Shown one piece after another: positions 1 to 64,000 of a stretch of 64,000 nt of DNA. Positions within the stretch are counted from its first letter, which is position 1. Each line of letters starts with the position of its first letter. The translations under genes were made by a program, and so were the position numbers. The DNA lies in contig CAYPFP010000001.1 of NCBI GenBank assembly GCA_964409935.1, positions 30,331 to 94,330 of the forward strand, read 5' to 3'. The notes under the pieces were generated by a model that saw only the letters and a list, made by a program, of their open reading frames with translations, was not told the DNA's origin and ran no database searches. This DNA comes from an uncultured Planctomycetota bacterium (GTDB taxonomy: Bacteria; Planctomycetota; Brocadiia; JAADGH01; CAYPFP01).

Positions 1-321
1 AGGTAAGCGAACATCGAGACTTCCGCCTCGCGGCGGTTAAGCTTGTACTTCTCGACGAAGAACTCCACGATAGCCTGCACCGTGCGCTTGCCGTTGCACT
101 GGTCCCAGACAGCCGTGCCGATCTTGTCGAGGGCCACCTTTTTCTCGTCGGGCATGTTCAGGATCGTCGCCAGGAAGTTGGCCCACCAAGATCTTCTACG
201 AGGGATGGTAATGACGACATTACCCTCATCGTCGCGGCGAACCTTGAGGTTCTTGTTCCGGACGGGCCGCGCCGCCATGGACTGCTCGCGACTAAGGGTC
301 TGCTTTTTTCGACCGAACATC
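1..321 (-). CDS. PqqD-family protein (RiPP recognition element-like), 3' end beyond window edge
   Basis: Reverse-strand translation from ATG at 321 (alt ATG 278) gives ...MAARPVRNKNLKVRRDDEGNVVITIPRRRSWWANFLATILNMPDEKKVALDKIGTAVWDQCNGKRTVQAIVEFFVEKYKLNRREAEVSMFAYL with no stop before position 1; the LDKIGTAVWDQCNGKRTVQAIVEFF...EAEVS..YL pattern matches the PqqD/RRE fold signature. The track ORF 43..681 (+) is its antisense. Confidence 0.55.
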
Positions 322-355
322 GGCACCGTCCGCCACCTGTCCTTGCCCGAACGCA

Positions 356-1255
356 CTAATGACAATACACCAGGTCCACATTGTTTTCAAGCGCATTCTT
401 CATGCTCGCCGGACCGACAACACGGAAAACGAAGATCTTGTCCGACGTTTCGCAATACCAGAGGCGGCAATGAAGGAACCAAGGACGCAGAATCAGCCGG
501 AAGACGCGAAGACGAAGTTTGTAGCGCCCCGTGTAGACAAGAGCCGAATGACCGCGAAAAGTGTCCTTGGTTCGTTCCACGACAAAATCCCGGAAAAGCT
601 TCGGCAAGGCCTCGTCCATCCACATTTCGAGCGTACGGTCTTTCAGAACCATGTGGGCCAGGGCCGCGCGCGCCACCATGATCTGGGAGCCTCTATGGGC
701 GAAGTCAAAACGAAGGCGGCCGGTTTTCAACTCGAAGGTGGAAAGACGGTAGCCCTCCGGCACGTCGAAACAAAGACCGTAGAGATTCCAGCGGCTCTTG
801 CCGTCGGCAGGATGGTCGCGGAGCGACTGAAAGATGCGGGCCGCGGTCTCGTGCAGCGGCCCGCGATCATCACCCGCAAATACGCGCAGGATCATGACGC
901 GCCCGCATTCCCCACAGCGCGAGACCAGACCCGCCGCCTCGATGTGGTTCTTGTAGGAGAAGAACTCGTATTCCTCAAAAGGCAGACCGGCCAGAGGCAA
1001 ACGCCGCTCCACGCGAAGCTCCTCCCTCGACTTGCGCGCCTCCCTGGTGACGAGCTTAATATGCTTGTCCACCGTGCCGGCCAGCAGGACGCGCCGGCGC
1101 GGACGCTCCCAGCGGATTTCGAGTCGCGGACCGCGCACATCATCGAGGCGCACGTAGCCCTTGTGGTAAGAACCCTCGATGTGCGTAGGGTCCCAGTCGG
1201 CGGGGACCTGACACCTGACATCATGAAGACCAAACTCAGTCCATTCCGTTTTCAT
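356..1255 (-). CDS. hypothetical protein (about 300 aa)
   Basis: ORF 356..1348 (-), probable start MKTEWTEF at 1255; balanced amino-acid composition versus the R/A/L-rich overlapping plus-strand ORF; contains a CGECG motif; sits directly upstream of the PqqD-like gene on the same strand. Confidence 0.45.
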   Translation of the reverse strand: MKTEWTEFGLHDVRCQVPADWDPTHIEGSYHKGYVRLDDVRGPRLEIRWERPRRRVLLAGTVDKHIKLVTREARKSREELRVERRLPLAGLPFEEYEFFSYKNHIEAAGLVSRCGECGRVMILRVFAGDDRGPLHETAARIFQSLRDHPADGKSRWNLYGLCFDVPEGYRLSTFELKTGRLRFDFAHRGSQIMVARAALAHMVLKDRTLEMWMDEALPKLFRDFVVERTKDTFRGHSALVYTGRYKLRLRVFRLILRPWFLHCRLWYCETSDKIFVFRVVGPASMKNALENNVDLVYCH

Positions 1256-1290
1256 GGAAGCGCCAGCCCGAAGCCCCAAGAGAAACGACG

Positions 1291-3090
1291 CTACGCCCGC
1301 GGGAGACCCGCCCGGAAATTCCCGACCGCTTCCGAGACACGCAGGCAACGGTTGTAGATGCGAAGCGACTTAACCGCGGGAGCAATGCGCAGCGCCGCGT
1401 CGCCGTTGGGGCCGCGGAAATGCGGGTTCAGACGCCCCCAACCGAACTGGCGGAACTCACCGCCGTCGCACAGGCGGCCATCCACCACGAACAAAATAAC
1501 CTTCGGCCCGCCGTCCACCATGACGGCGACATGGTGCGGCTTGCCGGCTTCAAGGAGGCCGGGGTCGCAGTCCCAGCAGTTCTCGGTGCGGCCGTCGTTG
1601 AGGACAAGGGCCACGGTCTTGCGACTGGTCGTCTGCAGGCAGAAGCCGCGGCCGTTTTCGGTGCGGTTATCGAGGAGAATCTGCCCCGCGACGAGGGAGT
1701 CGAGCTGGAGGCGCAAGTCGAGCGCAAAGCCCGCGCGCAGGTCTTTCGTACCGTAGTCCGGGCGCGCTCCGTCCCGCGCGCAGAAGTCCGACAGTTTGGG
1801 CATCGGCGCGGCGGCCGGCATGGATTGGCCGGACGGAGGGAGCGTCAACACAGCGCCGGCGGCCAGGCCGGCGTTCTCGAACTGGTTCCAGAGACCTTCA
1901 AGAAGGACCGGATCAAGCTCGTGGACACGCGCGAGATTCTTCTGCGTCTCGGTGATGAAATAGCGGCCCCCGTCCTCGATCAAATCAGGGTAGCTCATGC
2001 GGATGAACGGGTCGTCATCGTAGAGGACGATCTCGGGTTGGGACCAGCGGATGATTTTTCCGGCCGGGGAATCGGCCTCGATGCCGCCGCACAGCCAGGC
2101 GGGATTCCGATCGTTGTAGGGAAAGCCGGCGTCCCTCGCCTCGCGGACGAAACGGCCGCCGTGATTGTGGAACCAGTACAGGTACTTGCCGTTGGAACAC
2201 CTCCAGACAAAGTTCGCGGCGCGGGGATGTTTCATCAGACGGCCGTCCGCGTAACGCTTGTACTGCGGGACGTCCCAGGTGCGGCCGGCGTCGCGGCTGT
2301 AGGAGAAGGCAGGATGACCGTCAACGGTGCGGTAGACGCAGTAGAAGGAACCGCAACTCAGCACGGCGAAGCTCTGCTCCTCGGCGACAGGCCCGCCGCC
2401 GGGAGGGGTGCGCAGACCGGCGTCGCCGTCGGGGAGGGTCTCCCACGTGATCTTCTGCGGGTCGCGTTCGGCGAGGATGTTCGCGCTCTTCAGAAGGACA
2501 CCCTCCGAACGCGTGAAAAATCCGTGGCCGAAACCGCCCACCTTGTGAAGCGGCACGAATGCGATGCCCCCGTGAACGAACGGCTTGCCGACGTTCCAGA
2601 AAAACTTGACCTTTCCCCCGTAGACGTTCTCGCGGTCAATGGCCATCTCGCGGATGGGGATTTCCGTACGGCGCATTGACCAGGAACGACCGCCGTCGTC
2701 GCTGTACTTGAAGACGAAATGACCCAGCGAATCCACACGCCTGCACTTGCCGCCTTTGAAGGGCGGGTCGTCGGCGGCCACTTCGCGCATGTTGTCGGTG
2801 TTGTGGTTGTAGAAGCAGTAGATGCGCCCGCCGGGGACCTTCAGGAGGACGGCGTACGACGCTTCAGGACCATCGGCAGGCTCGACGTCCACGGGGTCCG
2901 TCCACGTCTTGCCCCGGTCGGGGCTGCTGACCGCCACAACGTGCTGGCCGCTGGCGCCTTCGACGCCCTTGCCGGTGGTCAGTACGCAAGTCCATGTCCC
3001 GTCGTCGTTAACGACGACATAAGGTTGGTCGCTGTAGTGTTCGCAGGGGATGCGGTGACCGTGAACGATGTTGCGAGGGTCGGGAGTCAT
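1291..3090 (-). CDS. BNR/Asp-box repeat sialidase-like beta-propeller protein with C-terminal LamG/concanavalin-like domain
   Basis: Three Asp-box motifs (SPDRGKTWTD, SDDGGRSWS, SRDAGRTWD); C-terminal region CDPGLLEAGKPHHVAVMVDGG...LFVVDGRL is typical of LamG lectin folds; no N-terminal signal peptide. Confidence 0.7.
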   Translation of the reverse strand: MTPDPRNIVHGHRIPCEHYSDQPYVVVNDDGTWTCVLTTGKGVEGASGQHVVAVSSPDRGKTWTDPVDVEPADGPEASYAVLLKVPGGRIYCFYNHNTDNMREVAADDPPFKGGKCRRVDSLGHFVFKYSDDGGRSWSMRRTEIPIREMAIDRENVYGGKVKFFWNVGKPFVHGGIAFVPLHKVGGFGHGFFTRSEGVLLKSANILAERDPQKITWETLPDGDAGLRTPPGGGPVAEEQSFAVLSCGSFYCVYRTVDGHPAFSYSRDAGRTWDVPQYKRYADGRLMKHPRAANFVWRCSNGKYLYWFHNHGGRFVREARDAGFPYNDRNPAWLCGGIEADSPAGKIIRWSQPEIVLYDDDPFIRMSYPDLIEDGGRYFITETQKNLARVHELDPVLLEGLWNQFENAGLAAGAVLTLPPSGQSMPAAAPMPKLSDFCARDGARPDYGTKDLRAGFALDLRLQLDSLVAGQILLDNRTENGRGFCLQTTSRKTVALVLNDGRTENCWDCDPGLLEAGKPHHVAVMVDGGPKVILFVVDGRLCDGGEFRQFGWGRLNPHFRGPNGDAALRIAPAVKSLRIYNRCLRVSEAVGNFRAGLPRA

Positions 3091-3123
3091 GTAAGTTCTC
3101 CTGGCGGTCGAGAGGCGGGGCGG

Positions 3124-4155
3124 TCAACCTTTCGGCGGGAGGTCCACGCGGGTCAAGGCGCCGATGTCGGAGGCGAAGAATGCGGAGACATTCCGGACGC
3201 AGGCGCGGGCCATGCGTTCGTTCGCCTGGCAGGTGTTCGAGCCGATGTGGGGCGTGAGCACCACGTTCTTGAGACGGCGCAAATCCTTATCGGGCGAGAC
3301 GGGAGTGTAGGGTTCGTTCTCGAATACGTCGAGAGCGGCGGCGGCGAGACGGCCGCCGGCGAGGGCATCGAAGAGGGCGGCTTCGTCGAGCACCATGCCG
3401 CGTGCCGTGTTCACGAGCAGGGCGCGGGGTTTCATGAGGGCCAGGCGGCGCGCGTCCACGAAACGTTTCGTCTCGGGGTTCGCGGGCAGGTGAATGCTGA
3501 GGACGTCGGCCTGCTTGAAGACGGAGTCCACGTTGCTGGTGTATTCCGCGATACCGGCGGAGGCCCTGAATTGGGCCGTGTCGGCGGCGAGCGTCGAGAG
3601 GGGACGCCGGCCGCAGGCGATGACGTTCATGCCGATGCCGAAATGGGCCGCGGCGGCCACGCGGCGGCCGATGCCGCCGAAGCCCAGCAGACCCAACGTC
3701 TTGCCATGAAGTTCCACGCCGGTCTGGGAGGGGAATTCGCCGAGGCGGAAACGCGCCTCCATCGCGCTGACATTTCGCGCCAGGCAGCCCATCAGCCAGA
3801 TGGCGTGTTCGGCCACGCTGATGTCGAGCGCGCCGGGCGTGTTGGTGACGATGATGTTCTTGCGGCGCGCGAGGGCCTTGTCCACGCCGTCGTGTCCGAC
3901 GCCGAAGCGGGCGATGAGCGCCCCGCGCGCGCCCTGAGCGTTCGGCAGACCGCCCGTCTTTTCCAGGGCCTCGTAAAGCGGGCCGGAGTACCGCTCGACG
4001 CCGACGACGACGGCGCGGCAGTTCTGCGCGAGGACGGCCTGAGCCAGCGACGCCTCGTCGGCCGGGGCCGGGGTGAAGCGGAGGCCGGAAGCGGACTTGA
4101 AGACGTCTTCGCCCTTGCCGAATTCCTTCTGCGTTACGAGGACCGGCTCAGCCAT
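3124..4155 (-). CDS. D-isomer-specific 2-hydroxyacid dehydrogenase family protein (NAD-binding)
   Basis: GLLGFGGIGRRVA Rossmann motif and conserved ...LPANPETKRFV..., ...VNTARG..., ...LTPHIGS... blocks of the PGDH/GhrA family; 8-nt overlap with the upstream aldolase gene. Confidence 0.85.
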   Translation of the reverse strand: MAEPVLVTQKEFGKGEDVFKSASGLRFTPAPADEASLAQAVLAQNCRAVVVGVERYSGPLYEALEKTGGLPNAQGARGALIARFGVGHDGVDKALARRKNIIVTNTPGALDISVAEHAIWLMGCLARNVSAMEARFRLGEFPSQTGVELHGKTLGLLGFGGIGRRVAAAAHFGIGMNVIACGRRPLSTLAADTAQFRASAGIAEYTSNVDSVFKQADVLSIHLPANPETKRFVDARRLALMKPRALLVNTARGMVLDEAALFDALAGGRLAAAALDVFENEPYTPVSPDKDLRRLKNVVLTPHIGSNTCQANERMARACVRNVSAFFASDIGALTRVDLPPKG

Positions 4156-4912
4156 TTCGTTTCACCTTTTCAAGGATTCTGCGGCACCCGTGGAGGACGA
4201 ATTCGGTGTCGAGGCCGCAAGCGATAAAGCGGTAGCCCTGGTCAATGCGGCGCTTCACGTCGTCGGGGTCCATGGAGACCACATGGAGGCCCGGGGGCAC
4301 GTTGTGACGTTTGCAGGCATCGAGGATTTTCTGGAGGGCGTCGGTCATGGCGGGATGGGTCAATTCGCCGGCGCGGCCCAGAGAGGCCGACAGGTCGTAC
4401 GGGCCGATGAAGACGGCGTCAATGCCGGGCACGGAGAGGATCGAGTCGGCGTTTTCCACCGCCTTGTAGTGCTCCATCATGACGGCGACGACGACGGAGT
4501 CGTTATGGGCATTGAAATAGGGTTTGAAGTTGCGGCCAAAGTCGGCGGCCCGACAGAACGAGGAACCGCGGAAACCGACGGGCGGGAACTTGGACATGGC
4601 GACGGCCATTTGCGCCTCCTCGCGGGAGTTCACGAAGGGGACAATGATGCCGTTGCCGCCGTTGTCGAGGACGTGTTTGGCCAGGACGGGGTCGCACGAG
4701 TGCAAGCGCGCCAGCAGGTCCACGCCCGTGCCCTTGAGGGCCAGGGCGATCTCGTGGAAGGCTCGCACGTTCGTGGAGGTGTGCTCCATGTCCACGGCGA
4801 TCCAGTCGAAGCCCTCGCCGGCCATGAGTTCGGCGACGGTGGGGTGTCCGATCATCATCCAACCGCCCAGAGCGGGTTCGCCCTTGCGGAGTTTCTCCTT
4901 GGTTCTTCCCAT
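4148..4912 (-). CDS. HpcH/HpaI family 2-keto-3-deoxy-acid aldolase
   Basis: 254 aa with GWMMIGHPTVAELMAGEGFDWIAVDMEH... and ...VFIGPYDLSASLG... blocks typical of HpaI/GarL-type class II aldolases. Confidence 0.85.
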   Translation of the reverse strand: MGRTKEKLRKGEPALGGWMMIGHPTVAELMAGEGFDWIAVDMEHTSTNVRAFHEIALALKGTGVDLLARLHSCDPVLAKHVLDNGGNGIIVPFVNSREEAQMAVAMSKFPPVGFRGSSFCRAADFGRNFKPYFNAHNDSVVVAVMMEHYKAVENADSILSVPGIDAVFIGPYDLSASLGRAGELTHPAMTDALQKILDACKRHNVPPGLHVVSMDPDDVKRRIDQGYRFIACGLDTEFVLHGCRRILEKVKRNG

Positions 4913-5012
4913 AGCGCGGGTCTCCTGAACGCCTGTGTAGTTCGTTTTGGGAGAGGATAGAGTACCAACTGAAGCCCGTCCTTCTCAACACAAATACGCC
5001 GTCCAATTTTCT

Positions 5013-5041
5013 TTGACAGGTTTTCGGGCCTCTGATATTAT
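5013..5041 (+). promoter_or_regulatory. sigma70-like promoter TTGACA-17-TATTAT upstream of Gfo/Idh/MocA gene
   Basis: TTGACA at 5013-5018, 17-nt spacer, TATTAT at 5036-5041; 86 nt upstream of ATG 5128; lies in a divergent intergenic region. Confidence 0.4.
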
Positions 5042-5127
5042 GCGGGCGGCGTTCGCGAGGAGGTTTCCCCTCTTGGGGGGCTTGCAGGCGCGGCGGCCAG
5101 AAGGCCATATTTTGAAAGGGAAGAGCC

Positions 5128-6165
5128 ATGATTCGATGGGGTGTGATTGGAGCTTGCGGAATCGCAGACCGCCGGACCATTCCCGAGGGCTTCATGCCTG
5201 CCGAGAACGCCGAACTGGTCGCCGTCATGGACGTGGACGCCGAACGTCTCGAAGCCGTGGCGAAGAAGTACAACGTTCGCTCGTACGTCAGCTCGTCGGA
5301 TCTGTGCGCGGACCCGGACGTGGACGCCGTGTACATCGCCATCCCCAGCCATCAGCACTGCAAGGAGACGGTGAAGGCGGCGGAGGCCGGCAAGCACGTG
5401 CTGTGCGAGAAGCCGATGGCGATGACGCTGAGCGAGGCCGAGCAGATGATTGACGCCTGCCGCCGCGCCAAGGTGAAGCTGGGGCTGGGCTACATGATGC
5501 GTTTTCATCCGCTTCACGTGAAGCTTAAGGAGATGGTGAAGGCAGGCCAACTGGGCAAGCTGGTGATGGGCCGCGCGCAACTGACCTGCTGGTATCCGCC
5601 CATCAAGGGGGCATGGCGGCAGGACCCGGCCATGGGCGGCGGCGGTTCGTTCATTGACATGGGCACGCACTGCATTGACGTGCTCGAGATGTTCATGGGC
5701 AAGGTGGCCCGGGTGCAGGCCTTCACGAACCGTCTCGTCCAGGGGTATCCCGTGGAGGATACGGCGCTGGTGTCGGTGGCGTTCCGCTCGGGCGGGGTGG
5801 GCGTGGTGGACAATCACTTCAACGTGCCGGACGAAGCGGTTCTGAATGTTCTCGAACTCTACGGTTCGAAGGGCAGCGCGCTGGCGGAGGGGACCATTGG
5901 GCAGATGTCCATGGGCAAGATGATCGCGCGCGTGCAGGCCGAGGCGAAGGGCTACGCGGCCGCCCAGCAGCGCGCGGCGGTGCAGCCCGTCGAGGTCTTC
6001 GGCGAACCGCGGAATATATATCAGGCCGAGGTCGAGGAGTTCTCGCGCGCCATCGAGGAGGATAAGACCCCGCCCATATCGGGCGAAGAGGGGCTTTGGA
6101 ACCTTCGCATCGCCCTGGCCGCCTACAAGTCCGCGCGGACCGGTCAGGTCGTGGAACTGGACTAG
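5128..6165 (+). CDS. Gfo/Idh/MocA family oxidoreductase
   Basis: N-terminal IRWGVIGACGIA Rossmann motif, EKPMAMTLSEAEQM block, 345 aa; ATG verified at 5128. Confidence 0.9.
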   Translation: MIRWGVIGACGIADRRTIPEGFMPAENAELVAVMDVDAERLEAVAKKYNVRSYVSSSDLCADPDVDAVYIAIPSHQHCKETVKAAEAGKHVLCEKPMAMTLSEAEQMIDACRRAKVKLGLGYMMRFHPLHVKLKEMVKAGQLGKLVMGRAQLTCWYPPIKGAWRQDPAMGGGGSFIDMGTHCIDVLEMFMGKVARVQAFTNRLVQGYPVEDTALVSVAFRSGGVGVVDNHFNVPDEAVLNVLELYGSKGSALAEGTIGQMSMGKMIARVQAEAKGYAAAQQRAAVQPVEVFGEPRNIYQAEVEEFSRAIEEDKTPPISGEEGLWNLRIALAAYKSARTGQVVELD

Positions 6166-6220
6166 TGCCGTTCCAACTTGTTATCTGGAAGGCCAGGGCC
6201 AGCCCCGGCTTCCGGGGGCC

Positions 6221-6249
6221 TTGATTTGGGCCGCAGCGGGTGCTATTAT
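6221..6249 (+). promoter_or_regulatory. sigma70-like promoter TTGATT-17-TATTAT
   Basis: TTGATT 6221-6226, 17-nt spacer, TATTAT 6244-6249, 45 nt upstream of ATG 6295 which has an aaaggag RBS. Confidence 0.35.
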
Positions 6250-6294
6250 TATTTCAACCTTGCCGGCGTCGCCGTGTCGTGAAAGGAGTCTGCA

Positions 6295-6870
6295 ATGGCC
6301 GCAAGCCGAGTCATTGTTCCTTTCGTATGGTCACTGGCGTGCATGGCATCGCTGGTGACGGCCCAGGAAGCGAAGGTTGCAGAAGGCGGCGGAGACGACC
6401 CCGTGGGCAGGGCGGCGCTCAAAGTGACGGGGATAGGGAAGGCCCCCGAATCCAAGCGGGGCACACCCCAAGGACGCCTTATGGCCGAACGCGCGGCGGA
6501 GCTCACGGCCAAACGGAATCTGGCCCTCGCCATCGGAAAGGTGACGGTAGAGGGGACGGACCGCGAGAAGAAGATTTTCGTGGACGCCTTTGTGCGGGGC
6601 GCACGCCTTACCGACAAGAAGACGAAGCCGGACGGCTCGGTCGAGGTGACCATGGAGCTGCCGCTTGCGGAGGTGGCGCGCAATTTTGCCGAGATGCAGC
6701 GCCTGGCCCTGCGGGCCGAAGAGAATCGGCACAAACTGGAGGAAGTCTTCAGGAAGACCGAGACCGACCTGCGTTCCGTCAAGGCCAAACTCAACGCATT
6801 CCAGGAAGCGGTGGCGGAGATGGAGGACCAGATCAAGCGGATGGAGACGCGGGGCGCGCGCCCCGAATGA
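6295..6870 (+). CDS. LPP20/FlgP-like lipoprotein with C-terminal coiled coil
   Basis: Signal peptide MAASRVIVPFVWSLACMASLVTA; the block LKVTGIGKAPESKRGTPQGRLMAERAAELTAKRNLALAIGKVTVEG...RGARL...DGSVEVTMEL matches the LPP20/FlgP domain pattern; C-terminal heptad-rich region. Confidence 0.55.
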   Translation: MAASRVIVPFVWSLACMASLVTAQEAKVAEGGGDDPVGRAALKVTGIGKAPESKRGTPQGRLMAERAAELTAKRNLALAIGKVTVEGTDREKKIFVDAFVRGARLTDKKTKPDGSVEVTMELPLAEVARNFAEMQRLALRAEENRHKLEEVFRKTETDLRSVKAKLNAFQEAVAEMEDQIKRMETRGARPE

Positions 6871-6893
6871 CCGAGGGCGCGGGAAGGCAGACC

Positions 6894-7145
6894 ATGCGGA
6901 CTGGCGGATTAATCGCAACGGCGGCGGTGGCGGCGGCCCTCTTGAGCTTCGGTTGCGGCAAGGAAGAGAAACCGGCGTCCGGCGCCGCCGGCAGTCCTCC
7001 GGCCGAGAAGAGGCAGCAGAGGATTGAGGGCCTGAAGGAGAGATTGAGCCGCCTCAAGGCGGAGATGGCGGAGCTGGAGGCCAAGACAAAGGCGGTCGAG
7101 CAGAGTTTGGAGGAGGCTCGCGGCCCGGCGGAGAAAGAGGAGTAG
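6894..7145 (+). CDS. small coiled-coil lipoprotein (83 aa)
   Basis: MRTGGLIATAAVAAALLSFGCGKEEK signal plus lipobox-like Cys, then KRQQRIEGLKERLSRLKAEMAELEAKTKAVEQSLEEARG coiled coil; only the 3' part of track ORF 6240..7145 is plausible. Confidence 0.4.
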   Translation: MRTGGLIATAAVAAALLSFGCGKEEKPASGAAGSPPAEKRQQRIEGLKERLSRLKAEMAELEAKTKAVEQSLEEARGPAEKEE

Positions 7146-7213
7146 CGTTCCCGCCGGAGACTTGCGGCGGATGACGGGCGTGCCCACGTTGGCGTATGGC
7201 CGGTTAGGTTTTT

Positions 7214-7963
7214 TTGAGGGGACTGAAGATGAGACCTTTATATGCCCTGCTGTGCCTGTGCGTCGTGTGCCACGTTCTTCCCTGCCGGATGGTTGCGGCT
7301 CAGCAACCAGGACAACCCGCGCCGGCGGCGGATATCCAGAAAGACATGGACAGCCAACGCATCAACTTCAGCTTCCAGGACCGGCCGATGGTGAAAGTGG
7401 TGCGGCAATTGCGCACGCTCACGACGATAAGCCTCGTGTACCATCCGATTCCGGACATGGACCTGCCCATCACCGTGGATCTGAACGACACCACCGTCAG
7501 GCAGGCCCTGGACGCCATCTGCAAGGCGGCCAAGCAGGACATGGACTTCGACGTCATCCAGGGGGCGGTCGTGATCGCGACCAAGTCCACGCTCATGATC
7601 CTGCGCAACAAGAAGCCGATGCTGCCCAACGAGCCGACACCCATCGAGGCCGAGGTCATCCGGCGGCTGGATGAGAAACTGGACTGCAACTTCCTGGACA
7701 TTGACTTCAAAGAGGCGGTTCAGACCCTCAGCAGCTTCGCCAAGGTGCATATTACCGCCGAGCTGCCGTACGAGAAGGACTTCCTGGGGACCATCAATCC
7801 GCTGGACCCGCCCGTCTTCCCGAAGGTCCACCTCGCCCTGGCGCGCGTGACGCTGGGCCAGGCCCTGTTCCACCTGTCGGACGTCAAGCTGAACTACGGC
7901 GTGTTCGGGAATGAGATCGTGATATCCACCAACACGGGACTGGCGCTGAGGAGGACAAGGTAA
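7214..7963 (+). CDS. secreted protein with two tandem secretin-N/STN-like domains
   Basis: Signal peptide MRPLYALLCLCVVCHVLPC; two about 75-aa repeats (INFSFQDRPMVKVVRQLRTLTTISLVY...ALDAICKAA...GAVVIATKS and CNFLDIDFKEAVQTLSSFAKVHITAE...GQALFHLSDV...EIVISTNTG) matching the secretin N0/STN beta-sandwich pattern; no secretin C-domain. Confidence 0.5.
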   Translation: MRGLKMRPLYALLCLCVVCHVLPCRMVAAQQPGQPAPAADIQKDMDSQRINFSFQDRPMVKVVRQLRTLTTISLVYHPIPDMDLPITVDLNDTTVRQALDAICKAAKQDMDFDVIQGAVVIATKSTLMILRNKKPMLPNEPTPIEAEVIRRLDEKLDCNFLDIDFKEAVQTLSSFAKVHITAELPYEKDFLGTINPLDPPVFPKVHLALARVTLGQALFHLSDVKLNYGVFGNEIVISTNTGLALRRTR

Positions 7964-8076
7964 GGCCGCGTTGCAGAGGGAGATTGCACAGAGGCGCGAA
8001 GGGCGATCAGGATGACGGCTCTTCGCGCCTTTTTTCTTCAGGTTCAAGGCGGGGCGTTCTTGATGGAGGATCAGCC

Positions 8077-9432
8077 ATGTCCAGCAGCTTGAGCCGTCGC
8101 GATTTCATCCGGAAGGCCGGCGCGTTTGCGGGGGCGGCGAGCGTCTTCCACATCGTTCCGAGGCATGTGCTGGGCGGGGGGCCGCGACACATCCCGCCGA
8201 GCGAAAAGATGAACATCGCGGGGGTCGGCGTCGGCGGGGTAGGGGCCGGCAACCTGCGGAACCTGGAGACCGAGAACATCGTCGCCCTGTGCGACGTGGA
8301 CGCCGAGTACGCCGCCGGCGTCATCAAGCGGTACGCCGGGGCCAAGTTCTACACCGATTACCGCAAGATGCTCGAAGAGCAAAAAGACATAGACGGCGTC
8401 GTGATCGCCACCCCCGACCACACCCACGCCGTGATCACCATGGCCGCCATGCAGGCGGGCAAACACGTCTACTGCCAAAAACCGCTGACCCACGACGTGT
8501 ACGAGGCCCGCATGGTGGCCAAGGCCGCGAAAGAACGCAAGGTCATGACGCAGATGGGCATCCAGGGCCACTCCGGCGAGGGCATCCGCCTCATCTGCGA
8601 GTGGATATGGGCCGGCCTCATCGGCGAGGTCCGCGAGGTGGACGCGTGGTGCAGCCTGACCTATTACCCGTGGGGGCACGCCTCGTGGAGTTCGCAATGG
8701 GCCGAACGGCCCAAAGAGACGCCGCCCGCGCCGGCAGGGCTGGACTGGGACCTCTGGATCGGCCCGGCGCCGATGCGCCCCTACCACCGCGCCTATCACC
8801 CGCGCACGTGGCGCTGCTGGTGGGACTTCGGTTGCGGGATGATGGGCGACCGGGGCGTACACACGCTCGACCCGGTCTGCTGGGCGCTCAAGCTCGGCGC
8901 ACCAACCAGCATTGACGCCACGTCCTGCGGCAAGACGGCGGAGGTTCATCCGCTTTCGGCCGTCGTGACGTTCCGCTTTCCCGCCCGCGAGAACATGCCG
9001 CCCCTCAAGCTGACGTGGTATGAGGGCGCGCGGCCGCCGCGTCCGGAAGACCTGGAAGACGGCCGCAAGATGCCGGCCGAGGGAGGCGTCTTCTTCAAGG
9101 GCACGAAAGGAACGATCATGTGCGGCGTTACCGGCGACAGCCCGCGCATCATCCCCGAGAAGAAGATGGAGGAAGCCAAGCGACCCGAGAAAACACTCCC
9201 GCGAGTCAAGGGCGGCCACGAACAGGACTGGGTGCGCGCCTGCAAGAGCGGGCAGCCCGCCGGCGCGGACTTCGCGTATGCTGGTCCCCTGACGGAGATT
9301 TGCATGCTGGGAAACATCGCCAAGCGCGCCGACACGCGCATCCACTGGGACGCGGCGAACATGAAGGTCACGAATGTGCCCGAGGCCAACGCCTACGTGC
9401 GCGCGGAGTACCGGAAGGGGTGGGCGCTGTGA
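8077..9432 (+). CDS. Tat-signal Gfo/Idh/MocA oxidoreductase (GH109-like)
   Basis: Start MSSSLSRRDFIRKAGAFAGAASVF (twin-arginine motif) after a ggagga RBS; NIAGVGVGGVGAGN Rossmann motif; EKPLTHDVYEARMV block; architecture typical of GH109 alpha-N-acetylgalactosaminidase-like proteins. Confidence 0.85.
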   Translation: MSSSLSRRDFIRKAGAFAGAASVFHIVPRHVLGGGPRHIPPSEKMNIAGVGVGGVGAGNLRNLETENIVALCDVDAEYAAGVIKRYAGAKFYTDYRKMLEEQKDIDGVVIATPDHTHAVITMAAMQAGKHVYCQKPLTHDVYEARMVAKAAKERKVMTQMGIQGHSGEGIRLICEWIWAGLIGEVREVDAWCSLTYYPWGHASWSSQWAERPKETPPAPAGLDWDLWIGPAPMRPYHRAYHPRTWRCWWDFGCGMMGDRGVHTLDPVCWALKLGAPTSIDATSCGKTAEVHPLSAVVTFRFPARENMPPLKLTWYEGARPPRPEDLEDGRKMPAEGGVFFKGTKGTIMCGVTGDSPRIIPEKKMEEAKRPEKTLPRVKGGHEQDWVRACKSGQPAGADFAYAGPLTEICMLGNIAKRADTRIHWDAANMKVTNVPEANAYVRAEYRKGWAL

Positions 9433-9576
9433 GGATGTCGGCTACGGCCTGCCGTGGAGCGTGAGGCGCAGTTTTGCAGGAACGGGGGTCTCAGTCCTTC
9501 GGGTCCGGCGCCGCGCACGCGACCCAAGCCGGGATCACGAGTACCGCTACGGCGGCATACAGTGGCAGTTCCCTAT

Positions 9577-10701
9577 TCATGGCTTCAGCACCTTGTCAAT
9601 GAACTTGTATGCCTCCTCCCGCGCCTCGGGGGGAAAACCGTGGCCGCCTTCGGGGTAGGCGGCAGTGAGGCGGCCGGCGCCGCCGAGCAGCTCGAAAACG
9701 GGAAGGGCGGCCCCGACGCAGCGCCTGACGCTCTCGACCCTGAAGTTGGAATCGCCCTTAGGCGCGTGGACGTAGACGTGCCTCGGCGCGAGGGCGGCAA
9801 GGACTTCGGGGAAGTCAAAAGGAACTCTGGACGGGGCCTTTCCGTAGACGGACGCGATGCGGGGCATGTAGCACCTCTGACACCAGCCCTGGAGGTTGCC
9901 GCCCATGTAGTCGTGGAAGGAATCAAAACCGGAACTCGACACGATGACCTTGAGCCTTGTGTCGAACACACCGGCGAAGAGAGCGTTGTGCCCGCCGAGC
10001 GACAGGCCGACACAGCCGATGCGCTCGCCGTCCACTTCCGGCAGCGACTGCAAGAGGTCCACCGCGCGCATGTGGTCCCAGATGCCTTTCATCGTTCCGC
10101 TCACATAGCCCGACTTTTCGAGGTCCGGCCAGTTGTCGCCGAAGAGCGGATAGTCGGGGGCGATGGAGACGTAACCCCGTTCGGCGAGTTCGAGCGCGTA
10201 CCGGGCGTAGTCGGCGCCCAGACCGGCCGTCCTGCCCCGCGCGCCGTCTGATCCGTGGAGGCACAGCATCGCGGGGGCGCGGCCTCTCAGGTCGTCGGGG
10301 ATCAGGAGATAGGCGGGCACGCGGTGACCCTTCTCGGAAGCGTAGGTGATTTTGCGGCGCTTGAGGCCCGGGAGCTGCTCGGTCTCGACAACGAGCATAT
10401 CGAGCGGAACCTTGCGATCATCGGAAGGCAACGGCCCCATGACTTCCTGCATGCAGACCAGGATGTGTTCGCGGCGTTTCCGCCAGTCCTCGGGATTCCT
10501 TATGGGATGAGAATGTCCTGCAGCGTCGCGGTATACGAGGAGGTTCATCCTGTCGTTGCGTGAAGCGGGCATCGTCTGCTCCTGGGGATGAACGGCATTC
10601 ATGAAGATGGCCTGGATCGCAAGGAACAACGCGGCCGGCAGCATGATCCCGGCCCTGCCGGGAACGGTTGCGAGGTCTGCGCGTTTTCGTCCGCTTGTCA
10701 T
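9577..10701 (-). CDS. secreted alpha/beta-hydrolase (esterase/dienelactone-hydrolase-like)
   Basis: GLSLGGHNA nucleophile elbow (GxSxG); signal-peptide-like MTSGRKRADLATVPGRAGIMLPAALFLAIQAIF; start set at ATG 10701. Confidence 0.75.
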   Translation of the reverse strand: MTSGRKRADLATVPGRAGIMLPAALFLAIQAIFMNAVHPQEQTMPASRNDRMNLLVYRDAAGHSHPIRNPEDWRKRREHILVCMQEVMGPLPSDDRKVPLDMLVVETEQLPGLKRRKITYASEKGHRVPAYLLIPDDLRGRAPAMLCLHGSDGARGRTAGLGADYARYALELAERGYVSIAPDYPLFGDNWPDLEKSGYVSGTMKGIWDHMRAVDLLQSLPEVDGERIGCVGLSLGGHNALFAGVFDTRLKVIVSSSGFDSFHDYMGGNLQGWCQRCYMPRIASVYGKAPSRVPFDFPEVLAALAPRHVYVHAPKGDSNFRVESVRRCVGAALPVFELLGGAGRLTAAYPEGGHGFPPEAREEAYKFIDKVLKP

Positions 10702-10810
10702 TGCGGTGTTTCCTGTAGACGTTGTGGTCGGGCTGTTTGTGGGACTGGCGGCGCCGGCGCTTCCGTGAAACCCACTTCTCCTCAATGCATGCCGAGTGTG
10801 CCGGCCAGGA

Positions 10811-12856
10811 TCAGGACGATTTTTTCAGCCAATCGAGTATCTCCGCGTCGGTCGCGCGATCTCTGCAGGCGCGGAACAAGGGCGCGAATTTCAGGGCGCG
10901 GTAGACGTCGGCGGACCAGGACGTCGAGAATTTGCCGCCGGTGTTGTGGATGAAAAGCGGAGTCGGAAGCGCGAGGGCAAGGGCCGTGCGGAAGTCGCCG
11001 GCGCGGCGAAGGCTGGGGACATAAAGGTCGGCGACGAAGGCATCGTCCTTGCCGGTGTCGAACTGCGCGGCGTCGGCGACGACGCGGCTCAGCGTCGGAG
11101 CAAGACCGGCCGCCAGGAGACACCACAGGCCGGCCTTGTCGAGGCCGATAAGATTCACCGCAGCGACATCCTCGCGGTTACGCAGGTAGACAAGAGCGGT
11201 GAGAACATCCTGGACGCGGTTGGCCGTCTCGGTGCGGTTGTAGGTGTCGAGCAGCCGGAGCTTGGGGTCGGGGTTGGGTTTCGCCGAATCGCCCGTGGCG
11301 AAGGCGTCGAGGGTCAGCACGAGCCGGCCGGAATCGGCCAGTTTGCGGGCAAGGGGCGACTTCGCCGCGGCCTCCTTGCCGTCGGGATGCACGACGAGGG
11401 CGGCGTCGCGGGGGCCTGGCGACTTCAGGGCCGCCGAAAAGAGCACGGCCGGCACGGCGTCGCCTTTGTCCTTGCGGCCAAGGGTAAGGCGCATGCCCTC
11501 GAGGCCGGCAAGGTCCGCCTTGCCCTTCTGCTCAACCACGATCTCGCTCGAACGCGGGACATCCGCCGCCAGGGCGCGCTGCAGGGCGACGCCGAAGACT
11601 TCGCGGAAGCGGTCGAGCGTCCGCTTGTCCTTGGGCTTGAGGGTCTCAAGCTGCGCTTCGGCGGAGTTGACAAGGTATTTCGTGAGCGCCGGGGCGTCCA
11701 CCTGGTCCTTGGGCCGGGGCATTCCGTAGAAGACGAGCAGGTCGCGGGGCTGGTCGGGCTGGAAGGAGGCCTCGCGGGCCGTGGCGGGGTCGGTGACGCC
11801 GAAGAGCCACCGGTTGAACCACGCATACATCGCCTCGCGGCTGTCCTTGTTGTAGTTGTGGGGGGCGTTGAAAATGACGTAGGAGAGCTTGTCCTCGGCG
11901 CCGAAAAGTTTATAGACGCTGTGGATGGCCGGGTACTCGGTGGCGGCGGTGTTCTTGGTCCAGTCGCCGGTGGCGGCGATCAAGAGCATGGGACGCGGCG
12001 CCATGAGGGCGCCGATCTCCATGTTGTTGGTGTCAATGCGCAGGCCGGGGGCGTTCTCGCAGAGGCAGCCGCCCTGCATGTGAGCGCTGATCATGACGGC
12101 GGGGGCGGACAGCATGATCCGGTCGTCCACGGCGCAGAGCATGAAGGTCTGTGTGCCGCCGCCGGAGGCGCCGGTGCAGGCGATGCGTTTCTTGTCCACA
12201 TCGGGCAGGGAGAGCAGAAAGTCGGCGGCGCGCAGACTGTTCCAGAGTTGGAGGCCCATGAGGCTGATGCCCCAGAGCGCCTCGCGTTTGCCGCCGAAGC
12301 CGTGCGAGATCTGGTTGGAGTCGTTGTAGCCGACCATGTCGTAGGCGAAGGCCACGCAGCCGCGCCGAGCCAGACCGATGCAGCGTCCGGGGATCGAGCC
12401 GAGGTCCTGGTGTTCGAGGCGGCCCGTGCGCCAGTGGCCGTGCGGACTCAGGACGCCCGGGAAAGGCCCTTTCCTGCCCTTCGGGCGGTAGAGGTTGCCG
12501 CACAGGTAGAAACCGGGGTACGTCTGGATGTGGACTTTCTCGACGGTGTAGTCGCCGTGGTCCATCTTGCCGAAGATGCGGGGCTTGAGGGGCGTCTTCT
12601 TCGGCAACGGCCAGAGGCCGGTGCTCACGAGTATCTGCCGGCGCAGAAACTCCTTACGCGCGAGCCACTCCTCCTTCGTGCCGTACACCGGCATGGTGTA
12701 GGGCATGTCGAGGTGGCGGACCACGGCGGCGCGGCGGTCGGGGGGGACGGGGGGACTGGGTGAAGAGGGCATCTGGTCTTCTCCTGTTGCGCCAAACAAG
12801 AAAGGGAATGATATCAGAGTTGAAACAAGGAAGGATGAGGCTGCACACTGCATCAT
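10811..12856 (-). CDS. alpha/beta-hydrolase, acetyl-xylan-esterase (AXE1)-like with C-terminal extension
   Basis: [12 protein letters not shown] nucleophile elbow, ...APHNYN... His region; about 400-aa esterase core plus about 270-aa extra domain; alternative start MPSSPSP at 12772. Confidence 0.7.
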
Positions 12857-13212
12857 CTTGGCATCTGCTCGTCGGGTTCCTTCAGGAGGGTTTCAACTTC
12901 GCTGCGCAAGACTGGAAGCTTCGTTTGAAGGATATCCCAGACGGTTTCGTTTGAAATTGCATGGTAGACGTGAATCAGGAAATGTCGGAAGTCAATTATT
13001 CGTCGGTACTCGGATATCCGGTTCACTGTCTGAGGGTCATCGTGCAGAAGCCTGTTAAGTGCTTCACCAATAATCTCGAACTGTCTTTCGACGGCTGAGC
13101 GGAGAAGCGGATCAGCGACATAGTTCTGCAGCGTCTTCCCTTTGGCGAACAGCGTGAGGAGTTCGGCCGCCTGCGCGATGTCGTAGAGATGTTTCTTGGA
13201 CTCACGCCGCAT
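12853..13212 (-). CDS. hepT: HepT-like (DUF86) ribonuclease toxin
   Basis: 119 aa from MRRESKK (ATG 13212); [11 protein letters not shown] matches the Rx4HxY HepT motif; 11-nt overlap with the upstream MNT gene; region is markedly lower GC than its flanks. Confidence 0.8.
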
Positions 13213-13510
13213 ACAGGAGGGTCCTGGAGGATTCGATCTGTTGGAGGAAATAGGGATTTCTGACGGCCGAGAGTTCAAGAAGGTCCACGCGACAGTTGAA
13301 GAGGGCTTCGAGGGATTCGCGAAGGCCAAAGTACCGGTCGGCGGGACGAATAGCCGCGGCGGGGTCGAAGACGACGAGGAAGTCGAGGTCGCTCTCTTGC
13401 GGGTCGAAGTCCTCGCGGACAGCCGAGCCGAAGATCTCAAGGCGTTTCACCCCGAAACGACGGCACAGCTCGGCGATTTCTTTTTGTCTTGACTGAACCA
13501 GAACATTCAT
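13202..13510 (-). CDS. mntA: MNT-type nucleotidyltransferase antitoxin
   Basis: 102 aa from [33 protein letters not shown]...DLDFLVVF; G[SG]x9-13Dx[DE] minimal nucleotidyltransferase motif ([16 protein letters not shown]). Confidence 0.8.
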
Positions 13511-13565
13511 GGAAGCGGCCTCCCCATGCGTTCTGACAGGGGCCGTCTGTCCGGCAACCGGATAT

Positions 13566-13594
13566 ACAATAGCACGCTGCTCTCCATCATGCAA
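13566..13594 (-). promoter_or_regulatory. candidate promoter for the MNT-HepT operon (TTGCAT-17-TATTGT)
   Basis: Minus-strand TTGCAT (13594-13589), 17-nt spacer, TATTGT (13571-13566), 55 nt upstream of ATG 13510. Confidence 0.3.
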
Positions 13595-13711
13595 TGCCCC
13601 GCCTGTGACGGGATGCGTGCCTGGTCACGGCGTTGCCAGGCTCACTACGAACGATACGGCTCCTTGGGACAGAACAAAAACGCTCCGCAGGCGACGGTCT
13701 TGCACTCCGGA

Positions 13712-16700
13712 TCACTCCAGTTGAATCTGATACGCGAATTCGTTTTCCTGCACGCCGAATTTCAGGGATGCGCCGGCGGCATCGAACTTCACGTCGCGCA
13801 AAACGGCGCCGTCCATGGCGACGGCGCGAACGGACCGGACCTGCGCGGGCTTGCCGAGGAGCTTCTCCAGGTTGAGCGTGACGGTAAAGGCGCTGCTGTC
13901 GGGAAGCGGAGTGACGGTCACGGTCTTCCCCTTGATTTCCAGACGGAATGCGCCTTCGGTGACGGCAGGGCCGAAGTCAATGGGCTTCTTCGCGACGTTC
14001 ATGCGGGGCGGCGGCTCGGGCGCGGGTTCGTGCTTCACAAGACGGACGCCCTTGACCTTGCCGGCCTCGCGCTCGACGACGAGCGTGCCGATCCGGTAGC
14101 GGGTGGAGCCGTCCTCGTCGCCCAGAAGCGGATATCGCTTGCCGGACTTGGGGTCGTAGAGGCCCGCCGTGATGTCGTATTCGGCGCCGGTGAAGTCCTC
14201 CGGGATGGTCTCGGGACGCCATTCGGCGCCGGTGGCGATTCGCCCGCTCCAGGCGGTGGTGGGCGGCGTGGGCGCGCCGCCTGTCGTGAGGGCGAGTTTG
14301 TTGCGCTTGCCGATTTTTGGATCGTCGAAATGGAGGAAACAGGTGAGGTCCATCGGGGCGGGCCGCTCGACGTCCCAATTGACGTAGAGCTTGAACTTGC
14401 GGTCACCGAGGTACTCGACGCGGTCGGCGGAGGGCCGGATGCGCAGGCGGGGGTCGGGTTCAAAGCTGCGGGCGTTCACGTAGAAGCGCGACGGCCCTCG
14501 CGATTGCTCGACGATGACGCCGTTGATTCTCTCGATGGAGGACTCGATGTCGGCGATCTTCGCAAGATAGCCGTAAGTCGGTAGAAGCCGCCCCTCGACG
14601 TTCCAGTCCTTTTCGCCGCGATTGACGAACACCTTCGCGCCGGATTTCCACGCGACGATCTGGCGATGGATATCGCCGTCGGCGAACTCGACGTTCTCGA
14701 TGGTGTCGAGGGCGATGCGGCGGATGAAGTCCTGAGCAAGCCAGTACTTGCGCACGGCGCCGCGGCCGAAGGCGCCGCGGTCAATCATAAGCGCGTGGCC
14801 TTCGAGTATCTCCGAAGAGATGTAGTCGTCGCTCTCGATGCCGTGATCGCGCCGGGTGCGGCCGCCCTGATAGCGGTCGGAATAGCCGACGCCGTGCAGG
14901 CTGAACCGATGGTGGTTGACGGCGTCGAACCACGGCACGCGCTCCCAGTCCTTGCAGGCGAGCGTGTTCCCAAAACGCGAAGGGGAGGGGGTCAGGAGCA
15001 TGTGCTGGCAGTCGGCGCCGTCGAGGTAACCGATAAGCTGGTCGTGGCCGGCCTCGGAGGTCGTGGGGGCGTTGCCGCCGAGGGCGTCGCGGATATAGGC
15101 GAAGGACTCGCCCCACGCCTTGCGCGTCTCAAGCGAGGAGTGGAAATTGCCCTGGCGGTCATAAAAGTCGAAGCATCCCGCCGACGTGAAGACGTCGAGG
15201 AAGTAGTGGGTGGGCCGCAAGGCCGGCTTGATCAGCGCGATGTTGCGCCTCACAAAAGGCATGATGCGGTCGGGACGCCAGCGGTAACTCTGAGCGTCGC
15301 GAGATTCATTGAGCCACGCCTTGATGGGGCGGCCGTCCTCGGTGAAACAGATATGCTCGTAGGTGTAGTCGTCGGCGTCGGGATAGAAATCAATGTAATT
15401 GTCATGAAGCCCCCAGGGGATGTCGCGCTCCGCGCAGACCCTCGCGATTTCCTGCATGTCTTCAATGGAGCCATACTTCGGGTTGGGAGGGAAAATGTCG
15501 GGCAGGCGGTAGTCGTAACCCCAACGCTGCCAGACATGTACGCTGAGCAGCGAGTCCGTGAGACCGTAGGCGATCATGCGCCGCATCGTGTCGGCAATCT
15601 CGGCGTACTTGCCGCCCCAGATGTCGAACACGAAGCGGCCGGCCTTGCGTTTCAGACCGCCGGCGGGCTTCTTGTCGTAGAGCGGGCGGTACTTGACGGC
15701 GCAGTCAAAGGCGCCCTGGACGCCGGGCACGAAGGTGAGCGTCGCGTCCATGTGCGTGTGAAGGGCGTAGAGTCTCTGGTCGGGATCAACGAGGAGGTAG
15801 TCGGGCGGAGTGTCGCTGGCGGTGAGCAGCGAGACGCCTTGCTCGAAATCGAAACCAACGTGGCTCGTCGAGAGATTGTGGCCGCCGAAACCGGCCCTGA
15901 ACAACTTAGGCTCCACGATGCAGTAACCGTGCCCGTAGTAGACGCGCGGAGCCTGCTGGTCGGCGGGACCGAGAGCGATATCGGTCATGCGTTTGGGCGA
16001 GGCCAACTTGACGCGCAGACCGGCCTTGTCCTTCCAGAGATCGGCGACCAGGGAGAACGCCTCATTCTCAAGCAGGGCATGATGCGTGATGCGCACACGC
16101 CCGAAAAGGTCCTTCTTCGCCTCCACTTTCCGGATCATGACCTGGGAAGGCCACGCACCAAACTTGTTCCTCAACACGGAGATCTTCAGACCGTCAAAGA
16201 CGACGCACCGAGTCCCCTGCCCGAAGGCAAGGGCCGCGTCGGCCAGGCCGTTAGTGCCGAGCACGCATGCGGCGACCGCGCCGCCGTCGAGCTTGAAAAC
16301 GAACTCATCGGGCGCGGCGGCCGAGCCGGATTCAACCGCCTTGCGCGCGCGGTCGCGGAGTTGCTGCCGGTCGGCGTCGGTCAACTGCGCGGGCGGATCG
16401 CCGGCGACGACGGCCGGCTCGCCCCAGAAACAGGAATCGCACGTGGTGTCGCGTTTGGGGCCAGGGTGCGACTCGAGTCGCAGAAGAATCTCCTTCCCCG
16501 CGAACTTCGTGAGGTCGGCCTCGCCGTCCACCCAGACTTTGCTGTCGGTGTGGCGCTCAAAGAGCTTCTCCTCGCCCGCCCAGACGCGGAACGTCACGCC
16601 GTCGCTCGGCGGCTCCTTCGCGGTCTGATCGCGAATGGCGTTGGAGAAGACCAGCTTGATGGGTTTGGTCTCCGGAAGCTTGAGGAGGTATTCGGCGAAA

Positions 16701-17377
16701 ATGGACCCCCCGCCGGGTTTCCAGGGCGGATGCATCATAAGGGACGCCTTCATCGTGCCGCGCGAGGTAGTGCTGCGCGAGAAGTGCGCCGAAGATTGGG
16801 CGTCGGCCCCTTCCCAACCGACAGGCATGTAAACGAGCGGTTTATCGTAGTAACACCAAGCCACGCGCTGCGTGCGCAGGGGGTCCAGAGAGAGGGCGCC
16901 GCGAGCGGGAACGACGTTTGCGGCCAGGGTTTGCGGTCCGGGGGCCGCCTGCGCCGCCCTGGCAAAGTCGGACTTGAAGATTTGAACCGCATGCACGGCG
17001 AGAGGCCCGTCTGCCAGCTCAGCCTTTGCGTACACGTGGACCGGATAAAGTGCGGACAACGCGCCTTTGTCGGCTGCGACCTGGAACTCAACCCGCGCCT
17101 CCTTGCCCGGCGCAAGCTCAACCGTTCGTTCCGTATGACCCACAGCGCGCCATTCGTCCACCAGGCCGCCGATACGGAGATGCGCGGCAAAGGACTTCTC
17201 GCCGGAATTCTTGACCGTTACCGCGACGGTCTGCGGCTTCGCGTATTCGGCGACGTCCTCAATCGGCGCAATGGAAATCGTGAGCGGGCCTTGCACGGCC
17301 ACATGTCCGTCAAAAGCCACGGCATGAGCCGCCGCCCAAAGACACAAGAACACAGATGCGGCCTGAAGAATTCTCAT
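13712..17377 (-). CDS. large secreted protein (1221 aa) with putative TIM-barrel glycoside-hydrolase-like central domain
   Basis: Signal peptide MRILQAASVFLCLWAAAHA; central RWGYDYRLPDIFPPNPKYGSIEDMQEIARVCAERDIPWGLHDNYIDFYPD resembles a (beta/alpha)8 glycosidase core; the family was not recognised with certainty. Confidence 0.6.
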   Translation of the reverse strand: MRILQAASVFLCLWAAAHAVAFDGHVAVQGPLTISIAPIEDVAEYAKPQTVAVTVKNSGEKSFAAHLRIGGLVDEWRAVGHTERTVELAPGKEARVEFQVAADKGALSALYPVHVYAKAELADGPLAVHAVQIFKSDFARAAQAAPGPQTLAANVVPARGALSLDPLRTQRVAWCYYDKPLVYMPVGWEGADAQSSAHFSRSTTSRGTMKASLMMHPPWKPGGGSIFAEYLLKLPETKPIKLVFSNAIRDQTAKEPPSDGVTFRVWAGEEKLFERHTDSKVWVDGEADLTKFAGKEILLRLESHPGPKRDTTCDSCFWGEPAVVAGDPPAQLTDADRQQLRDRARKAVESGSAAAPDEFVFKLDGGAVAACVLGTNGLADAALAFGQGTRCVVFDGLKISVLRNKFGAWPSQVMIRKVEAKKDLFGRVRITHHALLENEAFSLVADLWKDKAGLRVKLASPKRMTDIALGPADQQAPRVYYGHGYCIVEPKLFRAGFGGHNLSTSHVGFDFEQGVSLLTASDTPPDYLLVDPDQRLYALHTHMDATLTFVPGVQGAFDCAVKYRPLYDKKPAGGLKRKAGRFVFDIWGGKYAEIADTMRRMIAYGLTDSLLSVHVWQRWGYDYRLPDIFPPNPKYGSIEDMQEIARVCAERDIPWGLHDNYIDFYPDADDYTYEHICFTEDGRPIKAWLNESRDAQSYRWRPDRIMPFVRRNIALIKPALRPTHYFLDVFTSAGCFDFYDRQGNFHSSLETRKAWGESFAYIRDALGGNAPTTSEAGHDQLIGYLDGADCQHMLLTPSPSRFGNTLACKDWERVPWFDAVNHHRFSLHGVGYSDRYQGGRTRRDHGIESDDYISSEILEGHALMIDRGAFGRGAVRKYWLAQDFIRRIALDTIENVEFADGDIHRQIVAWKSGAKVFVNRGEKDWNVEGRLLPTYGYLAKIADIESSIERINGVIVEQSRGPSRFYVNARSFEPDPRLRIRPSADRVEYLGDRKFKLYVNWDVERPAPMDLTCFLHFDDPKIGKRNKLALTTGGAPTPPTTAWSGRIATGAEWRPETIPEDFTGAEYDITAGLYDPKSGKRYPLLGDEDGSTRYRIGTLVVEREAGKVKGVRLVKHEPAPEPPPRMNVAKKPIDFGPAVTEGAFRLEIKGKTVTVTPLPDSSAFTVTLNLEKLLGKPAQVRSVRAVAMDGAVLRDVKFDAAGASLKFGVQENEFAYQIQLE

Positions 17378-17562
17378 CTAAGCGCCTCCCCAATACGAGA
17401 AGTTGAGCGAAACGGAGTTGCAGGTATGTTCACCTGAGAGGGAGCGCAATTCAAGCAAAAACATCGCCAGGATTTTCTCTGTGCCTGACAAGGGCCGGAA
17501 TGTTATCATAAGAATTTGCGGAAAACGAGCGCATTCCGGCGCGATGCGATTCCGAGGCAGGA

Positions 17563-18252
17563 ATGAACAGACCCATCAATCTCGCGGTGTTGATATCGGG
17601 CGGCGGGACGACGCTGCAGAACCTCATTGACAAGATCGCCGCCGGCGACCTGAAGGCCAAGATACAACTGGTCATCAGCAGCACCTCGAAGGCGTTCGGT
17701 CTGGAACGCGCCCGCAAACACAACATCCCGACGGCGATTGTGCGCCGCAGGGATTTTGCGGACGATGACGAATTCAGCGCCGCGATCACGAAGGAAGTGG
17801 ACCGGCGCCCTGTAGACCTCGTGATTTTGGGCGGGTTCCTGAAGTTCTGGAAGATTCCGCCGAAGTTCGAAGGCCGCGTGATGAACATCCATCCGGCGCT
17901 GATCCCCGCGTTCTGCGGGCGAAATTTCTACGGGCATCATGTGCATGAAGCCGTCATCGCCTCCGGCGCGAAGGTCTCCGGGTGCACGGTGCATTTCGCG
18001 GACAACGAATACGACCACGGGCCGATCATCGTGCAGCGCACCGTTCCGGTGCTCGACGACGACACGCCCGACGCACTCGCCGGGCGAATCTTCGAGCAGG
18101 AGTGCATCGCATACCCGGAAGCGATACGACTTTTTGCGGCCGGCAGGCTGAAGATCGCGGGGCGAAAGGTCGTCATGAATCAGGCAGGCGAATCGAACAT
18201 CGAACATCGTGCGGATTCCGGAAAAGGCAGATGTCGAAGATTATCGGGATAG
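17563..18252 (+). CDS. purN: phosphoribosylglycinamide formyltransferase
   Basis: [52 protein letters not shown] are classic PurN blocks. Confidence 0.85.
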
Positions 18253-20168
18253 ACCTGGGCACGACCAACTCGGTCGTCGCCCTCATGGAAGGCGCCGACC
18301 CGAAGGTCATCATCAATGCCGAAGGCGGGCGGCTGACGCCGTCGGTCATCGCCTTCACCGAAAGCGGCGAACGCCTCGTGGGGCAGGTGGCGAAACGGCA
18401 GGCCATCACCAATCCGCTCAACACAATCCACTCCATCAAGCGCTTCATGGGACGCCGGCGCAGCGAGGTGCCGGCCGAAGAGAAGATGGTATCGTACCAG
18501 TTGGTCGGCGGCGGCGAAGAGTTCGTCCGCGTGCGCGTCCCCCGCGAAAGCAAGGAATTCACGCCGGCCGAGCTATCGGCCATGGTGCTTCAGAAGATTC
18601 GTGAGACGGCGGAGAACTACCTGGGACAGCCCGTGACGCGCGCCGTCATCACCGTTCCCGCGTACTTCAACGACAGCCAGCGGCAGGCCACCAAGGACGC
18701 CGGCCAGATCGCCGGGCTGCACGTGGAGCGCATCCTCAACGAACCCACGGCCGCCGCGCTGGCCTACGGCATGGAGAGAAAGAAGGACCAGCGGATCGCC
18801 GTTTTCGACCTGGGCGGCGGCACGTTCGACATCTCGATCCTGGAGGTCGGCGACGGCGTCTTCGAGGTTCTGGCCACCAGCGGCGACACGCACCTGGGCG
18901 GCGACGACTTCGACCATGTCCTGATCGAGTACGTTGCCGGCGATTTCCAGGACAAGTACGGCATAGATCTGCGGAAAAATCCCGTCGCATTGCAAAGACT
19001 CAAGGAGACCTGCGAGCGCGCCAAGTGCGAACTCTCGACCGCCGTCGAGACCGACATCAACCTGCCCTTCATCGCCGCCGACCGCTCAGGCCCCAAACAC
19101 ATCCTCATGCGCATCACGCGGGCGCGATTCCAACAGTTGACGCAACACCTGGTGGAGCGCACCCGCAAGCCCTGCCTGCAGGCAATGCAGGACGCCGATA
19201 TGAAGGCGAAAGACGTAGACGAGGTCGTGCTGGTGGGCGGCTCTTCGCGCATGCCGGCGGTGCAGGACATCGTGCGCGAGATCTTCCAGCGCGAGCCGAA
19301 CCGCAGCGTAAACCCCGACGAAGTCGTGGCGGCGGGGGCGGCGATCCAGGCGGCGGTGCTCGCAGGCGAAGTGCGCGACGTCCTGCTCCTCGACGTGACG
19401 CCGCTTTCGCTGGGCATCGAGACCTCCGGCGGCCTGACCAACAAGCTGGTCGAACGCAACACCACCATCCCCACGCGCCGACGCGAGGTCTTCACCACGT
19501 CCATGGACAAGCAGACCGGAGTGGACATACTCGTGGTGCAGGGCGAACGCGAGATGGCGCGCGACAACCGGGTGCTGGGCAAGTTCACGCTCATGGGGGT
19601 GCCGCCCGCCCCGCGAGGCGTGCCGCAGATCGAGGTGATCTTTGACGTGGACGCGAACGGCATCCTGCACGTGTCGGCCAAGGACCTGGGTTCGGGCAAG
19701 GAACATTCCATACGCATCGAGTCCGCTTCGGGCCTGACGAAGGACGAGATAGCGCGGATGCAAAAGGAAGCCGTTGAACGAGGCGAAGAGGACAAGCAGA
19801 AACGCGCAATGGCCGATCAGCGCAACTTCGCCGACCACGTCCTCTACATGACGAAACGGATGCTCGCCGACCACGGAGCCAAGGTCGGCGAAGAGGCGCG
19901 GAAGACCATAGCCGACGCCATGAAGCGGCTGAGCGAGGCGCGCGAGACAAATGACATGACCGTGTTAAGGGCGGCGATCGAGGCCCTCAACGAGGCGACA
20001 CGGCCGCTTTCGGCGATCGCCTTCACGGAAGGGATCGGCAAGCCCGTTCCGGCGCGCGAACCGGCGCCGCCTCCGCAACCCCCTCCCGCGCCCGTCGCGC
20101 CGGCCGGGCCGTCGAGACCAGGCGATCCGGTGGTTGACGCGGAGTTCGAGGTGAAAGAGGACAAGTGA
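18231..20168 (+). CDS. dnaK: molecular chaperone DnaK (Hsp70)
   Basis: [37 protein letters not shown]; 645 aa; RBS ggaaaagg upstream; the N-terminal extension in the track ORF was rejected. Confidence 0.97.
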
Positions 20169-20223
20169 CAGGAACCCCAGCGCGCGCCCCGGATTCCGAG
20201 GGCAGTCAGGCAGATACGGCAAC

Positions 20224-20970
20224 GTGATCCCGCGATTCTTCATCTCGAATCCGCCTCAAGGCGACCAGGTGGACCTCACCGGCGGCGAAGCGCATCACAT
20301 GATAGACGTGCGCCGCATGGTGGAGGGCGACCGCGTCACGCTGTTCGACAACGGCGGCGCGGAGTACGCGGGCGTGATAGAGCGAATCATCGGCGGCGGC
20401 GCGGGGCTTTCGGTCCGCATCCGGGTCTCGGAGAGAGGGCAGACCGACCGCGAACCGGCCGTGAAGATCGTGATCGCCACGGCCATCCCCAAAGGCGAAC
20501 GCGCCGACACGATGGCGCAGAAGTGCGCCGAGCTGGGCTGCCACACCTGGATTCCGCTGGAGTGTGCGCGGAGCGTGGTGCGGTTTGTGCCGGGGCGCGA
20601 AGGCAAGCTGGAAAAGTGGCGTCGCGTCGCGCTGGAGGCCTCAAAGCAATGCGGCCGCAATCGGGTCATGGAGGTCGGGGAGCCTTGCGCGTTTGAGGCG
20701 CTGTTGAAGGAGGGCGCGAAGACGCCGGGGCTTCGGCTTATCTGCGCGCTGACGCCTTCGGCAAGACCGCTGAAGAATTTGCTTGCGGAGAAAGGACATC
20801 CCAAGGATATTATCTGCCTTGTCGGTCCCGAGGGAGGTTTCACGGACGAAGAGATGACGCAAGCTGCCGCCGCCGGCTTCATTCCCGTCAGGCTGGCGCG
20901 GAGCATACTGAGGACCGAGACGGCCGCCATCGCGGCCACGGCGATAATCGGGGCCGAGTATATGCCCTGA
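20224..20970 (+). CDS. rsmE: 16S rRNA (uracil1498-N3)-methyltransferase RsmE
   Basis: MIPRFFI..., ...LVGPEGGFTDEE..., ...LGRSILRTETAAIAA are RsmE (SPOUT) hallmarks. Confidence 0.85.
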   Translation: MIPRFFISNPPQGDQVDLTGGEAHHMIDVRRMVEGDRVTLFDNGGAEYAGVIERIIGGGAGLSVRIRVSERGQTDREPAVKIVIATAIPKGERADTMAQKCAELGCHTWIPLECARSVVRFVPGREGKLEKWRRVALEASKQCGRNRVMEVGEPCAFEALLKEGAKTPGLRLICALTPSARPLKNLLAEKGHPKDIICLVGPEGGFTDEEMTQAAAAGFIPVRLARSILRTETAAIAATAIIGAEYMP

Positions 20971-20977
20971 CGAGACG

Positions 20978-23353
20978 ATGAGCTGCAAGGACAGTGCCAC
21001 GGAGAAAGCGATGAGACAGCGGCGGGTATCGGCGTGCGCGGCGTTTGTGTTGATGTTGGCGTGTGCGGCGGGTTGCGGCAAGAAAGAGGAGACGCCGAGC
21101 GCGGCGCCCAAGCCCGCGGCCGGACCGAAGCCGGCGCCGACGGTTGCGCCGGCGAAGATTCCCCGCGCCTCCATCTGCCTGAACGGCGAATGGGACTTTT
21201 TGCCGGTGACCGATGAATCGCAGAAGGCCGCGCCGCCCAAGGACGGCTGGCGCAAGGTGCGCGTGCCGAGCGTGTGGGCGCTGAAGCCGTCAACGGCGGG
21301 GGAGAAGACCGGAAACTACGAATTCGACCTACCCGAAGACACGGCGAAGGCGCAAGCGGCGTGGTATCGGCTGTCCTTCCCGGTTCCGAAGGAGTGGAAC
21401 GACGGGCGGCGCGTTTCGCTGGAATTTCAAGGCATCAACCACCGGTCGCGCGTTTACGTGAACGGAGATTCGACCGAGGAAAACGAAGGCGCGCATCTGC
21501 CCGTCGTCGTGAACCTCACCCAACGCGCGCGGTTCGGCCAGGCCAACGAGGTCTGCGTCCTGGTGGAGGCCGATCCTGCGGGGTCGGTCGCGGGCTTGTG
21601 GCGAAGCGTCTACGTCCGATGCTATCCGAGCGTGTCGCTTCAGAATGTGTTCGTCAATACGTCCGTGCGGAAAAAAGAGATTACGGTGAAGGTGTGGATC
21701 AAGAACGACACCGAGGCGGCGCACCGGGTGGTGCTGAAGAACGTGATCCGCGAGTGCGGCAGCGACAAGGTGGCAAACATCTTCGGGGACCTGCTCGTGG
21801 GCGTGGAGCCGGGCGAGACCAAGATCGTTGAGGTCAAGCGCTCGTGGTCCGACCCTAAACTATGGGGCTTCGGCATCCACGGCGAGCCGTTTCTGTACAT
21901 GCTGCGTTCCGAGTTGCGCACGGCGGACGAGGAATCGCCGGCCAACATCGTCATCCTCGACGCGCTGAACACCCGTTTCGGCTTCCGCGAGTTCTGGACC
22001 AGCGGCAAGCAGTTTATGTTCAACGGCAAGCCCTTCTTCATCAAAGGCGACGTGATCGGGCCGGAACGCATGCTGGCGCATCATCGGGCGTTTGTGACGC
22101 TCTTCTATCTGGCCCAGCGCGAAGCGGGCGTAAACTTCATCCGGTTGCGCGACCCGAACGGCTTCTTCCCGAAGGTGTGGTACGAGGTCGCCGACGAAGT
22201 GGGCATGCTCGTGGAGCCGGAAGCCGCCATGCGCGTCACCAAGACGAAGGAGGAGGTGGAGCTTCCCGGCGACGACCAGATTGAGGTGTTGAAGAACGAA
22301 TGGGAGGCGTTCGTGATGGGGGCGGGCAACCACCCCAGCATCGCGATGTACTCGTGCGACAACGAGATCTGTACGCAGGACCAGGAGATGGTGGACGGCG
22401 CCGTCTTCGCGAGGCTGAACGAGGTCCGCAAGAGCATTCGCCAGAACGACCCGACGCGCGTCATCGAGGAACAAGGAGACGTGCAACTCGGCACCGGACA
22501 GAAACTCGGCATCTTCACCGAACTCCAGGTCTTCAATGCGCACCTGGCAGGCGCCGATCCCGGAAAGGCGCTGGAGGAAATCAAGCAGAGGTTCGATTAT
22601 AATGACAGGATACCTATTCATGTGGGGGAGCTTTCGACGGACGACAAGACCGTCGGGGCGACGGCCGACCTGACCGAGGCGTCCTGCAAGGCGGCGGGGG
22701 AGTACTTTGCCAAGGCCATGAGAGAGGTGCGGGACGCCGGCGCGGCAGGCGTGAGCCTGAATTCGGGCGCGGCCGTGATGTACTTCGACCCCAAGGCAGT
22801 CGCGGGCGTGGCAAGACCGCGATGGCCCAGTCTTTCCGGCGAAGGGATGAAGGTATGCCAGGTGGATACGGCGGCCGGCGCGGGGGGGCGCTTCAACTGG
22901 TTTGATGCATCGCGTCCGGCCTTTGGGACCAATGTTTCCCACGAGCTGGTCAAGAAAGGCTTCAAGGACTTGGACGGCCAGGAGAGCGGCGCACTGGCCA
23001 AGAGCCGAATACAGGAGGTCGTCGCGGGCCTGGCGCCGGATGGAAAGCCGTTGGCCGGCGCGTATGTCTTCCTGACCCGCAAAGGCCAGGAGGGCAGGGG
23101 CGACACCGGCGTGATGACCGATTCCGCGGGCACGGCGTGGTTCGCGCCGGTCGAGCCGGGGCCGTACGAGGTGTGGGCGATGGTGGCGGGAAAGCGGATC
23201 GGCAAGGAAGTCAATGTGGGCGTTGCCGAACTGACGCCGAAGGCCGGCTACGGCCACATCACGTGGGTTGACCTGACGCCCGGCGCGACGGACAAGGCGC
23301 GGGCGGATGTGGGCAAGCCGGTCGAGGGCGGGGCAGGGGAAAAGGCGAAGTAA
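20978..23353 (+). CDS. glycoside hydrolase family 2-like lipoprotein with C-terminal carboxypeptidase-regulatory-like domain
   Basis: Probable start MRQRRVSACAAFVLMLACAAGCGKKEE (lipobox) at about 21011; ICLNGEWDF..., VSLEFQGINHRSRVYVNGD (GH2 sugar-binding domain); C-terminal AYVFLTRKGQEGRGDTGVMTDSAGTAWFAPVEPGPYEVWA beta-sandwich. Confidence 0.7.
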   Translation: MSCKDSATEKAMRQRRVSACAAFVLMLACAAGCGKKEETPSAAPKPAAGPKPAPTVAPAKIPRASICLNGEWDFLPVTDESQKAAPPKDGWRKVRVPSVWALKPSTAGEKTGNYEFDLPEDTAKAQAAWYRLSFPVPKEWNDGRRVSLEFQGINHRSRVYVNGDSTEENEGAHLPVVVNLTQRARFGQANEVCVLVEADPAGSVAGLWRSVYVRCYPSVSLQNVFVNTSVRKKEITVKVWIKNDTEAAHRVVLKNVIRECGSDKVANIFGDLLVGVEPGETKIVEVKRSWSDPKLWGFGIHGEPFLYMLRSELRTADEESPANIVILDALNTRFGFREFWTSGKQFMFNGKPFFIKGDVIGPERMLAHHRAFVTLFYLAQREAGVNFIRLRDPNGFFPKVWYEVADEVGMLVEPEAAMRVTKTKEEVELPGDDQIEVLKNEWEAFVMGAGNHPSIAMYSCDNEICTQDQEMVDGAVFARLNEVRKSIRQNDPTRVIEEQGDVQLGTGQKLGIFTELQVFNAHLAGADPGKALEEIKQRFDYNDRIPIHVGELSTDDKTVGATADLTEASCKAAGEYFAKAMREVRDAGAAGVSLNSGAAVMYFDPKAVAGVARPRWPSLSGEGMKVCQVDTAAGAGGRFNWFDASRPAFGTNVSHELVKKGFKDLDGQESGALAKSRIQEVVAGLAPDGKPLAGAYVFLTRKGQEGRGDTGVMTDSAGTAWFAPVEPGPYEVWAMVAGKRIGKEVNVGVAELTPKAGYGHITWVDLTPGATDKARADVGKPVEGGAGEKAK

Positions 23354-23393
23354 GGCGCGGTTCGCAGTTCATGCCAAAGGAAAAGGATCGTAG

Positions 23394-24233
23394 ATGTCGC
23401 AACTGGATGCAAGACTGGAAAAGGCAAGACACATACTCAAGGACCTGGGCAGCGTCGTCATCGCGTTCTCCGGGGGCGTGGACAGCAGCTTCCTGGCGAA
23501 GCTGGCGCACGACACCCTGGGCGACAAGGCGCTGGCGGTGACGGCCACGTCCGAGACGTATCCGTCCTTTGAGTACGAACAGGCGGTGAAGGTGGCGAAC
23601 GAGATCGGGATCGCCCAGCACACCATCCACACCGAGGAACTCTCCATCGAGGGGTTCAAGAACAATCCGCCCAACCGCTGCTACTTCTGCAAGAAGGAGC
23701 TTTTTGAGAAGCTGCTCGGCCTGGCGAAAGAGCGGGGTTTCGCGCACGTCGTGGACGGAGCGAACGCCGACGACACCGGCGACTGGCGGCCCGGCCTGCA
23801 GGCGGGGCGCGAACTGGGCGTACGCAGCCCCCTGATGGAGGCGGGGCTGACAAAACAGGATATTCGAGACCTTTCGAAACGCATGAACCTGTCCACGTGG
23901 GACAAGCCGTCGTACGCCTGCCTTTCGTCGCGGTTTCCGTACGGCAAGACGATCACGCCGGAGGCGCTCCACAAGGTTGCGCATGCGGAGGAATTCCTGC
24001 GCGGTCTGGGTTTCCGGCAGTTTCGCGTACGCCACCACGACACCATCGCGCGCATCGAGGTGGAGACGGAAGCCTTTGCGCGGATACTGGAGCCGGCGAT
24101 GCGGGAGCGAATCCTTGCGCGGTTCAAGGAGATCGGCTACACCTACGTGGCCGTGGACCTTCAGGGCTACCGCACCGGCAGCATGAACGAAGTCCTTCCG
24201 GAACGCAAAGGCGGAAAAACCCCCGCGACCTGA
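23394..24233 (+). CDS. larE: PP-loop ATP-pyrophosphatase, LarE-like sulfur transferase family
   Basis: AFSGGVDSS PP-loop, CYFCKKELF, 279 aa; matches the TIGR00268/LarE pattern. Confidence 0.75.
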   Translation: MSQLDARLEKARHILKDLGSVVIAFSGGVDSSFLAKLAHDTLGDKALAVTATSETYPSFEYEQAVKVANEIGIAQHTIHTEELSIEGFKNNPPNRCYFCKKELFEKLLGLAKERGFAHVVDGANADDTGDWRPGLQAGRELGVRSPLMEAGLTKQDIRDLSKRMNLSTWDKPSYACLSSRFPYGKTITPEALHKVAHAEEFLRGLGFRQFRVRHHDTIARIEVETEAFARILEPAMRERILARFKEIGYTYVAVDLQGYRTGSMNEVLPERKGGKTPAT

Positions 24234-24249
24234 GAAAACAGGGATTGCG

Positions 24250-27200
24250 TCATTTGGGAGGATAGCCCCATATCTCGACCTCGGACAGGGTAAGGTACGT
24301 GCGGCCTTCGAGTCGAGTGAACTTCAGCGTCAAACGGTCGGTGTGAAGCGCAAGAGGACCGAACTCGTTCCAACCGTTTTTTGCGGGCGCGATCACGCCG
24401 AGTCTTTCCCCGCCGCGCCACAGCTCGATGCTGTGCGTACCGTGTGATTTGCGCGAATCGTCGTTCAGCACGTTCACGCGCACCCGCTTCACGTCACAAG
24501 GCCTGCCCAAGGCGAAGGTCAACGATCCCGTGTCGCGTTTCGTCCAGTAGGCATAGGACGAGAGCGGCTTCTGCAGATGATTGTAGGAACTCTCGCCGTC
24601 GGTCAGACAGCCGGCGGTAAAGGCGATGGCCGCGCCCTCCGGCTGCGCGTCGCCGGCCATGGGTTCATCGGGGGCGTAACCGCCCCCGACGTCCGCATTG
24701 CACGCGCCGAAGGCGGGCTTGCGCCATTCGCGTCCGCCGCCGTTGTTGGTCAGGGCGAACTCGGCCCGGCCGAGGTCTTCGAGGACGGCGTCGTCGAACC
24801 AGGCATCGCCCGTGCCGTCGCGATGGGCGAGGGTCCAGGCGGCCACGGTGCGACTCACCGTCATGAACTCCACGGCCCGCTCTTCCCATCCGCCTTCCTT
24901 TTTCTCCGTGGGGCGCAGCAAGTATCCCGCGCTCGTGTCGGTGTCATACTCGCGCAGCGAGATACTGGCGGCGGGATTCATCCCGGCATCCGCGCGGGTC
25001 CAGACGCTTGCCCGCCACCGCGTCATCGGCTTCAGGCCAAAACTGCCCGTCACGGAGACCAGGCGGGAGCGATTGTCCGAGCGAAGCCGCAGCGACCGCG
25101 TGCCCGACCGCTTCACTTTTTCGTCAATGTAGTATCCGACGCGCACAAGACTGTCGTAGTAGAAGTTCTGGCCGGGGATTTTTCTTGCGCTCCAGTGCAG
25201 GAACCCATCCTCGAATCCGCCGTTCGCCATCCCCGTCGGCCACTGGACGAAACTGAAGTCGCGCGCCTGGCGGAACGCAGCCGCCTCGTCCCGGAGGCCG
25301 AGGCCGGCCCGTTTCGCGTAGTGGAGGAAGACGGTGGCGTAGGCCGTGGCCGAAGCATCCGACCCGCCGCGAAGGTTCAGCATGTAATGCGCCAGAATCT
25401 TCATCCCCAGTTCAAGGTATCGCCTCTCGCCCGCGACTTCCGCCAGGTATCCGAGGGGCGGAAACAACGTGCTCCCGCGCCCCAGGGCGTAGGGGTTCGC
25501 CAGGACATAGGCCCGCCGATCCTCGCCGACCCGCTCCCCCGGCAGTACCCTTTGCGACCTCAACGACTTGGTCTGGACGTCAAGCGAAGAGTCCATCTCG
25601 CCGCGCAAGACGGCAAGGACCATCGGGTCTCCCGTCTCGTAGTGCAGCTTGGCCATGGCCTGGCAACCGTACCACGTGAAGGCGCAGCCCGCTTCGTAAC
25701 GGTCCTCGTACCAGGAGTCTTTTTCCGCGCCGCACACGGCGTTGGCGGGAACCCGCCGGCGGCCGAGTTCCTCGACATGCTTTCTCGCACACTCCAGGAA
25801 GCGGCGGTCGCCGGTGGCCGCGAAGATATCCACAAGATTGTCAATGGACCGCGTCCAGTCGCGGCCGCTGGTCCAGCCGACCTCCTTGGTCAAGAGGCAC
25901 TCTCCGATTTCGTAGAGCACTTCCAGGGCGCGCAGGTCGCCGAGGAGCAGGTACAGATCACGCACGCCCTGAATCCACGCGTGCGACCAGCCCTCCGGAG
26001 AAGCCGTGTGATTGTTGCAGTGGGTGTGGCAGAACCCGACGCCGTGGTGGATGTCCACGTCGCGATAGTGCTCGGCGGCCAGACGCGCCATGTCAAAGTG
26101 TTCGCGGCTTCCCGTGCGCATCCAGTGGAGAAACAGTTCATGGTCCGCCATGGACTCCAGGTTGGACCATCCGCCGTCGCCGGGAGCGTCGCCGAAGTTG
26201 AAGAGGCCGAAGAGGTTTGCCTTCTCCTTCTCCGACCAGGCAAAACGGCCGAGCGTCGGGATAGCGCCCACGCGCTGCTCGAAGATGGGGAAGGTCTGCG
26301 GGTCGGGCGGGAGGAGGAACTCAAAAACCCCGGAGGCGCACATCCACTCGCCGGACGCGCGCAGAACGGGGAGCGATTGCGTCAGGAACGAGCGGGCCTG
26401 CGCAGAGCCCGCGAAGTCGAGAAGGACATCCCACTGGCGCGCAAAGCCCTGCGGCAGCAGGACGCCCTTCGCGCTCTCCGGCCACAACTCGACCCGATGG
26501 CCGCGTTCGGTCCGGGCGGCGGCAAACGGCTGGTTCTGCGCCATGTCGCGCAAGGCCAGACTCCCCGCCGGCACATCGAGCGCGGCGCTCTGAATCGGCA
26601 GGACAACGCCGGGTTCATCGTTGATCCAGCAATGGGCGATGTGGACGAGACGCGTGTTCGCGTAAAGCGTGTGCCGCGTCACATACCGCCCCAGGCGCCG
26701 TCCGTCGTCGCTTCTCAGTTCTCCGTGCACGGCCACAACCGACACAAGCGACCCCGTCCGCTCCTTCCTGACGGAGACGATCCGCCCCTCGTATCGGCGC
26801 CCCTCGCCGTCAACGGCAGACGGTCTTGCCGTTGCGGGGTCGTAGTTGCCCTCGGCGAAGGTCCTCTTCACGGCGCCCGGCGGTTTCGCCTCGGCGGTTC
26901 CGAAGCTCAAAGTCATCGGCGATGAATCTTCGGGCGTCGGCACGGTGACCAGAAGCATCTTGACCGACCGATCCCTGTGCCAGCGCGCCAGCGCCTCGAC
27001 CTGCGCCTGCACCTCCCGGCCGGCGGCGTCCCTCACGCGAACACTCTGCGGGCGGAACAAGCGGCCCTGCGGGAACGGCACACCGCCCGAGACCGCCGGC
27101 AGACGCTCGGCGTTCGGCGGCACATCAATATGAAGCGCGACTTCGCCTTCGGCGTCGCGTGCGGGACCGTCATAGGGCTGCAGACCGGCAAGATGCGCGG

Positions 27201-27765
27201 CAAGGTCCGGAAGACTTGCGGCAGAGACCCGATGCGTTGCAACGGACAAAGGGTCGGCCGGCGGCGCACCGCGCACCTGGAATTCATCCGCCCAGAGTTG
27301 AACCCCCGCCTCCTTCGCCGCAACAGCAAGTTCCACCGGTCCGTCCTGAAGCGCCTCCGCCTCGATCTCAAGGCGTTGCCAGGACGACGAGACCTGCACG
27401 TCACGGGTCTTGTCCGCACGCCTGAGGCCGCTCCACCAGCTTAACCGAAGATGAACCAGCGTCGGCCGGCTCGCCCGCAGCATAACGGCCCCCGCGATCT
27501 TCCCAGCGCTGCACTCCCCGCATACCACGAACTCCCTGCTCGTTGTGGTGGTCGCGCAGAATTTTCCTGCGGCGGGCGCTTCAGACGCGATCTTCCAGTC
27601 CGGGTAGGCACTGACATGGCCATCACCGACGCGGTGCCAGAACTCCGCCGGACGATCACGCCTGTTACCCGACTCGAAGTCCCCGAAAAAAAGCAGGTTC
27701 TCCGGGGCGGCGGCCATCGCCAGGACGGGGAAACACACGACAGTCAGCAGGGCAAGACGCAGCAT
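24250..27765 (-). CDS. large secreted carbohydrate-active protein (CBM-like N-terminus, alpha/alpha-toroid-like core, C-terminal F5/8-type-C discoidin domain)
   Basis: Signal peptide MLRLALLTVVCFPVLAMAAAPE (ATG 27765); FFGDFESG CBM-like start; DHELFLHWMRTGSREHFDMARLAAEHY...GFCHTHCNNH region; C-terminal ...RVRVNVLNDD...LSEVEIWG discoidin-like. Confidence 0.6.
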   Translation of the reverse strand: MLRLALLTVVCFPVLAMAAAPENLLFFGDFESGNRRDRPAEFWHRVGDGHVSAYPDWKIASEAPAAGKFCATTTTSREFVVCGECSAGKIAGAVMLRASRPTLVHLRLSWWSGLRRADKTRDVQVSSSWQRLEIEAEALQDGPVELAVAAKEAGVQLWADEFQVRGAPPADPLSVATHRVSAASLPDLAAHLAGLQPYDGPARDAEGEVALHIDVPPNAERLPAVSGGVPFPQGRLFRPQSVRVRDAAGREVQAQVEALARWHRDRSVKMLLVTVPTPEDSSPMTLSFGTAEAKPPGAVKRTFAEGNYDPATARPSAVDGEGRRYEGRIVSVRKERTGSLVSVVAVHGELRSDDGRRLGRYVTRHTLYANTRLVHIAHCWINDEPGVVLPIQSAALDVPAGSLALRDMAQNQPFAAARTERGHRVELWPESAKGVLLPQGFARQWDVLLDFAGSAQARSFLTQSLPVLRASGEWMCASGVFEFLLPPDPQTFPIFEQRVGAIPTLGRFAWSEKEKANLFGLFNFGDAPGDGGWSNLESMADHELFLHWMRTGSREHFDMARLAAEHYRDVDIHHGVGFCHTHCNNHTASPEGWSHAWIQGVRDLYLLLGDLRALEVLYEIGECLLTKEVGWTSGRDWTRSIDNLVDIFAATGDRRFLECARKHVEELGRRRVPANAVCGAEKDSWYEDRYEAGCAFTWYGCQAMAKLHYETGDPMVLAVLRGEMDSSLDVQTKSLRSQRVLPGERVGEDRRAYVLANPYALGRGSTLFPPLGYLAEVAGERRYLELGMKILAHYMLNLRGGSDASATAYATVFLHYAKRAGLGLRDEAAAFRQARDFSFVQWPTGMANGGFEDGFLHWSARKIPGQNFYYDSLVRVGYYIDEKVKRSGTRSLRLRSDNRSRLVSVTGSFGLKPMTRWRASVWTRADAGMNPAASISLREYDTDTSAGYLLRPTEKKEGGWEERAVEFMTVSRTVAAWTLAHRDGTGDAWFDDAVLEDLGRAEFALTNNGGGREWRKPAFGACNADVGGGYAPDEPMAGDAQPEGAAIAFTAGCLTDGESSYNHLQKPLSSYAYWTKRDTGSLTFALGRPCDVKRVRVNVLNDDSRKSHGTHSIELWRGGERLGVIAPAKNGWNEFGPLALHTDRLTLKFTRLEGRTYLTLSEVEIWGYPPK

Positions 27766-27853
27766 GGACAGACCTCCGGTGTGCGTGCGATTACCGTGCG
27801 GTGGAAGCCATTTCATCAGAACGCGCAAACCGCGTCAAGGCAAAGTCCGGTTG

Positions 27854-27882
27854 TTGCATTTGCCAATAGCCTCCGTTATCAT
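27854..27882 (+). promoter_or_regulatory. sigma70-like promoter TTGCAT-17-TATCAT upstream of AsmA-like gene
   Basis: TTGCAT 27854-27859, 17-nt spacer, TATCAT 27877-27882, 90 nt upstream of ATG 27972. Confidence 0.3.
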
Positions 27883-27971
27883 ATACCGAATATATCGCTT
27901 TTCACGAAAGGGCGCGCAAACCGTGTCGCCCACAAGCAGTTCCGCGTCATCCGTCGTTCCTGCGGACTCCA

Positions 27972-30900
27972 ATGAGCGCAAGGGCCAAGAAAACAAGGCT
28001 TTACCCCTGGATTCTCGGATGCCTCACCCTGCTGGGAATCACAGCGGTCGTTTACGGGCCGGCCCTCCTGCCTACGGAATGGGTCCGGGACCTAACGGCA
28101 ACGGTCATCCAGGACAAGGTATGCGAAGCCCTCAAGGAGAAGGTCAAGGTCAGCATTGACATCGTGGAGTGGCGCCGATGGAACCGCGTGCGCCTGCACA
28201 ATCTCGTCATATTGCGCCAGAGGCAGGGCGTCCAGGCGAAGGAACCTGACCGCCTCCTGACAATTTCGGACCTGAGCCTCCACCTCAGCCTGGGAGAGTT
28301 GTTCCGGAAGAAGCTCGTGGTGAGAAGTCTCAGGATACGGCGCCCCGTCCTCACGCTGGATCGGGAGCAGTTCGCCCGTCTCGAACTCAGGCCGCCTGCT
28401 CCTGAGGACCAGGGGCCGCTCACGTTGGCCGTGGAAGGCATGAACATCCGGCAGGCCATGCTCACCGTCACCGACGGCCCCGCCAGGTTGTTCCAGGCGT
28501 CCGGATTCAACCTGAGCGCCGAAGGCAAACAAGAGGAGCCGCTCAAGTACAGGATGTCATTCTACGTCAAGTCGCCGCCCTTCACCGGGCGCATTGACGC
28601 CAACGGCCAGTTGCTCGCCTATCCGGGCACGCCCCCCGGCCTGATTCTGGAAGGCCTGTCCCTTGCTTCCGCCGCTTTTAGCGCGCGGGCGACGGGCAAG
28701 ATGTCCTTCGGCGGCGGCGGACCGCAGCTCGATCTGCGCCTGAGCACACGGCTCCAGGCCGATGAAGTGAACAAGCTGTTCGCGCAAGCCGCGCGGCGAG
28801 TTGCACCGCCTCTCCGGTTTGCGGGTGTTCTGGCCTCCGAGTCCCGCATCAGCGGCCCGCTGACCGATCTGAAGATCGAGGGTTTCGTGGATTTTCCCCA
28901 GGGGACCGTACGAATCGGCGCTCTGAGCATTCCCTTCGGAGCCGAAAGCCGAGACATCAGTTACGCGTTCACGTTACGCGAGGACGAGTTGGAGGTCAGC
29001 CGCGTGCTCTGCCTGACGCCGGTCGGGAGTTTCTCGGCAACGGGGAAGGTTGCGGCGCTGAAGACCAAACCGCGGGTGTCGCTCGCGCTGGCGGGGCGCG
29101 ATATTGACACCGCGCTTCTGTACAGCAGGGCCTGCGAGGCGGCGAAGGCGCATCCGGGCGGATGGCAGGTCAAGGGCAAGATCAGCAGCGATCTGGCGCT
29201 GGCGGCCGAGGGAAAGCAGTGCTCCTTCGAGGGCCGCACGGACTTGGCCAGGCTCCACATCGTGGGCATGGGCGGGTTGGCCCTGAAGCCGGCCGACGCG
29301 CCCTGGGAACTGGTTCTCAAGGGGTCGGCGGACGACAAGGCGCTGCTCCTCAAGCCGGGCACCCGATTCCGGGGGGACATTTTCGACGTTGCCCTTTCGG
29401 GCGGCATAAGGTTTGAGGGCCGCGAGCCGAGCGTGGACCTCGCGGCTGAATCGAGGATGGACATGGGGCAGGCCGTCAACCGCTGGGGTCGCGCCTGTCT
29501 GGAATTGCCCGAGAGGCTCGACATCGCCGGCCAGGCGGCTACCGTCGCCAAGATCTCCGGCGCCCTGTCCAACCTGAATATCTCCTGGGTCAATGACGCC
29601 AGCCAGGTGGCGTGGTCGCTTGACGGCAAACCGCTGAAGGACGCCGGCCCAGCGGCCGGTTCCAGGTTCAGGGCGATGCTGGCCGGCGGGGCCATCACCA
29701 TTCAGCAGGGCGACTTCTATTCACAGTTCGGCAAGGCCAGTCTGACAGGTTCGGTTTCCGGGCTGGATGAAAAACCCGTGTTCGGCCTGAAGCTGTCCAG
29801 CGACCTGGACCTGAGCGCCGTCCAGCGCATACTGGCCCTGCACGGATACCGCCTGCCGCCGGACTGGAAGATCACCGGGAACCCGCGCCTGGCAAGCGCC
29901 ACCGTGCAAGGACCCGCCGAGAACGTGACGGTTCGCGCCGATGTGGACCTGAAGGACGTCAGCGTTTCGTGGCGGCAGGCGGAGATTTTCAAGCGGGGGG
30001 AGCCGTCGGATTTCAACTGGTCGCTCGCGGTGGAGCGCGGCCAGGTGCGGTTGAGGGAGGTATTCTTCCGGTCTCGCGGGGGAGAGTTGACCCTCGGCCC
30101 GGCGATCGTGGACGGCGGGACGGGACTGGCCGGCAGCGGTGTGCTCCGCGTGGACGAGTTGCGCCCCAGCATCATCGCGGCCCTGGGGTATGCCAGAGAC
30201 CTCGCTCTGGAATCGGATCTGCCGCCCAGCGTCGTGGCCCTGTTCAATGAAGCCCGCGACGACGTCAAGATCGGCGGCTCGGTGCGGTTCCCCAATCTGT
30301 CCATCCGGGAGACCGCGCAGGGGTTGCGGTTCCACGGCTCGGCCGACCTGACGCGCCTCGCCGTGTCGTACCGGGGTATCTGCCTCAAGGACGAGAAGGA
30401 TCAGGTCACGGCCGACCTGGACGCGACGGTCGGCGAGGCCGAGGTCGTCCTGGCCTCCGCAAACCTGAACTCCGCCATCGGCGCGACGCATCTGTCGGGG
30501 AAGGTGAGACTGGACCAGGCGCTTCCCCGCTTCGAACTGCGGCTCAAGACCAATGGCGACTTCCAGAAGCTTATCTCGTTCCTGCCCGTCGAGAAGGTCA
30601 AGGCCGATGCCGGGCTGAACCAGGCCTTGCGCGACCTGGGCGTGGATGTGGCCGAGATGGACGACAAGTTCGACGTGGCCGGCGTAATCTCCGCCGAGGC
30701 GCATCTTGAGGGGACTGCGCAGGGGGTATCGTGGGGGCTGGAAGCGGACCTCAGCGGGCTGGACGTCACCTACAGCGCCGCTTTCCGGAAGGGGGCCGAG
30801 GAGATGTGGCGTCTGCGGCTGGCCGGGCGCGCCAGTCCGAAGGTCTTCACGTTGTCCTCCGCCGTGGTCGAGGCGTCGGCGGGCAGGGCGGCCTTGGAGG

Positions 30901-32411
30901 GCGACGTGCGGGTGTCTCTGCCCCTGGTCTCGGGCAGAGACGTGAAACTCTCGCTGGGGGACCGCACGTTCGACGCGTCCTTCCAACTGAGCCATGTGCG
31001 TCCGGGGGGCTTCTGGCTGGACTTCATTCGTGTTCGTGAAGGGGAGCGGACGCTGGCCTGCGAAGGGCCGGTGGTGTGTGAGCCGGACGTCATTTCCGCC
31101 GAAGACGCGAGGATTCTCGTGAACAAGGAGGCGTTGCAGGTCAAGCTGCTTGCGAAAGACTACTACAGCAAGACGCCGGAGATCCGGCTTCGCGTGCGGG
31201 GAGCGACGCTGGACTTGAGGCCCTTCATACCGGCCCAACCGCCGCCGAAGGATGCCGCGGCGCAGCCCTCCAGGATTCGTTTTCCTGCGGGACTGCCGGA
31301 GCGGGTGTCCCGCTTCTTCGCACAGGCCAGGATAGACCTCAGCGTCTTCCTCGGCGAATTCGCGTTCCATTTCTACGACTCCGTGGACAAGAATCCCGGG
31401 GTCCGGGAGTATCTCACGCGCGGCGTGTCCCTTGAAGCGGTGAATGAGAAGGGGGTTCTCCGGGCCGAACTGGCCGTGGGCGTCAACGGCGGCATGGTGG
31501 ACGTGGTGGTCAACGGCGACTTCAACCAATCGCCGCCGACGATGCAGGAAGACTCCTGGGGCGCGAGCCTGGCGGCCAACGACAACCTCCGACCGTTCAT
31601 GAATCTCCTGTTCCCCAATCTGTACGTGGATAAGGAAATCTCCTTCCGCAGCAATCTCAAATGGCAGGGACTGACGCTGGAGGGTCTGGATACGACCCAG
31701 GCGGGGGAGTCCGTGTTTGAGATCAAGAAGGGACACATGATCGGCAAGGCCGCGCCGGAGTTCATTCTGAAGGTCTTCCCCAACCTGAATCTCTATGACT
31801 ACCGCTTCGATGACTGCAAGGTCGTCTGCAAGGCGCGGGGTCGGATATCGCGCAACAAGGTCACCTTCCTTGCCCCCACCTTCAACCTGTTCATGATCGG
31901 GCAGACCTGCAACGATACCAAGGACGTGGATTACATCGTCGGGGTGGACATGGTGGCCAACATGGGACTGGAGCCGGTTCGGGACCACATCCCCCGGTTC
32001 TGGCAGGACAGCGCCAAGATCACGATCGCCCGTTACCGGGGCCACATCCACGACCAGCACGTGGAATGGTTCGAGCCGAAACTGGACAACATGCGGGACA
32101 CCCTCGGCAAGCTGCTCCCCTTGCAGACGGTCAAGGTCCTGGCCAGTTCGGACAAGACGGCGGCCGACAAGGCAAAGTATTTCGGCAAGCGACTCGAACG
32201 TATCCTTCTGTTCCCCGTTTCGACCGCCAAACGGTTTGCCGGCGCGAAAAAGAAAGACAAGGAACCGCTGGAAAGGGCCGAGCCGCCGCCCATGGACCGC
32301 GAGAACAAGCCAGGCGCGGCGGCTCAGGACGATGCCGAACCCGTGAAGACCGAACCCGCCAAAGCTCCCGAACCAACAGGCAACGCGCATGAAATGGATA
32401 CCCGAAAGTAA
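27972..32411 (+). CDS. AsmA/TamB-like large envelope protein (1479 aa)
   Basis: N-terminal TM anchor LYPWILGCLTLLGITAVVYG; long beta-rich body with repeated G/S/L-rich segments typical of AsmA-like bridge proteins; Lys/Pro/Glu-rich C-terminal tail. Confidence 0.7.
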   Translation: MSARAKKTRLYPWILGCLTLLGITAVVYGPALLPTEWVRDLTATVIQDKVCEALKEKVKVSIDIVEWRRWNRVRLHNLVILRQRQGVQAKEPDRLLTISDLSLHLSLGELFRKKLVVRSLRIRRPVLTLDREQFARLELRPPAPEDQGPLTLAVEGMNIRQAMLTVTDGPARLFQASGFNLSAEGKQEEPLKYRMSFYVKSPPFTGRIDANGQLLAYPGTPPGLILEGLSLASAAFSARATGKMSFGGGGPQLDLRLSTRLQADEVNKLFAQAARRVAPPLRFAGVLASESRISGPLTDLKIEGFVDFPQGTVRIGALSIPFGAESRDISYAFTLREDELEVSRVLCLTPVGSFSATGKVAALKTKPRVSLALAGRDIDTALLYSRACEAAKAHPGGWQVKGKISSDLALAAEGKQCSFEGRTDLARLHIVGMGGLALKPADAPWELVLKGSADDKALLLKPGTRFRGDIFDVALSGGIRFEGREPSVDLAAESRMDMGQAVNRWGRACLELPERLDIAGQAATVAKISGALSNLNISWVNDASQVAWSLDGKPLKDAGPAAGSRFRAMLAGGAITIQQGDFYSQFGKASLTGSVSGLDEKPVFGLKLSSDLDLSAVQRILALHGYRLPPDWKITGNPRLASATVQGPAENVTVRADVDLKDVSVSWRQAEIFKRGEPSDFNWSLAVERGQVRLREVFFRSRGGELTLGPAIVDGGTGLAGSGVLRVDELRPSIIAALGYARDLALESDLPPSVVALFNEARDDVKIGGSVRFPNLSIRETAQGLRFHGSADLTRLAVSYRGICLKDEKDQVTADLDATVGEAEVVLASANLNSAIGATHLSGKVRLDQALPRFELRLKTNGDFQKLISFLPVEKVKADAGLNQALRDLGVDVAEMDDKFDVAGVISAEAHLEGTAQGVSWGLEADLSGLDVTYSAAFRKGAEEMWRLRLAGRASPKVFTLSSAVVEASAGRAALEGDVRVSLPLVSGRDVKLSLGDRTFDASFQLSHVRPGGFWLDFIRVREGERTLACEGPVVCEPDVISAEDARILVNKEALQVKLLAKDYYSKTPEIRLRVRGATLDLRPFIPAQPPPKDAAAQPSRIRFPAGLPERVSRFFAQARIDLSVFLGEFAFHFYDSVDKNPGVREYLTRGVSLEAVNEKGVLRAELAVGVNGGMVDVVVNGDFNQSPPTMQEDSWGASLAANDNLRPFMNLLFPNLYVDKEISFRSNLKWQGLTLEGLDTTQAGESVFEIKKGHMIGKAAPEFILKVFPNLNLYDYRFDDCKVVCKARGRISRNKVTFLAPTFNLFMIGQTCNDTKDVDYIVGVDMVANMGLEPVRDHIPRFWQDSAKITIARYRGHIHDQHVEWFEPKLDNMRDTLGKLLPLQTVKVLASSDKTAADKAKYFGKRLERILLFPVSTAKRFAGAKKKDKEPLERAEPPPMDRENKPGAAAQDDAEPVKTEPAKAPEPTGNAHEMDTRK

Positions 32412-33840
32412 AAAGTGGCGAGCGCTCCTCATCGTGACGGCGGCGTCGCTGGTGGGTCTATGCACGAGCGGATGGATTGTCAGTCTTCTGCTGGATCTGC
32501 CGAAGGCGCGCGAAGAGGCCGTCGCCGAGTTGAGCCGCAAGCTCCACCGCCAGGTCAAGATCGGGCGGCTATCGGTCGGCTTTTTCAGCGCCTCGCTGAG
32601 CGACGTCTCTGTGGCCGACCGCGAAGGCTTCGGGGACGAGCCTTTCGTGACGCTTCGCTCCGCCAAGGCCTCCGTACACCCGCTCAAGCTCCTTCAGGGG
32701 CGGCTGGTCATCGAGCACATCAAGGCGCAGAAGCCCGTGGTCGTGATCAAGCGGGATGCCCAGGGAGAGTTGAACGTCTCGGACTTCCTGCGTCTCGACA
32801 AGTCCGCCAGGAAAACGGCAGACGCGCCGGCCTCCCCCAAGAAGACAAAGCCCGACACAGACCTTGTCAGCCTGGAGAAGGTGGATATCGCCAAGGTCAT
32901 ATTGTCCCACGCCACCGTTAAACTGGTGGAGATGTCCGGCGAGAATCGAACGGTTTTCAAGGGTCTCAGTGTGCGCTGCGAGGGCGACCTCAGCGGCGAC
33001 CCCATCAAGGTCCGGCAGGCGCGCATCGGCTTCCAGAAGCTGGCCATCCAGATTCGGGGCGACGTGTCCCGCGACGCCAAACGCGGATGGGTTGCGATCC
33101 AGGTCGCCGATGTGGACCTCATGAGCTTCAAACCCTACCTGCCTTTCCTCTCGGGTTTTGAGACGGGGAGGTGGGTGCTCCAGGACATCTCGCTCAAGGG
33201 GCGGCTCAGGGACGCCGTCCTGGAGATTGAGAACTTCTCGTGCCGTCCCAGCGGGGGAAAAATGACGGCGGCCGGGAAAATATGGATGGAGGACGGCAAG
33301 CCGGCCTTCCAGGCGGACGCGAAGGTGGAGGATTTCCAGCTTGAGCCTATGCTGTGGCAGACGCGGGCGGACAAGGTTTCCTTCGGGGGCGTGCTGGACG
33401 GGAGCTGTTCCCTGACGGGGAAGGGACTGAGCTGGGCCGACCTGGCCCAGGAACTTCTGGGCAGCGCCGAACTGCGCGTGAATCAGGGCCGATTCCAGAA
33501 CAAGATCTTCCTCAAAATCGGGGAAGAGATCAGAAAGATCGTGGGGATGCGCGCCTTCGACGAGTATCGCGCGGGGCATGCGCACGGCCGGTTTGAGATC
33601 GGGCAGGGCAGGATCAGCAGCAGCGACCTGCGTTTCGACTCCAAGACCCTCTTCGACGTCTATCTGACCGGCGCGGGTTACGTGGCCTTCGACGGCGAAC
33701 TGCGCATGTCCAAGGTGACGGTGCGTCTGGGGGATGAACGGGAATCCGTCGAGATACCGATCAAGATCAGAGGGACCGTCAACAAGCCCAAAGTGGATTT
33801 CGAGTTCAAGGCCCTGAAGAAGGCCTTGATCGGGGGGTAG
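32389..33840 (+). CDS. AsmA family protein (483 aa)
   Basis: N-terminal TM LLIVTAASLVGLCTSGWIVSLLL; AsmA N-domain pattern KIGRLSVGFFSASLSDVSVADREGFGDEPFVTLRSAKASVHPLKLLQGRLVIEHIKAQKPVVVIKRDAQGELN; overlaps the upstream gene by 23 nt. Confidence 0.8.
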   Translation: MKWIPESKKWRALLIVTAASLVGLCTSGWIVSLLLDLPKAREEAVAELSRKLHRQVKIGRLSVGFFSASLSDVSVADREGFGDEPFVTLRSAKASVHPLKLLQGRLVIEHIKAQKPVVVIKRDAQGELNVSDFLRLDKSARKTADAPASPKKTKPDTDLVSLEKVDIAKVILSHATVKLVEMSGENRTVFKGLSVRCEGDLSGDPIKVRQARIGFQKLAIQIRGDVSRDAKRGWVAIQVADVDLMSFKPYLPFLSGFETGRWVLQDISLKGRLRDAVLEIENFSCRPSGGKMTAAGKIWMEDGKPAFQADAKVEDFQLEPMLWQTRADKVSFGGVLDGSCSLTGKGLSWADLAQELLGSAELRVNQGRFQNKIFLKIGEEIRKIVGMRAFDEYRAGHAHGRFEIGQGRISSSDLRFDSKTLFDVYLTGAGYVAFDGELRMSKVTVRLGDERESVEIPIKIRGTVNKPKVDFEFKALKKALIGG

Positions 33841-33996
33841 CCGGCCGCGCCGGGAAGTTTGCGCCGCGGCAACACAGGTTTTTGACTTTACAGGGCAAGG
33901 TTGGTATACTATTGCGAAGTTGGTCCCTCTTGGGAACGCAATTGGAAGATTGCGTCCCAAAGGGTATTCCGTTTTCATGCATGAGGGCCTGGGAAA

Positions 33997-35934
33997 ATGT
34001 GCTTAAGCGGAAGATTCATCTGGGTCGGCGTTGTCGTTTCCCTGCTGAGTTTGCCTGCTGTGCCAGGTCGCGCCGACAATATTTATCTGAAAGACGGTAC
34101 GACGAAAGAAGGAACGATCGTGGAGGAAACGGATGAGAAGATCATCCTGGAGATGACCATTCGCGGGATCAAGGCCTCCCTTCACATCCCGATGGAGGAG
34201 ATTGAGCGCATAGAACGCACCCGTTCCAAGAAGGAGGCCCTCGCCGACCAGGAGAAGAGCATCCAGGCCGACGACGCGCAAGGCTGGCTCAAGCTGGGGA
34301 TGAAGTACAAGGCCCTTGACCTGGGCGAGGATGCCCGCCGGTGTTTCGAGAAGGCGTTGAGGGCCGACCCCCAGAACGAAGCGGCCAGCCGGGAGCTTAG
34401 CGGCATCAAGGTCGCCGGGCGGTCCGCCGATGTGGACATGACCATCAGGAAGGGCGCCGACCTGGTCGAGGCCAAGGAGTACGCAAAGGCCGTCGAGATC
34501 CTGGAACCGCTGTTGAGCCAGAGCACCACGGCCGTCAACAGTCTTCAGCGCAAGGACGTTCTGACATCCCTCATCAGGTGCTACGAGTGCAAAGGCGAAT
34601 GGGCCAAGGCGCAGGACGCCTGGGACAAGCTGCTGAAGTGCCCCACGGTCAACAAGGGCGAGGTGGCGGTCGTCCGCGTGAAGCAGCGCATTCTCAGGGA
34701 GAACCCGGACGGCATGATTGACCTGACGGCGGTGGACGCCAACCGGAAAAAGGCCCAGGCCGGTCTGAAACTGGAAGACATCCCCGGGCAGCTCGTGAAG
34801 GCCCCGATCGAGATCGCTTCGGTTCCCGTGAAGGTCGGGGCCGAACTGCTCAAAGGAAAGCCGCAGCCGAAGTCGGCAAAAGACCACAAACCCAAGGAAG
34901 AGAAAAAGCCCGACACCTCGACGGGCAAACAGCCTCTTTCGGATCCGAAGATAATGGAACTCGTTCTGCGCGCCGAGGCCGAGACCATTCTGGTGGACGC
35001 CCAGAAGACGATGGAGAAGGCCGATGCGCAGGCCCAGTCCGACAAGATCTGGGAGTTTACGCTCTTCCCTCAGATCGCCAATTGGGCCAGCGGCAGCCGC
35101 CCCAAGCAGCCCGTCATCCGCAGCAGTCCGGCCGACAAGCTTTACGAGCAGGCCGCCGACGCCGCCAGCGATGGCGACCTTCTGATCGCGGGCATATCGG
35201 CGCCGCTTCGCCTGAAGATCGCGCAGAAGCGCGCGGCCCTCCTCGACGAGTTCATCGAGAAGACGCGCAAGGAGGTCGAGGGGCACTCGTACTACATGCC
35301 GTCTCCGCCCCCCAACACGCCGCCCGCCCAGGTCCAGGCCATGTTGCAGCAACAAAACATTCGCATCCAAACCCTCAATATCACCATGGACCAGGCCAAC
35401 AAGTACCTCGATCTGCTGCAGCGGCTCGACGCGCTGCAGGCGAGGAAGATCGAGTTCCTCGAGCCGTTCTCCGACATGATCCTTCCCCAGGTGGAGAAGG
35501 TGCAGAAGGATCGCGAGCAGATCGTGGAAATCCGGCGGAAAGGGGAGAAGATCAACGAACTGGCCGAAGCCATCAAGGAGAATGAGAGGCTGGAAGCCCT
35601 GCTCCAGGAGTTCAACGTGAAGGCCCGCGCCAACCAGCCCCGGAATTTCGAAGACCAGATGGGATTCGAGAAATACGTCAGTGCGGACGGCCTCTACAGG
35701 TTCAAGGACAACGGCCGCAAGTGGCGCGCGCAGACGGACGTCTGCATCGGGTATTGCGAGAAGGCGATGGAAACCGGCCGAAAGCGGATCGCCCTGCTGC
35801 GCAAGTTCCCGGATCGCCCATCGTTCGCGCGGGACGTGGACACCACCAAGAGCGTGATGGTGCAGATTTATCAGCTCCAACAGGGCGTCTTGATGGAACG
35901 CGAACGCAAGGGGCGTCCTTCGCGTTACTATTGA
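33997..35934 (+). CDS. secreted TPR/coiled-coil protein
   Basis: Signal peptide MCLSGRFIWVGVVVSLLSLPAVPGRA; TPR-like GWLKLGMKYKALDLGEDARRCFEKALRADPQNEAA; Lys/Glu-rich coiled segments. Confidence 0.55.
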   Translation: MCLSGRFIWVGVVVSLLSLPAVPGRADNIYLKDGTTKEGTIVEETDEKIILEMTIRGIKASLHIPMEEIERIERTRSKKEALADQEKSIQADDAQGWLKLGMKYKALDLGEDARRCFEKALRADPQNEAASRELSGIKVAGRSADVDMTIRKGADLVEAKEYAKAVEILEPLLSQSTTAVNSLQRKDVLTSLIRCYECKGEWAKAQDAWDKLLKCPTVNKGEVAVVRVKQRILRENPDGMIDLTAVDANRKKAQAGLKLEDIPGQLVKAPIEIASVPVKVGAELLKGKPQPKSAKDHKPKEEKKPDTSTGKQPLSDPKIMELVLRAEAETILVDAQKTMEKADAQAQSDKIWEFTLFPQIANWASGSRPKQPVIRSSPADKLYEQAADAASDGDLLIAGISAPLRLKIAQKRAALLDEFIEKTRKEVEGHSYYMPSPPPNTPPAQVQAMLQQQNIRIQTLNITMDQANKYLDLLQRLDALQARKIEFLEPFSDMILPQVEKVQKDREQIVEIRRKGEKINELAEAIKENERLEALLQEFNVKARANQPRNFEDQMGFEKYVSADGLYRFKDNGRKWRAQTDVCIGYCEKAMETGRKRIALLRKFPDRPSFARDVDTTKSVMVQIYQLQQGVLMERERKGRPSRYY

Positions 35935-36193
35935 GCCTCTCGTTGCGTTTGAGATTGTGTGAGACCCCTTGGTGCGGCCGCCCCCCGCGGGGGCATCCGC
36001 CGGGGCCTCAGCAGGGCCGTCGCTCGCAGCGGGGGATACGGACTCCCGCAAGAAACGGTTTCCTCACACGTCCTGAGGGAGCCTGGGTCGCGAAGCCGTC
36101 TCCTTCCTCCCGGAGATCCGTGCAATATCTCCGCCCCCGAGTTTGCCCCCGCCATGAGGCAAGCGGTCTCTCGGGGCGCGGGGAGGTTTGGTT

Positions 36194-39100
36194 ATGAAAC
36201 GACTCCTGGTCCGAAAGAGGGTATGGCTCCCGCTCCTCTTTATCCTGACGGCGGGCTTGGGCGGTCCCTACCTGGCGCTCCGGCTCTTCGTAAATCCCGA
36301 AGAGATCAAGGCGACGGTGGAGCGCATGCTCAGCGAGCAGTTCGGCGGGCGCGCCCGAGTCGAACGCGTCAAGATCGGCGTCTTTCACGGGGTCGAATTG
36401 CGGGGCGTATCCGTCAGCAAGTCCGACGCCAAGGGCCTGGCGCCTTTCTTGCAGGTCAAGTCGCTCTGGCTCAAGAACTACCTCAAACCGCTGCTGAGGG
36501 GGAGATTCGTCATAGAGGAGGTGGACATTGACCAGCCCACCGTCTTTCTGACGCGCAATGCCGACGGAAGGTGGAACATCCAACAGACAACCGGGGAACC
36601 TTCCGGCGGCGGAGGCATGGCCGCTTCGGGACCGTCCGCCCTGGCCTCCCTATCCGTTCACGACGCCACCATCGAGATACGAGACCAGTACGCCGGCCAG
36701 AACTTCCCCAGTATGCGCATCCTCGGCGTCAATTTCAGCGCGATCAGCCGCGAGCCGGGGAATCTTCCTTTCACGATTACCGGCCGCATCGCCAGTTCCA
36801 TTCTCGGTCAATGCCTGGTCTCCGGTTCCCTCGACCTGGACAACGGCGTCTTCAATCTCAGCCTTTCGCGCAAGGGACTCGTCCTGGACGACGAACTTGC
36901 CAAGAACCTGCGGACGTTCCGGCCCGATCTGTTCAGGGTCCTCGGCGGCTGGCGCGGCTTGATGGACCTGCGGTTCAACCTGACCTATGACCTCATCGGC
37001 TCCGGCGGCGTCAAGTACAGGCTGATGGCCAAACTCCTGGGCGACAGCCTGACGGTCAAGGGGCTTCCGTATTCCTTTCAGAGCATCTACGGGGCCGTGA
37101 CGCTCACGGACGAGAAGCTGGTGGTGCAGAACGTGCGCGGGAGATGGGGTTCGACGCGTTTCGTGGTTGACGGCGCTCTGCCCCTGGCCAACCCCGCCGG
37201 CCGGCCGGGCATAACGGTGTCGCTCCTCAATGTTCCGCTGGACCCCCGCCTGGCCGCCCTGGCCGGGAAGGAGGTCTCGGAAGCCTGGAAAGAGTTCAAG
37301 CCCACCGGCCAGTTCGACGTTCTGTGCAGGCTCGACGGCTGCCTGTACGCGATCCGCGATCTGCGGTACCGCGCTTCCATCTTCCTCAAGGAGTGCGGTT
37401 TCTCGCATCAGCGGCTCGATGTGCCCATCGAGCGCATCAACGGCCAGATTGATGTGACACGCGAGCGCCTCCACGTGCGGCGCATGACGGCTTTGTGGAG
37501 GGGCATTCAGATCGAGATGCCGCCGGCGTCCACGCAACTGTCGGCCGATGCGCCGGTGGACTTCGTCCTTCGCCTCGCCAGCCTCCCGCTCGACGAAAAG
37601 CTCAAGGCCCTCCTGCCGCCCGACCATCGGGCCTCGTGGGACCAGTTCAGCCCGAAAGGCGTCGTCAACGCGGCCATCCACGTCCGGCGCAAGGCAGGCG
37701 CCGCCAGTCCTTTTGAGGCCACGGTGGCGCTGACCTGCGTGAAGGACTGCGAGTTCACCTACAAACAGTTTCCCCGGACCCTCCGGAACGTGCAAGGCGT
37801 GGTCGAGTTCCGGTCCGACGGCGTGGCCTTCCGCGGCGTGAAGGGGAGCGTGGGGGCCGGGAAAGTGGAGTTCGTGGACACCGTGATCCCGTTCGATCCT
37901 TGCGCCAGCTTCAACTTCGAGTTCACGGCCGCCGACATCGAGTTCGACCGGGAGTTGTACGACGCCCTCAGTCCTGAACTGAAGGCCGTCTACGACCGCA
38001 TCAACCCCTCCGGCCGCTTCGACCTGGAATGGCACCAGGAGCGCCGGCGCGGGCCGAACGCCAGGACGATCCACGACGTCGTCGTTCGCCCGCGAGGCGC
38101 CGCCGTTCTCATCAAGGACGTGCCGTATCCTCTGAACAACCTTCAGGGGACGATCCTCTATGACGGTGAAAGGATTTCGTTGGACAAACTGACGGCCCAG
38201 AACGGCCCGGCGCGCGTCGCCGTCGAGGGGCGGGTGCCGCGGTCTTCCTCCAGCGGCACCCTTCACGTTCGGGTCGCCGGCCGGAACATCCCCCTGGACG
38301 ACTCCGTGCAGAACGTCCTTCCCGAGGGCTATCAGGGGCTTTGGGGCAAGATCGAGCCGCAGGGCGCCATCCATTTCTCTCTGGAACTCAACGAGGGCAT
38401 TGACGAACTGGGCAAACCGCTTGTGCGCTACACCGTGCCGGAGCTGCGCCTCCTGAACTGCGCGGTCAGGCCGAAGGTCCCCGTGACCGGCATTCGCGGA
38501 TTGGTCAAGTTCACGGGCGAGATTCGGGAAGACCCCAGGAACTCCTGGGCCTCCGGCGAAGTGGTTCTCGACGAGGCCGTGATCGAGGGGAAGAAGTATG
38601 ACAGCGTGAACGCAACTTTCCACAACGAGCGCGACCTCATGACCTTCCCCTACATTGAGGCCCGTTGTTACGGCGGGAAAGTGGTGGGCGAACTCAAGGT
38701 GAACAAAGGCGCAAGCGTTGACAGCTCGGGCTACGAAGCCTTCTTTCGCGCGGAGAACGTCAGCGCCAGGCAAATCTGCGAGTCCGCCGGCGTCGCTCTC
38801 AAGAGCGTGGACGGCGCGATCTTCGCCGATTTCCGGGCCGAGGCCAGGTCGTGGAAGGCCGAGGACCTGAACGCCGACGGCTCTTTCCGCATATCGCAGG
38901 GGCATCTCGGCGACCTGGTCTCCATGATGGGCGTGACCGAGAAACTGAACACCGGTCCCGCCAAACCCGCGTTCACGGATGTGGATTTTGACTATATCAT
39001 CGCGGAGAACGAGGCGGTCATTGAGAAAGCTCGGCTGATCGGTCCCTCCATTAACCTGAAGGGGGAAGGCAAGATCGGCCTCGACGGCAACCTTTCGCTC

Positions 39101-39328
39101 GAGTTCCATCCGGAGCCGGGGCGGGGCGGCCCCGAGATACCCGTCGTGAGCCAGTTTGTGGGGGGGATGTTCGGCGCGGCCGTCACGATCTCCGTCACCG
39201 GCACGGTGTGGAATCCCGTGATCAAGGTGGACCCCCTCGTCCCCATCGGGAAGATGATGCTGGGTCTGTCGGAGGCCTTCGGGGCTGTCGGGAAGAAACC
39301 GAAGAAGGCCGCCCGGCCGTCCCCTTAG
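36194..39328 (+). CDS. AsmA/TamB-like large envelope protein (about 1045 aa)
   Basis: gggagg RBS 7 nt before ATG 36194; TM LPLLFILTAGLGGPYLAL; AsmA-like N-domain RVERVKIGVFHGVELRGVSVSKSDAKGLAPFLQVKSLWLKNYLKPLLRGRFVIEEVDIDQPTVFLTRNADGRWN. Confidence 0.7.
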   Translation: MKRLLVRKRVWLPLLFILTAGLGGPYLALRLFVNPEEIKATVERMLSEQFGGRARVERVKIGVFHGVELRGVSVSKSDAKGLAPFLQVKSLWLKNYLKPLLRGRFVIEEVDIDQPTVFLTRNADGRWNIQQTTGEPSGGGGMAASGPSALASLSVHDATIEIRDQYAGQNFPSMRILGVNFSAISREPGNLPFTITGRIASSILGQCLVSGSLDLDNGVFNLSLSRKGLVLDDELAKNLRTFRPDLFRVLGGWRGLMDLRFNLTYDLIGSGGVKYRLMAKLLGDSLTVKGLPYSFQSIYGAVTLTDEKLVVQNVRGRWGSTRFVVDGALPLANPAGRPGITVSLLNVPLDPRLAALAGKEVSEAWKEFKPTGQFDVLCRLDGCLYAIRDLRYRASIFLKECGFSHQRLDVPIERINGQIDVTRERLHVRRMTALWRGIQIEMPPASTQLSADAPVDFVLRLASLPLDEKLKALLPPDHRASWDQFSPKGVVNAAIHVRRKAGAASPFEATVALTCVKDCEFTYKQFPRTLRNVQGVVEFRSDGVAFRGVKGSVGAGKVEFVDTVIPFDPCASFNFEFTAADIEFDRELYDALSPELKAVYDRINPSGRFDLEWHQERRRGPNARTIHDVVVRPRGAAVLIKDVPYPLNNLQGTILYDGERISLDKLTAQNGPARVAVEGRVPRSSSSGTLHVRVAGRNIPLDDSVQNVLPEGYQGLWGKIEPQGAIHFSLELNEGIDELGKPLVRYTVPELRLLNCAVRPKVPVTGIRGLVKFTGEIREDPRNSWASGEVVLDEAVIEGKKYDSVNATFHNERDLMTFPYIEARCYGGKVVGELKVNKGASVDSSGYEAFFRAENVSARQICESAGVALKSVDGAIFADFRAEARSWKAEDLNADGSFRISQGHLGDLVSMMGVTEKLNTGPAKPAFTDVDFDYIIAENEAVIEKARLIGPSINLKGEGKIGLDGNLSLEFHPEPGRGGPEIPVVSQFVGGMFGAAVTISVTGTVWNPVIKVDPLVPIGKMMLGLSEAFGAVGKKPKKAARPSP

Positions 39329-39356
39329 GCTGAAGGGCGGACCGCGCGATCCTGCG

Positions 39357-40196
39357 TCATCGCGTTTGGCTGGCCGCCGCAGATACGGTCCCCAGCTTGG
39401 CGCTGATCTTCTGTGCCCCCTTCAGGTTGGGTTTGAGCGAGAAGGCCTGCTCCAGCTCACGGCGGGCGGTCGCGTAGTCGCCCAGGCGGTAGTGGCACTC
39501 GGCCATCTTCTTGTGGAGGAAGGCGTCCTCAGTCTTGCCCAGCGCCATCTCCAGCAGTCGCCGATAGTAGTCCAGCGCCACGTGGGGCGGCGCCGCGCGC
39601 GCCAGGTCCCGGCAGTAGATGTTCCGGATCCGGTCGCGCACCTCGTCGAAGAAGTAGCGGCGCCTCGGCTCCGCGTGCTCCTCTCTGTACAGCTCCGCGT
39701 ACAACTCAAGGGCCTTTTCGAACTGCCCCTGCCGTTCGTACTCCTCGCCCAGCAGGAAAAGGCAGTCCAGGTAATCCCTGACCGACAGGTACGTCAGGAG
39801 GGAGAAGTCCTCCCGGTCCCGGCAGAGCGCTTCGTAGGCCGCCACGGCAGCCCCGCCGTTGCCCGCCATGAGATCCAGCAGGACCATCATCGCCTGGTCG
39901 TAAAGCGTGATCGGCCGCGGCCGTGCGCGCCGGGGATGTTTGCCGTCGTCGTGCGGCGACAGCCGTACGCGGGTCTGGTCATACGCCCATCGCTTCTGCG
40001 AGTCGCTCAGGGTCCGGTAAGCCTCAAGGAGCAGCCTCACCTGCCGTCCGGCCCATACCTCGCGGTGCCGGTTCTGGTCGGGATGGCATTCCTTCACCAG
40101 ACGCCGGAAGCGCCTCTTGATCTCCTCCGGCGAGGCTGTGGCATGAACCCCCAGAATCTCATAGTAGCTTTGGTTGCTGACAAAAGTCGCGGACAC
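39357..40196 (-). CDS. J-domain (DnaJ-like) protein with TPR-like C-terminal region
   Basis: YYEILGVHATASPEEIKRRFRRLVKECHPDQN J-domain with HPD tripeptide. Confidence 0.8.
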   Translation of the reverse strand: MSATFVSNQSYYEILGVHATASPEEIKRRFRRLVKECHPDQNRHREVWAGRQVRLLLEAYRTLSDSQKRWAYDQTRVRLSPHDDGKHPRRARPRPITLYDQAMMVLLDLMAGNGGAAVAAYEALCRDREDFSLLTYLSVRDYLDCLFLLGEEYERQGQFEKALELYAELYREEHAEPRRRYFFDEVRDRIRNIYCRDLARAAPPHVALDYYRRLLEMALGKTEDAFLHKKMAECHYRLGDYATARRELEQAFSLKPNLKGAQKISAKLGTVSAAASQTR

Positions 40197-40282
40197 GCGA
40201 ATACACCGTTTGGGACGAACCCATCTGCTCCAGGATCAAGACCTGACTGAGGGGAGGAAATACTGTTCTTATTATACCCGAT

Positions 40283-40341
40283 ACGGGCACGGAACTCCGC
40301 GAGATTCATCCCGTGCCCGTGAACCGGGAAGAGGTTCCCGG
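40283..40341 (-). terminator. hairpins immediately downstream of pckG stop
   Basis: ccgggaa-gagg-ttcccgg (40324-40341), 7-bp stem 1 nt after the TGA; second 9-bp stem cgggcacgg...ccgtgcccg (40283-40317); no strong U-tract. Confidence 0.35.
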
Positions 40342-40342
40342 A

Positions 40343-42235
40343 TCATTCCACCGGGAACTTTTCCGGCGAGACATTATCTCCGAACTTGCCCTGCGTCTCC
40401 ACGAGCCGCTGTCGTTGCTCGTGCAGAACCTTGTAGACGGCCGCCGGCGCGTCGCTGACCTGGGTCCGATAGAAGTGCTCCACGCGGTCCATCTTCTTGA
40501 TATTCTCCTTGACCCGGGTTTCGAACTGCGTCAGGTAATCTTCCTTCGAGTACGCTTTCTCGTGTACTTCCCGGAACAGCCTCTGCAAGTCCTCGTACAT
40601 CGGGATCCATCCGGTGGGGGTGCGCCGCACTTTGACGTCGCCGTGCACGCGCAGCTCCATCCACTTCACCCACACCGCCTTGTCGCGGACCTCGTTGACC
40701 CATGTGCCGTCCTTTCCGCGCAGGAAGTAGTTCACGCCGAAGATCAGCGGGGGACGCCTGAGGCCTTTGGCAAAATCCAGGTTGTTCTGGACGTACTTGC
40801 CCAGGGGAATGGCCACGAAGTCCTGGATGCTCATGAGGTTCAGCTCGGGTCTGCCCTCTTCACCCAGGATCGCGTAGGTTGTCTCCGTCTCCAGCGAGGC
40901 GCCATAGGCCACGATGCCGTGTTCCCAACTGAAGCTCTGCTGCACGGGGACGTAGGTGCGGGTGTCGCGCCCGCCGTACATGAGCCCGCCCACGGCTACG
41001 CCGTTCGGGTTGTCGAGTTCGGGGTCCACGTTCTCGAGTCGCGGCAGGGCCACGGTGTATCTGGCGTTCTTGTGGGCCAGGGGGATGGCATTGCCCTGCT
41101 TGTCCTTTTTCCCCTCGGTCCAGGGACCCGAGAAGTTCACGCCGTCTTTGGGCGTATCCATATTCATGCCGAGCCAGTAGGGCTTGCCGTCCTTCACCAG
41201 AACGTTGGAGAAGATGATCTCTCCCGGAGAGGTCAGCACCTTGTAAAGCGAAGGCTCGGCCTTCGGGTTGATGTCCTGGATGATGCCGAAGATGCCGCGC
41301 TCGGCGTTGACGGCGCGGGCTTCGTCGCCGAACTTCCGGAAATAGGCGATGTCGTCGCCGAGGATGGTTTCGCCCTTGAGCATGGCGGTTGAGGTCTTGC
41401 CGCACGCGCTTGGGAACGCGCCGCCGAAGTAGGTCTTGCGGCCCTTGGGGCCTGTGACGCCGATCAGGAACATGTGTTCGGCCAGCCAGCCCTCGCGGTC
41501 GGCCTTCCGGATCGTGAGGCGAAGCGCCAGCTTCTTGAGGCCCACGGTGTTTCCGGCATACTGGGTGTTCACGCTGTAGATTCTGTCGTAAGTATAGTCT
41601 ATGTAGATGCGCTTGTTGTCCGAGTCAATGCTGACCATGTTCTCGTCCATCTTGCCTGCCGAGTGGACGAAGCCGAAGAAGTCCGCGCGGTCTTTCAGTT
41701 TCTTGAACTGCTCGTAGGCCGGACGATACAAGAGGTCTTCGCTGTGCGCAACGTAGAAGGAGTCCGTGCACTGCACACACGGAATGCTGAAGACGGAATC
41801 CGTCGGTCCCAGCGAGAGGAAGCGGACGATCATGATCCGCCCCTTCATGGCGTCTTTGAGAAGACCGCGGATCTCGCTCAGCCCCTCCTCGCGCTCGATC
41901 TGGTTGAGGGCCTTGCCGAGCTTGTCGGTCTTGGGCACCAGGTACTTGGTCACTTCCCGGTCGCGGCCCTGGTCGTTCATTCCGTCGAAGTGATAGGTGT
42001 GTCCCTCGGTCTGAAGGGGGCGTTCTTCGCGCTTTGCCGCGGCCTGCTCCCGCATGTGGCGGATGTCTTCCGGGGCGTCGGTGCAGATGATGATCGAGTC
42101 GGGCGCGCACAGTTCCACCGTCTCGGCCAGGAATTTGTTTATGTGGGGATTGGCCAGGGCCGTCAGGTTCCGGAGATTCTTCTCGTCGAGTTTCTTGCGA
42201 AGCAAGTCCATATGCGCGTCCATCATAGTCACCAT
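40343..42235 (-). CDS. pckG: phosphoenolpyruvate carboxykinase (GTP)
   Basis: FPSACGKTS kinase-1a motif of GTP-PEPCK plus many conserved blocks; alternative start MMDAHMDLL at about 42226, 10 nt after an aggagg RBS. Confidence 0.95.
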   Translation of the reverse strand: MVTMMDAHMDLLRKKLDEKNLRNLTALANPHINKFLAETVELCAPDSIIICTDAPEDIRHMREQAAAKREERPLQTEGHTYHFDGMNDQGRDREVTKYLVPKTDKLGKALNQIEREEGLSEIRGLLKDAMKGRIMIVRFLSLGPTDSVFSIPCVQCTDSFYVAHSEDLLYRPAYEQFKKLKDRADFFGFVHSAGKMDENMVSIDSDNKRIYIDYTYDRIYSVNTQYAGNTVGLKKLALRLTIRKADREGWLAEHMFLIGVTGPKGRKTYFGGAFPSACGKTSTAMLKGETILGDDIAYFRKFGDEARAVNAERGIFGIIQDINPKAEPSLYKVLTSPGEIIFSNVLVKDGKPYWLGMNMDTPKDGVNFSGPWTEGKKDKQGNAIPLAHKNARYTVALPRLENVDPELDNPNGVAVGGLMYGGRDTRTYVPVQQSFSWEHGIVAYGASLETETTYAILGEEGRPELNLMSIQDFVAIPLGKYVQNNLDFAKGLRRPPLIFGVNYFLRGKDGTWVNEVRDKAVWVKWMELRVHGDVKVRRTPTGWIPMYEDLQRLFREVHEKAYSKEDYLTQFETRVKENIKKMDRVEHFYRTQVSDAPAAVYKVLHEQRQRLVETQGKFGDNVSPEKFPVE

Positions 42236-42310
42236 TCCTCCTAGCTTTGGCTGTTCTGCCGTGCCTCTACGTCACAATCGGGCGGGTCCTGTCGCGGCCC
42301 GGCCCGCAAT

Positions 42311-42326
42311 ACACCCGTACGGGTGT
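42311..42326. promoter_or_regulatory. perfect 16-bp palindrome ACACCCGTACGGGTGT in the divergent pckG/URO-D intergenic region
   Basis: Read directly from sequence; the sequence is its own reverse complement. Confidence 0.3.
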
Positions 42327-42469
42327 AGTCCCTCATTGTACTACTGTTATGTTTTTTGTCAAGCATTCGCTGCACAAATTCTTCTCGGCCTGCCTGCTGC
42401 TTGATTTTCCGCCGTCAAGGCCGTAAGCTTTATGCTCGTAACCCATCGGGCGGAAAGGAGACGCGCACC

Positions 42470-43552
42470 ATGCTGCTGGCCGAACCGGTTCAACCCGACT
42501 TCGAGGCCTTTCGCAATAACATTCTGCGCAAGGGCGCTCCGCGCCGGGTCCACTTCGCCGAACTGTTTCTCGACGGCGAGGTCCGCAACGCCATCGCCGG
42601 TCGCTACGGCATCGGCGCCGGACTGGACAAGGGCGATCCGTTTTACGCCCTCCGGCTGGAGATCGAGATGCAGACCTTCCTCGGCTACGACACCGTGCGC
42701 GGCGCGGTCGGCTCGAGCGGCTTTCCTCGTCCGACGGCGCCCGCGCCGGATACGACCGAGATCGGCGGCCAGCGCCGCGCCCAGCGGAACTGGACGGACG
42801 AGCACAAAGGCCCGGTCGCTTCATGGGAGGACTATGAGAAGTATCCCTGGCCCGACCCCGCCAAGTTCGACTGCCGCCAGCTCGAGTGGTATGAAAAGAA
42901 TCTGGACCCGCGCTTGGGCGTTGTCGTGGGCTGCCACCAGATATTCGAGCAGGTCACGTGGCTCATGGGGTACGAAACCCTCTGCTACCAGCTTCACGAC
43001 GCCCCCGCCCTCGTGGACGCCATGTTCGAGCGCATCGGGAAATTTTTCGTCGAGGTGGCCGAGACCGCCTGCCAATTCTCCTGCGTCAAGGCCCTCTTCG
43101 GCGGCGACGACATGGGTTACAAGACCGCGCTCATGGTCCCGCCCGATGTGCTCATCCGGAAGTCCTTTCCCTGGCATCGCCGTATCTCCGAGATTGCCCA
43201 TAACCGCGGCAAGCTCAACATTCTTCACTCCTGCGGCAACCTGGACGCCGTCATGGACCCCCTCATTGACTACTGTCAGTTCGACGGGAAACATTCCTTC
43301 GAAGACGTGATCGAGCCGGTCACCGAGGCGAAGGGGAAATGGGGCGGCCGCATCGCGTTGTTGGGCGGCATTGACGTGGACTTTCTGGCCCGCGCAAACG
43401 ATCAGGAGATCCGGCAGCGCGTCCGGCGGACGCTTGACGTGTGCCTGCCCGGCGGCGGCTACTGTCTCGGCTCCGGCAATTCCGTGGCCAACTACATCCC
43501 CGTCGAAAACTACCTGATCATGCTCGACGAGGGCCGCTGCTATTCCGCCTGA
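42470..43552 (+). CDS. uroporphyrinogen-decarboxylase (URO-D) family protein, paralog 1
   Basis: ATG 42470 after an aaaggaga RBS; 360 aa; URO-D/MtaA-like TIM-barrel blocks; C-terminal GGGYCLGSGNSVANYIPVENY shared with paralog 3. Confidence 0.8.
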   Translation: MLLAEPVQPDFEAFRNNILRKGAPRRVHFAELFLDGEVRNAIAGRYGIGAGLDKGDPFYALRLEIEMQTFLGYDTVRGAVGSSGFPRPTAPAPDTTEIGGQRRAQRNWTDEHKGPVASWEDYEKYPWPDPAKFDCRQLEWYEKNLDPRLGVVVGCHQIFEQVTWLMGYETLCYQLHDAPALVDAMFERIGKFFVEVAETACQFSCVKALFGGDDMGYKTALMVPPDVLIRKSFPWHRRISEIAHNRGKLNILHSCGNLDAVMDPLIDYCQFDGKHSFEDVIEPVTEAKGKWGGRIALLGGIDVDFLARANDQEIRQRVRRTLDVCLPGGGYCLGSGNSVANYIPVENYLIMLDEGRCYSA

Positions 43553-43578
43553 CAGCCGGATTTTCAGAGGAGCCGACA

Positions 43579-43812
43579 ATGCCCGACAAACCGACCGTTC
43601 ACGATCTCTTCAAGGACGATGCGCCCGAAAGCGCGGAGATGCCGTTGTGCCCCAAGTGCGGCGGCAAGAGCTACGACCGCAAGCGCGCCCGCATCGGTTA
43701 CGACGTCTTGTTTATTTATTGCACCGGATGCAAGACCGCCGTCGGCGTGGTTCCCGCCATGGGCCCGCAGACGATGATCGAGCATCTTCGCAGGGAGATC
43801 AAGAAGACCTGA
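43579..43812 (+). CDS. small zinc-ribbon protein (77 aa)
   Basis: agagga RBS then ATG 43579; CPKCGG...CTGCKT two CxxC pairs. Confidence 0.5.
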   Translation: MPDKPTVHDLFKDDAPESAEMPLCPKCGGKSYDRKRARIGYDVLFIYCTGCKTAVGVVPAMGPQTMIEHLRREIKKT

Positions 43813-43851
43813 GTGGCGTTGGAAGGCGGCTTCTTCACGGAGAGAAGAGCA

Positions 43852-46242
43852 ATGTTCAGAGCGGTCTGTATTGTCTTTCTGCTGGTTCTGGCTTGTGGTC
43901 CGGCTTTAGGAGCCGATGCCATGTCCTTCCCCAAGATTCGTCCCGCCGGCGGCTGCTATCCCCGCCCCTTCGCCGACCAGGTGCTCGACGTTTCGCCTCC
44001 CGGCTTCTGCTGGTGGCACGCCGGCCGGCGCGGCAAGGTGCGCTATCGCCTCAAGATCGCGGATGCGGCAGGCACTGCGGCCTATGAATCGCCCGTGATC
44101 GAAGACCCCGCGCATGTCCCGACGAAGGTCTTGCCGGCCGGGCGTTACACGTGGACCGTCGAGGCCCTCGACGCCGCAGGAAAGGTCCACGACATACGCC
44201 CGCCCGAAGCGTTCGCCATCGCCGAAAACGCCGTGGCGCAGCCGTGGGTCCCCGCGGAGGAACTGCTGGCCCGGGTTCCGAAGGACCATCCGCGCCTGCT
44301 CTTCCCGAAGGCTTCACTCGCGGAGGTACGCTCAACGCTGACGAGCACCCGCAAAAAGGCGTTTGACGGCCTGGCGGGGTCCGCGAAGTCCCTTCTCAAG
44401 CTCACACCGCCTCCGGAGCCGGACTACGACAAGATCAAGGACCCCTCCGAACGGCGCCTCGCCTACGGCGAGTCGTTTGCGCTCATGCGCAAGTACCACG
44501 ACGGCGGCATGATGCCCCTGGCGCTGATGTACATGCTCACCGGCGAGCGGAAATACGGCGACGCCGCCAAAGCGATCCTTCTCGGCGCGACCCAATGGAA
44601 CCCCGAAGGAATCTCTTCCGTCATGGCCCCCTATGGCGACGAGGTCGGGCTTGGTCTGGCGCGGTCGGCCGCGCAGACCTACGACTGGCTGCACGACCTG
44701 CTCACCGACGACGAGCGCGCCCAGGTAAAGAAAATGCTCATCGCCCGCGCCGACCAGGTGCTGCGCCGCCTCGTGAAGCACGACTTTCTTGCCCGGCCGG
44801 AGAACAGCCATGAGGGTCGCCTTCCCGGCTACCTCATCGAGCACGCCATCGCTCTCGCCGAAGAGCCGCGCGCGCGGGTCTGGATGGATTACGCCATGAG
44901 GACGGTCCTCACCGTTTTCCCGCACTGGGCCGGCCAGGACGGAGGGTGGGCCGAAGGCGTGCCGTACGGACTGGCGTACAACAACATCTACCTGACGCCC
45001 TTCGAGTCGCTGCGCGCCGCCGCCGGCTTTGACATGTGGCAGCGCCCCTTCTACCGCAAAGTCCGCTACTTCTTCCTCTACAACATCTCGCCGCGCGGAG
45101 AACTCATGCCCTTCGGCGACACCGAAGAGGCCGAGGTTGCTCCGAGGGCATCCGGCATCTGCTCCCTGCTGAAGTTCCATGCCCTCCGTTACAACGACCC
45201 CGTCGTTCGCTGGTGGATTGACCTTTTCACCAGACCCGGCGAAAAGCCGAAGGCCATTACCGGCCTGCCGGCCCTCATCCTGCCCGACACGGTTCAGCCC
45301 AAGCGGCCCGCAAGCCTGGCTCAAGACGCCGTCTTTTACGACGTGGGCTGGGTCGCCCTGCACAGCGACATCGCCGATCCGGACAAGGACCTGATGGTCA
45401 TGTTCAAATCCTCCCCGTACGGAGCGGTCAGCCACAGCCACGCCGATCAGAACAGTTTCGTCGTCATGAAGGGAGGCAAGGCCCTGGCCATCCCCGCCGG
45501 CGCGCGCTGGCCGACGCATGGATCGCCATTCCATGTAAAGTATGTGCAGCAAACCCTCGCCCATAATGCCATACTCGTCAACGGCAAGGGCCAGATCAAC
45601 CGCGACGGAAACGCCGACGGGCGGATCGTCGGCTTTGAGACCAAACCGCATCTGGGCTACGCCTGCGGCGATGCCGTCGGCGCGTATGGCGGCCTGCTGA
45701 AGCGCTGTCGGCGGCACGTGCTCCTGGTTCGGCCTTCGCTTGTGGTGGTTGTGGACGACCTCGAAGCCCCGGAACCGGCGGAGTTCCAATGGCTTTTCCA
45801 CGCCAAAGACAAGCTCGAACTCGACGAGTCCGCTCAGACGTTCGTCTCGCGTCGCGGCGGGGCTTCCATGAAGGTGAGGCTTATTACGTCCGGCGGCTTC
45901 GCCTTTGCGCAGGACGACGCCTGGCCCGTCAACCCGAAAGAGGGTTTTCCCGGCGCAAAGAAAAAGGAGCCTGAGAAGCAGTGGCACTTCACCGCCGCCG
46001 CGCGGGAGCGCGCCGTCCGGCGCCGCATCGCGGCGGTGATGTTTGTGGCGGGGGCCGAAGGCGCCTTCAACGGCAGGGTGATCGCCCCATCGCCGGACAA
46101 GGTGGAGGTCGCGGCCACGATGCCGGACGGCGAGGCCGTTGTGCGCATCAGCCTCACCGTCGAGCAGGCGGACGCATCGCCCATCATGGAGGCGCAGTAC
46201 AAACCGACGGAGGGCGAGGTCCAATGGCTTTCTGTGAAATGA
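43852..46242 (+). CDS. secreted heparinase II/III-like (alginate-lyase-like) polysaccharide lyase family protein
   Basis: Signal peptide MFRAVCIVFLLVLACGPALGADA; (alpha/alpha)-toroid N-domain; HSHADQNSFVVMKGG motif typical of the heparinase II/III C-domain. Confidence 0.75.
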   Translation: MFRAVCIVFLLVLACGPALGADAMSFPKIRPAGGCYPRPFADQVLDVSPPGFCWWHAGRRGKVRYRLKIADAAGTAAYESPVIEDPAHVPTKVLPAGRYTWTVEALDAAGKVHDIRPPEAFAIAENAVAQPWVPAEELLARVPKDHPRLLFPKASLAEVRSTLTSTRKKAFDGLAGSAKSLLKLTPPPEPDYDKIKDPSERRLAYGESFALMRKYHDGGMMPLALMYMLTGERKYGDAAKAILLGATQWNPEGISSVMAPYGDEVGLGLARSAAQTYDWLHDLLTDDERAQVKKMLIARADQVLRRLVKHDFLARPENSHEGRLPGYLIEHAIALAEEPRARVWMDYAMRTVLTVFPHWAGQDGGWAEGVPYGLAYNNIYLTPFESLRAAAGFDMWQRPFYRKVRYFFLYNISPRGELMPFGDTEEAEVAPRASGICSLLKFHALRYNDPVVRWWIDLFTRPGEKPKAITGLPALILPDTVQPKRPASLAQDAVFYDVGWVALHSDIADPDKDLMVMFKSSPYGAVSHSHADQNSFVVMKGGKALAIPAGARWPTHGSPFHVKYVQQTLAHNAILVNGKGQINRDGNADGRIVGFETKPHLGYACGDAVGAYGGLLKRCRRHVLLVRPSLVVVVDDLEAPEPAEFQWLFHAKDKLELDESAQTFVSRRGGASMKVRLITSGGFAFAQDDAWPVNPKEGFPGAKKKEPEKQWHFTAAARERAVRRRIAAVMFVAGAEGAFNGRVIAPSPDKVEVAATMPDGEAVVRISLTVEQADASPIMEAQYKPTEGEVQWLSVK

Positions 46243-46661
46243 AGTTCGACATTGTGAAATGGTCGGCCCGCGTCCTGGCCCTGCTATGGGCGGGTTGGTG
46301 GATGTTCTTCGGCCTGGCGTGCGGCGCTTCGCACAAGTGGGGCCTGTTCGCCTGTCTGCTTCACGGCGCCGTGCCCGGCGGGATTTACCTGGTCAGCGCG
46401 CTGGTTCCGTGGAGGTGGCCCCTTGCCGGCGGAGTGTTGCTTGTCGTTGAAGGGTCGGCCATTCTGATCGGGTATCCCGTGCTGGTCCATGGACGTTTCA
46501 GGCTCTCGACAATCCTCTTTGTGGCGGCTACAATGGCCGCGCCGCCGCTGATTTCGGGCGCGTTGTTCATCTTCCATGGCAGGAGGTCGAGGTCCCATGA
46601 CCAGTCGAGAGCGGGTGCTGGCCGCGTTGAACCACCAGGAGCCGGACCGGGTCCCCATTGA
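46239..46661 (+). CDS. small 4-TM membrane protein
   Basis: ATG overlaps the upstream stop (ATGA); four hydrophobic segments; 3' end overlaps the next gene by about 65 nt, so the true end is uncertain. Confidence 0.4.
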   Translation: MKFDIVKWSARVLALLWAGWWMFFGLACGASHKWGLFACLLHGAVPGGIYLVSALVPWRWPLAGGVLLVVEGSAILIGYPVLVHGRFRLSTILFVAATMAAPPLISGALFIFHGRRSRSHDQSRAGAGRVEPPGAGPGPH

Positions 46662-47847
46662 CCTGGGCGGGAGCTTCGTGACCAGCATTGCCGCGCAGTC
46701 CCTGGACAGGCTGCGCCGCCGCCTGGGCCTTGAGCACCGGCCGGTCAAGGTCTACGACGTGATGCAGATGCTCGGCGAGGTGGAGCTTGACCTTGCGGAG
46801 CGGTTCCAGGTGGACGTCCTTCCCGTCGAGCCGCCCGCGCTCACGCTCGGCGTGCCGCGCGGCGACTGGAAGCCGTGGCGTCTGTTCGACGGCACGGAGG
46901 TGCTGATGCCGGGCCGCTTCAACGTGGCCGTCGGGCCCGAAGGCGACTGGCTGCTGCGCCACCCCGCCAACCCCGACGCCCCGCCCATCGCCCGGATGCC
47001 CAAGGACGGATTCTACTTCGACGCCATCAACTACGGCGGCTGGAACCCCGACTTCAAGCCGCCCCGTCTGGAGCAGGTGCGCGCCGGCATGAAGAGCTGG
47101 CTGCTCAAGGACGAGACGCTTCGCCACATGCAGGCCCTGGCGCGCACGTTGCGCGGCAGTTCCGACAGGGCGCTGCTCCTCGGGTCCTGGGGCGCGACGG
47201 GCATGCACTACGTGGGAACGCTCACGGAATTCTGGTGTCTCTTGGGCACGGACCCCGCCTATGTGCGGGACCTTTTCATGCTCTCGGCCGAGGCCGCCAT
47301 CCAGAACCTCGGCATGATGTGGCAGGCCATCGGCAAGGACGTGGACATCATCGCCGTCACGGGCCTCGACTACGGCACGCAGCGGCGCGAGTGGTTCTCG
47401 CCGGAGACGTTCCGCGAGGTCTACGTCCCTGCGCTGCGGGCGCAGTTCAACTGGATTCACGAACACACTCCGTGGAAGACCTTCGAGCACTCCTGCGGCA
47501 GCATCCCGAACCTTATCGGCGACCTGGCCGACGCCGGCCTCGACGCCCTGAACCCCGTGCAGACGTCCGCCGAAGGCATGGACCCGCGCTGGCTGAAGAA
47601 GACATTCGGCGAGCGGATTACGTTCTGGGGCGGCGTCGTCGAGACGCAGTCCACGCTCGCCTTCGGCACGCCCGACGAGGTGCGCGCCGAGGTCGCCGAG
47701 CGCATCGGCATCTTTGCGCCGGGCGGAGGCTTCGTCTTCTGTCCCATCCACAACATACAGGCGGACACGCCCGCCGACAACATCGCCGCGGCGTATGAAA
47801 CGGCCCTGGCGGTCGGCCGGTATCCCATCTCCCGGAAGGGCGCATGA
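46597..47847 (+). CDS. URO-D family protein, paralog 2
   Basis: aggaggt RBS 10 nt before ATG 46597; MTSRERVLAALNHQEPDRVPIDLGGSFV...; 416 aa. Confidence 0.8.
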   Translation: MTSRERVLAALNHQEPDRVPIDLGGSFVTSIAAQSLDRLRRRLGLEHRPVKVYDVMQMLGEVELDLAERFQVDVLPVEPPALTLGVPRGDWKPWRLFDGTEVLMPGRFNVAVGPEGDWLLRHPANPDAPPIARMPKDGFYFDAINYGGWNPDFKPPRLEQVRAGMKSWLLKDETLRHMQALARTLRGSSDRALLLGSWGATGMHYVGTLTEFWCLLGTDPAYVRDLFMLSAEAAIQNLGMMWQAIGKDVDIIAVTGLDYGTQRREWFSPETFREVYVPALRAQFNWIHEHTPWKTFEHSCGSIPNLIGDLADAGLDALNPVQTSAEGMDPRWLKKTFGERITFWGGVVETQSTLAFGTPDEVRAEVAERIGIFAPGGGFVFCPIHNIQADTPADNIAAAYETALAVGRYPISRKGA

Positions 47848-47950
47848 AGATTGCGGCGAACGCCCAGAGCCTGAGTCTCGAACCGTCCCCGGCGGCGGCA
47901 GACATTGCGTTTAAGATTCGATGTTAGAACAGGAAAAGGAGCGTGAACCC

Positions 47951-48994
47951 ATGTCAGAGAAGGTACGTTTCGGGCTGATCGGCAGCGGCGCGCAAGGGCG
48001 TTACCTTTCCGAAGGCGCGATGGCGACGGGAAAGGCCGAGTTGGTGGCCTGCGCGGACCCGAAGCCGCAGGCAGTGCAACTGGCCATGAGCTTCTGCGGC
48101 TACAAGCGGTCCTACGCCGACGCCGCCGAGATGCTCGACAAGGAGCATCTCGACGCCGTCATCGTCGCCACGATTCACGACCAGTTGCAGCCGATGGCCA
48201 TGGCGGCGGTGAAGGCGGGCAAGCACGTCTTTGTCGAAAAGCCCATGGCCCTTACGGCGAAGGACGGCCGCGAGCTGGTCGCCGCCGCGCAGAAGGCGGG
48301 CGTCAGGCTCATGGTCGGCTATACCCTGCGCTTCATGCCCGAACGCATCCTCATGAAAAAACTCCTCGACTCCGGCGCCATCGGCGACGTGGTGCACGTG
48401 ACCGGCGGCCAGATGATCGGCGGCATGGGCGGCTGGCTCGGCGATCCGGCGCACGGCGGCGGCCCGATGTTCTACATCGGCAGCCACGCCACGGACTTCA
48501 TCCTGTGGATGGCGGGCAAGAAGGTCGAGCGCGTCTACGCCGAAGAGCAGCGTCCGGACAGGAACGGCGTCGAGAAAAGCCTCTTCATCACGATCCGCTT
48601 TGCCGGCGGCGTCCTGGGGCAGTCCTCGACCTCGCAGCAGATCGGCGGGCGTTACGGATGGGCCGACGTTCTGGGCACGGCGGGGCGCATGCGCGCGGAA
48701 TGGGAGAGCAACATCCTGCAAGTTCAGAGCGCGAAGGTGGAGGCCTACCGCGAACTGACGTCCATCCGCGTCCCGGCCGCCGCGCACATGCCGGCGTTTG
48801 CGCCCGACGCCCGCATGAGCTTCGCCGGCAGCGCATACGTCCGCTATTGGGCCGCCGAGTTCGTCGAGTTCATCGGCGCCATCAGGGAGAACCGCCCGCC
48901 GTCGGTGCCCGGCGAGGACGGCGTGCGCGTGCTGGAGGTCATTGACGCGGCCTTCGAATCCGCACGCACCGGAAAACCCGTCGAGGTGAAATGA
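47951..48994 (+). CDS. Gfo/Idh/MocA family oxidoreductase
   Basis: MSEKVRFGLIGSGAQG Rossmann motif, EKPMALTAKDGREL block; aaaggag RBS. Confidence 0.9.
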   Translation: MSEKVRFGLIGSGAQGRYLSEGAMATGKAELVACADPKPQAVQLAMSFCGYKRSYADAAEMLDKEHLDAVIVATIHDQLQPMAMAAVKAGKHVFVEKPMALTAKDGRELVAAAQKAGVRLMVGYTLRFMPERILMKKLLDSGAIGDVVHVTGGQMIGGMGGWLGDPAHGGGPMFYIGSHATDFILWMAGKKVERVYAEEQRPDRNGVEKSLFITIRFAGGVLGQSSTSQQIGGRYGWADVLGTAGRMRAEWESNILQVQSAKVEAYRELTSIRVPAAAHMPAFAPDARMSFAGSAYVRYWAAEFVEFIGAIRENRPPSVPGEDGVRVLEVIDAAFESARTGKPVEVK

Positions 48995-49171
48995 AGCTCC
49001 GAACGCCTTGGGCAGGAAGCGAGGGCGGCCTCGGGTCAACGCGTGGGCCGAAGGCATCCGCAAGACGGCCGGAAACATGGAGAAGGCGCTCTATGCCTAT
49101 CGCGACCTGGCCATCGAGCTGAACGAACTATACGCGAACGTCAAGGGCGCACGGAACTGGAAGAAGTCGAA

Positions 49172-49807
49172 ATGACAATGCGAAACAACCTGAACATCGC
49201 GTTCTTTCTTTTCGCGGCGCAATGCGCCATCCTGCCGGCGCCCGACGCCGGGGCGCAACCGGCGCAGGAGGACTCGTATGTTCAGGTCCGCGCCGGCCAC
49301 CTTGTGCGCAACGGCCGGAGGCTTCGCCTATGGGGCATCAACACCCAGGGACCAACCTTCCGCGACGGCGTCAAGGTGCAGGGCGTGGGGAAGCTCTGGA
49401 CCGATCCGGATGATATCGCGCCGCCCAAGGAGGGCAAGGCCGGGCAGTATCGCCCGTATTACGCCTTCACGCTGGTGAGCGACGACGGCCTGGCGCTGGC
49501 GCAGTCAAAGCGGCTTCTGGTCTCGCTGGTGAGCACGTCGCAGAACACCGGCTACGCGTTCGACCCGGCGAAGGTCCCGCAGGCGGGCCCCGACGCCCAA
49601 ACGATGGCGAAGGGCATTCTGTCGCGGGGGACGATGCCTGTGCAGGTGAACCGCGTCGGCGCGTCGGTGGCGGCGCCGTTCCTCATCGGGAAGAAGTACA
49701 GCAAGCTGGATTTCGGCATGGAGGCGTTTGAGCAGGGCGAGGTGAAGGACAAGTTCGTGATCGCGCACACGGACCCGCTGTTTATCGCGACCTTCCATGC
49801 GGAGTGA
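49172..49807 (+). CDS. secreted hypothetical protein (211 aa)
   Basis: MTMRNNLNIAFFLFAAQCAILPAPDAGAQPA signal peptide. Confidence 0.5.
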   Translation: MTMRNNLNIAFFLFAAQCAILPAPDAGAQPAQEDSYVQVRAGHLVRNGRRLRLWGINTQGPTFRDGVKVQGVGKLWTDPDDIAPPKEGKAGQYRPYYAFTLVSDDGLALAQSKRLLVSLVSTSQNTGYAFDPAKVPQAGPDAQTMAKGILSRGTMPVQVNRVGASVAAPFLIGKKYSKLDFGMEAFEQGEVKDKFVIAHTDPLFIATFHAE

Positions 49808-49842
49808 CGACGGGCTTTCCCGTCCTTCGCCAGGCGACGCCG

Positions 49843-51630
49843 CTAGGTCTCCTTCGTCGTGCCGAACTGCATCGCGTAGAGGTGGCTGTACTCTCCTCGC
49901 TTCGCCAGAAGCTCGTCGTGCGTGCCCATCTCGATGATGCGGCCGTTGCGCAGGACGATGATGCGGTGGGCGAACTTGATGGTGGAGAGGCGATGGGCGA
50001 TGACGAAGGTGGTGCGCCCCTGCATGAGTTTCTGAAGGGCGTCCTGGATGAGTCTTTCGGAGTCGGAGTCGAGCGAGGACGTGGCCTCATCGAGGATGAG
50101 GATTTGGGCGTTCTTCAAAAAAGCGCGGGCGATCGTGACCCTCTGGCGCTGACCGCCGGAGAGCTTTGACCCCATCTCGCCCACTTCGGTCTCATATCCC
50201 CTGGGCAGCGAGGCGATGAAGTCGTGGATGTTCGCCGCTCTGGCCGCCTCGGCGATCTCCTCCGAGGCGGCGCCGGGCTTGCCGTAGCGGATGTTGTCGG
50301 CGAGGGAGCGGTTGAAGAGGAACGGCTGCTGCGAGACGATGGCGATGTGGTCGAGGAGGGAGTGCTGGCGTATCTTGCGCAGGTCGAGGCCGTCAATGGT
50401 GATGGCGCCTTCCTGGGGGTCGCGGAAGCGGGCGATGAGGTCGCACAGGGTGGACTTGCCGGCGCCGCTGTGACCGACGATGGCGACGATCTCGCCGGGC
50501 TTCACGAGCAGGTTGATGCCGCACAGAACGGGGACGGTGTTGTAGGCGAAGGTCACGTTGTCGAAGCGAATGCCCTCGCGCATGAGGGGCATCTCGACGG
50601 CGTCGAGGGCGTCCTGGATGGTGGGGGGCGTGTCTATCAGTTCGAAGATGCGCAGCGCGCCGGGCAACGACTCCATGAGGTTGTTGTAGGCCTTGCTCAG
50701 GCGCTTGACAGGGGCGAACATGCAGGCGGCGGCGGCGATGAAGGTGACGAACTCGCCCGCCGTGAAGTTCAGGCCCAGCGTGCCGGGGTACAGGAGAACG
50801 TACCCGCCGCCGAGGATGATGAGGAAAAGGCCGGCGTTGCCGATGAAGTCCACCGCGCCGTCGGCGATGGCCTTGGCCTTGACGGTCTTCATGACCCTGC
50901 CGAAGTAGCGCTGGTTGGTCTGGCGGAAGTCTTCGGTCTCCGCCGTCTCCATCGCGAAGGCCTTGACGATGCGGATGCCGCTGAACATCTGGTGCATGGC
51001 CTCGGTGATGTCGGACAGGCGTTCGAGGGCGCTGCGCGCATACTTCTTGACGCGCTTGCCCAGCACGCCCATCACGATGCCGACGAAGGGGAAGATGATG
51101 ACGGACGCGATGGAGAGCTGCCAACTCGCCCACAAGGCCACGGTCAGGAAGGCGATGAGGCCGAAGACGGCCTGGAGGATTTCCGAATAGAGGAACTGAA
51201 GGGCGCGGTAAAGGATGGCGATGTCGTTGGTGAGACGCGACATCAGGTCGCCGGCGCGACGGTCTTCGAAGAAGGCCAGGGGCTGCGGCAGCAGCTTGGC
51301 GCACAGCTCGTTGCGGATGTCCATGAGCGCGGACCACAGGACGCGGCCGCCGCCGTATGTCTGGAAGGTGTTGCTCAGGAAGATCACGGGGGCCAGAAGG
51401 ATGAGGTAGATGGCGATGTTGAGCAGGTTGTGGATCGCCTCCGGGCGCGAGGCGGCCTCGAAACCTTTCAGGAGGCTGTTGTCCACCAGGGGTTTGGTGA
51501 GCCACAGCTTGATGCCGTTGGTGGCCGAGTAGGCGACCATGGTTACCAGCGTGAGCAGCACCCACAGCCGGTGCGGCCAGGCATAGCGGTATACGCGAGC
51601 GTAGGTTCGAAGGAATTCGGACTTTATCAT
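49843..51630 (-). CDS. ABC transporter permease/ATP-binding protein (MsbA-like exporter)
   Basis: Six-TM domain then Walker A GHSGAGKST, ABC signature LSGGQRQRVTIARAF, Walker B ILILDEATS. Confidence 0.9.
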   Translation of the reverse strand: MIKSEFLRTYARVYRYAWPHRLWVLLTLVTMVAYSATNGIKLWLTKPLVDNSLLKGFEAASRPEAIHNLLNIAIYLILLAPVIFLSNTFQTYGGGRVLWSALMDIRNELCAKLLPQPLAFFEDRRAGDLMSRLTNDIAILYRALQFLYSEILQAVFGLIAFLTVALWASWQLSIASVIIFPFVGIVMGVLGKRVKKYARSALERLSDITEAMHQMFSGIRIVKAFAMETAETEDFRQTNQRYFGRVMKTVKAKAIADGAVDFIGNAGLFLIILGGGYVLLYPGTLGLNFTAGEFVTFIAAAACMFAPVKRLSKAYNNLMESLPGALRIFELIDTPPTIQDALDAVEMPLMREGIRFDNVTFAYNTVPVLCGINLLVKPGEIVAIVGHSGAGKSTLCDLIARFRDPQEGAITIDGLDLRKIRQHSLLDHIAIVSQQPFLFNRSLADNIRYGKPGAASEEIAEAARAANIHDFIASLPRGYETEVGEMGSKLSGGQRQRVTIARAFLKNAQILILDEATSSLDSDSERLIQDALQKLMQGRTTFVIAHRLSTIKFAHRIIVLRNGRIIEMGTHDELLAKRGEYSHLYAMQFGTTKET

Positions 51631-51683
51631 ATCGCGTGACGCACACTATGGCCGATAGGCCGGAACGCCTCTTCGGGATCGCC

Positions 51684-52727
51684 TTACATTGTCTCGAAAG
51701 CGGTTTCGATCATGGCCCGGTAGTTCTCGACGGGCACGTAATAGGTGACGGAGTTGGACGAGCCGAGGCAGTACCCGCCGTCGTAGGCCAGGTCGCGGAT
51801 GTTGGCGCGGGCGAGGGTCCGCACTTCGTCGGGGGCGCCCCGCGAGAGGCGGTCCAACTCGATGTTTCCGGCCAGGCACAGCCGGCCTTCGACGCGCTTT
51901 TTCAACGCGCGGATATCCATGGCTTTAGGTTCGACCGGATGCAGGCCGTTGAAGCCGGCGTTGATGATATCCTCAATGACCGCCGTCAGGTCTCCGTCGG
52001 AGTGGTAGAGGAACGGTATGTCGCGCTGCTGGCAGAGCAGCGACATCTTCCTGTACCACGGGAACATGTATTTGCGCAGGATGGCCGGCGAGACCATCAG
52101 GCCCGTCCCGTAGGCGATGTCGTCGGACATCCACGCCGCGGCCACGCCGGGCAGTTCCAGGGCCTGTTCGAGCGCCCGGAATTGGATGTTGCCGACCTTG
52201 TTGAACAGCCGTTCGACGAGGGCGGGGTTCTCCACGGTGGCCAGGGCGAAGGTTTCGAAGCCCATGAGCATCCACACCGACGTGAAGACCTTGCCGAGGA
52301 TGGCGATGGTGCGCATGTCGGGCGGGAGGAGTTTGGAGACTTCCCGCGCCACGGCGAGGCCGGGGCTTTCCTCGGCGGGCCACTGGAAGCGCTCAAGCTC
52401 CTCTTCGGTCGTGATGACGCCCTTGCCTTCGGCGGCCCACTTCATCTCGACCTCTTCTTCGGAGTAGATGCTGTAGCGGGATCGCTTTCGCAGCGTGGCG
52501 TCGCCGGACAGGACGCCGCCCACCTCCAGGATGCCGAGCGAGATGGGCACGTAGTCGTAGCCGGCCAGAATCCAGAACTCCACCTCGTCCTGCAACGAAG
52601 CGGCGCGTTTGCCGAGGAAGGCGGACTTGACTTGGTTGTCTACGAATAACTCGATAAGGGGGACGCGATCCGGCTTGCCTTCGAGCAGCAGGGCGGCGCG
52701 AAGCCTGGTGAAATCGTTGCGTTTCAT
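51684..52727 (-). CDS. URO-D family protein, paralog 3
   Basis: 347 aa; N-terminal RLRAALLLEGKPDRVPLIELFVDNQV and C-terminal GGYCLGSSNSVTYYVPVENY parallel paralog 1. Confidence 0.8.
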   Translation of the reverse strand: MKRNDFTRLRAALLLEGKPDRVPLIELFVDNQVKSAFLGKRAASLQDEVEFWILAGYDYVPISLGILEVGGVLSGDATLRKRSRYSIYSEEEVEMKWAAEGKGVITTEEELERFQWPAEESPGLAVAREVSKLLPPDMRTIAILGKVFTSVWMLMGFETFALATVENPALVERLFNKVGNIQFRALEQALELPGVAAAWMSDDIAYGTGLMVSPAILRKYMFPWYRKMSLLCQQRDIPFLYHSDGDLTAVIEDIINAGFNGLHPVEPKAMDIRALKKRVEGRLCLAGNIELDRLSRGAPDEVRTLARANIRDLAYDGGYCLGSSNSVTYYVPVENYRAMIETAFETM

Positions 52728-52813
52728 GGGAATCTGTCGCCCTCGTGATCGTCCCGGTTGCGGTGTCGTTCCCCCGCGGGGAAGTTTACGACGCTTGGCG
52801 CGGGTTCCAACAG

Positions 52814-52845
52814 AAAAGGGAGAGGCGCCAGCCTCTCCCTTTTCC
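52814..52845. terminator. bidirectional rho-independent terminator
   Basis: AAAA-GGGAGAGGC-gcca-GCCTCTCCC-TTTTCC; 9-bp GC stem flanked by A4 and T4-5; lies between the URO-D paralog 3 start and the lipoprotein stop. Confidence 0.6.
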
Positions 52846-52898
52846 TTGATGAGCTCGATTGAGCGACTGCGCCATCGAAACGGCCGCCGCAGTGCGAC

Positions 52899-53192
52899 TT
52901 ACTTCTTTTCCGCCGGCTTCTTTTCTTCCGGCTTTGCGGGGGCCGCAGGAGCCGCCGGAGCCGCAGGGGCCGCCGGGGCCGGAGTCGCCGCGGGGGCCGC
53001 CGGGGCCGGAGTCGCCGCGGGGGCCGCCGGGGCCGGAGTCGCCGCGGGGGCCGCCGGGGGCGCCTCAGGCTTGGCTTCCTTCTTCTCAGCCGCCGGCTTC
53101 TTCGGTTCCTTGGCCGGCTTCACTTCCTCACCGCATCCGACGATAAACCCTACGCCAACCGCCAACGTTAGCGCCAGCAACCACTTGTGCAT
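52899..53192 (-). CDS. Pro/Ala-rich tandem-repeat lipoprotein (97 aa)
   Basis: [23 protein letters not shown] lipobox; three-plus copies of the 9-aa repeat TPAPAAPAA encoded by a 27-bp tandem repeat; strong aaaggagg RBS. Confidence 0.6.
52960..53060. repeat. 27-bp tandem repeat (about 3.5 copies) inside the lipoprotein gene
   Basis: The unit ggccggagtcgccgcgggggccgccgg recurs at 52977, 53004, 53031 (period 27). Confidence 0.7.
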
Positions 53193-53259
53193 CGCCTACC
53201 CCTCCTTTCAAGAGTGTATAGGGCCATAAAATGATAGCAGATGCCTTAAACTTGGGAGA

Positions 53260-53288
53260 AGTATAGTATGCCCTGAAGTCGGTGTCAA
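53260..53288 (-). promoter_or_regulatory. near-consensus sigma70 promoter TTGACA-17-TATACT for the lipoprotein gene
   Basis: Minus-strand TTGACA (53288-53283), 17-nt spacer, TATACT (53265-53260); AT-rich surroundings; 67 nt upstream of ATG 53192. Confidence 0.5.
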
Positions 53289-53295
53289 GGCAAAA

Positions 53296-53342
53296 ATTGC
53301 AAAAAACCGACATGCCCGCCGCTCCCTCCGATGGCGGCGGAA
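53296..53342 (-). terminator. candidate terminator after the giant pseudopilin gene
   Basis: Minus-strand hairpin ccgccgc...gcggcgg (53316-53341) followed by ggTTTTTTgcaaTTTTTg. Confidence 0.35.
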
Positions 53343-53373
53343 TGGCCATATCTCCCTGTCTGGGCGGCGCTTG

Positions 53374-56300
53374 TCAGTATTCGGTCACAAAGCGCGAGGT
53401 TTGGGCCTTTACGCCGTCGGTGACGCCGTCGGCCCCCGGTGTCGGGAGGCCGGTGGCAAGCGGCTGGGCGTTGAGATTGTTGACGATATCGGTTCGCTCG
53501 ACCAGGGCGCGGATGCGGGCCTCAGCCAGTTGGCCGCTGGGGTTGAAGACGCGCCCGCGGGCTACGACGGTGAAGAAGCGCGACTTGATGTCGAGCACGT
53601 TCCAGTACCGCGAGAACCATTCCATGCGCTCGGCGATGTCGTCGGCCAGGTCGTCGTTCAGGTAACCCGCGCCGGTGTCGTCGAAGTCCAGAGGGTTGAA
53701 CCACGATCCGGAGCCGAGGTTGATGGGGTAGTTGTAGGCGCTGTTGTCGGCGCGGCCGCCGTTGCGGATGGCGGTGGTGCCCGTTCGCACGCTCCAATCC
53801 CTCTGATAGACTCTATCCCGAAGGGTCTGGGTGTCCGAATCCGGGCTGACGTTGAACTGTCTTGGGGTCTTCAGGAGGGTGTAGAAGGCGTTGCGGGTGA
53901 AGAAGGGGTCGCCGCGCAGGACCTCGAAGTTGACGCCCAGGCCGAAGCCCTGGGGGGCGATGGGGGCCACGCCCCGGTCGCTGCGCAGGGGGAGTATGAC
54001 GTTGTTCAGCTCCGCGCTGACCGCGTTGGTGTACCGGCAGGAGGTCGGAAGGATCCTTCGGCGGAGTTCGGGGGTTTCGAGATTGATGGTGGCGTTGTCG
54101 CCGGGGGCCGGGGGCGTGCCGCTGCCGGAGAGGCCGATATATCCTGAGAATCCGCAGACGTCGAGGATGTCGCGGTAGGGGCGGTGACGGATGATGTCGG
54201 CGGCCATGGAGGTGGGGAAGACGGCGGCCAGTACGGGCATGGAGGCGGTGTTGATGTTGATCTTCGCCCGCGCGCGGCCGTGGGGCCAGACGGTGGCGAT
54301 CTCGCGCCAGTCGGGCGTTCGTTCGACCCAGGCGTAATTGGTGGTGCTGGCGGTCTGCGGTCTGGGGAAGACGGTGGGCCGCAGGTAGAGAGGCGCGGCG
54401 AAGTTGGTGCGGGCGGTCCACAGGGCGTTGCGCTGGTTCGGGATGGTGGTGTTCAGGACCCACGTCGTGAAGGGCGAGGGTCGGAAGGAGTAGTCCGTGT
54501 TCAGGGTTCCGGCGGCGTAGGTGGCGGTGAGTCCGCCGCTCAGGCCGATGAGGCGGGTGAGGATGTTGTCGTCGTAGTAGCAGGGGCCTCTGTTCTGGCC
54601 GTTGGCCGGGTTTTCCACGAAGAGGCGGGCCACGTCGTTCTCGCCGACGCGCTCTTCGGGCAGGATGGGGGCCATGTTCTTCCAAGGCCCCATCGGGGAA
54701 TGGACGAAGGCCAGCCAGCCGACGCTGGGGAAGGCGTTGTCGAGCACGACGGGGACAGTGCGATTGTCAATGGCCATGCGCAGTTCGACATGGTCCATCC
54801 AGTGGTGGTCGTTCTGGTTGCCGGGCCTTCGGGTGCCCGCGGGCAGGTCGCGGAACCAGGCAGGGGCGGAGGCCATGTCGTCCACGTGTCCGGGATAGAG
54901 GTACTTGCGGCCGAAGACGTTGCCGGCGTCATAGAAATACATGTAATTCTTGTTCCAGTTGCGCAGGCGGCGGCGGCCGGTCTCGACGTCGGGGGGGTCG
55001 TTGGTGGTGGAGGCGGGGTCGGGCCGCCAGAGGTTCCGCTGGCTGCTGCGCCACCAGAGGTTTTGGGACATGTCGTAACTGGCTGCCTGTCGCTGGAACA
55101 GGTTCGCCTTGGTGCTGTTGAAGTCGGGGTCAATCTGAAGCCATGCGGCGTTCATGCCGGCGCGGGCCTGGGGATCGGAGGCGTTGACGGGCATGAAGCG
55201 CTTCATGGAGGCGTTGGCGTGGCCGGCGTTGGGCACGACGGGGGCCGTTTTCTCGATGGCGCAGTAATCATACCGGTCCGTGGCGGCGCTGGCCTTGTCG
55301 CCGGTGGTGATGGCGGCGACCTGGCGGCTGGTGAAGTTCATGCTGGAGGCGCCGGCCCAGAGGTCAATCTCGCCGCCGGCGACCTGGAATTGCAGGGGCT
55401 GTGCGCGGCCGGGGATGGTGGGTCCCCAGATTTCGGAGCGGCCCCACACGGTGACGGGATTGCTCGTGGTTCCCTGATCGCGGTTCCAGAGTCCGAAGAG
55501 TTGGTCAATCTCCCTTATGGGGGAGGGGGGCGTCGTCGTGAAGTTGGACGGGAATTCCATGAACTGGACGGGGTAGTCCTCTTCGCCGACCCGGCCCCAG
55601 CCCACGTTGGAGATCACGTAGCCGGGCGTGGCGGCGTAGTAGTCCGAGACGGCGCCCGCGCCGAAGGTACCGCAATAGGCCGCTTCGCTGAGGGCCACGA
55701 CGTAATAGCCGAAGTTGGTGGGGAACATCCCGTCGGCGGTGGCCGGGGGGATGAAGGTGGTGGCTCTCTGTGCTCCCGCTTTGACGTCATAGAAGAGGGC
55801 GGTTTCGTTTTGGGTGGTCTTGGGGTCGTTGCCCAGCCAGAATCCGGGCCGAAGGGGACGACCGCTTCGGTCGTCGTAGAGGAAGTAATTGTTGACGTCC
55901 ACGAGACTCGGAGTAGGGGTGCGCATGACGAGCTTGAAGGCGAGCAAGCCGCCTGGCGACAGGGCCAGCGGGATGGGTTTCTTGCCGATATTGACCAGTT
56001 CCGCGTAGGGGCAGACGAAACGGAGGCTGTAGAACTTGGCGAACTTGTTGGCGACGCCGCCGGCGGGGTCCCACCGGCTGATGCCGCGGACCCTGATGAC
56101 GAAGCCGACGTTGGGGTCGGCGTCCACCCGGATGGCCATGGACTTGCGGCCGCCTCTGGGGAGGGGCTTGCCGATGCTGGGGATCGTGTTGTCGGGGTAG
56201 GTCACGAAGCCATAGATGTTGTCCACACCGGCGGACTCGTCGGTCAGGTTCACCGTGCCGGTGTTGGCGTCCTTCACCGGGACGTGGAAGCGGCGGAAGT

Positions 56301-59300
56301 TCCTGTCGCCGACGGTGAGGTTGTGGAAACCGGTCGCGGTCGGGTAGTCCAGGCCGGTGGGGGTGAGCAGGACGACGCCGTTGCGTTGGCCGGGCAGGCT
56401 GCTGCCCATGTCGGTGGCGGGGAAGCTGACGGCCAGGCTGGCGCCCTTGGGGAAGCCGTCCGGTTCGGTGCCCGTGGCGCCGACATCGTAGGATTCGCCG
56501 TAGGCCATGACGACGTAGGCCCCGCGGGGGACGCCCTTGATGCGCCACTGGCCGGTCACCTTTGCGTCCACGGGGGTGACGGGGGGAGGATTGGTTGCCG
56601 GGTTGGGCGCGCGGACGTTGAGGATGAACTCGTTGGGCGTGGCGCCCGGCTCCCACTTGGCCTCCAGGCTGAGGGGGTCGGCGAGGGCGGGCAGGAAACG
56701 AGGGGGATCTTCCGCCGCCGTGTAGCTGGCATCCACCGTTACCTCCGACGTGGGGACCGTTCGGGTCTTGCTCCTGTCGGAGCCGTGTATTTCGGGGGCG
56801 ACCATGACTTCGTTGAGGTGCACGCCCTCGACGCCGAAGATGTCCACATTCCCCGTTTGGAGCCGCTGCTGGTAGTCAGGCCAGTTCAGAGCGGTTTCGA
56901 GGTTGGGGTACGATGTGACCAGCATGGCGGGGACGGGGAAGGTGTAGTTGGAGGCGTTGTTGTCCTGGTCCTGGAAGTCCACGATGTTGGCCCACATCTG
57001 GTCGCGCAGGATGCGGCCAAGCGTGGCGACGGGGTCGGTGGTGGTGTCCGTGGCGTCATAGGATGCCGGCTGGCCGACGAGGGTGTAGGGCCTGGCGATG
57101 CCGAGGGGCTGGAAGCTGGGGTCGGATTCGGGGACGGGGGGGACGTAAACGCCGTCGCCGGAGGATTGGTCCGTGGGGGCGCAGCGCATGGCGGGGAAGA
57201 AATACTGGTTGCTGCCCAGGCGCAGGGCGATGGTGTCCACATAACCGGCGTTGCTGTATTCGAGGCCGCCCGTGATCCGGCCGGCGCCGAAGGCGCGGCG
57301 GAAGGCGCGTTTCAGCCGGGCCACCTTCTCGGCGCCGTTGAGGGGCCTGGTGTCCTCTTCCGGGGGGTTGGCGCCGCCGATCCAACTGGTGGGCGGGTCG
57401 TACTCGCCCTGCTGGACGCGGGCGGGGTAAGGAGGGTTGGAGAAGGTGCGGGTGACCGAAAGGCTGGAGTCGGTGGCGTTCTGGGAGACCACGATGCCGT
57501 TAATGGCGTTGCTCTGGTCGGCGCGCCGCCAGCCGTTTTGAGAGCGGGGGATGTCAATGCGGCCATTGTTGTCGTTGTCCATCTGGTCGGAATGCCAGAG
57601 GTCCACGTTGATGTTCACCTTGCCGGTATCGTGGTCGGCGACGGAGACGGAGATGTCTTCGCGCACGATGCTGAAGACGCGGGAGGCCTCGGCATAGAGG
57701 TCGCCGATGTCCAGGATGGGCGTGGTGGGGTTGCCGCTGGCGTCGAGGCGGGTGGGGTCGAAGTCGCCGTTGACGTTGACGGCGACGTTGCCGCTGTTGT
57801 TGAGGATGTAACCGACGCCGAGCCGCTGGCCGATGGTGGCCTGTCCTCTGCTGCCGACCCAGGCGTCATTGGTGGGGAAGGGGGCGGCGGCGCGGCCGCC
57901 GGTAGCGCCCCAGACGAGGGCGTCAATCATCTGCTCGATGGCGGTGTAGGGGCGGTCGTCGCCGCGGGGGTAGACGGGGTCGAACTCGCGGTCGTCGTCA
58001 ATGCCCTCGATGGTTCCGCTGGCGCCGAGGGGGTAAGGCTCGTCCACGAATTGACTGGTAGTGCGGTCGTGCGGCTCCCAAAACCGTTGGGAAGGGTTCG
58101 CGCCCATCATGAAGTTGGGCACGCCGTCGTTGAAGCCCACGTTGAAATTGACGTTGGCGTTGGCGGTGGGGAATCCGATGCCCTTGTCGAGGGTGTTGGC
58201 GCCGACGACGGCGTTCCAGTTGCCGTTGTCGTCCAGGCCGTTCTCGCGGACCAGGAGGCGGCGCCTGTTGTAGATGTCCCAATCCGTCAACGTTCCGGCG
58301 GCGGGGACGTCGTGGTCGCTGTCGTCATCCACGTTGCGGCGGCCGGGGAAGAGGTCCTGGCCGTAGCGGTAGAGGATGATGGCGCGGGCGAAGCCGCGGG
58401 CCTGGGTGACGGTGAAGCCGTAGGCCTCGAAGAAGCGCACGAGGCTGACGCGGAAGGAGTCGAGCTTCATGGTGGCGTCGAGGGCGCCGTTGGCGGCGTA
58501 GAAGGCGGGGTCCCACAGGCTGCCGTGGGCGTTGAGGTTGATCTTTCCTCCCTCGTCGAGGATCATGCCCTCCACGTCGTTGCCGTCGCTGAGTTCAAGG
58601 TCGGGCAGGGCGCTGGAGAGCGCGCCGCCGGTGGTCCGATATCGGCCATCGGAGTCCTCGTCGTCGTCCTGGGCGTTGCCGCCCAGGCGGCCGCCGGCGT
58701 AGCTGACGAAGTTGGTGCGGGGTGCGCTGGCCGTTGGCACGGGGTTTCCGGTCCAAAGGGGGTAGTAACCGTCGGCGGTCTGGCCGTCGTCGTCGGTGTC
58801 ATTGGCGATATTGCGGGTGTAAACGCCGCCGGTCAGGTTGGCGTCCACGCGTTTGAGGCCCAGGTTGCCGGCGCCCATGTCGCGCAGGTCGCCGAAGCCC
58901 TCCTCCCAGACGCGGCCGTCGTTGTCCGAGGTCACGTTCTGGGTCTGGCCGTTAACATTGTCCAGAATATAGTTCCAGCTGGTTGGCGGTACGCGCGCTA
59001 GCCATATCCAGGGTTCGACTCGGCCGGCGGCGACGGTGGTGTTGGTCTGGTAAACGTATTGGAAACTCTTGCCGGCTTGGTTTTCGTTGCCCATCTGGTC
59101 GCCGCTGAAGAGGTCGTCGTTGGCGAGATTGTTGTAGTAGGAGGCGTCCCAGAAGTTGCGGGTGCGGGCGGTGTCCTTGTAGGTCATGGCCGCTGTGCGG
59201 TTGAGAGTTCTGTTGAAGTAGCTGCGGCCGTCGGGAATTCCGGGGTCTTCGTTGGGAAAGCCGTCGCCGTCGGAGTCGGCGAGCATGTTGTTGTCTTCGT

Positions 59301-59976
59301 CCACCTGGCCGTCGCGGTCGTCGTCTACGTTGGGGGCGCCGGGGCGGCCGTCCTGGTCGGGGGTGAAGCCGTCCTCGTCCACGAGGGGAGTCAGGCCGAG
59401 GGCGTTGCGCTGGTCGCGGTCCTCGTCATCGTCGGAGGCGTTGCCGCCGGGGTTGTAGCCGGGGGTGCCGGCGGTGTAGCCGTTGATGTCCTCGTCTATT
59501 TTGCCGTCGCCGTCGTCGTCAATGCCCTGGATGCCGGGATAGCCGTCGGCATTGTCGTCGCCGGGGGGGTCTTCGTTGATGTGCCAGTTGAGGTCGTAGC
59601 AGGCGCGGCGGTTGCCGTCGTTGTAGACGAGTTTGTGATAGGGGTTGGCGGCGGGCTGGTTGTTGTTGCCCTGTGAGCGATTCCAGGTGGGCTGAAGCAC
59701 GCCGCTCGTGTTGGTGGGGCAGGGCGGCGTGAACCAGGCCTCGGAGAAGTCGTCGAAGCGGGGGTCGTCCTTGGACAGGATCTCGATGGCGGCCTGAAGG
59801 CCTTCCCTGGCGGCGAACTCGGCGATCTGGCGGTCGGTCAGCGTGCGGCTGCCGGCCAGTTCGGTGCGGGAGATGAGGGCGAAGGTGACGCCCATGAGCG
59901 CCAGCACGGCCAGTACGCCGACGGCGACGATCAGGATGGAACCTCGTTGGCGGGGTCCGTCGGAATTGTAGTTCAT
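53374..59976 (-). CDS. giant GspK-like minor pseudopilin (about 2200 aa) with thrombospondin-type-3-like Asp-rich Ca-binding repeats
   Basis: N-terminus RQRG|SILIVAVGVLAVLALMGVTFALISRTELAGSRTLTDRQIAEFAAREGLQAAIEIL matches the GspK/T2SS-K N-terminal helix (Gly at -1, no Glu5); DEGGKINLN motif typical of the GspK family; DDDGDGKIDEDINGY, DDRDGQVDEDNN, DSDGDGFPNEDPG, DDDEDSDGRY repeats; ggaagga RBS before ATG 59976. Confidence 0.8.
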   Translation of the reverse strand: MNYNSDGPRQRGSILIVAVGVLAVLALMGVTFALISRTELAGSRTLTDRQIAEFAAREGLQAAIEILSKDDPRFDDFSEAWFTPPCPTNTSGVLQPTWNRSQGNNNQPAANPYHKLVYNDGNRRACYDLNWHINEDPPGDDNADGYPGIQGIDDDGDGKIDEDINGYTAGTPGYNPGGNASDDDEDRDQRNALGLTPLVDEDGFTPDQDGRPGAPNVDDDRDGQVDEDNNMLADSDGDGFPNEDPGIPDGRSYFNRTLNRTAAMTYKDTARTRNFWDASYYNNLANDDLFSGDQMGNENQAGKSFQYVYQTNTTVAAGRVEPWIWLARVPPTSWNYILDNVNGQTQNVTSDNDGRVWEEGFGDLRDMGAGNLGLKRVDANLTGGVYTRNIANDTDDDGQTADGYYPLWTGNPVPTASAPRTNFVSYAGGRLGGNAQDDDEDSDGRYRTTGGALSSALPDLELSDGNDVEGMILDEGGKINLNAHGSLWDPAFYAANGALDATMKLDSFRVSLVRFFEAYGFTVTQARGFARAIILYRYGQDLFPGRRNVDDDSDHDVPAAGTLTDWDIYNRRRLLVRENGLDDNGNWNAVVGANTLDKGIGFPTANANVNFNVGFNDGVPNFMMGANPSQRFWEPHDRTTSQFVDEPYPLGASGTIEGIDDDREFDPVYPRGDDRPYTAIEQMIDALVWGATGGRAAAPFPTNDAWVGSRGQATIGQRLGVGYILNNSGNVAVNVNGDFDPTRLDASGNPTTPILDIGDLYAEASRVFSIVREDISVSVADHDTGKVNINVDLWHSDQMDNDNNGRIDIPRSQNGWRRADQSNAINGIVVSQNATDSSLSVTRTFSNPPYPARVQQGEYDPPTSWIGGANPPEEDTRPLNGAEKVARLKRAFRRAFGAGRITGGLEYSNAGYVDTIALRLGSNQYFFPAMRCAPTDQSSGDGVYVPPVPESDPSFQPLGIARPYTLVGQPASYDATDTTTDPVATLGRILRDQMWANIVDFQDQDNNASNYTFPVPAMLVTSYPNLETALNWPDYQQRLQTGNVDIFGVEGVHLNEVMVAPEIHGSDRSKTRTVPTSEVTVDASYTAAEDPPRFLPALADPLSLEAKWEPGATPNEFILNVRAPNPATNPPPVTPVDAKVTGQWRIKGVPRGAYVVMAYGESYDVGATGTEPDGFPKGASLAVSFPATDMGSSLPGQRNGVVLLTPTGLDYPTATGFHNLTVGDRNFRRFHVPVKDANTGTVNLTDESAGVDNIYGFVTYPDNTIPSIGKPLPRGGRKSMAIRVDADPNVGFVIRVRGISRWDPAGGVANKFAKFYSLRFVCPYAELVNIGKKPIPLALSPGGLLAFKLVMRTPTPSLVDVNNYFLYDDRSGRPLRPGFWLGNDPKTTQNETALFYDVKAGAQRATTFIPPATADGMFPTNFGYYVVALSEAAYCGTFGAGAVSDYYAATPGYVISNVGWGRVGEEDYPVQFMEFPSNFTTTPPSPIREIDQLFGLWNRDQGTTSNPVTVWGRSEIWGPTIPGRAQPLQFQVAGGEIDLWAGASSMNFTSRQVAAITTGDKASAATDRYDYCAIEKTAPVVPNAGHANASMKRFMPVNASDPQARAGMNAAWLQIDPDFNSTKANLFQRQAASYDMSQNLWWRSSQRNLWRPDPASTTNDPPDVETGRRRLRNWNKNYMYFYDAGNVFGRKYLYPGHVDDMASAPAWFRDLPAGTRRPGNQNDHHWMDHVELRMAIDNRTVPVVLDNAFPSVGWLAFVHSPMGPWKNMAPILPEERVGENDVARLFVENPANGQNRGPCYYDDNILTRLIGLSGGLTATYAAGTLNTDYSFRPSPFTTWVLNTTIPNQRNALWTARTNFAAPLYLRPTVFPRPQTASTTNYAWVERTPDWREIATVWPHGRARAKININTASMPVLAAVFPTSMAADIIRHRPYRDILDVCGFSGYIGLSGSGTPPAPGDNATINLETPELRRRILPTSCRYTNAVSAELNNVILPLRSDRGVAPIAPQGFGLGVNFEVLRGDPFFTRNAFYTLLKTPRQFNVSPDSDTQTLRDRVYQRDWSVRTGTTAIRNGGRADNSAYNYPINLGSGSWFNPLDFDDTGAGYLNDDLADDIAERMEWFSRYWNVLDIKSRFFTVVARGRVFNPSGQLAEARIRALVERTDIVNNLNAQPLATGLPTPGADGVTDGVKAQTSRFVTEY
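59240..59640 (-). repeat. region encoding Asp-rich calcium-binding (TSP3-like) repeats in the giant gene
   Basis: Clusters of gacgac/gatgac codons on the coding strand; protein motifs DxDxDGxxD. Confidence 0.5.
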
Positions 59977-60009
59977 CAGACTTGTTCCTTCCAGGGGCGG
60001 TAACAAACA

Positions 60010-60047
60010 GGTTTCGGGTTTCTGGTTTCTGGTGCCTGGTTATCTGG
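60010..60047. repeat. array of 7-bp tandem repeats (GGTTTCG/GGTTTCT x5)
   Basis: GGTTTCG GGTTTCT GGTTTCT GGTGCCT GGTTATC; reverse complement of the array at 60489-60540; overlaps the stop codon of the four-helix-bundle gene. Confidence 0.8.
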
Positions 60048-60450
60048 CAGATTCGGTAGTTTTCTTGTACTTGAGACCCTTTATCTGCGAAACACGAAGA
60101 TAGCGCATCAATCCGGCGATCATCCGGCCGGTTCTGCGCGTCAGGGCATACAAATCCTGGAAGACGTCCGGCTCGACATATTCCTGGTCCAAAGCGACGT
60201 ACAACTGGCTAGCGACTTCGCCCGAGGAGGCCGTGGCGTTGGAGAGGAATTGGAGAAACTCCTTGTTTCCGTCTCGCTCAAACCCTTCGGCAATATTGGA
60301 CATAATGGATATGCAGGCTCTGCGAATCTGGTCACGAAGCGCGTAATCCTTGGAGAACGCGCCCTGATTGGAAACCTTATAGATGTCACGGCTCAGTTCC
60401 CGCGCCGTCTGCCAGGCTTCTATGTCCTCAAATCTCTTGAAGGTAGCCAT
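60040..60450 (-). CDS. four-helix-bundle protein (23S rRNA intervening-sequence protein family, TIGR02436-like)
   Basis: 136 aa; MATFKRFEDIEAWQTARELSRDIYKVSN...ALRDQIRRACISIMSNIAEGFER...EFLQFLSNATASSGEVASQLYVALDQEY is the characteristic pattern; lower GC than its flanks. Confidence 0.8.
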   Translation of the reverse strand: MATFKRFEDIEAWQTARELSRDIYKVSNQGAFSKDYALRDQIRRACISIMSNIAEGFERDGNKEFLQFLSNATASSGEVASQLYVALDQEYVEPDVFQDLYALTRRTGRMIAGLMRYLRVSQIKGLKYKKTTESAR

Positions 60451-60488
60451 CTTGGCTGCCCCTGTGCCTCAGGATTCGAGTAGCAGGA

Positions 60489-60540
60489 CCCGAAACCCGA
60501 AACCCGAAACCAGAAACCCTAAACCCGAAACCCGAAACCT
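60489..60540. repeat. array of 7-bp tandem repeats (CGAAACC x7 with variants)
   Basis: CGAAACC CGAAACC CGAAACC AGAAACC CTAAACC CGAAACC CGAAACC; begins 3 nt after the pseudopilin stop. Confidence 0.8.
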
Positions 60541-60543
60541 CCG

Positions 60544-61578
60544 TCACAAATCCCCCCTCCGGGGTCCCAGCGCCTTGATGTAGGAGGGGATGAAGATGAC
60601 CTGGCGGAAGACTATGCCGACCTCGTCCACGCGGAAGTCGGCCTGCTTCAGGCCGTCGCCGGGGTAGTCGTCGGTTCGACCGGGAGCGAGGAACTGGGCT
60701 CTGGGCCGGGGTTCGTCGCGTCCGTCGGTGATTTCCGTGGAGTAAAAGTCCGTCCATTCGTATTCGTTGGGGTCGGCGATGCGCAGGGTGACCTGGACGG
60801 CGGCGGGGATGCGGGCGCGAGCGGCCTGGTCGCTGTCGAAGGCCCAGGACGTGTTGGCTCCGGCGCCGGAACGATTCACCAGGTTGTAGGCCATGCCTCG
60901 CGTCGGCGGCCAGAAGTCGAACCAGTGCGTTTCTCTCTCGCCGCTCAGCCAGACTCGCTGGTCGGAGTTCTGATTGAAGCCGTCCACCTGGTAGTACCGC
61001 AACTGGAATTCGCGCACGTTGAAGCCCAGGGCGCTGAAGTCAAAGCGGGGCGAGGGGTTCGCGGGGGTGGGGTCGTGGACGAGGACGGCGGCAAGGTCGG
61101 CCGCCGTGGTCGGCCCGGTGAGGAGTCGGCGCGAGACGCCTTTTTCCAGGACGTGGCGGCCGGTGACGCAGTAGACGACCTCGACGGGGGTGCCGAAGTT
61201 GGAGGATTCGGTGGTGGTGCGGAACCAGAGCATGTCGGGGTAGCAGTAGGGGACGCTGGTCCTGCTGGTGTCGCACAGGATGTTGAAGAACGGGACGCGC
61301 GGCACCCAGGTGCTGGAGTAGGTGTAGGCGCGGTTCCAGCCGATGAAGACGTTGCCGCTCTCGTCCACGACGGCGCCTTGCAGGTCGCGCTGCATGGTGT
61401 CAACGATGGCGCGGACCGTCTGGTAGATGGCGATGCGGGCGTCGGCGCTCGAGAGCATGTTTCCGGCGCTGCTGAAGATGGTGTAGAGCATGATGGTGAT
61501 GATGGTCATGAGGCCGGCGGCGACGGTGAGTTCGACGAGGGTGAACGCCGCGGCGGCCTTTGATTTGAGTTTCTTCAT
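60544..61578 (-). CDS. prepilin-type N-terminal cleavage/methylation domain protein (GspJ-like minor pseudopilin, 344 aa)
   Basis: KAAAAFTLVELTVAAGLMTIITIML N-terminus (FTLxE core, Ala at -1). Confidence 0.75.
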   Translation of the reverse strand: MKKLKSKAAAAFTLVELTVAAGLMTIITIMLYTIFSSAGNMLSSADARIAIYQTVRAIVDTMQRDLQGAVVDESGNVFIGWNRAYTYSSTWVPRVPFFNILCDTSRTSVPYCYPDMLWFRTTTESSNFGTPVEVVYCVTGRHVLEKGVSRRLLTGPTTAADLAAVLVHDPTPANPSPRFDFSALGFNVREFQLRYYQVDGFNQNSDQRVWLSGERETHWFDFWPPTRGMAYNLVNRSGAGANTSWAFDSDQAARARIPAAVQVTLRIADPNEYEWTDFYSTEITDGRDEPRPRAQFLAPGRTDDYPGDGLKQADFRVDEVGIVFRQVIFIPSYIKALGPRRGDL

Positions 61579-61643
61579 GCGACCTTCCTTTTCGTGATGC
61601 GCGTGACGTGGAGAACGACTCGCGCGATACGCACGCCCTTTCG

Positions 61644-63017
61644 TCAGAAGAACGACGAGATGGTGCTTGTCGAGACGCCGATGAGCGTCTGCGGCGACTG
61701 GTCCTGTATCGTCCGCATATGGTTATAGTTGAGGAAGACCAGCACGTCCACGCGGGCGCCGAGGGGAACGGAGGCTTCCTTGCCCCTGCGGGCCGGTTCG
61801 GGGGAGAAGGCGTCGCGGGGGATGGGGATCGGCGCTATGGCCCAGGCGTTGACGTTTGCGTTGACGTCTTCGGAATTGCTCATGATGATGGCGTAGGAAT
61901 ACGAGGAGCCGGCGATGGTGGCTTCGGGGTCGTTGAGCCAGTCTTTGCGGTTGGCGCCGAAGGGGATGGTCTGGTCCGGTTCCGCGTTGCCTGCGCCGAA
62001 GTTCGAGGCGGTGGGCCTGCCGGTCACGGCGTCGGGAGGGCCGAAGGGGAAGACGGCGCTGACTTCCCTGGCGCCCAGGATGACGAAGCTGTCGTTGCGG
62101 CGCACGCGTCCGTTCAGGGCGTCGCCGGTGTTGAGCCAGTTGTTGTTGGCCGGCTCGGCGGCGCTGAAAATGCCGCGGGTGACGTTGACGCTGCTGGCGG
62201 TGTTGGAGGTGACGGGGAGCACCTTGCCCTTGGCCAGGCCGCTGGTGAAGACGACGAAGAAACGGGCGTCCACGCCGGCGGCGGCGCCGGTTCTGGAGAA
62301 CTCGTTGGGGGTCCAGTTGACATAGCCGGTGGTTCCGAAGTTATCGTCCGCCGCGTCCATCCGCTTGGCCGTGATGCTGTTGCCGGAGGCGGAGACGACG
62401 CGCGCCATGCGGGGACTGCCGGGGGAGCGCGGCAAGGCCCACTTGGTGATGACGAAGCACGAGCTGTTGTCCAGCGGCATGGGGCGGTTGAGAGGGTCGA
62501 GGAAGGGAGAGCTGACCGTGACATGGAAGGAGGCCGCATAGGCCATGGAGGTGCTGTCAATCCTCCGGACCTGGCCGGCGCCCGTGCCGGAGGTCACCAG
62601 CAGGTAGTGGCCCGCCCGGCTGGTGTACATGAAGGGGTACTGGGCCTGCGCGCGCCAGTCCACGCCCGCTCCGGAGGCGGCGCCGGGGCTGATCTCGCAG
62701 TAGACGGTGGTGGGGGTCTGCGTGATGGCGGTGGAGTTGGCGGCGACGCGGTACCAGGGATTTCGCAGGCGGTAGTCGAAGACCTCGCTGGTGTTCACCA
62801 TGTAGTTGACTTGCGCGAAGGCCGTTTGCGAGGCCAGGTAGACGACCTTGTTGTTGATGGCGCGCGTGGTGGCATCGAGTCCCACGGGGAACAGGGACAT
62901 GACGCCCACGATGCCCAGGACCATGATGAACATGGCGATGAGGATTTCGGTGAGCGTAAAGCCCGCGGCCGCCGTGGTTTTCGCTTGTCGGTTCATTGGC
63001 ATCTTTCGTTCTTGCAT
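61644..63017 (-). CDS. prepilin-type N-terminal cleavage/methylation domain protein (expanded minor pseudopilin, 457 aa)
   Basis: TAAAGFTLTEILIAMFIMVLGIVGV is a canonical G|FTLxE prepilin signal. Confidence 0.8.
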   Translation of the reverse strand: MQERKMPMNRQAKTTAAAGFTLTEILIAMFIMVLGIVGVMSLFPVGLDATTRAINNKVVYLASQTAFAQVNYMVNTSEVFDYRLRNPWYRVAANSTAITQTPTTVYCEISPGAASGAGVDWRAQAQYPFMYTSRAGHYLLVTSGTGAGQVRRIDSTSMAYAASFHVTVSSPFLDPLNRPMPLDNSSCFVITKWALPRSPGSPRMARVVSASGNSITAKRMDAADDNFGTTGYVNWTPNEFSRTGAAAGVDARFFVVFTSGLAKGKVLPVTSNTASSVNVTRGIFSAAEPANNNWLNTGDALNGRVRRNDSFVILGAREVSAVFPFGPPDAVTGRPTASNFGAGNAEPDQTIPFGANRKDWLNDPEATIAGSSYSYAIIMSNSEDVNANVNAWAIAPIPIPRDAFSPEPARRGKEASVPLGARVDVLVFLNYNHMRTIQDQSPQTLIGVSTSTISSFF

Positions 63018-63072
63018 AGGCGAGGGGTCAGGCGGCTGGCGGGTCCGGTCCTGAACGCCCCAACCCGGTCAT

Positions 63073-63894
63073 TCACATCACCTGCACGACCCCGCCGGTC
63101 TGGGGGAAGAAGATGATCCATGCGCCGCCGGCGAAGATGGGCGCGCCGGTCGAATGGGGGCGGTTGGGGGTGTACTTTCCGCGTTCCACGACGAGGAACG
63201 CCCGCCGCCCGTTGTTTTCGAACTGGATGCTCGTGACGTACATGATCTCGTCGTCAATGAGGATGTAGCCCGTGGCCTCGATGCTGTGGCTGGTGCTGAT
63301 CTCGATGCGCGTCTGGAAGGCGTCTACATCGCCCAGGAGCGCGCCGACCGTGCCGCCGCCGACGGATGTGACGATGCCGCCGGTGGGCTTTGCGTAGCGA
63401 GAGGCGGCCTCCGCCTTGACATCGGTGACGTACTTGCCCGTGCCGTCCTTGTCGAAGGTGAGGACCATGACGGGGCGGGCGCCGTTGGAGTAGCCGGCCT
63501 GGATGGCGGCGGTGTTGTCGCCGATGGCTCTGGAGAGATTGACGTCGCGTCTCCAGTGGTTATCGGGGACGCGGAAGGTGATGCCTTCGGGGAGGACGAC
63601 GGGGGCGTCCACCGGCACGTATTGAGAGTCGGTCACGACGCAGAACCGTTCGCCATGGTAGACGATGAGAGAAGCGGTGGAGTTGGTGGCGATGGCGTGA
63701 TGGCGGGCCTGGAGCGTGGCGGCGTGGAGCTGGCGTGCCGCATGGCGCTCCCGGCTGCGGCTGATCATGGGGCTGGTCGCCACGATGGAGACGAGGGCGA
63801 GCAGGATGACGATGCCGATGACGGTGAGCATCTCGGCCAGCGTAAAGGCTTGGTCGCGTCGGCGGTACGGCATCGCGATTCGATCCATTTTCAT
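63073..63894 (-). CDS. GspH-like pseudopilin
   Basis: gcaggagg RBS then ATG AAA ATG; RRRDQAFTLAEMLTVIGIVILLALVSIV...SRERHAARQLHAATLQARHHAIA resembles GspH. Confidence 0.75.
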   Translation of the reverse strand: MKMDRIAMPYRRRDQAFTLAEMLTVIGIVILLALVSIVATSPMISRSRERHAARQLHAATLQARHHAIATNSTASLIVYHGERFCVVTDSQYVPVDAPVVLPEGITFRVPDNHWRRDVNLSRAIGDNTAAIQAGYSNGARPVMVLTFDKDGTGKYVTDVKAEAASRYAKPTGGIVTSVGGGTVGALLGDVDAFQTRIEISTSHSIEATGYILIDDEIMYVTSIQFENNGRRAFLVVERGKYTPNRPHSTGAPIFAGGAWIIFFPQTGGVVQVM

Positions 63895-63908
63895 TGCAGC
63901 CTCCTGCA

Positions 63909-64000
63909 TTATCTGCTTCCCCAGTTATTTACATCATCGGCGGCTTCGCCGAGCATATTCAGTTCGGGGGCGTCGTCCACCGCGCCGTTCATGTCGTCGT
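63909..64000 (-). CDS. 3' end of an upstream gene of the same operon (partial)
   Basis: In-frame ...DDMNGAVDDAPELNMLGEAADDVNNWGSR then TAA (63911-63909), followed directly by the RBS of the GspH-like gene. Confidence 0.35.
   Translation of the reverse strand, partial: DDMNGAVDDAPELNMLGEAADDVNNWGSR

Follow-up and report, generated by a model that had tools for sequence, protein, structure and literature searches.

Type VII ABC systems, which include MacB, LolCDE, FtsEX, YtrEF and DarCD, combine an FtsX-type permease domain with an ATPase of the LolD/MacB/FtsE kind, and in the members characterised so far the periplasmic domain measures roughly 100-250 residues. In the darobactin system, a MacB-type ABC system exports a RiPP. 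RiPP recognition elements (RREs), the domains of the PqqD family, bind extended peptide segments by strand addition and are structural homologues of winged helix-turn-helix (wHTH) DNA-binding domains. The PqqD/RRE domain is a leader-peptide-binding module in all characterised cases (PMC7470986), and the authors of RRE-Finder proposed that discrete lasso-type RRE matches found without lasso machinery could represent unknown RiPP classes or DNA-binding relatives (PMC7470986). The PsbP/Mog1 superfamily, here taken to comprise PsbP, Mog1, DUF1795 (Eag, SciW), TplEi, DcrB and LpqN, has members that bind proteins or ligands, and its domains have been discussed as protein-interaction adaptors (PMC4275035, PMC3482391). 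The locus described below probably brings relatives of these three groups together at the left edge of a 64,000-nucleotide stretch of DNA (the window), where two co-oriented genes are encoded on the minus strand:

1..320, minus strand: 5' part of a PqqD-like gene (codons 1-106 of about 135), with a PF05402 match
321..355, minus strand: spacer of 35 nt between the stop of X and the start of the PqqD-like gene
356..1255, minus strand: gene of protein X (299 aa plus stop), the first gene of a conserved four-gene cassette
902..916, minus strand: CGECG motif of X (residues 114-118, nt 916-902)
43..681, plus strand: ORF lying over parts of the X and PqqD-like genes, an antisense artefact

The X reading frame runs from an ATG at 1255 to a TAG at 358-356, and its start codon is consistent with the starts of the homologues. 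To establish which strand is coding, the window was compared with L001, a homologous metagenome contig. Substitutions in X numbered 68/51/149 at codon positions 1/2/3 of the minus frame (149 of 268 at position 3) and those in the PqqD-like gene 28/11/45 (45 of 84 at position 3). This excess at position 3 indicates that the minus frames are under purifying selection and that ORFs 43..681 and 359..1357 on the plus strand are antisense artefacts, as a sequence-only reading of this DNA had already proposed for the former. The sequence giving rise to them is 64% G+C, and the protein homologues likewise back only the minus-strand frames. That reading had also described the two genes as co-oriented, with the PqqD-like gene running off position 1 and the roughly 300-aa protein carrying a CGECG motif and belonging to no recognisable family. 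All of this agrees with our results: both genes are on the minus strand, 35 nt apart, the motif is real and conserved, and X had no Pfam or NCBIfam match. The 35-nt spacer is too short for a precursor peptide gene. A scan of positions 1-3400 gave no sigma-70-like promoter or intrinsic terminator between the minus-strand genes, the one exception being a single weak promoter-like match within the 3' end of X, a count at chance level. No tRNA was found in the window, and its first 6 kb encode sugar-acid catabolic enzymes.

The PqqD-family call on the minus strand could be upheld. Positions 320..1 translate into a stop-free stretch of 106 aa that starts MFGRKKQTLSREQS and includes LDKIGTAVWDQCNGKRTVQAIVEFFVEKYKLNRREAEVSMFAY. 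The PF05402 profile, which had been suggested as a check, matched it above threshold (30.5 bits against a gathering cut-off of 23.4, E 4.8e-07), and full-length homologues score 39-45 bits (39.2 and 45.2). As these homologues are 130-138 aa long, about 29 C-terminal residues lie beyond position 1. The window protein is 70-75% identical to the 134-135 aa proteins of four homologous contigs (L001, L002, L008 and L012) and 42% identical to the more distant copy in L015. A basic N-terminal extension (residues 1-55) bearing a conserved RPxRN...IPRRKxWW pattern (RPxRN and WW motifs) precedes the PqqD core, which begins at about residue 54, and a basic C-terminal tail follows it. The pI is about 10.2; by residue count, the basic residues are confined to the tails and the core is about neutral. 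No hydrophobic segment was found in the protein.

In sequence searches, the nearest solved relative was a lasso-peptide PqqD-family chaperone (9x90_B, E 0.0017), and the lasso-peptide B1 protein TbiB1 (PDB 5v1u) was matched at E 0.12. None of the curated NCBIfam PqqD subfamilies tested (PQQ biosynthesis PqqD TIGR03859, lasso B1 NF033536, ScmD TIGR04248 and GeoRSP PqqD TIGR04302) was reached, the best scores being 24-36 bits against cut-offs of 46-100; PQQ_PqqD gave 24-30 bits against 46 and lasso_PqqD_Bac 24-34 against 80. The protein thus resembles PqqD and the lasso B1 proteins (TbiB1, 9x90_B) in passing the PF05402 threshold, in being small and discrete, and in its similarity across the helical core. 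It differs from them in its basic N-terminal extension of about 55 residues and basic C-terminal tail, in the coupling of its gene to an FtsX-like permease gene (see below), and in that the examined loci have no neighbouring precursor, radical-SAM enzyme, lasso protease or cyclase. We take the protein to be a stand-alone RRE-type domain, predicted to adopt the winged-helix fold between its basic tails.

Protein X belongs to a large family. When 1.84 billion representative proteins were searched by profile, E<=1e-3 yielded 1,621 relatives and the stricter E<=1e-30 yielded 235; their length is almost always about 300 aa, and no plasmid-borne relative was found. When 150 diverse members were run against Pfam at E<=0.01, no credible match was obtained (there was one spurious SOK match), and the family profile matched nothing among the PDB sequences at E<=10. 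An AlphaFold2 model built on 7 close sequences was poor (pLDDT 60.5) and was replaced by one from a 28-sequence alignment (pLDDT 89.7, pTM 0.84), in which X is a duplicated PsbP/Mog1 fold, each unit an alpha-beta-alpha sandwich matching PsbP or Mog1. Profile-profile alignment of the N- and C-terminal halves with hhalign (probability 96%, E 4.3e-9) points to an internal duplication, and the TplEi structural match extends over X from end to end (325-338 alignment columns), as expected if both proteins have two domains. No hydrophobic segment was detected, and X is predicted to be a cytoplasmic protein of two tandem PsbP/Mog1-like domains. The residues of interest lie as follows:

C114-G-E-C117-G: CxxC knuckle after strand 106-113, domain 1 of X
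D147/H148 (nt 817-812, minus strand): presumed partners of the knuckle, domain 1
C268 (nt 454-452, minus strand) with C298-H299 at the C-terminus (nt 364-359, minus strand): pseudo-symmetric motif, domain 2

In the hhalign register, C114 stands opposite C268, C117 opposite S271, D147 opposite C298, and H148 opposite H299. Conservation among the 150 diverse members is 94% for C114, 82% for C117, 89% for H148, 90% for C268, 88% for C298 and 85% for H299, and W156 is invariant. We infer one or two metal sites, through which the last helix of each domain would be fastened at its end to a beta-hairpin. According to the model, CGECG sits in an adaptor or chaperone fold, not in a catalytic one. X differs from the PsbP/Mog1 families in having no sequence-level membership in them (Pfam PsbP, Mog1, DUF1795), and from the superfamily in being cytoplasmic and in bearing the conserved CxxC...DH and WHC...CH-COOH motifs. 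To our knowledge, these motifs are not known from other PsbP/Mog1-fold families.

To see what may follow the PqqD-like gene beyond position 1, homologous loci were collected. Seven are long enough to show the next gene (L001, L002, L003, L008, L012, L015 and L029), and in three lineages, with X 29-68% identical, the order is X, PqqD-like protein, FtsX-like permease and, on contigs that reach so far, LolD/MacB-type ATPase. Five metagenome contigs form a close clade (L001, L002, L003, L008 and L012; X 64-68% identical to that of the window) with a PqqD-like protein of 134-135 aa, a permease of 235 aa and, wherever the contig goes on, the ABC ATPase. All four genes are found around a 29%-identical X (P0012, locus L015), and the first three in locus L029, whose X (P0015) is 37% identical and whose contig breaks off within the permease. 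The X-PqqD spacer is 23-24 nt in L001, L002 and L008. The stop of the PqqD-like gene and the start of the FtsX-like gene abut or overlap in every locus (5558/5559 in L001, 2920/2923 in L002, 3405/3406 in L008, 3917/3914 in L015 and 1956/1953 in L029), suggesting translational coupling. The genes outside the cassette differ by lineage: a BNR-sialidase/LamG gene in the window, an F5/8-type-C protein in L001 and L012, a deaminase in L002, a TatD-radical-SAM fusion in L008 that is divergent from X and lies 150 nt upstream of it, and, in L015, a CDP-alcohol phosphatidyltransferase upstream with DUF6807 and acyl-CoA dehydrogenase genes downstream. This variation indicates that the four-gene cassette is the unit under selection. 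By match with these loci, the FtsX-like and ABC genes probably lie just beyond position 1 of the window.

Because PqqD-type proteins so often accompany RiPP maturases, the sequence-only reading had expected a radical-SAM or other RiPP maturation cluster just outside the window, with a maturase and a precursor gene next to the PqqD-like gene. The homologous loci show the FtsX-like permease and ABC ATPase there instead, and neither a maturase nor a precursor gene was found beside the PqqD-like gene in these loci or in the 64-kb window. The cassette contains no maturase gene, no radical-SAM gene is conserved at the homologous loci, and no radical-SAM or FtsX relative of these loci's genes is encoded in the remainder of the window. 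The TatD-radical-SAM gene of L008 is missing from every other locus and from the window. Only L015 reaches past the ATPase, its next genes being those for DUF6807 and acyl-CoA dehydrogenase. The cassette spacers of the homologous loci have no conserved small ORF or precursor. The FtsX-ATPase spacers contain hairpins and the X-PqqD spacer of L029 contains heptamer repeats; hidden precursor ORFs were considered in these spacers and rejected, the sole ORFs being repeat translations that are not conserved. A natural-product cluster is therefore probably absent from this window edge, a case made by synteny with the homologous loci and not by a direct reading of the window's left flank.

The permease and ATPase of the homologous loci were then compared with known ABC systems. 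The permease matches PF02687 (FtsX, 64.7 bits) and the ATPase PF00005 (116.6 bits). The permease is closest to four-helix C-terminal bundles, namely those of Streptococcus pneumoniae MacB-like protein (Spr0695-type), MacB, YtrF, LolF/E/C and FtsX; it has four hydrophobic segments and, at 219-235 aa, is shorter than the solved and curated members that it matches (296-654 aa). The ATPase is nearest to LolD (238 bits), then DarD (216 bits), YbbA, DevA, MacB and FtsE, and scores 193 bits against a bacteriocin-export ABC family, all family scores being under the equivalog cut-offs. The module thus pairs an FtsX-type four-helix permease with an ATPase of the MacB/LolD/FtsE clade, as type VII systems (MacB, LolCDE, FtsEX, YtrEF and DarCD) do, and it has permease and ATPase on separate genes like LolCDE and FtsEX. 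Unlike characterised type VII systems, it has no large periplasmic domain inserted between TM1 and TM2: the outer loop there is short, at about 45 residues (L001) or about 33 (L015). The cassette has no adaptor (MFP) gene, and its permease is preceded by genes for two cytoplasmic accessory proteins (X and the PqqD-like protein). An anti-phage defence system was also considered and set aside, as PADLOC gave generic ABC and FtsX-domain matches only.

Pairwise identities place the sampled X members in three groups. Group A includes the X of the window and carries the PqqD-FtsX-ABC cassette. In group B (P0162, P0167, P0038, P0171 and P0174), X directly follows a SEDS (RodA/FtsW) gene in all five loci (PF01098, 312 bits), often with mreB divergent upstream. 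Where the locus extends far enough (three of the five, the gene after X being cut by the contig end in the other two), X is followed by an exported protein of about 550-600 aa with TPR repeats, a conserved HEYGH motif and an N-terminal hydrophobic segment. One group B member is annotated as candidate division WS1, and another locus of the group has planctomycete-type neighbours. Bacterial X recurrently adjoins genes for polytopic envelope machines. Group C consists of Thermoproteota archaea, in which X has rpL6 on one side and RimI/TBP genes on the other, and none of its neighbours is a PqqD-like, FtsX or SEDS gene; X is therefore not specific to the bacterial cell wall, and its core function is more general. 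Scanning genome contigs gave no close relative and two Thermoproteota loci only. The position beside rpL6 had raised the idea of a TSR4/TYPP-like ribosome-biogenesis chaperone, which was set aside, TYPP being a different, all-beta duplication that is reported to be absent from archaea (PMC4275035). Literature searches returned no paper describing this operon and nothing relevant linking PqqD with FtsX or MacB-type transporters, or RodA with Mog1 or PsbP.

The explanation that we favor, and to which we give about an even chance of being right, is that the two genes at the window edge open an operon which encodes a minimal MacB/FtsEX-type ABC system together with a pair of cytoplasmic accessory proteins. 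Its permease and ATPase would form a minimal type VII ABC system with four TM helices. The PqqD-like protein, translationally coupled to the permease, would be a cytoplasmic subunit that binds an extended peptide or protein segment by strand addition, and X a cytoplasmic duplicated PsbP/Mog1-fold adaptor or chaperone, probably metal-stabilised through its Cys/His motifs. In a putative physical complex, X and the RRE-like protein may hold a client or partner by an extended segment on the cytoplasmic side, where ATP hydrolysis by the ABC module would act on the held segment or be regulated by it, so powering or gating an action at the membrane. An envelope-related role is the most likely one for the module, as the RodA-linked X paralogues suggest. 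More tentatively, and with more doubt than confidence, one can picture X as a large, so far unmodelled family of cytoplasmic proteins with duplicated PsbP/Mog1 folds in Bacteria and Thermoproteota that binds metal through its Cys/His motifs and docks on polytopic envelope machines, SEDS proteins (RodA/FtsW) in one branch and a minimal FtsX-type ABC module in the branch of the window, with an RRE/PqqD protein recruited in the latter outside RiPP biosynthesis as an ABC subunit. One point against the ABC-system reading is that a type VII permease nearly devoid of a periplasmic domain has no obvious means of mechanotransmission.

Peptide export has to be weighed against this operon model. Given the MacB-type exporter of darobactin and the 216-bit match of the ATPase to DarD, a peptide-export role is conceivable. 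The cassette could then be dedicated to the export of a ribosomal peptide, or to immunity against it, with the precursor and maturase genes located elsewhere in the genome; the RRE-like protein would recognise the leader and pass the peptide to the MacB-type exporter, and X would serve as an Eag-like chaperone. Leader-peptide binding by every characterised PqqD/RRE (PMC7470986), the lasso-peptide B1 chaperones as nearest solved relatives of the PqqD-like protein, and the DarD and bacteriocin-export scores (216 and 193 bits) are all in keeping with such a role. These ATPase matches, however, are generic to the LolD/MacB/FtsE clade and under the equivalog cut-offs, no conserved precursor-like ORF or maturase was found near any locus, the cassette has no membrane-fusion or outer-membrane partner gene, and the relatives of X are tied to RodA and not to peptide clusters. 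We therefore consider this explanation unlikely. A maturation cluster lying immediately left of the window, with precursors, a radical-SAM or other maturase, the PqqD-like protein as its RRE and X itself as a maturase, is very improbable. It would account for the PF05402 match and for the faint resemblance to three PqqD subfamilies (ScmD, GeoRSP and lasso), it could draw on the radical-SAM fusion of L008, and the content of the window's own left flank is a prediction from synteny. Those subfamily scores are nevertheless far under the cut-offs, the L008 gene has no counterpart elsewhere, the adaptor fold of X has no known catalytic members, and in all adequate loci the PqqD-like gene is followed by an FtsX-like permease, then, where the contig goes on, by the ABC ATPase and, in L015, by the two genes named above.

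The remaining alternative takes the PqqD-like protein for a small wHTH DNA-binding regulator of the operon, a false positive of the kind known from RRE-Finder. The structural homology between RREs and wHTH domains would allow it, discrete lasso-type RREs without lasso machinery have been proposed as possible DNA-binding relatives (PMC7470986), and nucleic-acid binding would likewise be compatible with a strongly basic protein whose tails at both termini are rich in K and R. Since the basic residues are in the tails and not in the core, the Pfam PqqD threshold is passed while even a limit as loose as E<=1 brings up no DNA-binding HTH family, and the PqqD stop touches or overlaps the permease start in every locus, a pattern typical of stoichiometric subunits, we regard a regulator as quite unlikely and favor a putative RRE-like subunit of an ABC system.

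The domains encoded here are individually of known kinds, but the libraries and papers searched contain no description of an RRE-type protein combined, away from RiPP genes, with a duplicated PsbP/Mog1 protein and an FtsX/ABC pair that has hardly any outer loop. PqqD-like RREs serve as beacons for RiPP clusters in genome mining, and this cassette would be a systematic false positive; a plausible step from PqqD to RiPP cluster is corrected here. An RRE-type protein coupled to a minimal FtsX/MacB-type ABC module might represent a new job for the RRE fold and, if it does act as an ABC subunit, the first such use of it. The analysis also draws attention to an unstudied, RodA-linked protein family of at least 1,600 sequence clusters that has no Pfam or NCBIfam model. 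The location of its gene directly after rodA/ftsW and near mreB in other bacteria makes X a candidate accessory factor of the envelope machinery in poorly studied phyla.

To the right of X, the 299-aa protein with the CGECG motif, lies what looks like a sugar-acid catabolic gene set, spanning 1291-6165 of the window:

1291-3090, minus strand, BNR/sialidase-like protein with a LamG domain at its C-terminus
3124-4155, minus strand, D-2-hydroxyacid dehydrogenase
4148-4912, minus strand, HpcH/HpaI aldolase
5128-6165, plus strand, GFO/IDH/MocA oxidoreductase

The adjacency of these sugar-acid-type genes to X was not kept in other loci. At L008, one of the close homologous loci, the gene found upstream of X and divergent from it encodes a fusion seen at this locus only, and no counterpart was present in the 64-kb window:

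L008 518-1921, minus strand, 467-aa fusion of a TatD-type hydrolase and a radical-SAM domain (domain scores of 250 and 64.5 bits, respectively)

Distant bacterial homologues of X (21-29% identity) were always preceded by a RodA/FtsW (SEDS) gene, at the following loci:

L016/L017, 6822-10704
L018, 6675-10744
L021/L022, 6803-10758
L026, 2820-4899
L027, 1268-3359

The mreB gene was often located upstream in the divergent orientation and, where the contig reaches far enough, the gene after X encodes an exported protein that has TPR repeats and a conserved HEYGH motif of the HExxH type and may be a periplasmic metallopeptidase. The archaeal homologues, all from Thermoproteota, are 322 aa long, and two motifs are retained in them, PRLEIRWE and the CH at the C-terminus:

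L013, 883-1851
L014, 9992-10960
L024 and L025, two further Thermoproteota loci

Here X has the gene for ribosomal protein L6 on one side and, on the other, convergent genes encoding a RimI-like acetyltransferase and TBP, and no PqqD-like or ABC neighbour was found at any of the four loci.

Elsewhere in the window, four candidate very long ORFs were noted:

13712-17377, minus strand, 1221 aa
24250-27828, minus strand, 1192 aa
27972-32411, plus strand, 1479 aa
53374-60006, minus strand, 2210 aa

None of the four gave a Pfam match at E<=1e-5. Some of them overlap long opposite-strand ORFs, which makes the coding strand putative. Immediately downstream of the 2210-aa ORF sits a G+C-rich tandem repeat (52936-53064) made of 4.6 copies of the 27-nt unit GCGGGGGCCGCCGGGGCCGGAGTCGCC, with a sub-period of 9 nt.

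Between the FtsX-like permease and ABC ATPase genes of the cassette, a region to the left of the window's coverage, the ~95-nt spacer of the three close homologous loci folds as a long hairpin, imperfectly paired and composed of 7-nt-like repeats:

L001 6267-6364, intergenic hairpin
L002 3631-3724, intergenic hairpin
L008 4114-4200, intergenic hairpin

The same kind of heptanucleotide unit occurs in two other intergenic tandem repeats, namely the ~26 copies of a GTGAACC-like heptamer (1330-1520) filling the 415-nt spacer between X and the PqqD-like gene at the more divergent locus L029, and ACCCGAA x 7.4 at window 60488-60539, immediately before the gene ending at 60544. The permease-ATPase spacer hairpin had an MFE of -45.6 kcal/mol (z -6.5) in L001 and of -37.8 kcal/mol (z -4.9) in L002, the stem being conserved between the two despite their differing sequence. 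No significant hairpin was found in L015, the distant complete cassette (z -0.4). The hairpin of the close loci may act as an intercistronic stabiliser or attenuator.

Follow-up and report, generated by a model that had tools for sequence, protein, structure and literature searches.

The stretch of DNA analysed here (64 kb, the window) carries three genes of the URO-D family set amid genes for a lyase, a zinc-ribbon protein, a four-transmembrane (4-TM) protein and a Gfo/Idh/MocA oxidoreductase. This arrangement, described in an earlier note, is real: the genes are backed by GC3 and frame analysis together with Pfam. The forward strand encodes UROD-1 (42470-43552, 360 aa, PF01208 E 7e-14), the Zn-ribbon protein (43579-43812, 77 aa, CPKC...CTGC), a lyase with Pfam domains DUF4962 and Hepar_II_III_C and a signal-like N-terminal segment (43852-46242), a four-helix DUF7670 membrane protein, which is the 4-TM protein (46239-46661, PF24709 E 7.6e-11), UROD-2 (46597-47847, 416 aa, PF01208 E 5.8e-15), a Gfo/Idh/MocA NAD(P)-dependent sugar oxidoreductase assigned by Pfam (47921-48994) and a secreted protein with a signal-like N-terminus (49172-49807), which had no Pfam or NCBIfam match and is left without a family. 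On the reverse strand UROD-3 (51684-52727, 347 aa, PF01208 E 3.5e-19) is followed 53 nt downstream by an MsbA-type ABC exporter (49843-51630, ABC_membrane and ABC_tran), and the same pair also occurs on an independent Logan contig (L001). Two CE15-like esterases are encoded elsewhere in the window.

Direct reading of the sequence shows an ATGA overlap at 46239-46242 between the lyase stop codon and the DUF7670 start. The overlap had been reported as translational coupling to a URO-D gene, but it couples the lyase to DUF7670. At its 3′ end the DUF7670 gene shares 65 nt with the start of UROD-2, and the ribosome-binding site previously placed inside the preceding gene is indeed there (AGGAGGT at 46581, about 10 nt ahead of the UROD-2 ATG). 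A consensus scan gave two promoter-like sites, both pattern matches only: TTGACA-17-TATACT upstream of the UROD-3/exporter pair (53260-53288, reverse strand, 11 of 12 positions) and a second site within the DUF7670 gene, upstream of UROD-2 (46506-46534, forward strand, 10 of 12 positions). The co-directional URO-D, lyase, DUF7670, Zn-ribbon and Gfo/Idh/MocA genes are probably co-transcribed in this organism. Pfam and other scans of the whole 64 kb found no other haem genes, no B12-binding or corrinoid protein, no RACE/RamA activase, no pterin methyltransferase and no B12 riboswitch (zero Rfam matches of any kind), so that the reported absence of a corrinoid protein holds for the window.

The lyase matches the oligo-alginate lyase Atu3025 (3a0o, PL15) over its full length (residues 46-729, E 5.6e-68) and also 6lja (E 2e-31). 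The residues that line up with His311 and Tyr365 of Atu3025, which we take to be the catalytic positions, are conserved, and the protein differs from Atu3025 in its N-terminus, MFRAVCIVFLLVLACGPALGA, which resembles a signal peptide. With its DUF4962 and Hepar_II_III_C domains it is a predicted exported PL15-like exo-type uronate lyase. The Gfo/Idh/MocA protein gave sub-threshold NCBIfam matches to inositol 2-dehydrogenase and glycoside 3-dehydrogenase models, and the only Pfam match of the Zn-ribbon protein, to Lar_restr_allev, is likewise sub-threshold; that protein is not placed in any family.

The three URO-D proteins are not recent paralogs; each belongs to a large family of its own. UROD-1 and UROD-3 are 31% identical over their full length, and UROD-2 resembles them over the C-terminal 100-140 residues only (27-30% identity). 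The two paralogs said in the earlier note to share N- and C-terminal blocks are thus UROD-1 and UROD-3, and its placing of the third beside the exporter is wrong, since the exporter's neighbour is UROD-3. The common block must also be corrected from GGYCLGS.NSV.YY.PVENY to GGYCLGS.NSV..Y.PVENY, with NY in UROD-1 where UROD-3 has YY. Homolog searches returned 4466 proteins for UROD-1 (family 1), 7694 for UROD-2 (family 2) and 1223 for UROD-3 (family 3). Each family holds more than 50% identity across phyla; for example, members of family 1 from Poribacteria and Chloroflexi are still 52-64% identical. The PF01208 matches comprise just the C-terminal two thirds in all three proteins (only profile positions 98-342 for UROD-1). 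The sole NCBIfam families matched are MtaA/CmuA-type models, at 29-52 bits (29-39 for UROD-1) against cutoffs of 235-400. UROD-1 has no evident signal peptide and is probably cytoplasmic. Within the UroD superfamily the three proteins fall on the methyltransferase (MtaA-like) side, where they represent separate, ancient and widespread subfamilies that are uncharacterised.

A metal motif of the MtaA/MetE type is kept in all three proteins and sits at the C-terminal ends of the barrel strands. In UROD-1 it consists of His253-x-Cys255, Glu278 and Cys332 (H-x-C...E...C), all four invariant in the family 1 alignment. In UROD-2 it is His298-x-Cys300 and His385 (H-x-C...H); H298, N319, P320, Q322, H385, N386 and Q388 are invariant in family 2, and C300 is kept in at least 90%. 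UROD-3 has His242-x-Asp244, Glu266 and Cys320 (H-x-D...E...C), with Asp replacing the motif Cys; H242 and D244 are invariant in family 3 and E266 is kept in at least 90%, while C320 is present in at least 80% of 117 members yet in less than 90% of a 30-sequence alignment. H-x-C-G or H-x-D-G was found in 119-120 of 120 members per family. Profile and sequence alignments place the motif on the His-x-Cys and Glu of MtaA: the match of UROD-2 to MtaA (4ay7, E 1.2e-5) pairs EHSCG with LHICG, HHalign joins families 1 and 2 at 98% probability with their HSCG motifs in register, and the family 3 profile matches MtaA at 1.3e-9, CdmB at 6.4e-6 and HemE at 0.01. Where MtaA has its third Zn ligand, families 1 and 3 have Asn, with a conserved Cys five residues upstream, and for this reason metal binding by the three proteins is only inferred. 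The AF2 models of UROD-1 (pLDDT 92.6) and UROD-2 (pLDDT 92.2) both have MtaA as top PDB match in Foldseek (4ay8, E 1.8e-12, TM 0.70, and E 1.6e-13, respectively), followed by HemE and then MetE. UROD-2 has an extra beta-rich insert at residues ~50-135, which recalls the extensions between the first barrel strands of CdmB (PMC13222342).

In the neighbourhoods of homologs, none of 119 related loci had the lyase, 4-TM or Zn-ribbon gene next to a URO-D gene, not even those of relatives at 76% and 85% identity, and no homolog of the Zn-ribbon protein was detected in any of them. The link that the earlier note drew to these three genes is not supported, whereas Gfo/Idh/MocA genes do recur near homologs (10/119 loci). 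The URO-D plus lyase cluster is lineage-specific and not a conserved dedicated pathway. Neighbours differ from locus to locus, yet sugar catabolism is frequent among them: GH95 adjoins the 85%-identity relative, family 1 neighbours include sulfatases, GH4 and GH42, and one homolog lies in a MurQ/NanE/sugar-kinase operon (L113) and another by an L-fucose isomerase gene (L074). Other URO-D genes are neighbours in 7 of 81 unique contexts. In L087 and L071 one operon holds six to seven H-x-C paralogs with an Opp-type ABC importer, GH172 and an aldo-keto reductase; no corrinoid-protein homolog was detected in it by tblastn or motif scan, and a B12-binding domain is absent from the 14 of its genes scanned with Pfam, besides which it has two permease/ATPase-like and two short ORFs. 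The glycan theme suggested before thus recurs around homologs, GH172 included.

Corrinoid genes do occur near some homologs of UROD-2 at 42-44% identity, from Planctomycetota and Bathyarchaeota, where the neighbours are corrinoid proteins and split methionine-synthase (MetH) modules. One locus has the order corrinoid protein, Pterin_bind, S-methyl_trans, family 2 gene (L016); another has S-methyl_trans, family 2 gene, MtaA-like URO-D, Met_synt_B12 activation domain, corrinoid protein (L025); DUF1638 lies near family 2 homologs in two more (L021 and L014). In a further locus (L020) a corrinoid-protein gene is followed after 5 nt by another URO-D gene, whose product matches all three window proteins (E 5e-10 to 2e-7). 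The Planctomycetota members of this subclade carry H-x-D, not H-x-C, and no corrinoid genes were found near closer relatives (57-85% identity). In the 62 unique contexts of family 1, a corrinoid protein lies 7 kb away once (L113) and S-methyl_trans is adjacent once (L119). Lack of corrinoid partners is thus not a general property of these proteins, as had been supposed, and the corrinoid proteins beside UROD-2 homologs, though not in the window, come near to the adjacent corrinoid protein that the earlier note took to speak against its own proposal.

That proposal, under which uronic acids from the adjacent lyase would be substrates of a HemE-style decarboxylase without cofactor, appears improbable. 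It draws on the adjoining PL15 lyase and Gfo/Idh/MocA genes, the two CE15-like esterases, the close second place of HemE structures among fold matches and the alignment of UROD-2 His385 with the conserved C-terminal His of HemE. Against it, the proteins lack the substrate-binding Arg pair of HemE, leave the N-terminal third of the Pfam profile unmatched and have a conserved Cys/His/Glu metal motif that is absent from HemE, and the lyase association is missing from all 119 loci. HemE chemistry also needs a pyrrole as electron sink, and uronates offer none. With the metal motif present in all three proteins and MtaA leading the structural matches, methyl or alkyl transfer is favoured over decarboxylation. 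That the genes encode bona fide or alternative uroporphyrinogen decarboxylases can practically be dismissed: PF01208 matches exceed the gathering score, but there are three divergent copies at the locus, the 64 kb hold no haem genes, identity to HemE structures is 12-17%, and no window protein gave a HemE equivalog match in NCBIfam. The comparison with HemE and MtaA proposed earlier shows the RQAGR arginine motif of HemE to be absent from all three, and the MtaA-like metal motif kept; RQAGR-like motifs occur in 2/120, 5/120 and 0/120 members of families 1, 2 and 3. The view that these genes are not hemE in context is thereby upheld.

Our preferred, still tentative reading, to which we give somewhat less than an even chance, is that these are orphan corrinoid-type methyltransferase-like enzymes with partners encoded elsewhere in the genome. 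They would be three cytoplasmic TIM-barrel enzymes in which a Lewis acid, probably Zn, activates a heteroatom for methyl or alkyl transfer, which seems the most likely chemistry. Each might be a substrate-specific methyltransferase swapping methyl groups with a corrinoid, MT1- or MT2-like; a corrinoid protein with its activase and a second methyltransferase would then have their genes elsewhere in the genome. The substrates are probably small molecules imported in sugar or glycan catabolism, and may be methylated sugars or uronates. Against this reading, Co(I) chemistry is less to be expected in aerobes, to which many of the host lineages belong (Armatimonadota, Poribacteria), and, rare family 1 cases aside, corrinoid genes were seen only near the 42-44% subclade of family 2. 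Corrinoid methyltransferase systems usually have their components encoded in clusters (PMC10989822), which speaks against orphans, and CdmB is active without Zn (PMC13222342), which counts against a metal-based reading. Clusters with multiple methyltransferase paralogs are known, and the paralog clustering among homologs parallels them (PMC10418091). Less probable is the alternative of metal-dependent, corrinoid-independent enzymes using the URO-D barrel B12-free, as in MetE, for a new reaction on sugar-derived substrates, such as ether/O-methyl cleavage, isomerisation or thiol alkylation from a non-corrinoid donor. MetE structures are significant fold matches too, the window is devoid of corrinoid components, and B12-binding, outside the 25 commonest Pfam families of the 150 immediate family 1 neighbours, can be carried by at most one of them. 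The recurring sugar-catabolic contexts, the PL15 lyase among them, also fit; however, sugar genes are plentiful in these phyla anyway and the contexts were counted without a background control. Moreover, the sole conserved, functionally informative neighbours found are corrinoid and MetH-type modules, and no precedent was found in the searchable literature.

Among known systems, HemE shares the Pfam family and fold (TM ~0.65-0.69 for UROD-1) and the C-terminal His of UROD-2, and differs in having RQAGR, haem context and no metal motif. Type 1 mlp clusters combine MtaA-like proteins, a corrinoid protein and Ram/RACE (Kountz and Balskus, PMC10418091), and are defined by a corrinoid protein and activase co-directional within 2 kb (PMC10418091). 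The window has neither, and its proteins are less than 25% identical to the MtaA structure (MtbA and MtsA being outside this comparison), but it resembles these clusters in holding several divergent UroD-superfamily methyltransferase-like genes at one locus. Several divergent paralogs per locus are also typical of the MT1 sets of this superfamily, namely the O-demethylases OdmB, VdmB, MtvB and MtoB and the chloromethane methyltransferase CdmB (9rui). Their usual adjoining CP/MT2/AE genes are missing in the window and were found just near some distant family 2 homologs. Some O-demethylases contain Zn (PMC13222342). CdmB lacks both the H-x-C motif and Zn, but it is matched by the family 3 profile and, at 429 aa, is similar in length to UROD-2, and likewise has its barrel extended in the N-terminal part. 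The MT2 enzymes MtaA/MtbA/MtsA (4ay7/4ay8) differ in sequence (14-18% identity of MtaA to UROD-1 and UROD-2 in structural alignment, and bit scores far under family cutoffs), in the third ligand (His in UROD-2, Asn with an upstream Cys in UROD-1 and UROD-3), in the motif Cys that is Asp in UROD-3, in the corrinoid protein not encoded near the window genes, and in their hosts, which here are not methanogens. Shared with MtaA are the URO-D TIM barrel, with MtaA as the top structural match for UROD-1 and UROD-2, and the aligned His-x-Cys with the following Glu, and MT2-type models are the sole NCBIfam families matched.

Because the G+C content of the window is about 64%, genes were selected by GC at codon positions and then translated. 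The three URO-D (PF01208) genes described in the earlier note, together with their neighbours, were confirmed. UROD-1 (42470-43552) is the first gene of a co-directional plus-strand cluster, in which it is followed by a 77-aa zinc-ribbon protein with a CxxC...CxxC pattern (43579-43812), a protein with DUF4962 and Hepar_II_III_C domains and a signal-like N-terminus (43852-46242; here called the lyase), a DUF7670 four-helix membrane protein (46239-46661), UROD-2 (46597-47847), a Gfo/Idh/MocA oxidoreductase (47921-48994) and a secreted protein of no family (49172-49807). An MsbA-type ABC exporter (49843-51630) and UROD-3 (51684-52727) lie on the minus strand. The spacing within the plus-strand cluster is, in order, 26 nt, 39 nt, a 4-nt overlap (ATGA), a 65-nt overlap, 73 nt and 177 nt; this ATGA overlap and the AGGAGGT ahead of UROD-2, both pointed out before, are present in the sequence. 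The first 65 nt of UROD-2 (46597-46661) overlap the 3′ end of the DUF7670 gene in a different frame, and the UROD-2 ribosome-binding site is also inside that gene. The final ~20 residues of the DUF7670 product extend beyond the Pfam match and may be incidental read-through. Sigma-70-like sites, as pattern matches only, are found within the DUF7670 gene ahead of UROD-2 and upstream of UROD-3.

The window also contains housekeeping genes (DnaK, PurN, RsmE and PEPCK) and many glycan-related ones, including BNR/Laminin_G, GH2 and two further Gfo/Idh/MocA genes, an adjacent pair of CE15-like (glucuronoyl esterase) genes (9577-12856, minus strand), a PcRGLX-like protein of 1192 aa (24250-27828, minus strand) and a DUF5696 protein of 1221 aa (13712-17377, minus strand). 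Pfam scans detected no haem-synthesis gene among the ~35 genes and no B12-binding protein in any gene of the 64 kb. No Rfam family matched the window, and thus no cobalamin riboswitch is present there. Two other regions deserve mention. At 53374-63909 (minus strand) is a 2210-aa protein with Asp-rich DxDxDG-type repeats and a C-terminal GspK (T2SSK)-like segment, followed by three genes, two of which show weak, sub-threshold matches to the prepilin N-methylation motif; it may be a minor pseudopilin of exceptional size, belonging to a type II secretion or type IV pilus-like system. Four consecutive genes at 27972-39328 (plus strand) include three large AsmA/YhdP/DUF748-like genes (1479, 483 and 1046 aa), with a 645-aa TPR protein between the second and third, which suggests an expanded set of envelope lipid-transport bridges.

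UROD-1 and UROD-3 are 31% identical over their full length; UROD-2 aligns with either of them only over 100-140 C-terminal residues (27-30% identity). Judging from these alignments, the three are not recent paralogs. Each represents a large family (families 1, 2 and 3, respectively) in which >50% identity is still retained across phyla. Homolog searches returned 4466 matches for UROD-1 (Poribacteria, Chloroflexi), 7694 for UROD-2 (Armatimonadota, Planctomycetota, Anaerolineae, Spirochaetes, Bathyarchaeia, Verrucomicrobia, Atribacteria) and 1223 for UROD-3 (Planctomycetota, Chloroflexota, KSB3, Zipacnadales), and the closest named relatives come from different phyla, gene by gene. The database names of the homologs are generic ('uroporphyrinogen decarboxylase family', 'methyltransferase'). 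Several family 3 members (P0009, P0019 and P0080) are named 'nucleoside 2-deoxyribosyltransferase' at NCBI, yet they contain PF01208 only, and this label is probably a propagated misannotation. Domain fusions in the longer family members were considered and rejected: the N-terminal extensions are unrelated and resemble miscalled starts.

All three proteins pass the PF01208 gathering score, but the match is confined to the C-terminal two thirds of the profile (positions ~98-343 of 346). None matches the curated HemE equivalog, and at E<=0.01 the NCBIfam matches are solely MtaA/CmuA-type models, with scores of 29-52 bits against cutoffs of 235-244 (TIGR01463, NF004889). The marker used for HemE was its N-terminal PxWxMRQAGR motif with the substrate-binding arginines, searched for as RQAGR or R.AGR. 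Neither pattern occurs in any of the three window proteins, whose N-termini read RVHFAELFLD, RVPIDLGG and RVPLIELFVD; family members match in 2/120 (family 1), 5/120 (family 2) and 0/120 (family 3) cases. In profile searches of PDB, family 3 matched MtaA (the URO-D-fold MT2 enzyme, MT2 being the corrinoid:thiol methyltransferase component) at 1.3e-9, CdmB at 6.4e-6 and HemE at 0.01. For family 1 the values were 0.013 for MtaA and 0.59 for HemE, with no match to CdmB, and for family 2 they were 0.038, 0.57 and, over the C-terminus only, 1.3e-3 for MtaA, CdmB and HemE, respectively. As a single sequence, UROD-2 matched MtaA at 1.2e-5.

The family alignments reveal invariant or near-invariant residues: H253, C255, E278 and C332 in family 1; H298, C300, N319-P320-x-Q322 and H385-N386-x-Q388 in family 2; and H242, D244 and E266 in family 3, where C320 is kept in 80-90% of members. 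HMMER aligned the H-x-C/D motif and the next Glu with the 'LHICG' and 'VEEK' segments of MtaA, which, from what is established for MtaA and MetE, we take to carry the zinc ligands. HHalign placed families 1 and 2 in register with 98% probability. If the MtaA/MtbA zinc site is defined as His-x-Cys, Glu and a C-terminal Cys, then H-x-C is kept in UROD-1 and UROD-2 and is H-x-D in UROD-3, and families 1 and 3 both retain the Glu. At the place of the C-terminal Cys, HHalign puts His in family 2 and Asn in families 1 and 3; the latter two instead preserve a Cys on the last strand, five residues before that place. Family 2 lineages differ in the motif, with H-x-C in some and H-x-D in others, an alternation to be expected of what would be an interchangeable metal ligand. 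Of the two patterns that the earlier note proposed to compare, the arginines of HemE are missing and the MtaA-like H-x-C/D is retained, with another residue at the position of the third ligand. This active-site pattern points to the metal-dependent methyl-transfer branch of the superfamily, with metal binding predicted from the conserved residues. Confident AlphaFold models of UROD-1 and UROD-2 (pLDDT 92) confirm the URO-D fold; in Foldseek searches with them MtaA ranked first, HemE a close second and MetE third.

Over its full length the lyase resembles the PL15 oligo-alginate lyase Atu3025 (E 5.6e-68, residues 46-729), and it matches a PL15-type heparinase-like protein more distantly. Its residues aligned to Atu3025 H311 and Y365, presumably the catalytic pair, are His and Tyr. 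With both the full-length similarity and these residues expected of PL15, the protein probably acts as an exported uronate lyase of exo type. To see how far its linkage to the URO-D genes is conserved, 119 homolog-bearing loci were gathered from encoding, genome and metagenome contigs and compared with all ten cluster proteins by tblastn and blastp. Homologs of the lyase, DUF7670, zinc-ribbon, secreted protein and PEPCK were found in 0/119 loci. A conserved operon was rejected, since lyase, DUF7670, zinc-ribbon and secreted-protein homologs are missing from these loci, and the functional tie to the lyase proposed earlier is not supported. The local operon with the PL15 lyase is probably real in this organism; it is a lineage-specific arrangement, and so cannot be used to assign a substrate.

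Other neighbours are diverse. When 343 neighbour proteins were clustered, no partner family occurred in more than 7 of 81 unique contexts, the commonest being Gfo/Idh/MocA and further URO-D paralogs. Among 150 proteins directly neighbouring family 1 genes, Pfam counts were highest for sulfatases (5), URO-D (5), Gfo/Idh/MocA (4), DUF2961/GH172 (3), aldo-keto reductases (3), GH4 (3) and GH42 (2). An 85%-identical relative of UROD-2 adjoins a GH95 enzyme, and UROD-3 relatives adjoin PFK and HPPK, or RtcA. In two Armatimonadota species (L002-L006), 62-67%-identical UROD-2 relatives lie directly upstream of genes for E1_dh/transketolase-type TPP enzymes; Gfo/Idh/MocA genes are nearby in one species (L005), and a further URO-D paralog is immediately upstream in the other (L002). 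The closest long-contig relative of UROD-1 (76% identical, L035) lies between Obg and, directly upstream, a gene of DUF5696, a family that the window contains as well. In its vicinity are a further URO-D gene, a B12-binding radical-SAM gene and genes for assembly of the cobalamin nucleotide loop (CbiB, CobT/DBI_PRT, an aminotransferase and a CbiA fragment; L035:648-4159 and 13061-14428), a cobalamin link that may be coincidence.

Two kinds of context elsewhere are informative. One metagenomic lineage of low GC (37-38%) has a single operon in which the genes of an Opp-type ABC importer are interspersed with 6-7 divergent URO-D paralogs, all of which keep H-x-C-G (L087:3-13976; L071:2-12793; also L074). 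The operon also encodes DUF2961/GH172 and an aldo-keto reductase, with L-fucose isomerase and a 4Fe-4S protein nearby. No corrinoid-protein homolog was found in the 14-16 kb of this lineage by tblastn and motif scan, and no B12-binding domain in those of its genes that were Pfam-scanned. In L113:2030-9029, a family 1 gene is the last of an operon of RpiR, a BadF/BadG-type sugar kinase, NanE, a MurQ-like SIS etherase and DUF4350; the opposite strand encodes a corrinoid protein at a distance of 7 kb. These contexts support a catabolic, sugar-linked role. The earlier suggestion of a glycan link is reasonable. Literature searches on glycan loci turned up no relevant report of URO-D-like proteins.

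The second kind of context involves corrinoid proteins. Three corrinoid and two DUF1638 proteins came up when 150 mid-sized proteins drawn from all the loci were scanned with Pfam, and such genes were placed by motif, Pfam and tblastn. The order is corrinoid protein, Pterin_bind, S-methyl_trans and family 2 gene in Thermogutta (L016:2894-7410); S-methyl_trans, family 2 gene, MtaA-like URO-D, MetH activation domain and corrinoid protein in a second planctomycete (L025:2094-6732); and S-methyl_trans, family 2 gene and DUF1638 in L021:495-4738 and L014:1788-6087. The S-methyl_trans/family 2 pair, contiguous in these four planctomycete loci, is the only conserved and functionally telling association found, and it ties family 2 to corrinoid-dependent methyl transfer. 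A bathyarchaeote (L020) has its family 2 gene at 2 kb from another URO-D gene, which is coupled to a corrinoid protein. The family 2 homologs in these contexts are only 42-44% identical to UROD-2, and tblastn detected none of these modules in the window. As an aside, in Planctomycetota (Thermoguttaceae and one other MAG) the four MetH modules exist as separate genes (a B12-binding_2 plus B12-binding corrinoid protein, Pterin_bind, S-methyl_trans and the Met_synt_B12 activation domain), clustered with the family 2 gene, an MtaA-like URO-D gene and DUF1638. The arrangement resembles a split methionine synthase or a system for methyl scavenging, and no description of it was found in the literature searched.

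How might the three proteins function? No signal peptide is evident in them and they are predicted to be cytoplasmic; a conserved His/Cys(Asp)/Glu/Cys(His) motif is located at the barrel mouth. They could be metal-dependent, probably Zn-dependent, methyl or alkyl transferases of MT1/MT2 type (MT1 being the substrate:corrinoid component), which would pass a methyl group to or from a corrinoid carrier whose gene lies elsewhere and act on methylated small molecules imported during catabolism. We favour this reading tentatively, at somewhat less than an even chance: the MtaA-like motif and the S-methyl_trans pairing are in its favour, and the window and the importer operons supply no carrier. The same lack of a carrier, along with the sugar-catabolic contexts, is what a corrinoid-independent new chemistry on sugars would predict; we consider this unlikely, though a serious competitor. 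A cofactor-free, HemE-style decarboxylase for uronic acids, a version of the decarboxylase-type function proposed in the earlier note, draws on the uronate lyase next door and on the near rank of HemE among the structural matches. It is very improbable, as the active-site pattern belongs to the methyl-transfer branch instead and lyase homologs accompany the families in 0/119 loci. That any of the genes is a true HemE can be practically dismissed; the PF01208 matches above the gathering score speak for it, and the arginine motif, the equivalog match and haem neighbours are all absent. The earlier claim that these are not hemE is supported.

The distinct conserved subfamilies, their MtaA-like metal motif, their frequent place in sugar-catabolic operons and, in some lineages, the adjoining split methionine-synthase and corrinoid modules together lead to the hypothesis of methyl scavenging, or of the removal of methyl groups from sugars or other catabolites that carry them. 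If confirmed, it would take corrinoid-type methyl transfer well beyond methanogens and acetogens and improve genome annotation, considering that thousands of proteins of environmental heterotrophs carry only 'uroporphyrinogen decarboxylase family' or 'methyltransferase' labels. A bolder and rather improbable extension is that the three subfamilies and the 6-7-paralog ABC-importer/GH172 arrays form a widespread undescribed class of URO-D-fold metalloenzymes, removing or transferring methyl or ether-linked groups of sugars or uronates in glycan catabolism with no dedicated corrinoid protein. This would give polysaccharide utilisation a new accessory activity in Planctomycetota, Armatimonadota, Poribacteria and related groups. 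The families are large orphan families, and there is no conflict with established knowledge.

In corrinoid methyltransferase systems, the genes for MT1, MT2, corrinoid protein and activase are normally clustered (PMC10989822). An MT2 of MtaA/MtbA type needs a cognate corrinoid protein, whereas the 64-kb window has none. The cluster of MT1 O-demethylase/CdmB type (corrinoid protein, MT2 and activating enzyme) is likewise absent from the window, parts of such a cluster (corrinoid protein, Pterin_bind and Met_synt_B12 activation domain) being found beside distant family 2 homologs. A type 1 mlp cluster comprises at least 2 Mlps with a corrinoid protein and Ram/RACE, co-directional and with gaps <2 kb (PMC10418091); the window, in contrast, has three URO-D genes with neither corrinoid protein nor activase, and UROD-3 is on the opposite strand. 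Since no MT1/MT2/corrinoid/activase cluster is present and the scores fall below the MtaA/CmuA cutoffs, the genes are assigned to no characterised family. An additional beta-rich segment of UROD-2 (about residues 50-135) recalls the extensions between the first strands of the barrel in the chloromethane methyltransferase CdmB (PMC13222342). The three genes fall into distinct conserved URO-D subfamilies and are new variants within the UroD superfamily; their nearest families are the MtaA/MtbA-type MT2, the O-demethylase/chloromethane MT1 and the multi-Mlp 'type 1 MGC'.

Follow-up and report, generated by a model that had tools for sequence, protein, structure and literature searches.

A self-contained gene for a predicted small lipoprotein with an in-frame 27-bp tandem repeat in an uncultured bacterial lineage

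We found that the 97-aa open reading frame (ORF) downstream of a giant pseudopilin gene in the window (the whole 64-kb stretch of DNA that was analysed) is a real, self-contained gene and not a GC-rich shadow ORF. It forms a separate, monocistronic transcription unit, complete with promoter and terminator, and, as judged from sequence searches, is a member of a small lineage-specific family that is absent from domain databases. Taken as a whole, we read the locus as an autonomous unit for an abundant, lipid-anchored, disordered and PEG-like envelope spacer or brush whose length would be tuned by a DNA repeat, a reading to which we give slightly better than an even chance. The ORF, repeat, promoter, Shine-Dalgarno sequence and terminator described in the first-pass annotation were borne out in every detail. 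Its interpretation stood in part: the small lipoprotein gene is genuine, its near-consensus signals are conserved and slippage was seen, but the proposed link to the pilus was not supported.

The gene encodes a protein that starts with MHKW... and ends in ...PAEKK (Table 1). It begins 181 nt downstream of the giant GspK-like gene, and both genes that flank it are on the minus strand as well. Unrelated URO-D and ABC genes lie downstream of it. Together, the ORF reading and the lipobox rule confirmed the 97-aa lipoprotein ORF at the position proposed for it.

Table 1. Features of the lipoprotein locus, in the numbering of the window.
Feature	Coordinates	Strand	Description or basis
Giant GspK-like gene	53374..60006	minus	2210 aa
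Candidate terminator of the giant GspK-like gene	53308..53321	minus	Hairpin (5 bp) and T-run; terminator-like match CGGCGGGCATGTCG + GTTTTTTGCA
AT-rich T-tract, 'UP-element-like'	53291..53307	minus	GTTTTTTGCAATTTTTG; just upstream of the -35 hexamer; sequence reading
Sigma-70-type promoter	53288..53260	minus	TTGACA-17-TATACT; 11/12 consensus positions
5'UTR	53193..53253	minus	About 60 nt; conserved blocks GCATTTT..GGC and ACTCTnGAAAGGAGGGGTAGGCG (alignments)
Shine-Dalgarno sequence	53201-53208	minus	AAAGGAGG, 8 nt long; 8 nt before the ATG
Lipoprotein ORF	52899..53192	minus	97 aa; ATG start
Predicted signal peptide, residues 1-19	53136..53192	minus	Ends in lipobox F-I-V-G before C
Cys20 codon, predicted diacylglyceryl site and mature N-terminus	53133..53135	minus	Lipobox rule
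Charged N-proximal block	53064..53132	minus	23 residues, 7 K and 6 E; composition
Uncharged Pro/Ala block	52935..53063	minus	43 aa (25 A, 15 P, 3 T; 35% Pro); holds the 27-bp repeat
27-bp tandem repeat	52936-53059		TRF
Exact period-27 tract	52966-53059		94 bp
Lys-rich C-terminal block	52902..52934	minus	11 residues, net +2, ends Lys-Lys; composition
Stop codon	52899-52901	minus	Directly after Lys-Lys
3'UTR	52844..52898	minus	Conserved blocks GxCGCAxTxCGGCGGCCGT and CAGTCG[CT]TCAA
Intrinsic terminator	52806..52843	minus	Stem GGGAGAGGC / GCCTCTCCC, 4-nt loop, then UUUUCUGUUGG
Antisense ORF	52609..53229	plus	206 aa

The promoter had been ranked among the best sigma70 matches of the window, and only three sites this good were found there on both strands, the other two also lying upstream of correctly oriented genes. 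It sits, as had been described, inside an AT-rich island (GC 0.43 at 53200-53299 against a window mean of 0.64). CTTGACA and ACTATA(C/G)T are invariant in seven cassettes and are separated by a spacer of 17-18 nt whose sequence is free; transcription is predicted to start near 53253. A T/A-rich tract is present at the equivalent place upstream in six of the seven cassettes (L070 has only a short TTTT), despite a genome GC of 64%, and may act as an UP element. The T-run of the hairpin that could terminate the giant-gene transcript runs into this tract. That hairpin is not conserved in the orthologs, in which this intergenic part carries large indels, and the stretch between giant gene and promoter is unalignable among relatives. 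The strong Shine-Dalgarno sequence that had been claimed was found ahead of the ATG. The 5'UTR matched no Rfam family, with sub-threshold Rfam matches on the terminator hairpin only, and RNAalifold of the 5'UTR and 3'UTR gave conserved sequence blocks with no convincing covariation; we do not claim a riboswitch or sRNA at the locus.

The conserved blocks of the 3'UTR were also found after the PA-type gene of locus L073. The terminator that follows had been called clean and bidirectional. A strong terminator is indeed present, but termination is needed in one direction only, because the genes on either side are both read from the minus strand. With its A4 and T4 flanks (52814-52843), the stem has a dG of -28.5 kcal/mol (z = -5.1), and stem and TTTTCTGTTG tail are invariant in four lineages, with a variable loop. 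The terminator scanner did not list this hairpin, in our reading because the T-run, paired with the A-run, is scored as part of the stem, so that too few tail T are left. Near-consensus expression signals are conserved in seven cassettes from six contigs, which we take as the best available proxy for strong expression, promoter strength having been judged from the consensus match and its conservation only. The unit most likely yields large amounts of both transcript and protein.

Profile searches of 5.8 and 1.84 billion proteins recovered the family members, about eight distinct relatives in metagenomes, all from one narrow lineage; apart from these short lineage-specific relatives, the searches returned only low-complexity lookalikes. 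The full-length protein search was swamped by P/A-rich words, and its output consisted of lookalike small lipoproteins (63-72 aa) and SecG with a P/A tail. The gene order around these lookalike lipoproteins is sigma-54 two-component genes, a 130-144-aa ORF, the lipoprotein and a radical-SAM aminomutase. This context differs from that of the window gene, and we did not accept them as orthologs but treated them as convergent or at best a very distant class. A search of genome contigs anchored on the URO-D gene gave only loci of Armatimonadota MAGs, 53-60% identical and without synteny, which offer no more than a coarse pointer to taxonomy, and a search with the C-terminus of the giant gene gave two metagenome loci and one protein match. 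No family copies beyond those described here were found in the window and 73 further loci scanned. One locus, L073, carries a PA-type and a T/E/K-type cassette as tandem paralogs, and an nhmmer profile built from the seven cassettes covers both copies at full length with 160-172 bits, a match by construction. Across the seven cassettes, the AT-rich tract, promoter, 5'UTR with its Shine-Dalgarno sequence, start context, signal peptide and terminator are nearly invariant. The tails diverge freely by indels and are P/A-rich in some members and T/E/K-rich in others. Because the family is small and confined to a single narrow lineage, the conservation of the non-coding parts is partly due to short divergence times.

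This pattern bears on whether the locus could be a chance ORF in GC-rich repetitive DNA, or whether the antisense ORF could encode the true product. Low-complexity, high-GC DNA is open in several frames, and the sense and antisense ORFs have their third codon positions in common, so that codon-position statistics are unable to separate the sense ORF from an antisense shadow; the choice of the sense ORF therefore rests on signal orientation and conservation. However, promoter, Shine-Dalgarno sequence, ATG, lipobox and terminator all face in the minus direction and are conserved in the seven cassettes, the conservation of the signal peptide is seen at the protein level, and the length differences among intact alleles are all multiples of 3. 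Moreover, the limits of the antisense ORF vary by locus: it starts inside the URO-D gene in the window and, in L063, runs across the promoter into the giant gene. We regard a chance or antisense origin as extremely improbable.

The lipobox was tested with a PROSITE PS51257-style regular expression, [LIVMFWSTAG](2)-[LIVMFYSTAGCQ]-[AGS]-C, with Cys at position 15-35 and an uncharged h-region. In agreement with the lipobox predicted earlier, the window protein passes this rule with K3, an uncharged h-region and F-I-V-G-C, the Cys being at position 20. The expression also fits the relatives checked, and later ones show a ..G-C lipobox on inspection. Cys20 is invariant in all family members, position 3 of the n-region is R or K in every relative, and the family signal peptide follows the consensus M[FYH][RK]W[LI][LI]AL.L..G[VL]G[FY]....GC. 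Among five lineages, differences within the signal-peptide region number 42, 28 and 63 at codon positions 1, 2 and 3, position 3 being the most frequent. These features suggest that Cys20 is lipidated.

The predicted mature protein has 78 residues, Cys20 followed by a 77-residue tail in three blocks (Table 1), with 21 Pro in the tail (about 27%). Its start, G(G)EE..GP, is weakly conserved in the relatives, and the Pro/Ala block is shorter or different in orthologs. A KK pair lies inside the last six residues in all 10 family sequences tabulated, and the terminal residue is Lys in five of the seven distinct lineages tabulated, the other two ending in S or Q (P0022, ...KKGGS; P0023, ...TKKQ). 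Family tails range from 37 to 77 aa; their hydrophobic residues number 0-3, and their net charge lies between +1 and +4. In the AlphaFold2 model of the window protein, the sole helix spans residues 2-19, the signal peptide, and the tail is devoid of secondary structure, at block-mean pLDDT values of 46-69. A Pfam-A hmmscan gave no family at E <= 0.01 for the window protein, and NCBIfam and PDB sequence searches gave nothing above cut-off; weak Pfam, NCBIfam and PDB matches, such as the linkers of E2 acetyltransferases, were set aside as compositional. The mature tail is thus modelled as unfolded or disordered. P/A sequences with 25-35% Pro form near-ideal, strongly hydrated random chains (PMC5813227). 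Synthetic PAS and P/A polypeptides share the composition of the 43-residue core and are highly soluble, expanded and PEG-like; as an engineered material, they inform on physical behaviour only. Unlike PASylation polymers, the natural P/A chain is short, carries a lipid anchor and has a charged block at either end. A disordered N-terminal linker is present in about half of the outer-membrane lipoproteins of E. coli (bioRxiv 10.1101/2021.01.05.425367), whereas the linker here is not followed by a domain.

The perfect 27-bp tandem repeat that had been noticed in the Pro/Ala body was confirmed by TRF (period 27, 4.6 copies, 91% matches), by an exact tract of 3.5 perfect copies that encodes AATPAPAAP three times, and by shuffling, as none of 2000 shuffles came near the repeat (longest run 10, against 67 observed). 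Slipped-strand variation had been predicted from this repeat, and a copy-number check proposed; such variation was seen in the population of one ortholog, for which three contigs of about 99% identity encode proteins of 61, 64 and 66 aa. The sole indels in 950 bp of this nearly identical DNA are one 9-bp and one 6-bp unit. Ortholog lengths span 58-97 aa. In one allele a (GA)4 tract carries a frameshift; this allele is known from only one short metagenome contig and could be erroneous.

The reading that we favour combines these features. The prolipoprotein would be exported by Sec, lipidated at Cys20 and cleaved by signal peptidase II, and the 78-residue mature protein would then stand on a membrane face of a diderm envelope as a hydrophilic spacer or brush. 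Three AsmA/YhdP/DUF748-type genes in the window point to an envelope of the diderm kind. The activity of such a protein would be set by length, solvation and charge rather than by a specific sequence. The repeats of the P/A chain (27 bp here, 9 bp and 6 bp elsewhere) would expand and contract in frame by slipped-strand mispairing, so that tail length differs between strains and lineages. We infer the high expression, the membrane location and the spacer or brush role. That the expression cassette and the export signal are held fixed while the polymer is nearly free suggests that physical properties, rather than sequence, underlie the function. Several observations sit less well with this reading. 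PEG-like P/A character is not family-wide, given the T/E/K tails, and what members share is a hydrophilic, disordered and slightly basic tail. The words spacer and brush are a physical description, and the G-G-E-E..G-P after the Cys and the Lys-rich end could mark specific interactions. In a host of the Terrabacteria diderm type that lacks Lol, the protein may not move beyond the inner membrane; Lol absence has been suggested for that clade (bioRxiv 10.1101/2021.05.31.446380).

Against this favoured reading we weighed the association with the pilus-like system that the first-pass annotation had suggested. The lipoprotein gene directly adjoins the giant gene or its ortholog, on the downstream side, in four lineages (the window, L062, L063/L064 and the P0009 contig), and there are T2SS-associated envelope proteins, OutB for example, that have variable linkers and KK ends, as might suit an accessory of the neighbouring pseudopilin or type II secretion-like machine, such as a pilotin-like protein or a spacer working with the GspK-like protein. 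However, the lipoprotein gene is monocistronic with its own promoter and terminator, the synteny of the unrelated URO-D and ABC genes is equally strong, and family members have other contexts in L070 (after an unrelated F5/8-type-C-like protein), on the P0027 contig and in L073 (the tandem paralogs); they also occur before an FGGY kinase. The proposed co-occurrence check found adjacency in four lineages, members elsewhere and one locus, L068, where a giant-gene ortholog (50% identity) is followed by a sulfatase gene and no family member lies in the 6 kb of downstream sequence that the contig covers. The four syntenic cases are close relatives, and adjacency is therefore explained by inherited gene order, which is the best explanation for the position after the pseudopilin genes, rather than operon membership. 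The protein matched no pilotin or secretin-binding Pfam family at E <= 0.01 and has no folded domain, unlike the T2SS pilotins (PulS/OutS/GspS and AspS), which carry the folded domain of the pilotin family and are encoded together with a secretin; the window protein also lacks an NCBIfam match. None of the window ORFs scanned was identified as a secretin gene. The association is thus not supported, and we hold an accessory role very unlikely. Still less probable in our estimate is a partner-binding lipoprotein of the LptM (YifL) type, in which the lipidated N-terminus and a few residues would dock in an envelope machine and the tail would be dispensable. The activity of LptM depends on its lipidated N-terminal part, and in the present family the only conserved mature residues directly follow the Cys (G-G-E-E..G-P) while the rest of the tail drifts freely. 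LptM is described as a small lipoprotein subunit of the LPS translocon (PMC10567701 and related papers). On the other hand, the NCBIfam LptM model NF047847 matched one relative alone, P0023, far below its cut-off of 27.7 bits (10.8 bits, E 0.4), a Lys-rich end is kept in all members, and signals built for very high expression are more in keeping with a structural component than with a sub-stoichiometric assembly factor.

For the favoured spacer or brush, Neisseria Lip/H.8 and Mycoplasma Vlp-type lipoproteins are the nearest analogues. Alternatively, the protein could belong to a size-variable envelope or surface coat of abundant lipoproteins with interchangeable low-complexity tails that shields the cell from phages, predators or enzymes, its repeat-length change and paralog diversity being selected and not neutral, as in Neisseria Lip/H.8 or Mycoplasma Vlp/Vsa. 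Neisseria Lip is a small lipoprotein made almost wholly of AAEAP-type repeats whose number differs between strains; to our knowledge, its physiological role is still unclear. In the Mycoplasma Vlp/Vsa/Vpma systems, paralogs have a common 5' region and signal peptide, differing repeat tails and variable copy number. The present family resembles the latter in its paralogs with different tails behind a common promoter, 5' region and signal peptide (in tandem in L073), and in its in-frame repeat polymorphism within a population, but no promoter homopolymer or invertible element was seen, at most two paralogs lie together, and the host here is walled and diderm; there is no homology. Neisseria Lip/H.8 sets a precedent for Ala/Pro-rich repeat lipoproteins. 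Lip/H.8 and Laz carry the AAEAP pentapeptide repeat motif (PMC3916388), and the gonococcal H.8 antigen is an Ala/Pro-rich proteolipid without aromatic or sulfur-containing residues (PMC2188499). The likeness, a lipoprotein whose mature part is an Ala/Pro-rich repeat, is one of architecture and not proof of common descent. No sequence relationship emerged from the Pfam and NCBIfam searches, the window protein lacks AAEAP and has the nonapeptide AATPAPAAP between K/E-charged blocks, other family members have T/E/K tails, and the family comes from an uncultured environmental lineage rather than a host-adapted Betaproteobacterium. The one (GA)4-frameshifted allele would also suit a coat, with the reservation given above about its single contig. 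Surface exposure may be unlikely if the lineage has no sorting route for outer-membrane lipoproteins, no phase-variation device was seen in the promoter, whose spacers have no long homopolymer, length variation is also expected from neutral slippage, and the organisms are free-living and sediment-type, not host-adapted. Overall, a surface coat appears unlikely to us.

We judge distinctly unlikely a tether similar to Lpp, with the lipid anchor in one membrane and the C-terminal Lys on peptidoglycan (through an L,D-transpeptidase) or held electrostatically on wall polymers; the flexible Pro/Ala chain would replace the coiled coil, and slippage would tune its length. The protein shares with Lpp and OutB a small lipoprotein design, strong expression signals (it is lipobox-bearing and apparently highly expressed, as Lpp is) and a Lys-Lys C-terminus: the window protein ends in ...EKK, and the terminal Lys of most lineages and the KK near the end of all members fit as well. 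Dickeya dadantii Lpp (..YKK) and the T2SS protein OutB (..TKK) attach to peptidoglycan via the C-terminal Lys, the 'Lpp box' tolerates many substitutions, with the C-terminal Lys necessary and sufficient, and the length of the OutB linker differs among close species (PMC12274547). The lookalike small lipoproteins of other lineages likewise end in KK. However, P0022 and P0023 have no terminal Lys, and a C-terminal Lys occurs anyway in more than 20% of the periplasmic proteins and lipoproteins of E. coli (PMC12274547); as the tails are themselves about 20% Lys, a terminal Lys is weak evidence. Unlike Lpp, the window protein has a tail with about 27% Pro and no trimeric coiled-coil helix, AlphaFold2 giving neither helix nor coiled coil in the tail, and the absence of a Pfam match at E <= 0.01 means that the LPP family (PF04728) was not matched either. 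No L,D-transpeptidase (YkuD-type) was found among the ORFs scanned in the 64-kb window. Lpp homologues are limited to some Gammaproteobacteria, and Armatimonadetes-type diderms carry OmpM. As a long shot, the abundant lipoprotein could be the analogue of Braun's lipoprotein in an OmpM-type (Terrabacteria-like) diderm that lacks Lpp, with a PEG-like chain in place of the coiled coil and the terminal Lys-Lys held on peptidoglycan, covalently through an L,D-transpeptidase or electrostatically; slippage would retune the spacing, possibly in step with the neighbouring trans-envelope pseudopilus machine.

If the favoured reading of a lipid-anchored spacer or brush is true, this uncultured diderm lineage would abundantly make a natural 'PEGylated lipid', a solvated Pro/Ala polymer on a lipid anchor, the length of which would be governed by an unstable DNA repeat. 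The family would add one more tail-only repeat lipoprotein to Neisseria Lip/H.8 and Mycoplasma Vlp, here outside host-associated bacteria. In practical terms the benefit is modest: a strong expression cassette for the lineage might be built from the conserved promoter, UTR and terminator, and strains might be typed by the repeat. Should the Lys-Lys end prove to be a site of attachment to peptidoglycan, the protein would bear on the envelope organisation of non-proteobacterial diderms.

A complete small transcription unit lies on the minus strand, from 53321 to 52806. All of the elements that the first-pass annotation had named (ORF, lipobox, repeat, promoter, SD, and terminator) were recovered in place, and the lipobox call was borne out by an N-terminus that fits the PROSITE-type lipoprotein rule, with Lys3, a hydrophobic stretch free of charged residues, and F-I-V-G-Cys20, whose Cys is the predicted site of lipidation. 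When both strands of the window were scanned, only three sites matched the sigma-70 consensus at 11 of 12 positions, and all three are correctly placed and oriented. As the other two lie upstream of genes in the right orientation, the organism evidently uses such promoters. The lipoprotein promoter occupies the one patch of AT-rich DNA in the neighborhood (GC 0.43 versus 0.64), with a T-tract, GTTTTTTGCAATTTTTG, directly ahead of it, and the SD, AAAGGAGG, lies 8 nt ahead of the ATG. Downstream of the gene is a terminator, GGGAGAGGC-loop-GCCTCTCCC followed by UUUUCUGUUGG (-28.5 kcal/mol, z = -5.1), which the terminator scanner did not report, apparently because the T-run pairs with the A-run and was counted as stem.

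Features of the lipoprotein locus, its surroundings, and related loci (window coordinates unless a contig is named)
Feature	Coordinates	Strand	Details
Lipoprotein ORF	52899..53192	-	ATG start, 97 residues
Lipoprotein promoter, TTGACA-17-TATACT	53288..53260	-	promoter scan
TTGACA-16-TACAAT	42335-42362	-	11/12; ~100 nt upstream of PEPCK gene (40343..42235)
TTGACA-17-TATTAT	5013-5041	+	11/12; ~90 nt upstream of GFO/IDH/MocA oxidoreductase gene (5128..6165)
Upstream ORF	63073..63909	-	weak prepilin N-methylation motif match
Upstream ORF	61644..63017	-	weak prepilin N-methylation motif match
Third upstream ORF	60544..61578	-	
23S rRNA-intervening sequence protein (IVP) family gene	60040..60450	-	136 aa; PF05635, E 1.4e-33
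Giant gene	53374..60006	-	2210 aa; pseudopilin-like N-terminal hydrophobic segment
URO-D-family gene	51684..52727	-	downstream of lipoprotein gene
ABC exporter gene	49843..51630	-	downstream of lipoprotein gene
AsmA/YhdP/DUF748-type cluster	27972..39328	+	three proteins (1479, 483, 1046 aa), TPR protein between
Second lipoprotein group, contig L001	10001-10198		
Second lipoprotein group, contig L002	10001-10192		
Second lipoprotein group, contig L003	4493-4684		

The exact 97-aa protein was absent from a collection of 15 billion proteins. An ortholog search anchored on the C-terminal part of the giant protein gave two metagenome contigs with a matching layout; both have a small ORF between the giant gene and URO-D, of 64 aa in L063 (73% identity) and of 65 aa, MYRWLIALALSVGVGFVVMGCGGEEQGPTTRPPKAPKAAEEKKPGEEKPAEAPKAPEAPKAPEKK, in L062 (53% identity). 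A profile of the N-terminal halves brought up P0008, which matches the L063 product exactly, and P0009 (75 aa), whose contig reads giant gene (at least 1855 aa), lipoprotein, URO-D, ABC. Among 1.84 billion cluster representatives, searched exhaustively with a profile, there were 12 matches, and about eight distinct family sequences were found. The signal peptide signature M[FY]RW[LI][LI]AL.L..G[VL]G[FY]....GC is common to P0008, P0022 (58 aa), P0023 (79 aa), P0027 (67 aa), and P0021, which is apparently frameshifted.

DNA alignments of the promoter-to-terminator cassettes show that selection keeps CTTGACA and ACTATA(C/G)T (the 17-18 nt between them vary freely in sequence), the AT-rich tract (weak in contig L070), 5'UTR blocks, GGAAAGGAGGG..GCGATG, the signal peptide, 3'UTR blocks, and the terminator stem and tail. 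The DNA between giant gene and promoter is unalignable among orthologs, and the mature-protein region has many in-frame indels. Within the 3'UTR (52844-52898, minus strand), the blocks GACGCAATACGGCGGCCGT and CAGTCG[CT]TCAA are conserved in orthologs (L063:762-811, L073:397-455), and the first is also recognizable in the 36 nt after a Thr/Glu/Lys (T/E/K)-type gene in L069. RNAalifold proposed a small hairpin with little covariation; the conserved 3'UTR could be an mRNA-stability element or the source of a 3'UTR-derived small RNA. We also considered a long antisense ORF (52609..53229) and rejected it, since its limits differ in every locus and it lacks signals of its own. The comparison of loci indicates that the real gene here is the minus-strand lipoprotein ORF, and that this ORF is not a gene is barely conceivable. 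The quality and conservation of promoter and SD point to high expression.

Tandem Repeats Finder reported a 27-bp period in 4.6 copies (52936-53059), of which 52966-53059 is strictly perfect (94 bp, 3.5 copies, encoding AATPAPAAP three times). The longest period-27 run was 67 bases, against 10 in 2000 shuffles of the gene. Slipped-strand length variation, as proposed in the first-pass annotation, was found among alleles of the L063 ortholog, which encode 64 aa, 61 aa (one AAP fewer), or 66 aa (an extra EK). The allele contigs (L064, L071, and L072) come from different samples and are ~99% identical over 950 bp; there are just two indels among them, a 9-bp unit, GGCTCCGGC, present two or three times, and a 6-bp unit that we read as a duplicated GAGAAG in the end rich in Lys and Glu. 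Natural populations of a close relative thus give direct evidence that the repeat units slip in frame. Protein length is 58, 64, 65, 75, or 97 aa depending on the lineage. The window's tail is the longest because of its own 27-bp expansion, which is recent, since the copies are still identical. With its signals located, its cassettes conserved, and its ortholog alleles differing in length, the initial reading of the gene was largely right in these respects.

The mature protein falls into a charged block of 23 residues (7 Lys, 6 Glu), an uncharged one of 43 (25 Ala, 15 Pro, 3 Thr; 35% Pro), and a Lys-rich end of 11. AlphaFold2, run on a three-sequence alignment, placed helix only in the signal peptide and left the tail without secondary structure (block-mean pLDDT 46-69). 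Sequence searches of Pfam, NCBIfam, and PDB gave no match above cut-off. Across the family, tails have 37-77 residues, 0-3 of them hydrophobic, and are net positive (+1 to +4), and in the tabulated members two adjacent Lys (KK) fall among the final six residues; composition varies, being Pro/Ala (P/A)-rich in the window, L062, L063, P0009, and P0022 and T/E/K-rich in P0023 and P0027. At 25-35% Pro, engineered P/A polymers are very soluble and form expanded, nearly ideal random chains with PEG-like behavior (PMC5813227), and the window's 43-residue core falls exactly within that range of composition.

The giant protein matches T2SS protein K at residues 1916-1955 with 22.8 bits, just under the Pfam cut-off of 24.2. 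Its N-terminal region has many Asp-Gly repeats (DDDGDGKIDED, DDDRDGQVDED) resembling calcium-binding loops, and its relatives are very few, the last 500 residues giving one match at E <= 0.001 in a large protein collection. The IVP-family gene between the pseudopilin genes and the giant gene has a GC3 of 0.66, versus 0.87-0.90 in its neighbors. The URO-D gene, whose best database relatives are Armatimonadota MAGs (53-60% identity), is one of three URO-D-family (uroporphyrinogen decarboxylase/methyltransferase-like) paralogs within 10 kb (the others at 42356-43552 and 46576-47847, plus strand), which sit among polysaccharide-degrading and sugar oxidoreductase genes.

The proposed link to the pilus-like system found no support, and a role as pilus accessory is very unlikely. 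The order giant gene, lipoprotein, URO-D, ABC is kept in four lineages, but these lineages are closely related, and URO-D and ABC, metabolically unrelated genes, have been kept there as well. The lipoprotein unit has its own promoter and terminator, and family members occur in other contexts: after an unrelated protein with a weak F5/8-type-C match in L070, before an FGGY kinase gene on the P0027 contig, and in L073 (L073:1-977; ENA ERZ27247850:k141_1465414) as tandem P/A-type and T/E/K-type cassettes, each having a separate TTGACA-17-TATACT promoter and SD (ATGs at 186 and 807, the latter gene running off the contig). Conversely, the gene after the giant-gene ortholog of L068 (50% identity) encodes a sulfatase, and the 6 kb downstream of that ortholog contain no family member. 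The adjacency is best explained by inherited gene order, and nothing requires a functional link. The P/A-type copy in L073 is frameshifted at a (GA)4 tract just past ...GGGEEPEKGGP; the other frame (232..396) continues as REKPAKTETGPTKETAPTPVPAPPPAAPAPAKPAGK to a stop, after which come the conserved 3'UTR and the terminator. The frameshift may be a sequencing error or phase variation by dinucleotide slippage.

We lean, by a little, towards an abundant, lipid-anchored, hydrated envelope spacer or brush. The autonomous conserved unit, with its near-consensus signals, would make the lipoprotein in quantity, the signal peptide would direct export and a lipid anchor at Cys20, and the unfolded tail, evolving by repeat gain and loss, would act through its bulk physical properties. 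The AsmA/YhdP/DUF748-type set suggests inter-membrane lipid transport and a diderm envelope. In a survey of tethering systems, the Lol pathway is tied to Gracilicutes and OmpM occurs in Armatimonadetes (bioRxiv 10.1101/2021.05.31.446380); if this uncultured lineage lies in or near Armatimonadota, a weak placement from the URO-D relatives, retention on the inner membrane would be favored. A size-variable coat family like Neisseria Lip/H.8 or Mycoplasma Vlp would account for one cassette type with different tails, tandem paralogs, and population polymorphism, but no sign of surface exposure or switching was seen, and we regard this as unlikely. An Lpp-like tether through the terminal Lys-Lys is somewhat less probable still. 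In Dickeya, a C-terminal Lys attaches both Lpp (..YKK) and OutB of the T2SS (..TKK) to peptidoglycan, the attachment motif tolerates substitutions, and OutB linker length differs between species (PMC12274547); against this, a terminal Lys is present in over 20% of E. coli envelope proteins (PMC12274547), family tails are Lys-rich anyway, two members lack a terminal Lys, and AlphaFold2 gave no Lpp coiled coil. It is improbable that the protein serves a diderm outside the Proteobacteria as a flexible counterpart of Lpp whose length slippage can tune. LPP, pilotin, and LptM models in Pfam and NCBIfam were not matched, and a partner-binding lipoprotein like LptM has the slimmest chance among these roles. 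For the spacer or brush, the description stands much more firmly than the function: a conserved autonomous unit, a lipoprotein signal peptide, a foldless repeat-evolving tail, and a small family with interchangeable tails are established here.

Small lipoproteins with a lipobox, K/E block, P/A block, and ...KK end also occur in unrelated contexts, and this design seems to recur by distant homology or convergence. A second group with this architecture and KK end (P0001-P0007, P0015-P0020, and P0025; 63-72 aa) has repeat-number variants of its own (63, 68, and 72 aa) and a different, conserved context: sigma-54 two-component genes and then a 130-144-aa ORF come before the lipoprotein, and a radical-SAM lysine-aminomutase-like gene and an ATP-grasp gene come after it. 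The lipoprotein gene is operonic in L002 and L003, where it and the upstream ORF share a 4-bp overlap. Homology of this group to the window family is uncertain. The locus works like known small repeat-bearing lipoproteins but belongs to no described family, and the Lip/H.8 motif AAEAP is absent; it is best filed as a new, lineage-restricted member of that type. It holds no surprising mechanism, and its role is one that we infer; it neatly illustrates how a polymer tail can evolve freely behind an expression and export cassette that is conserved.
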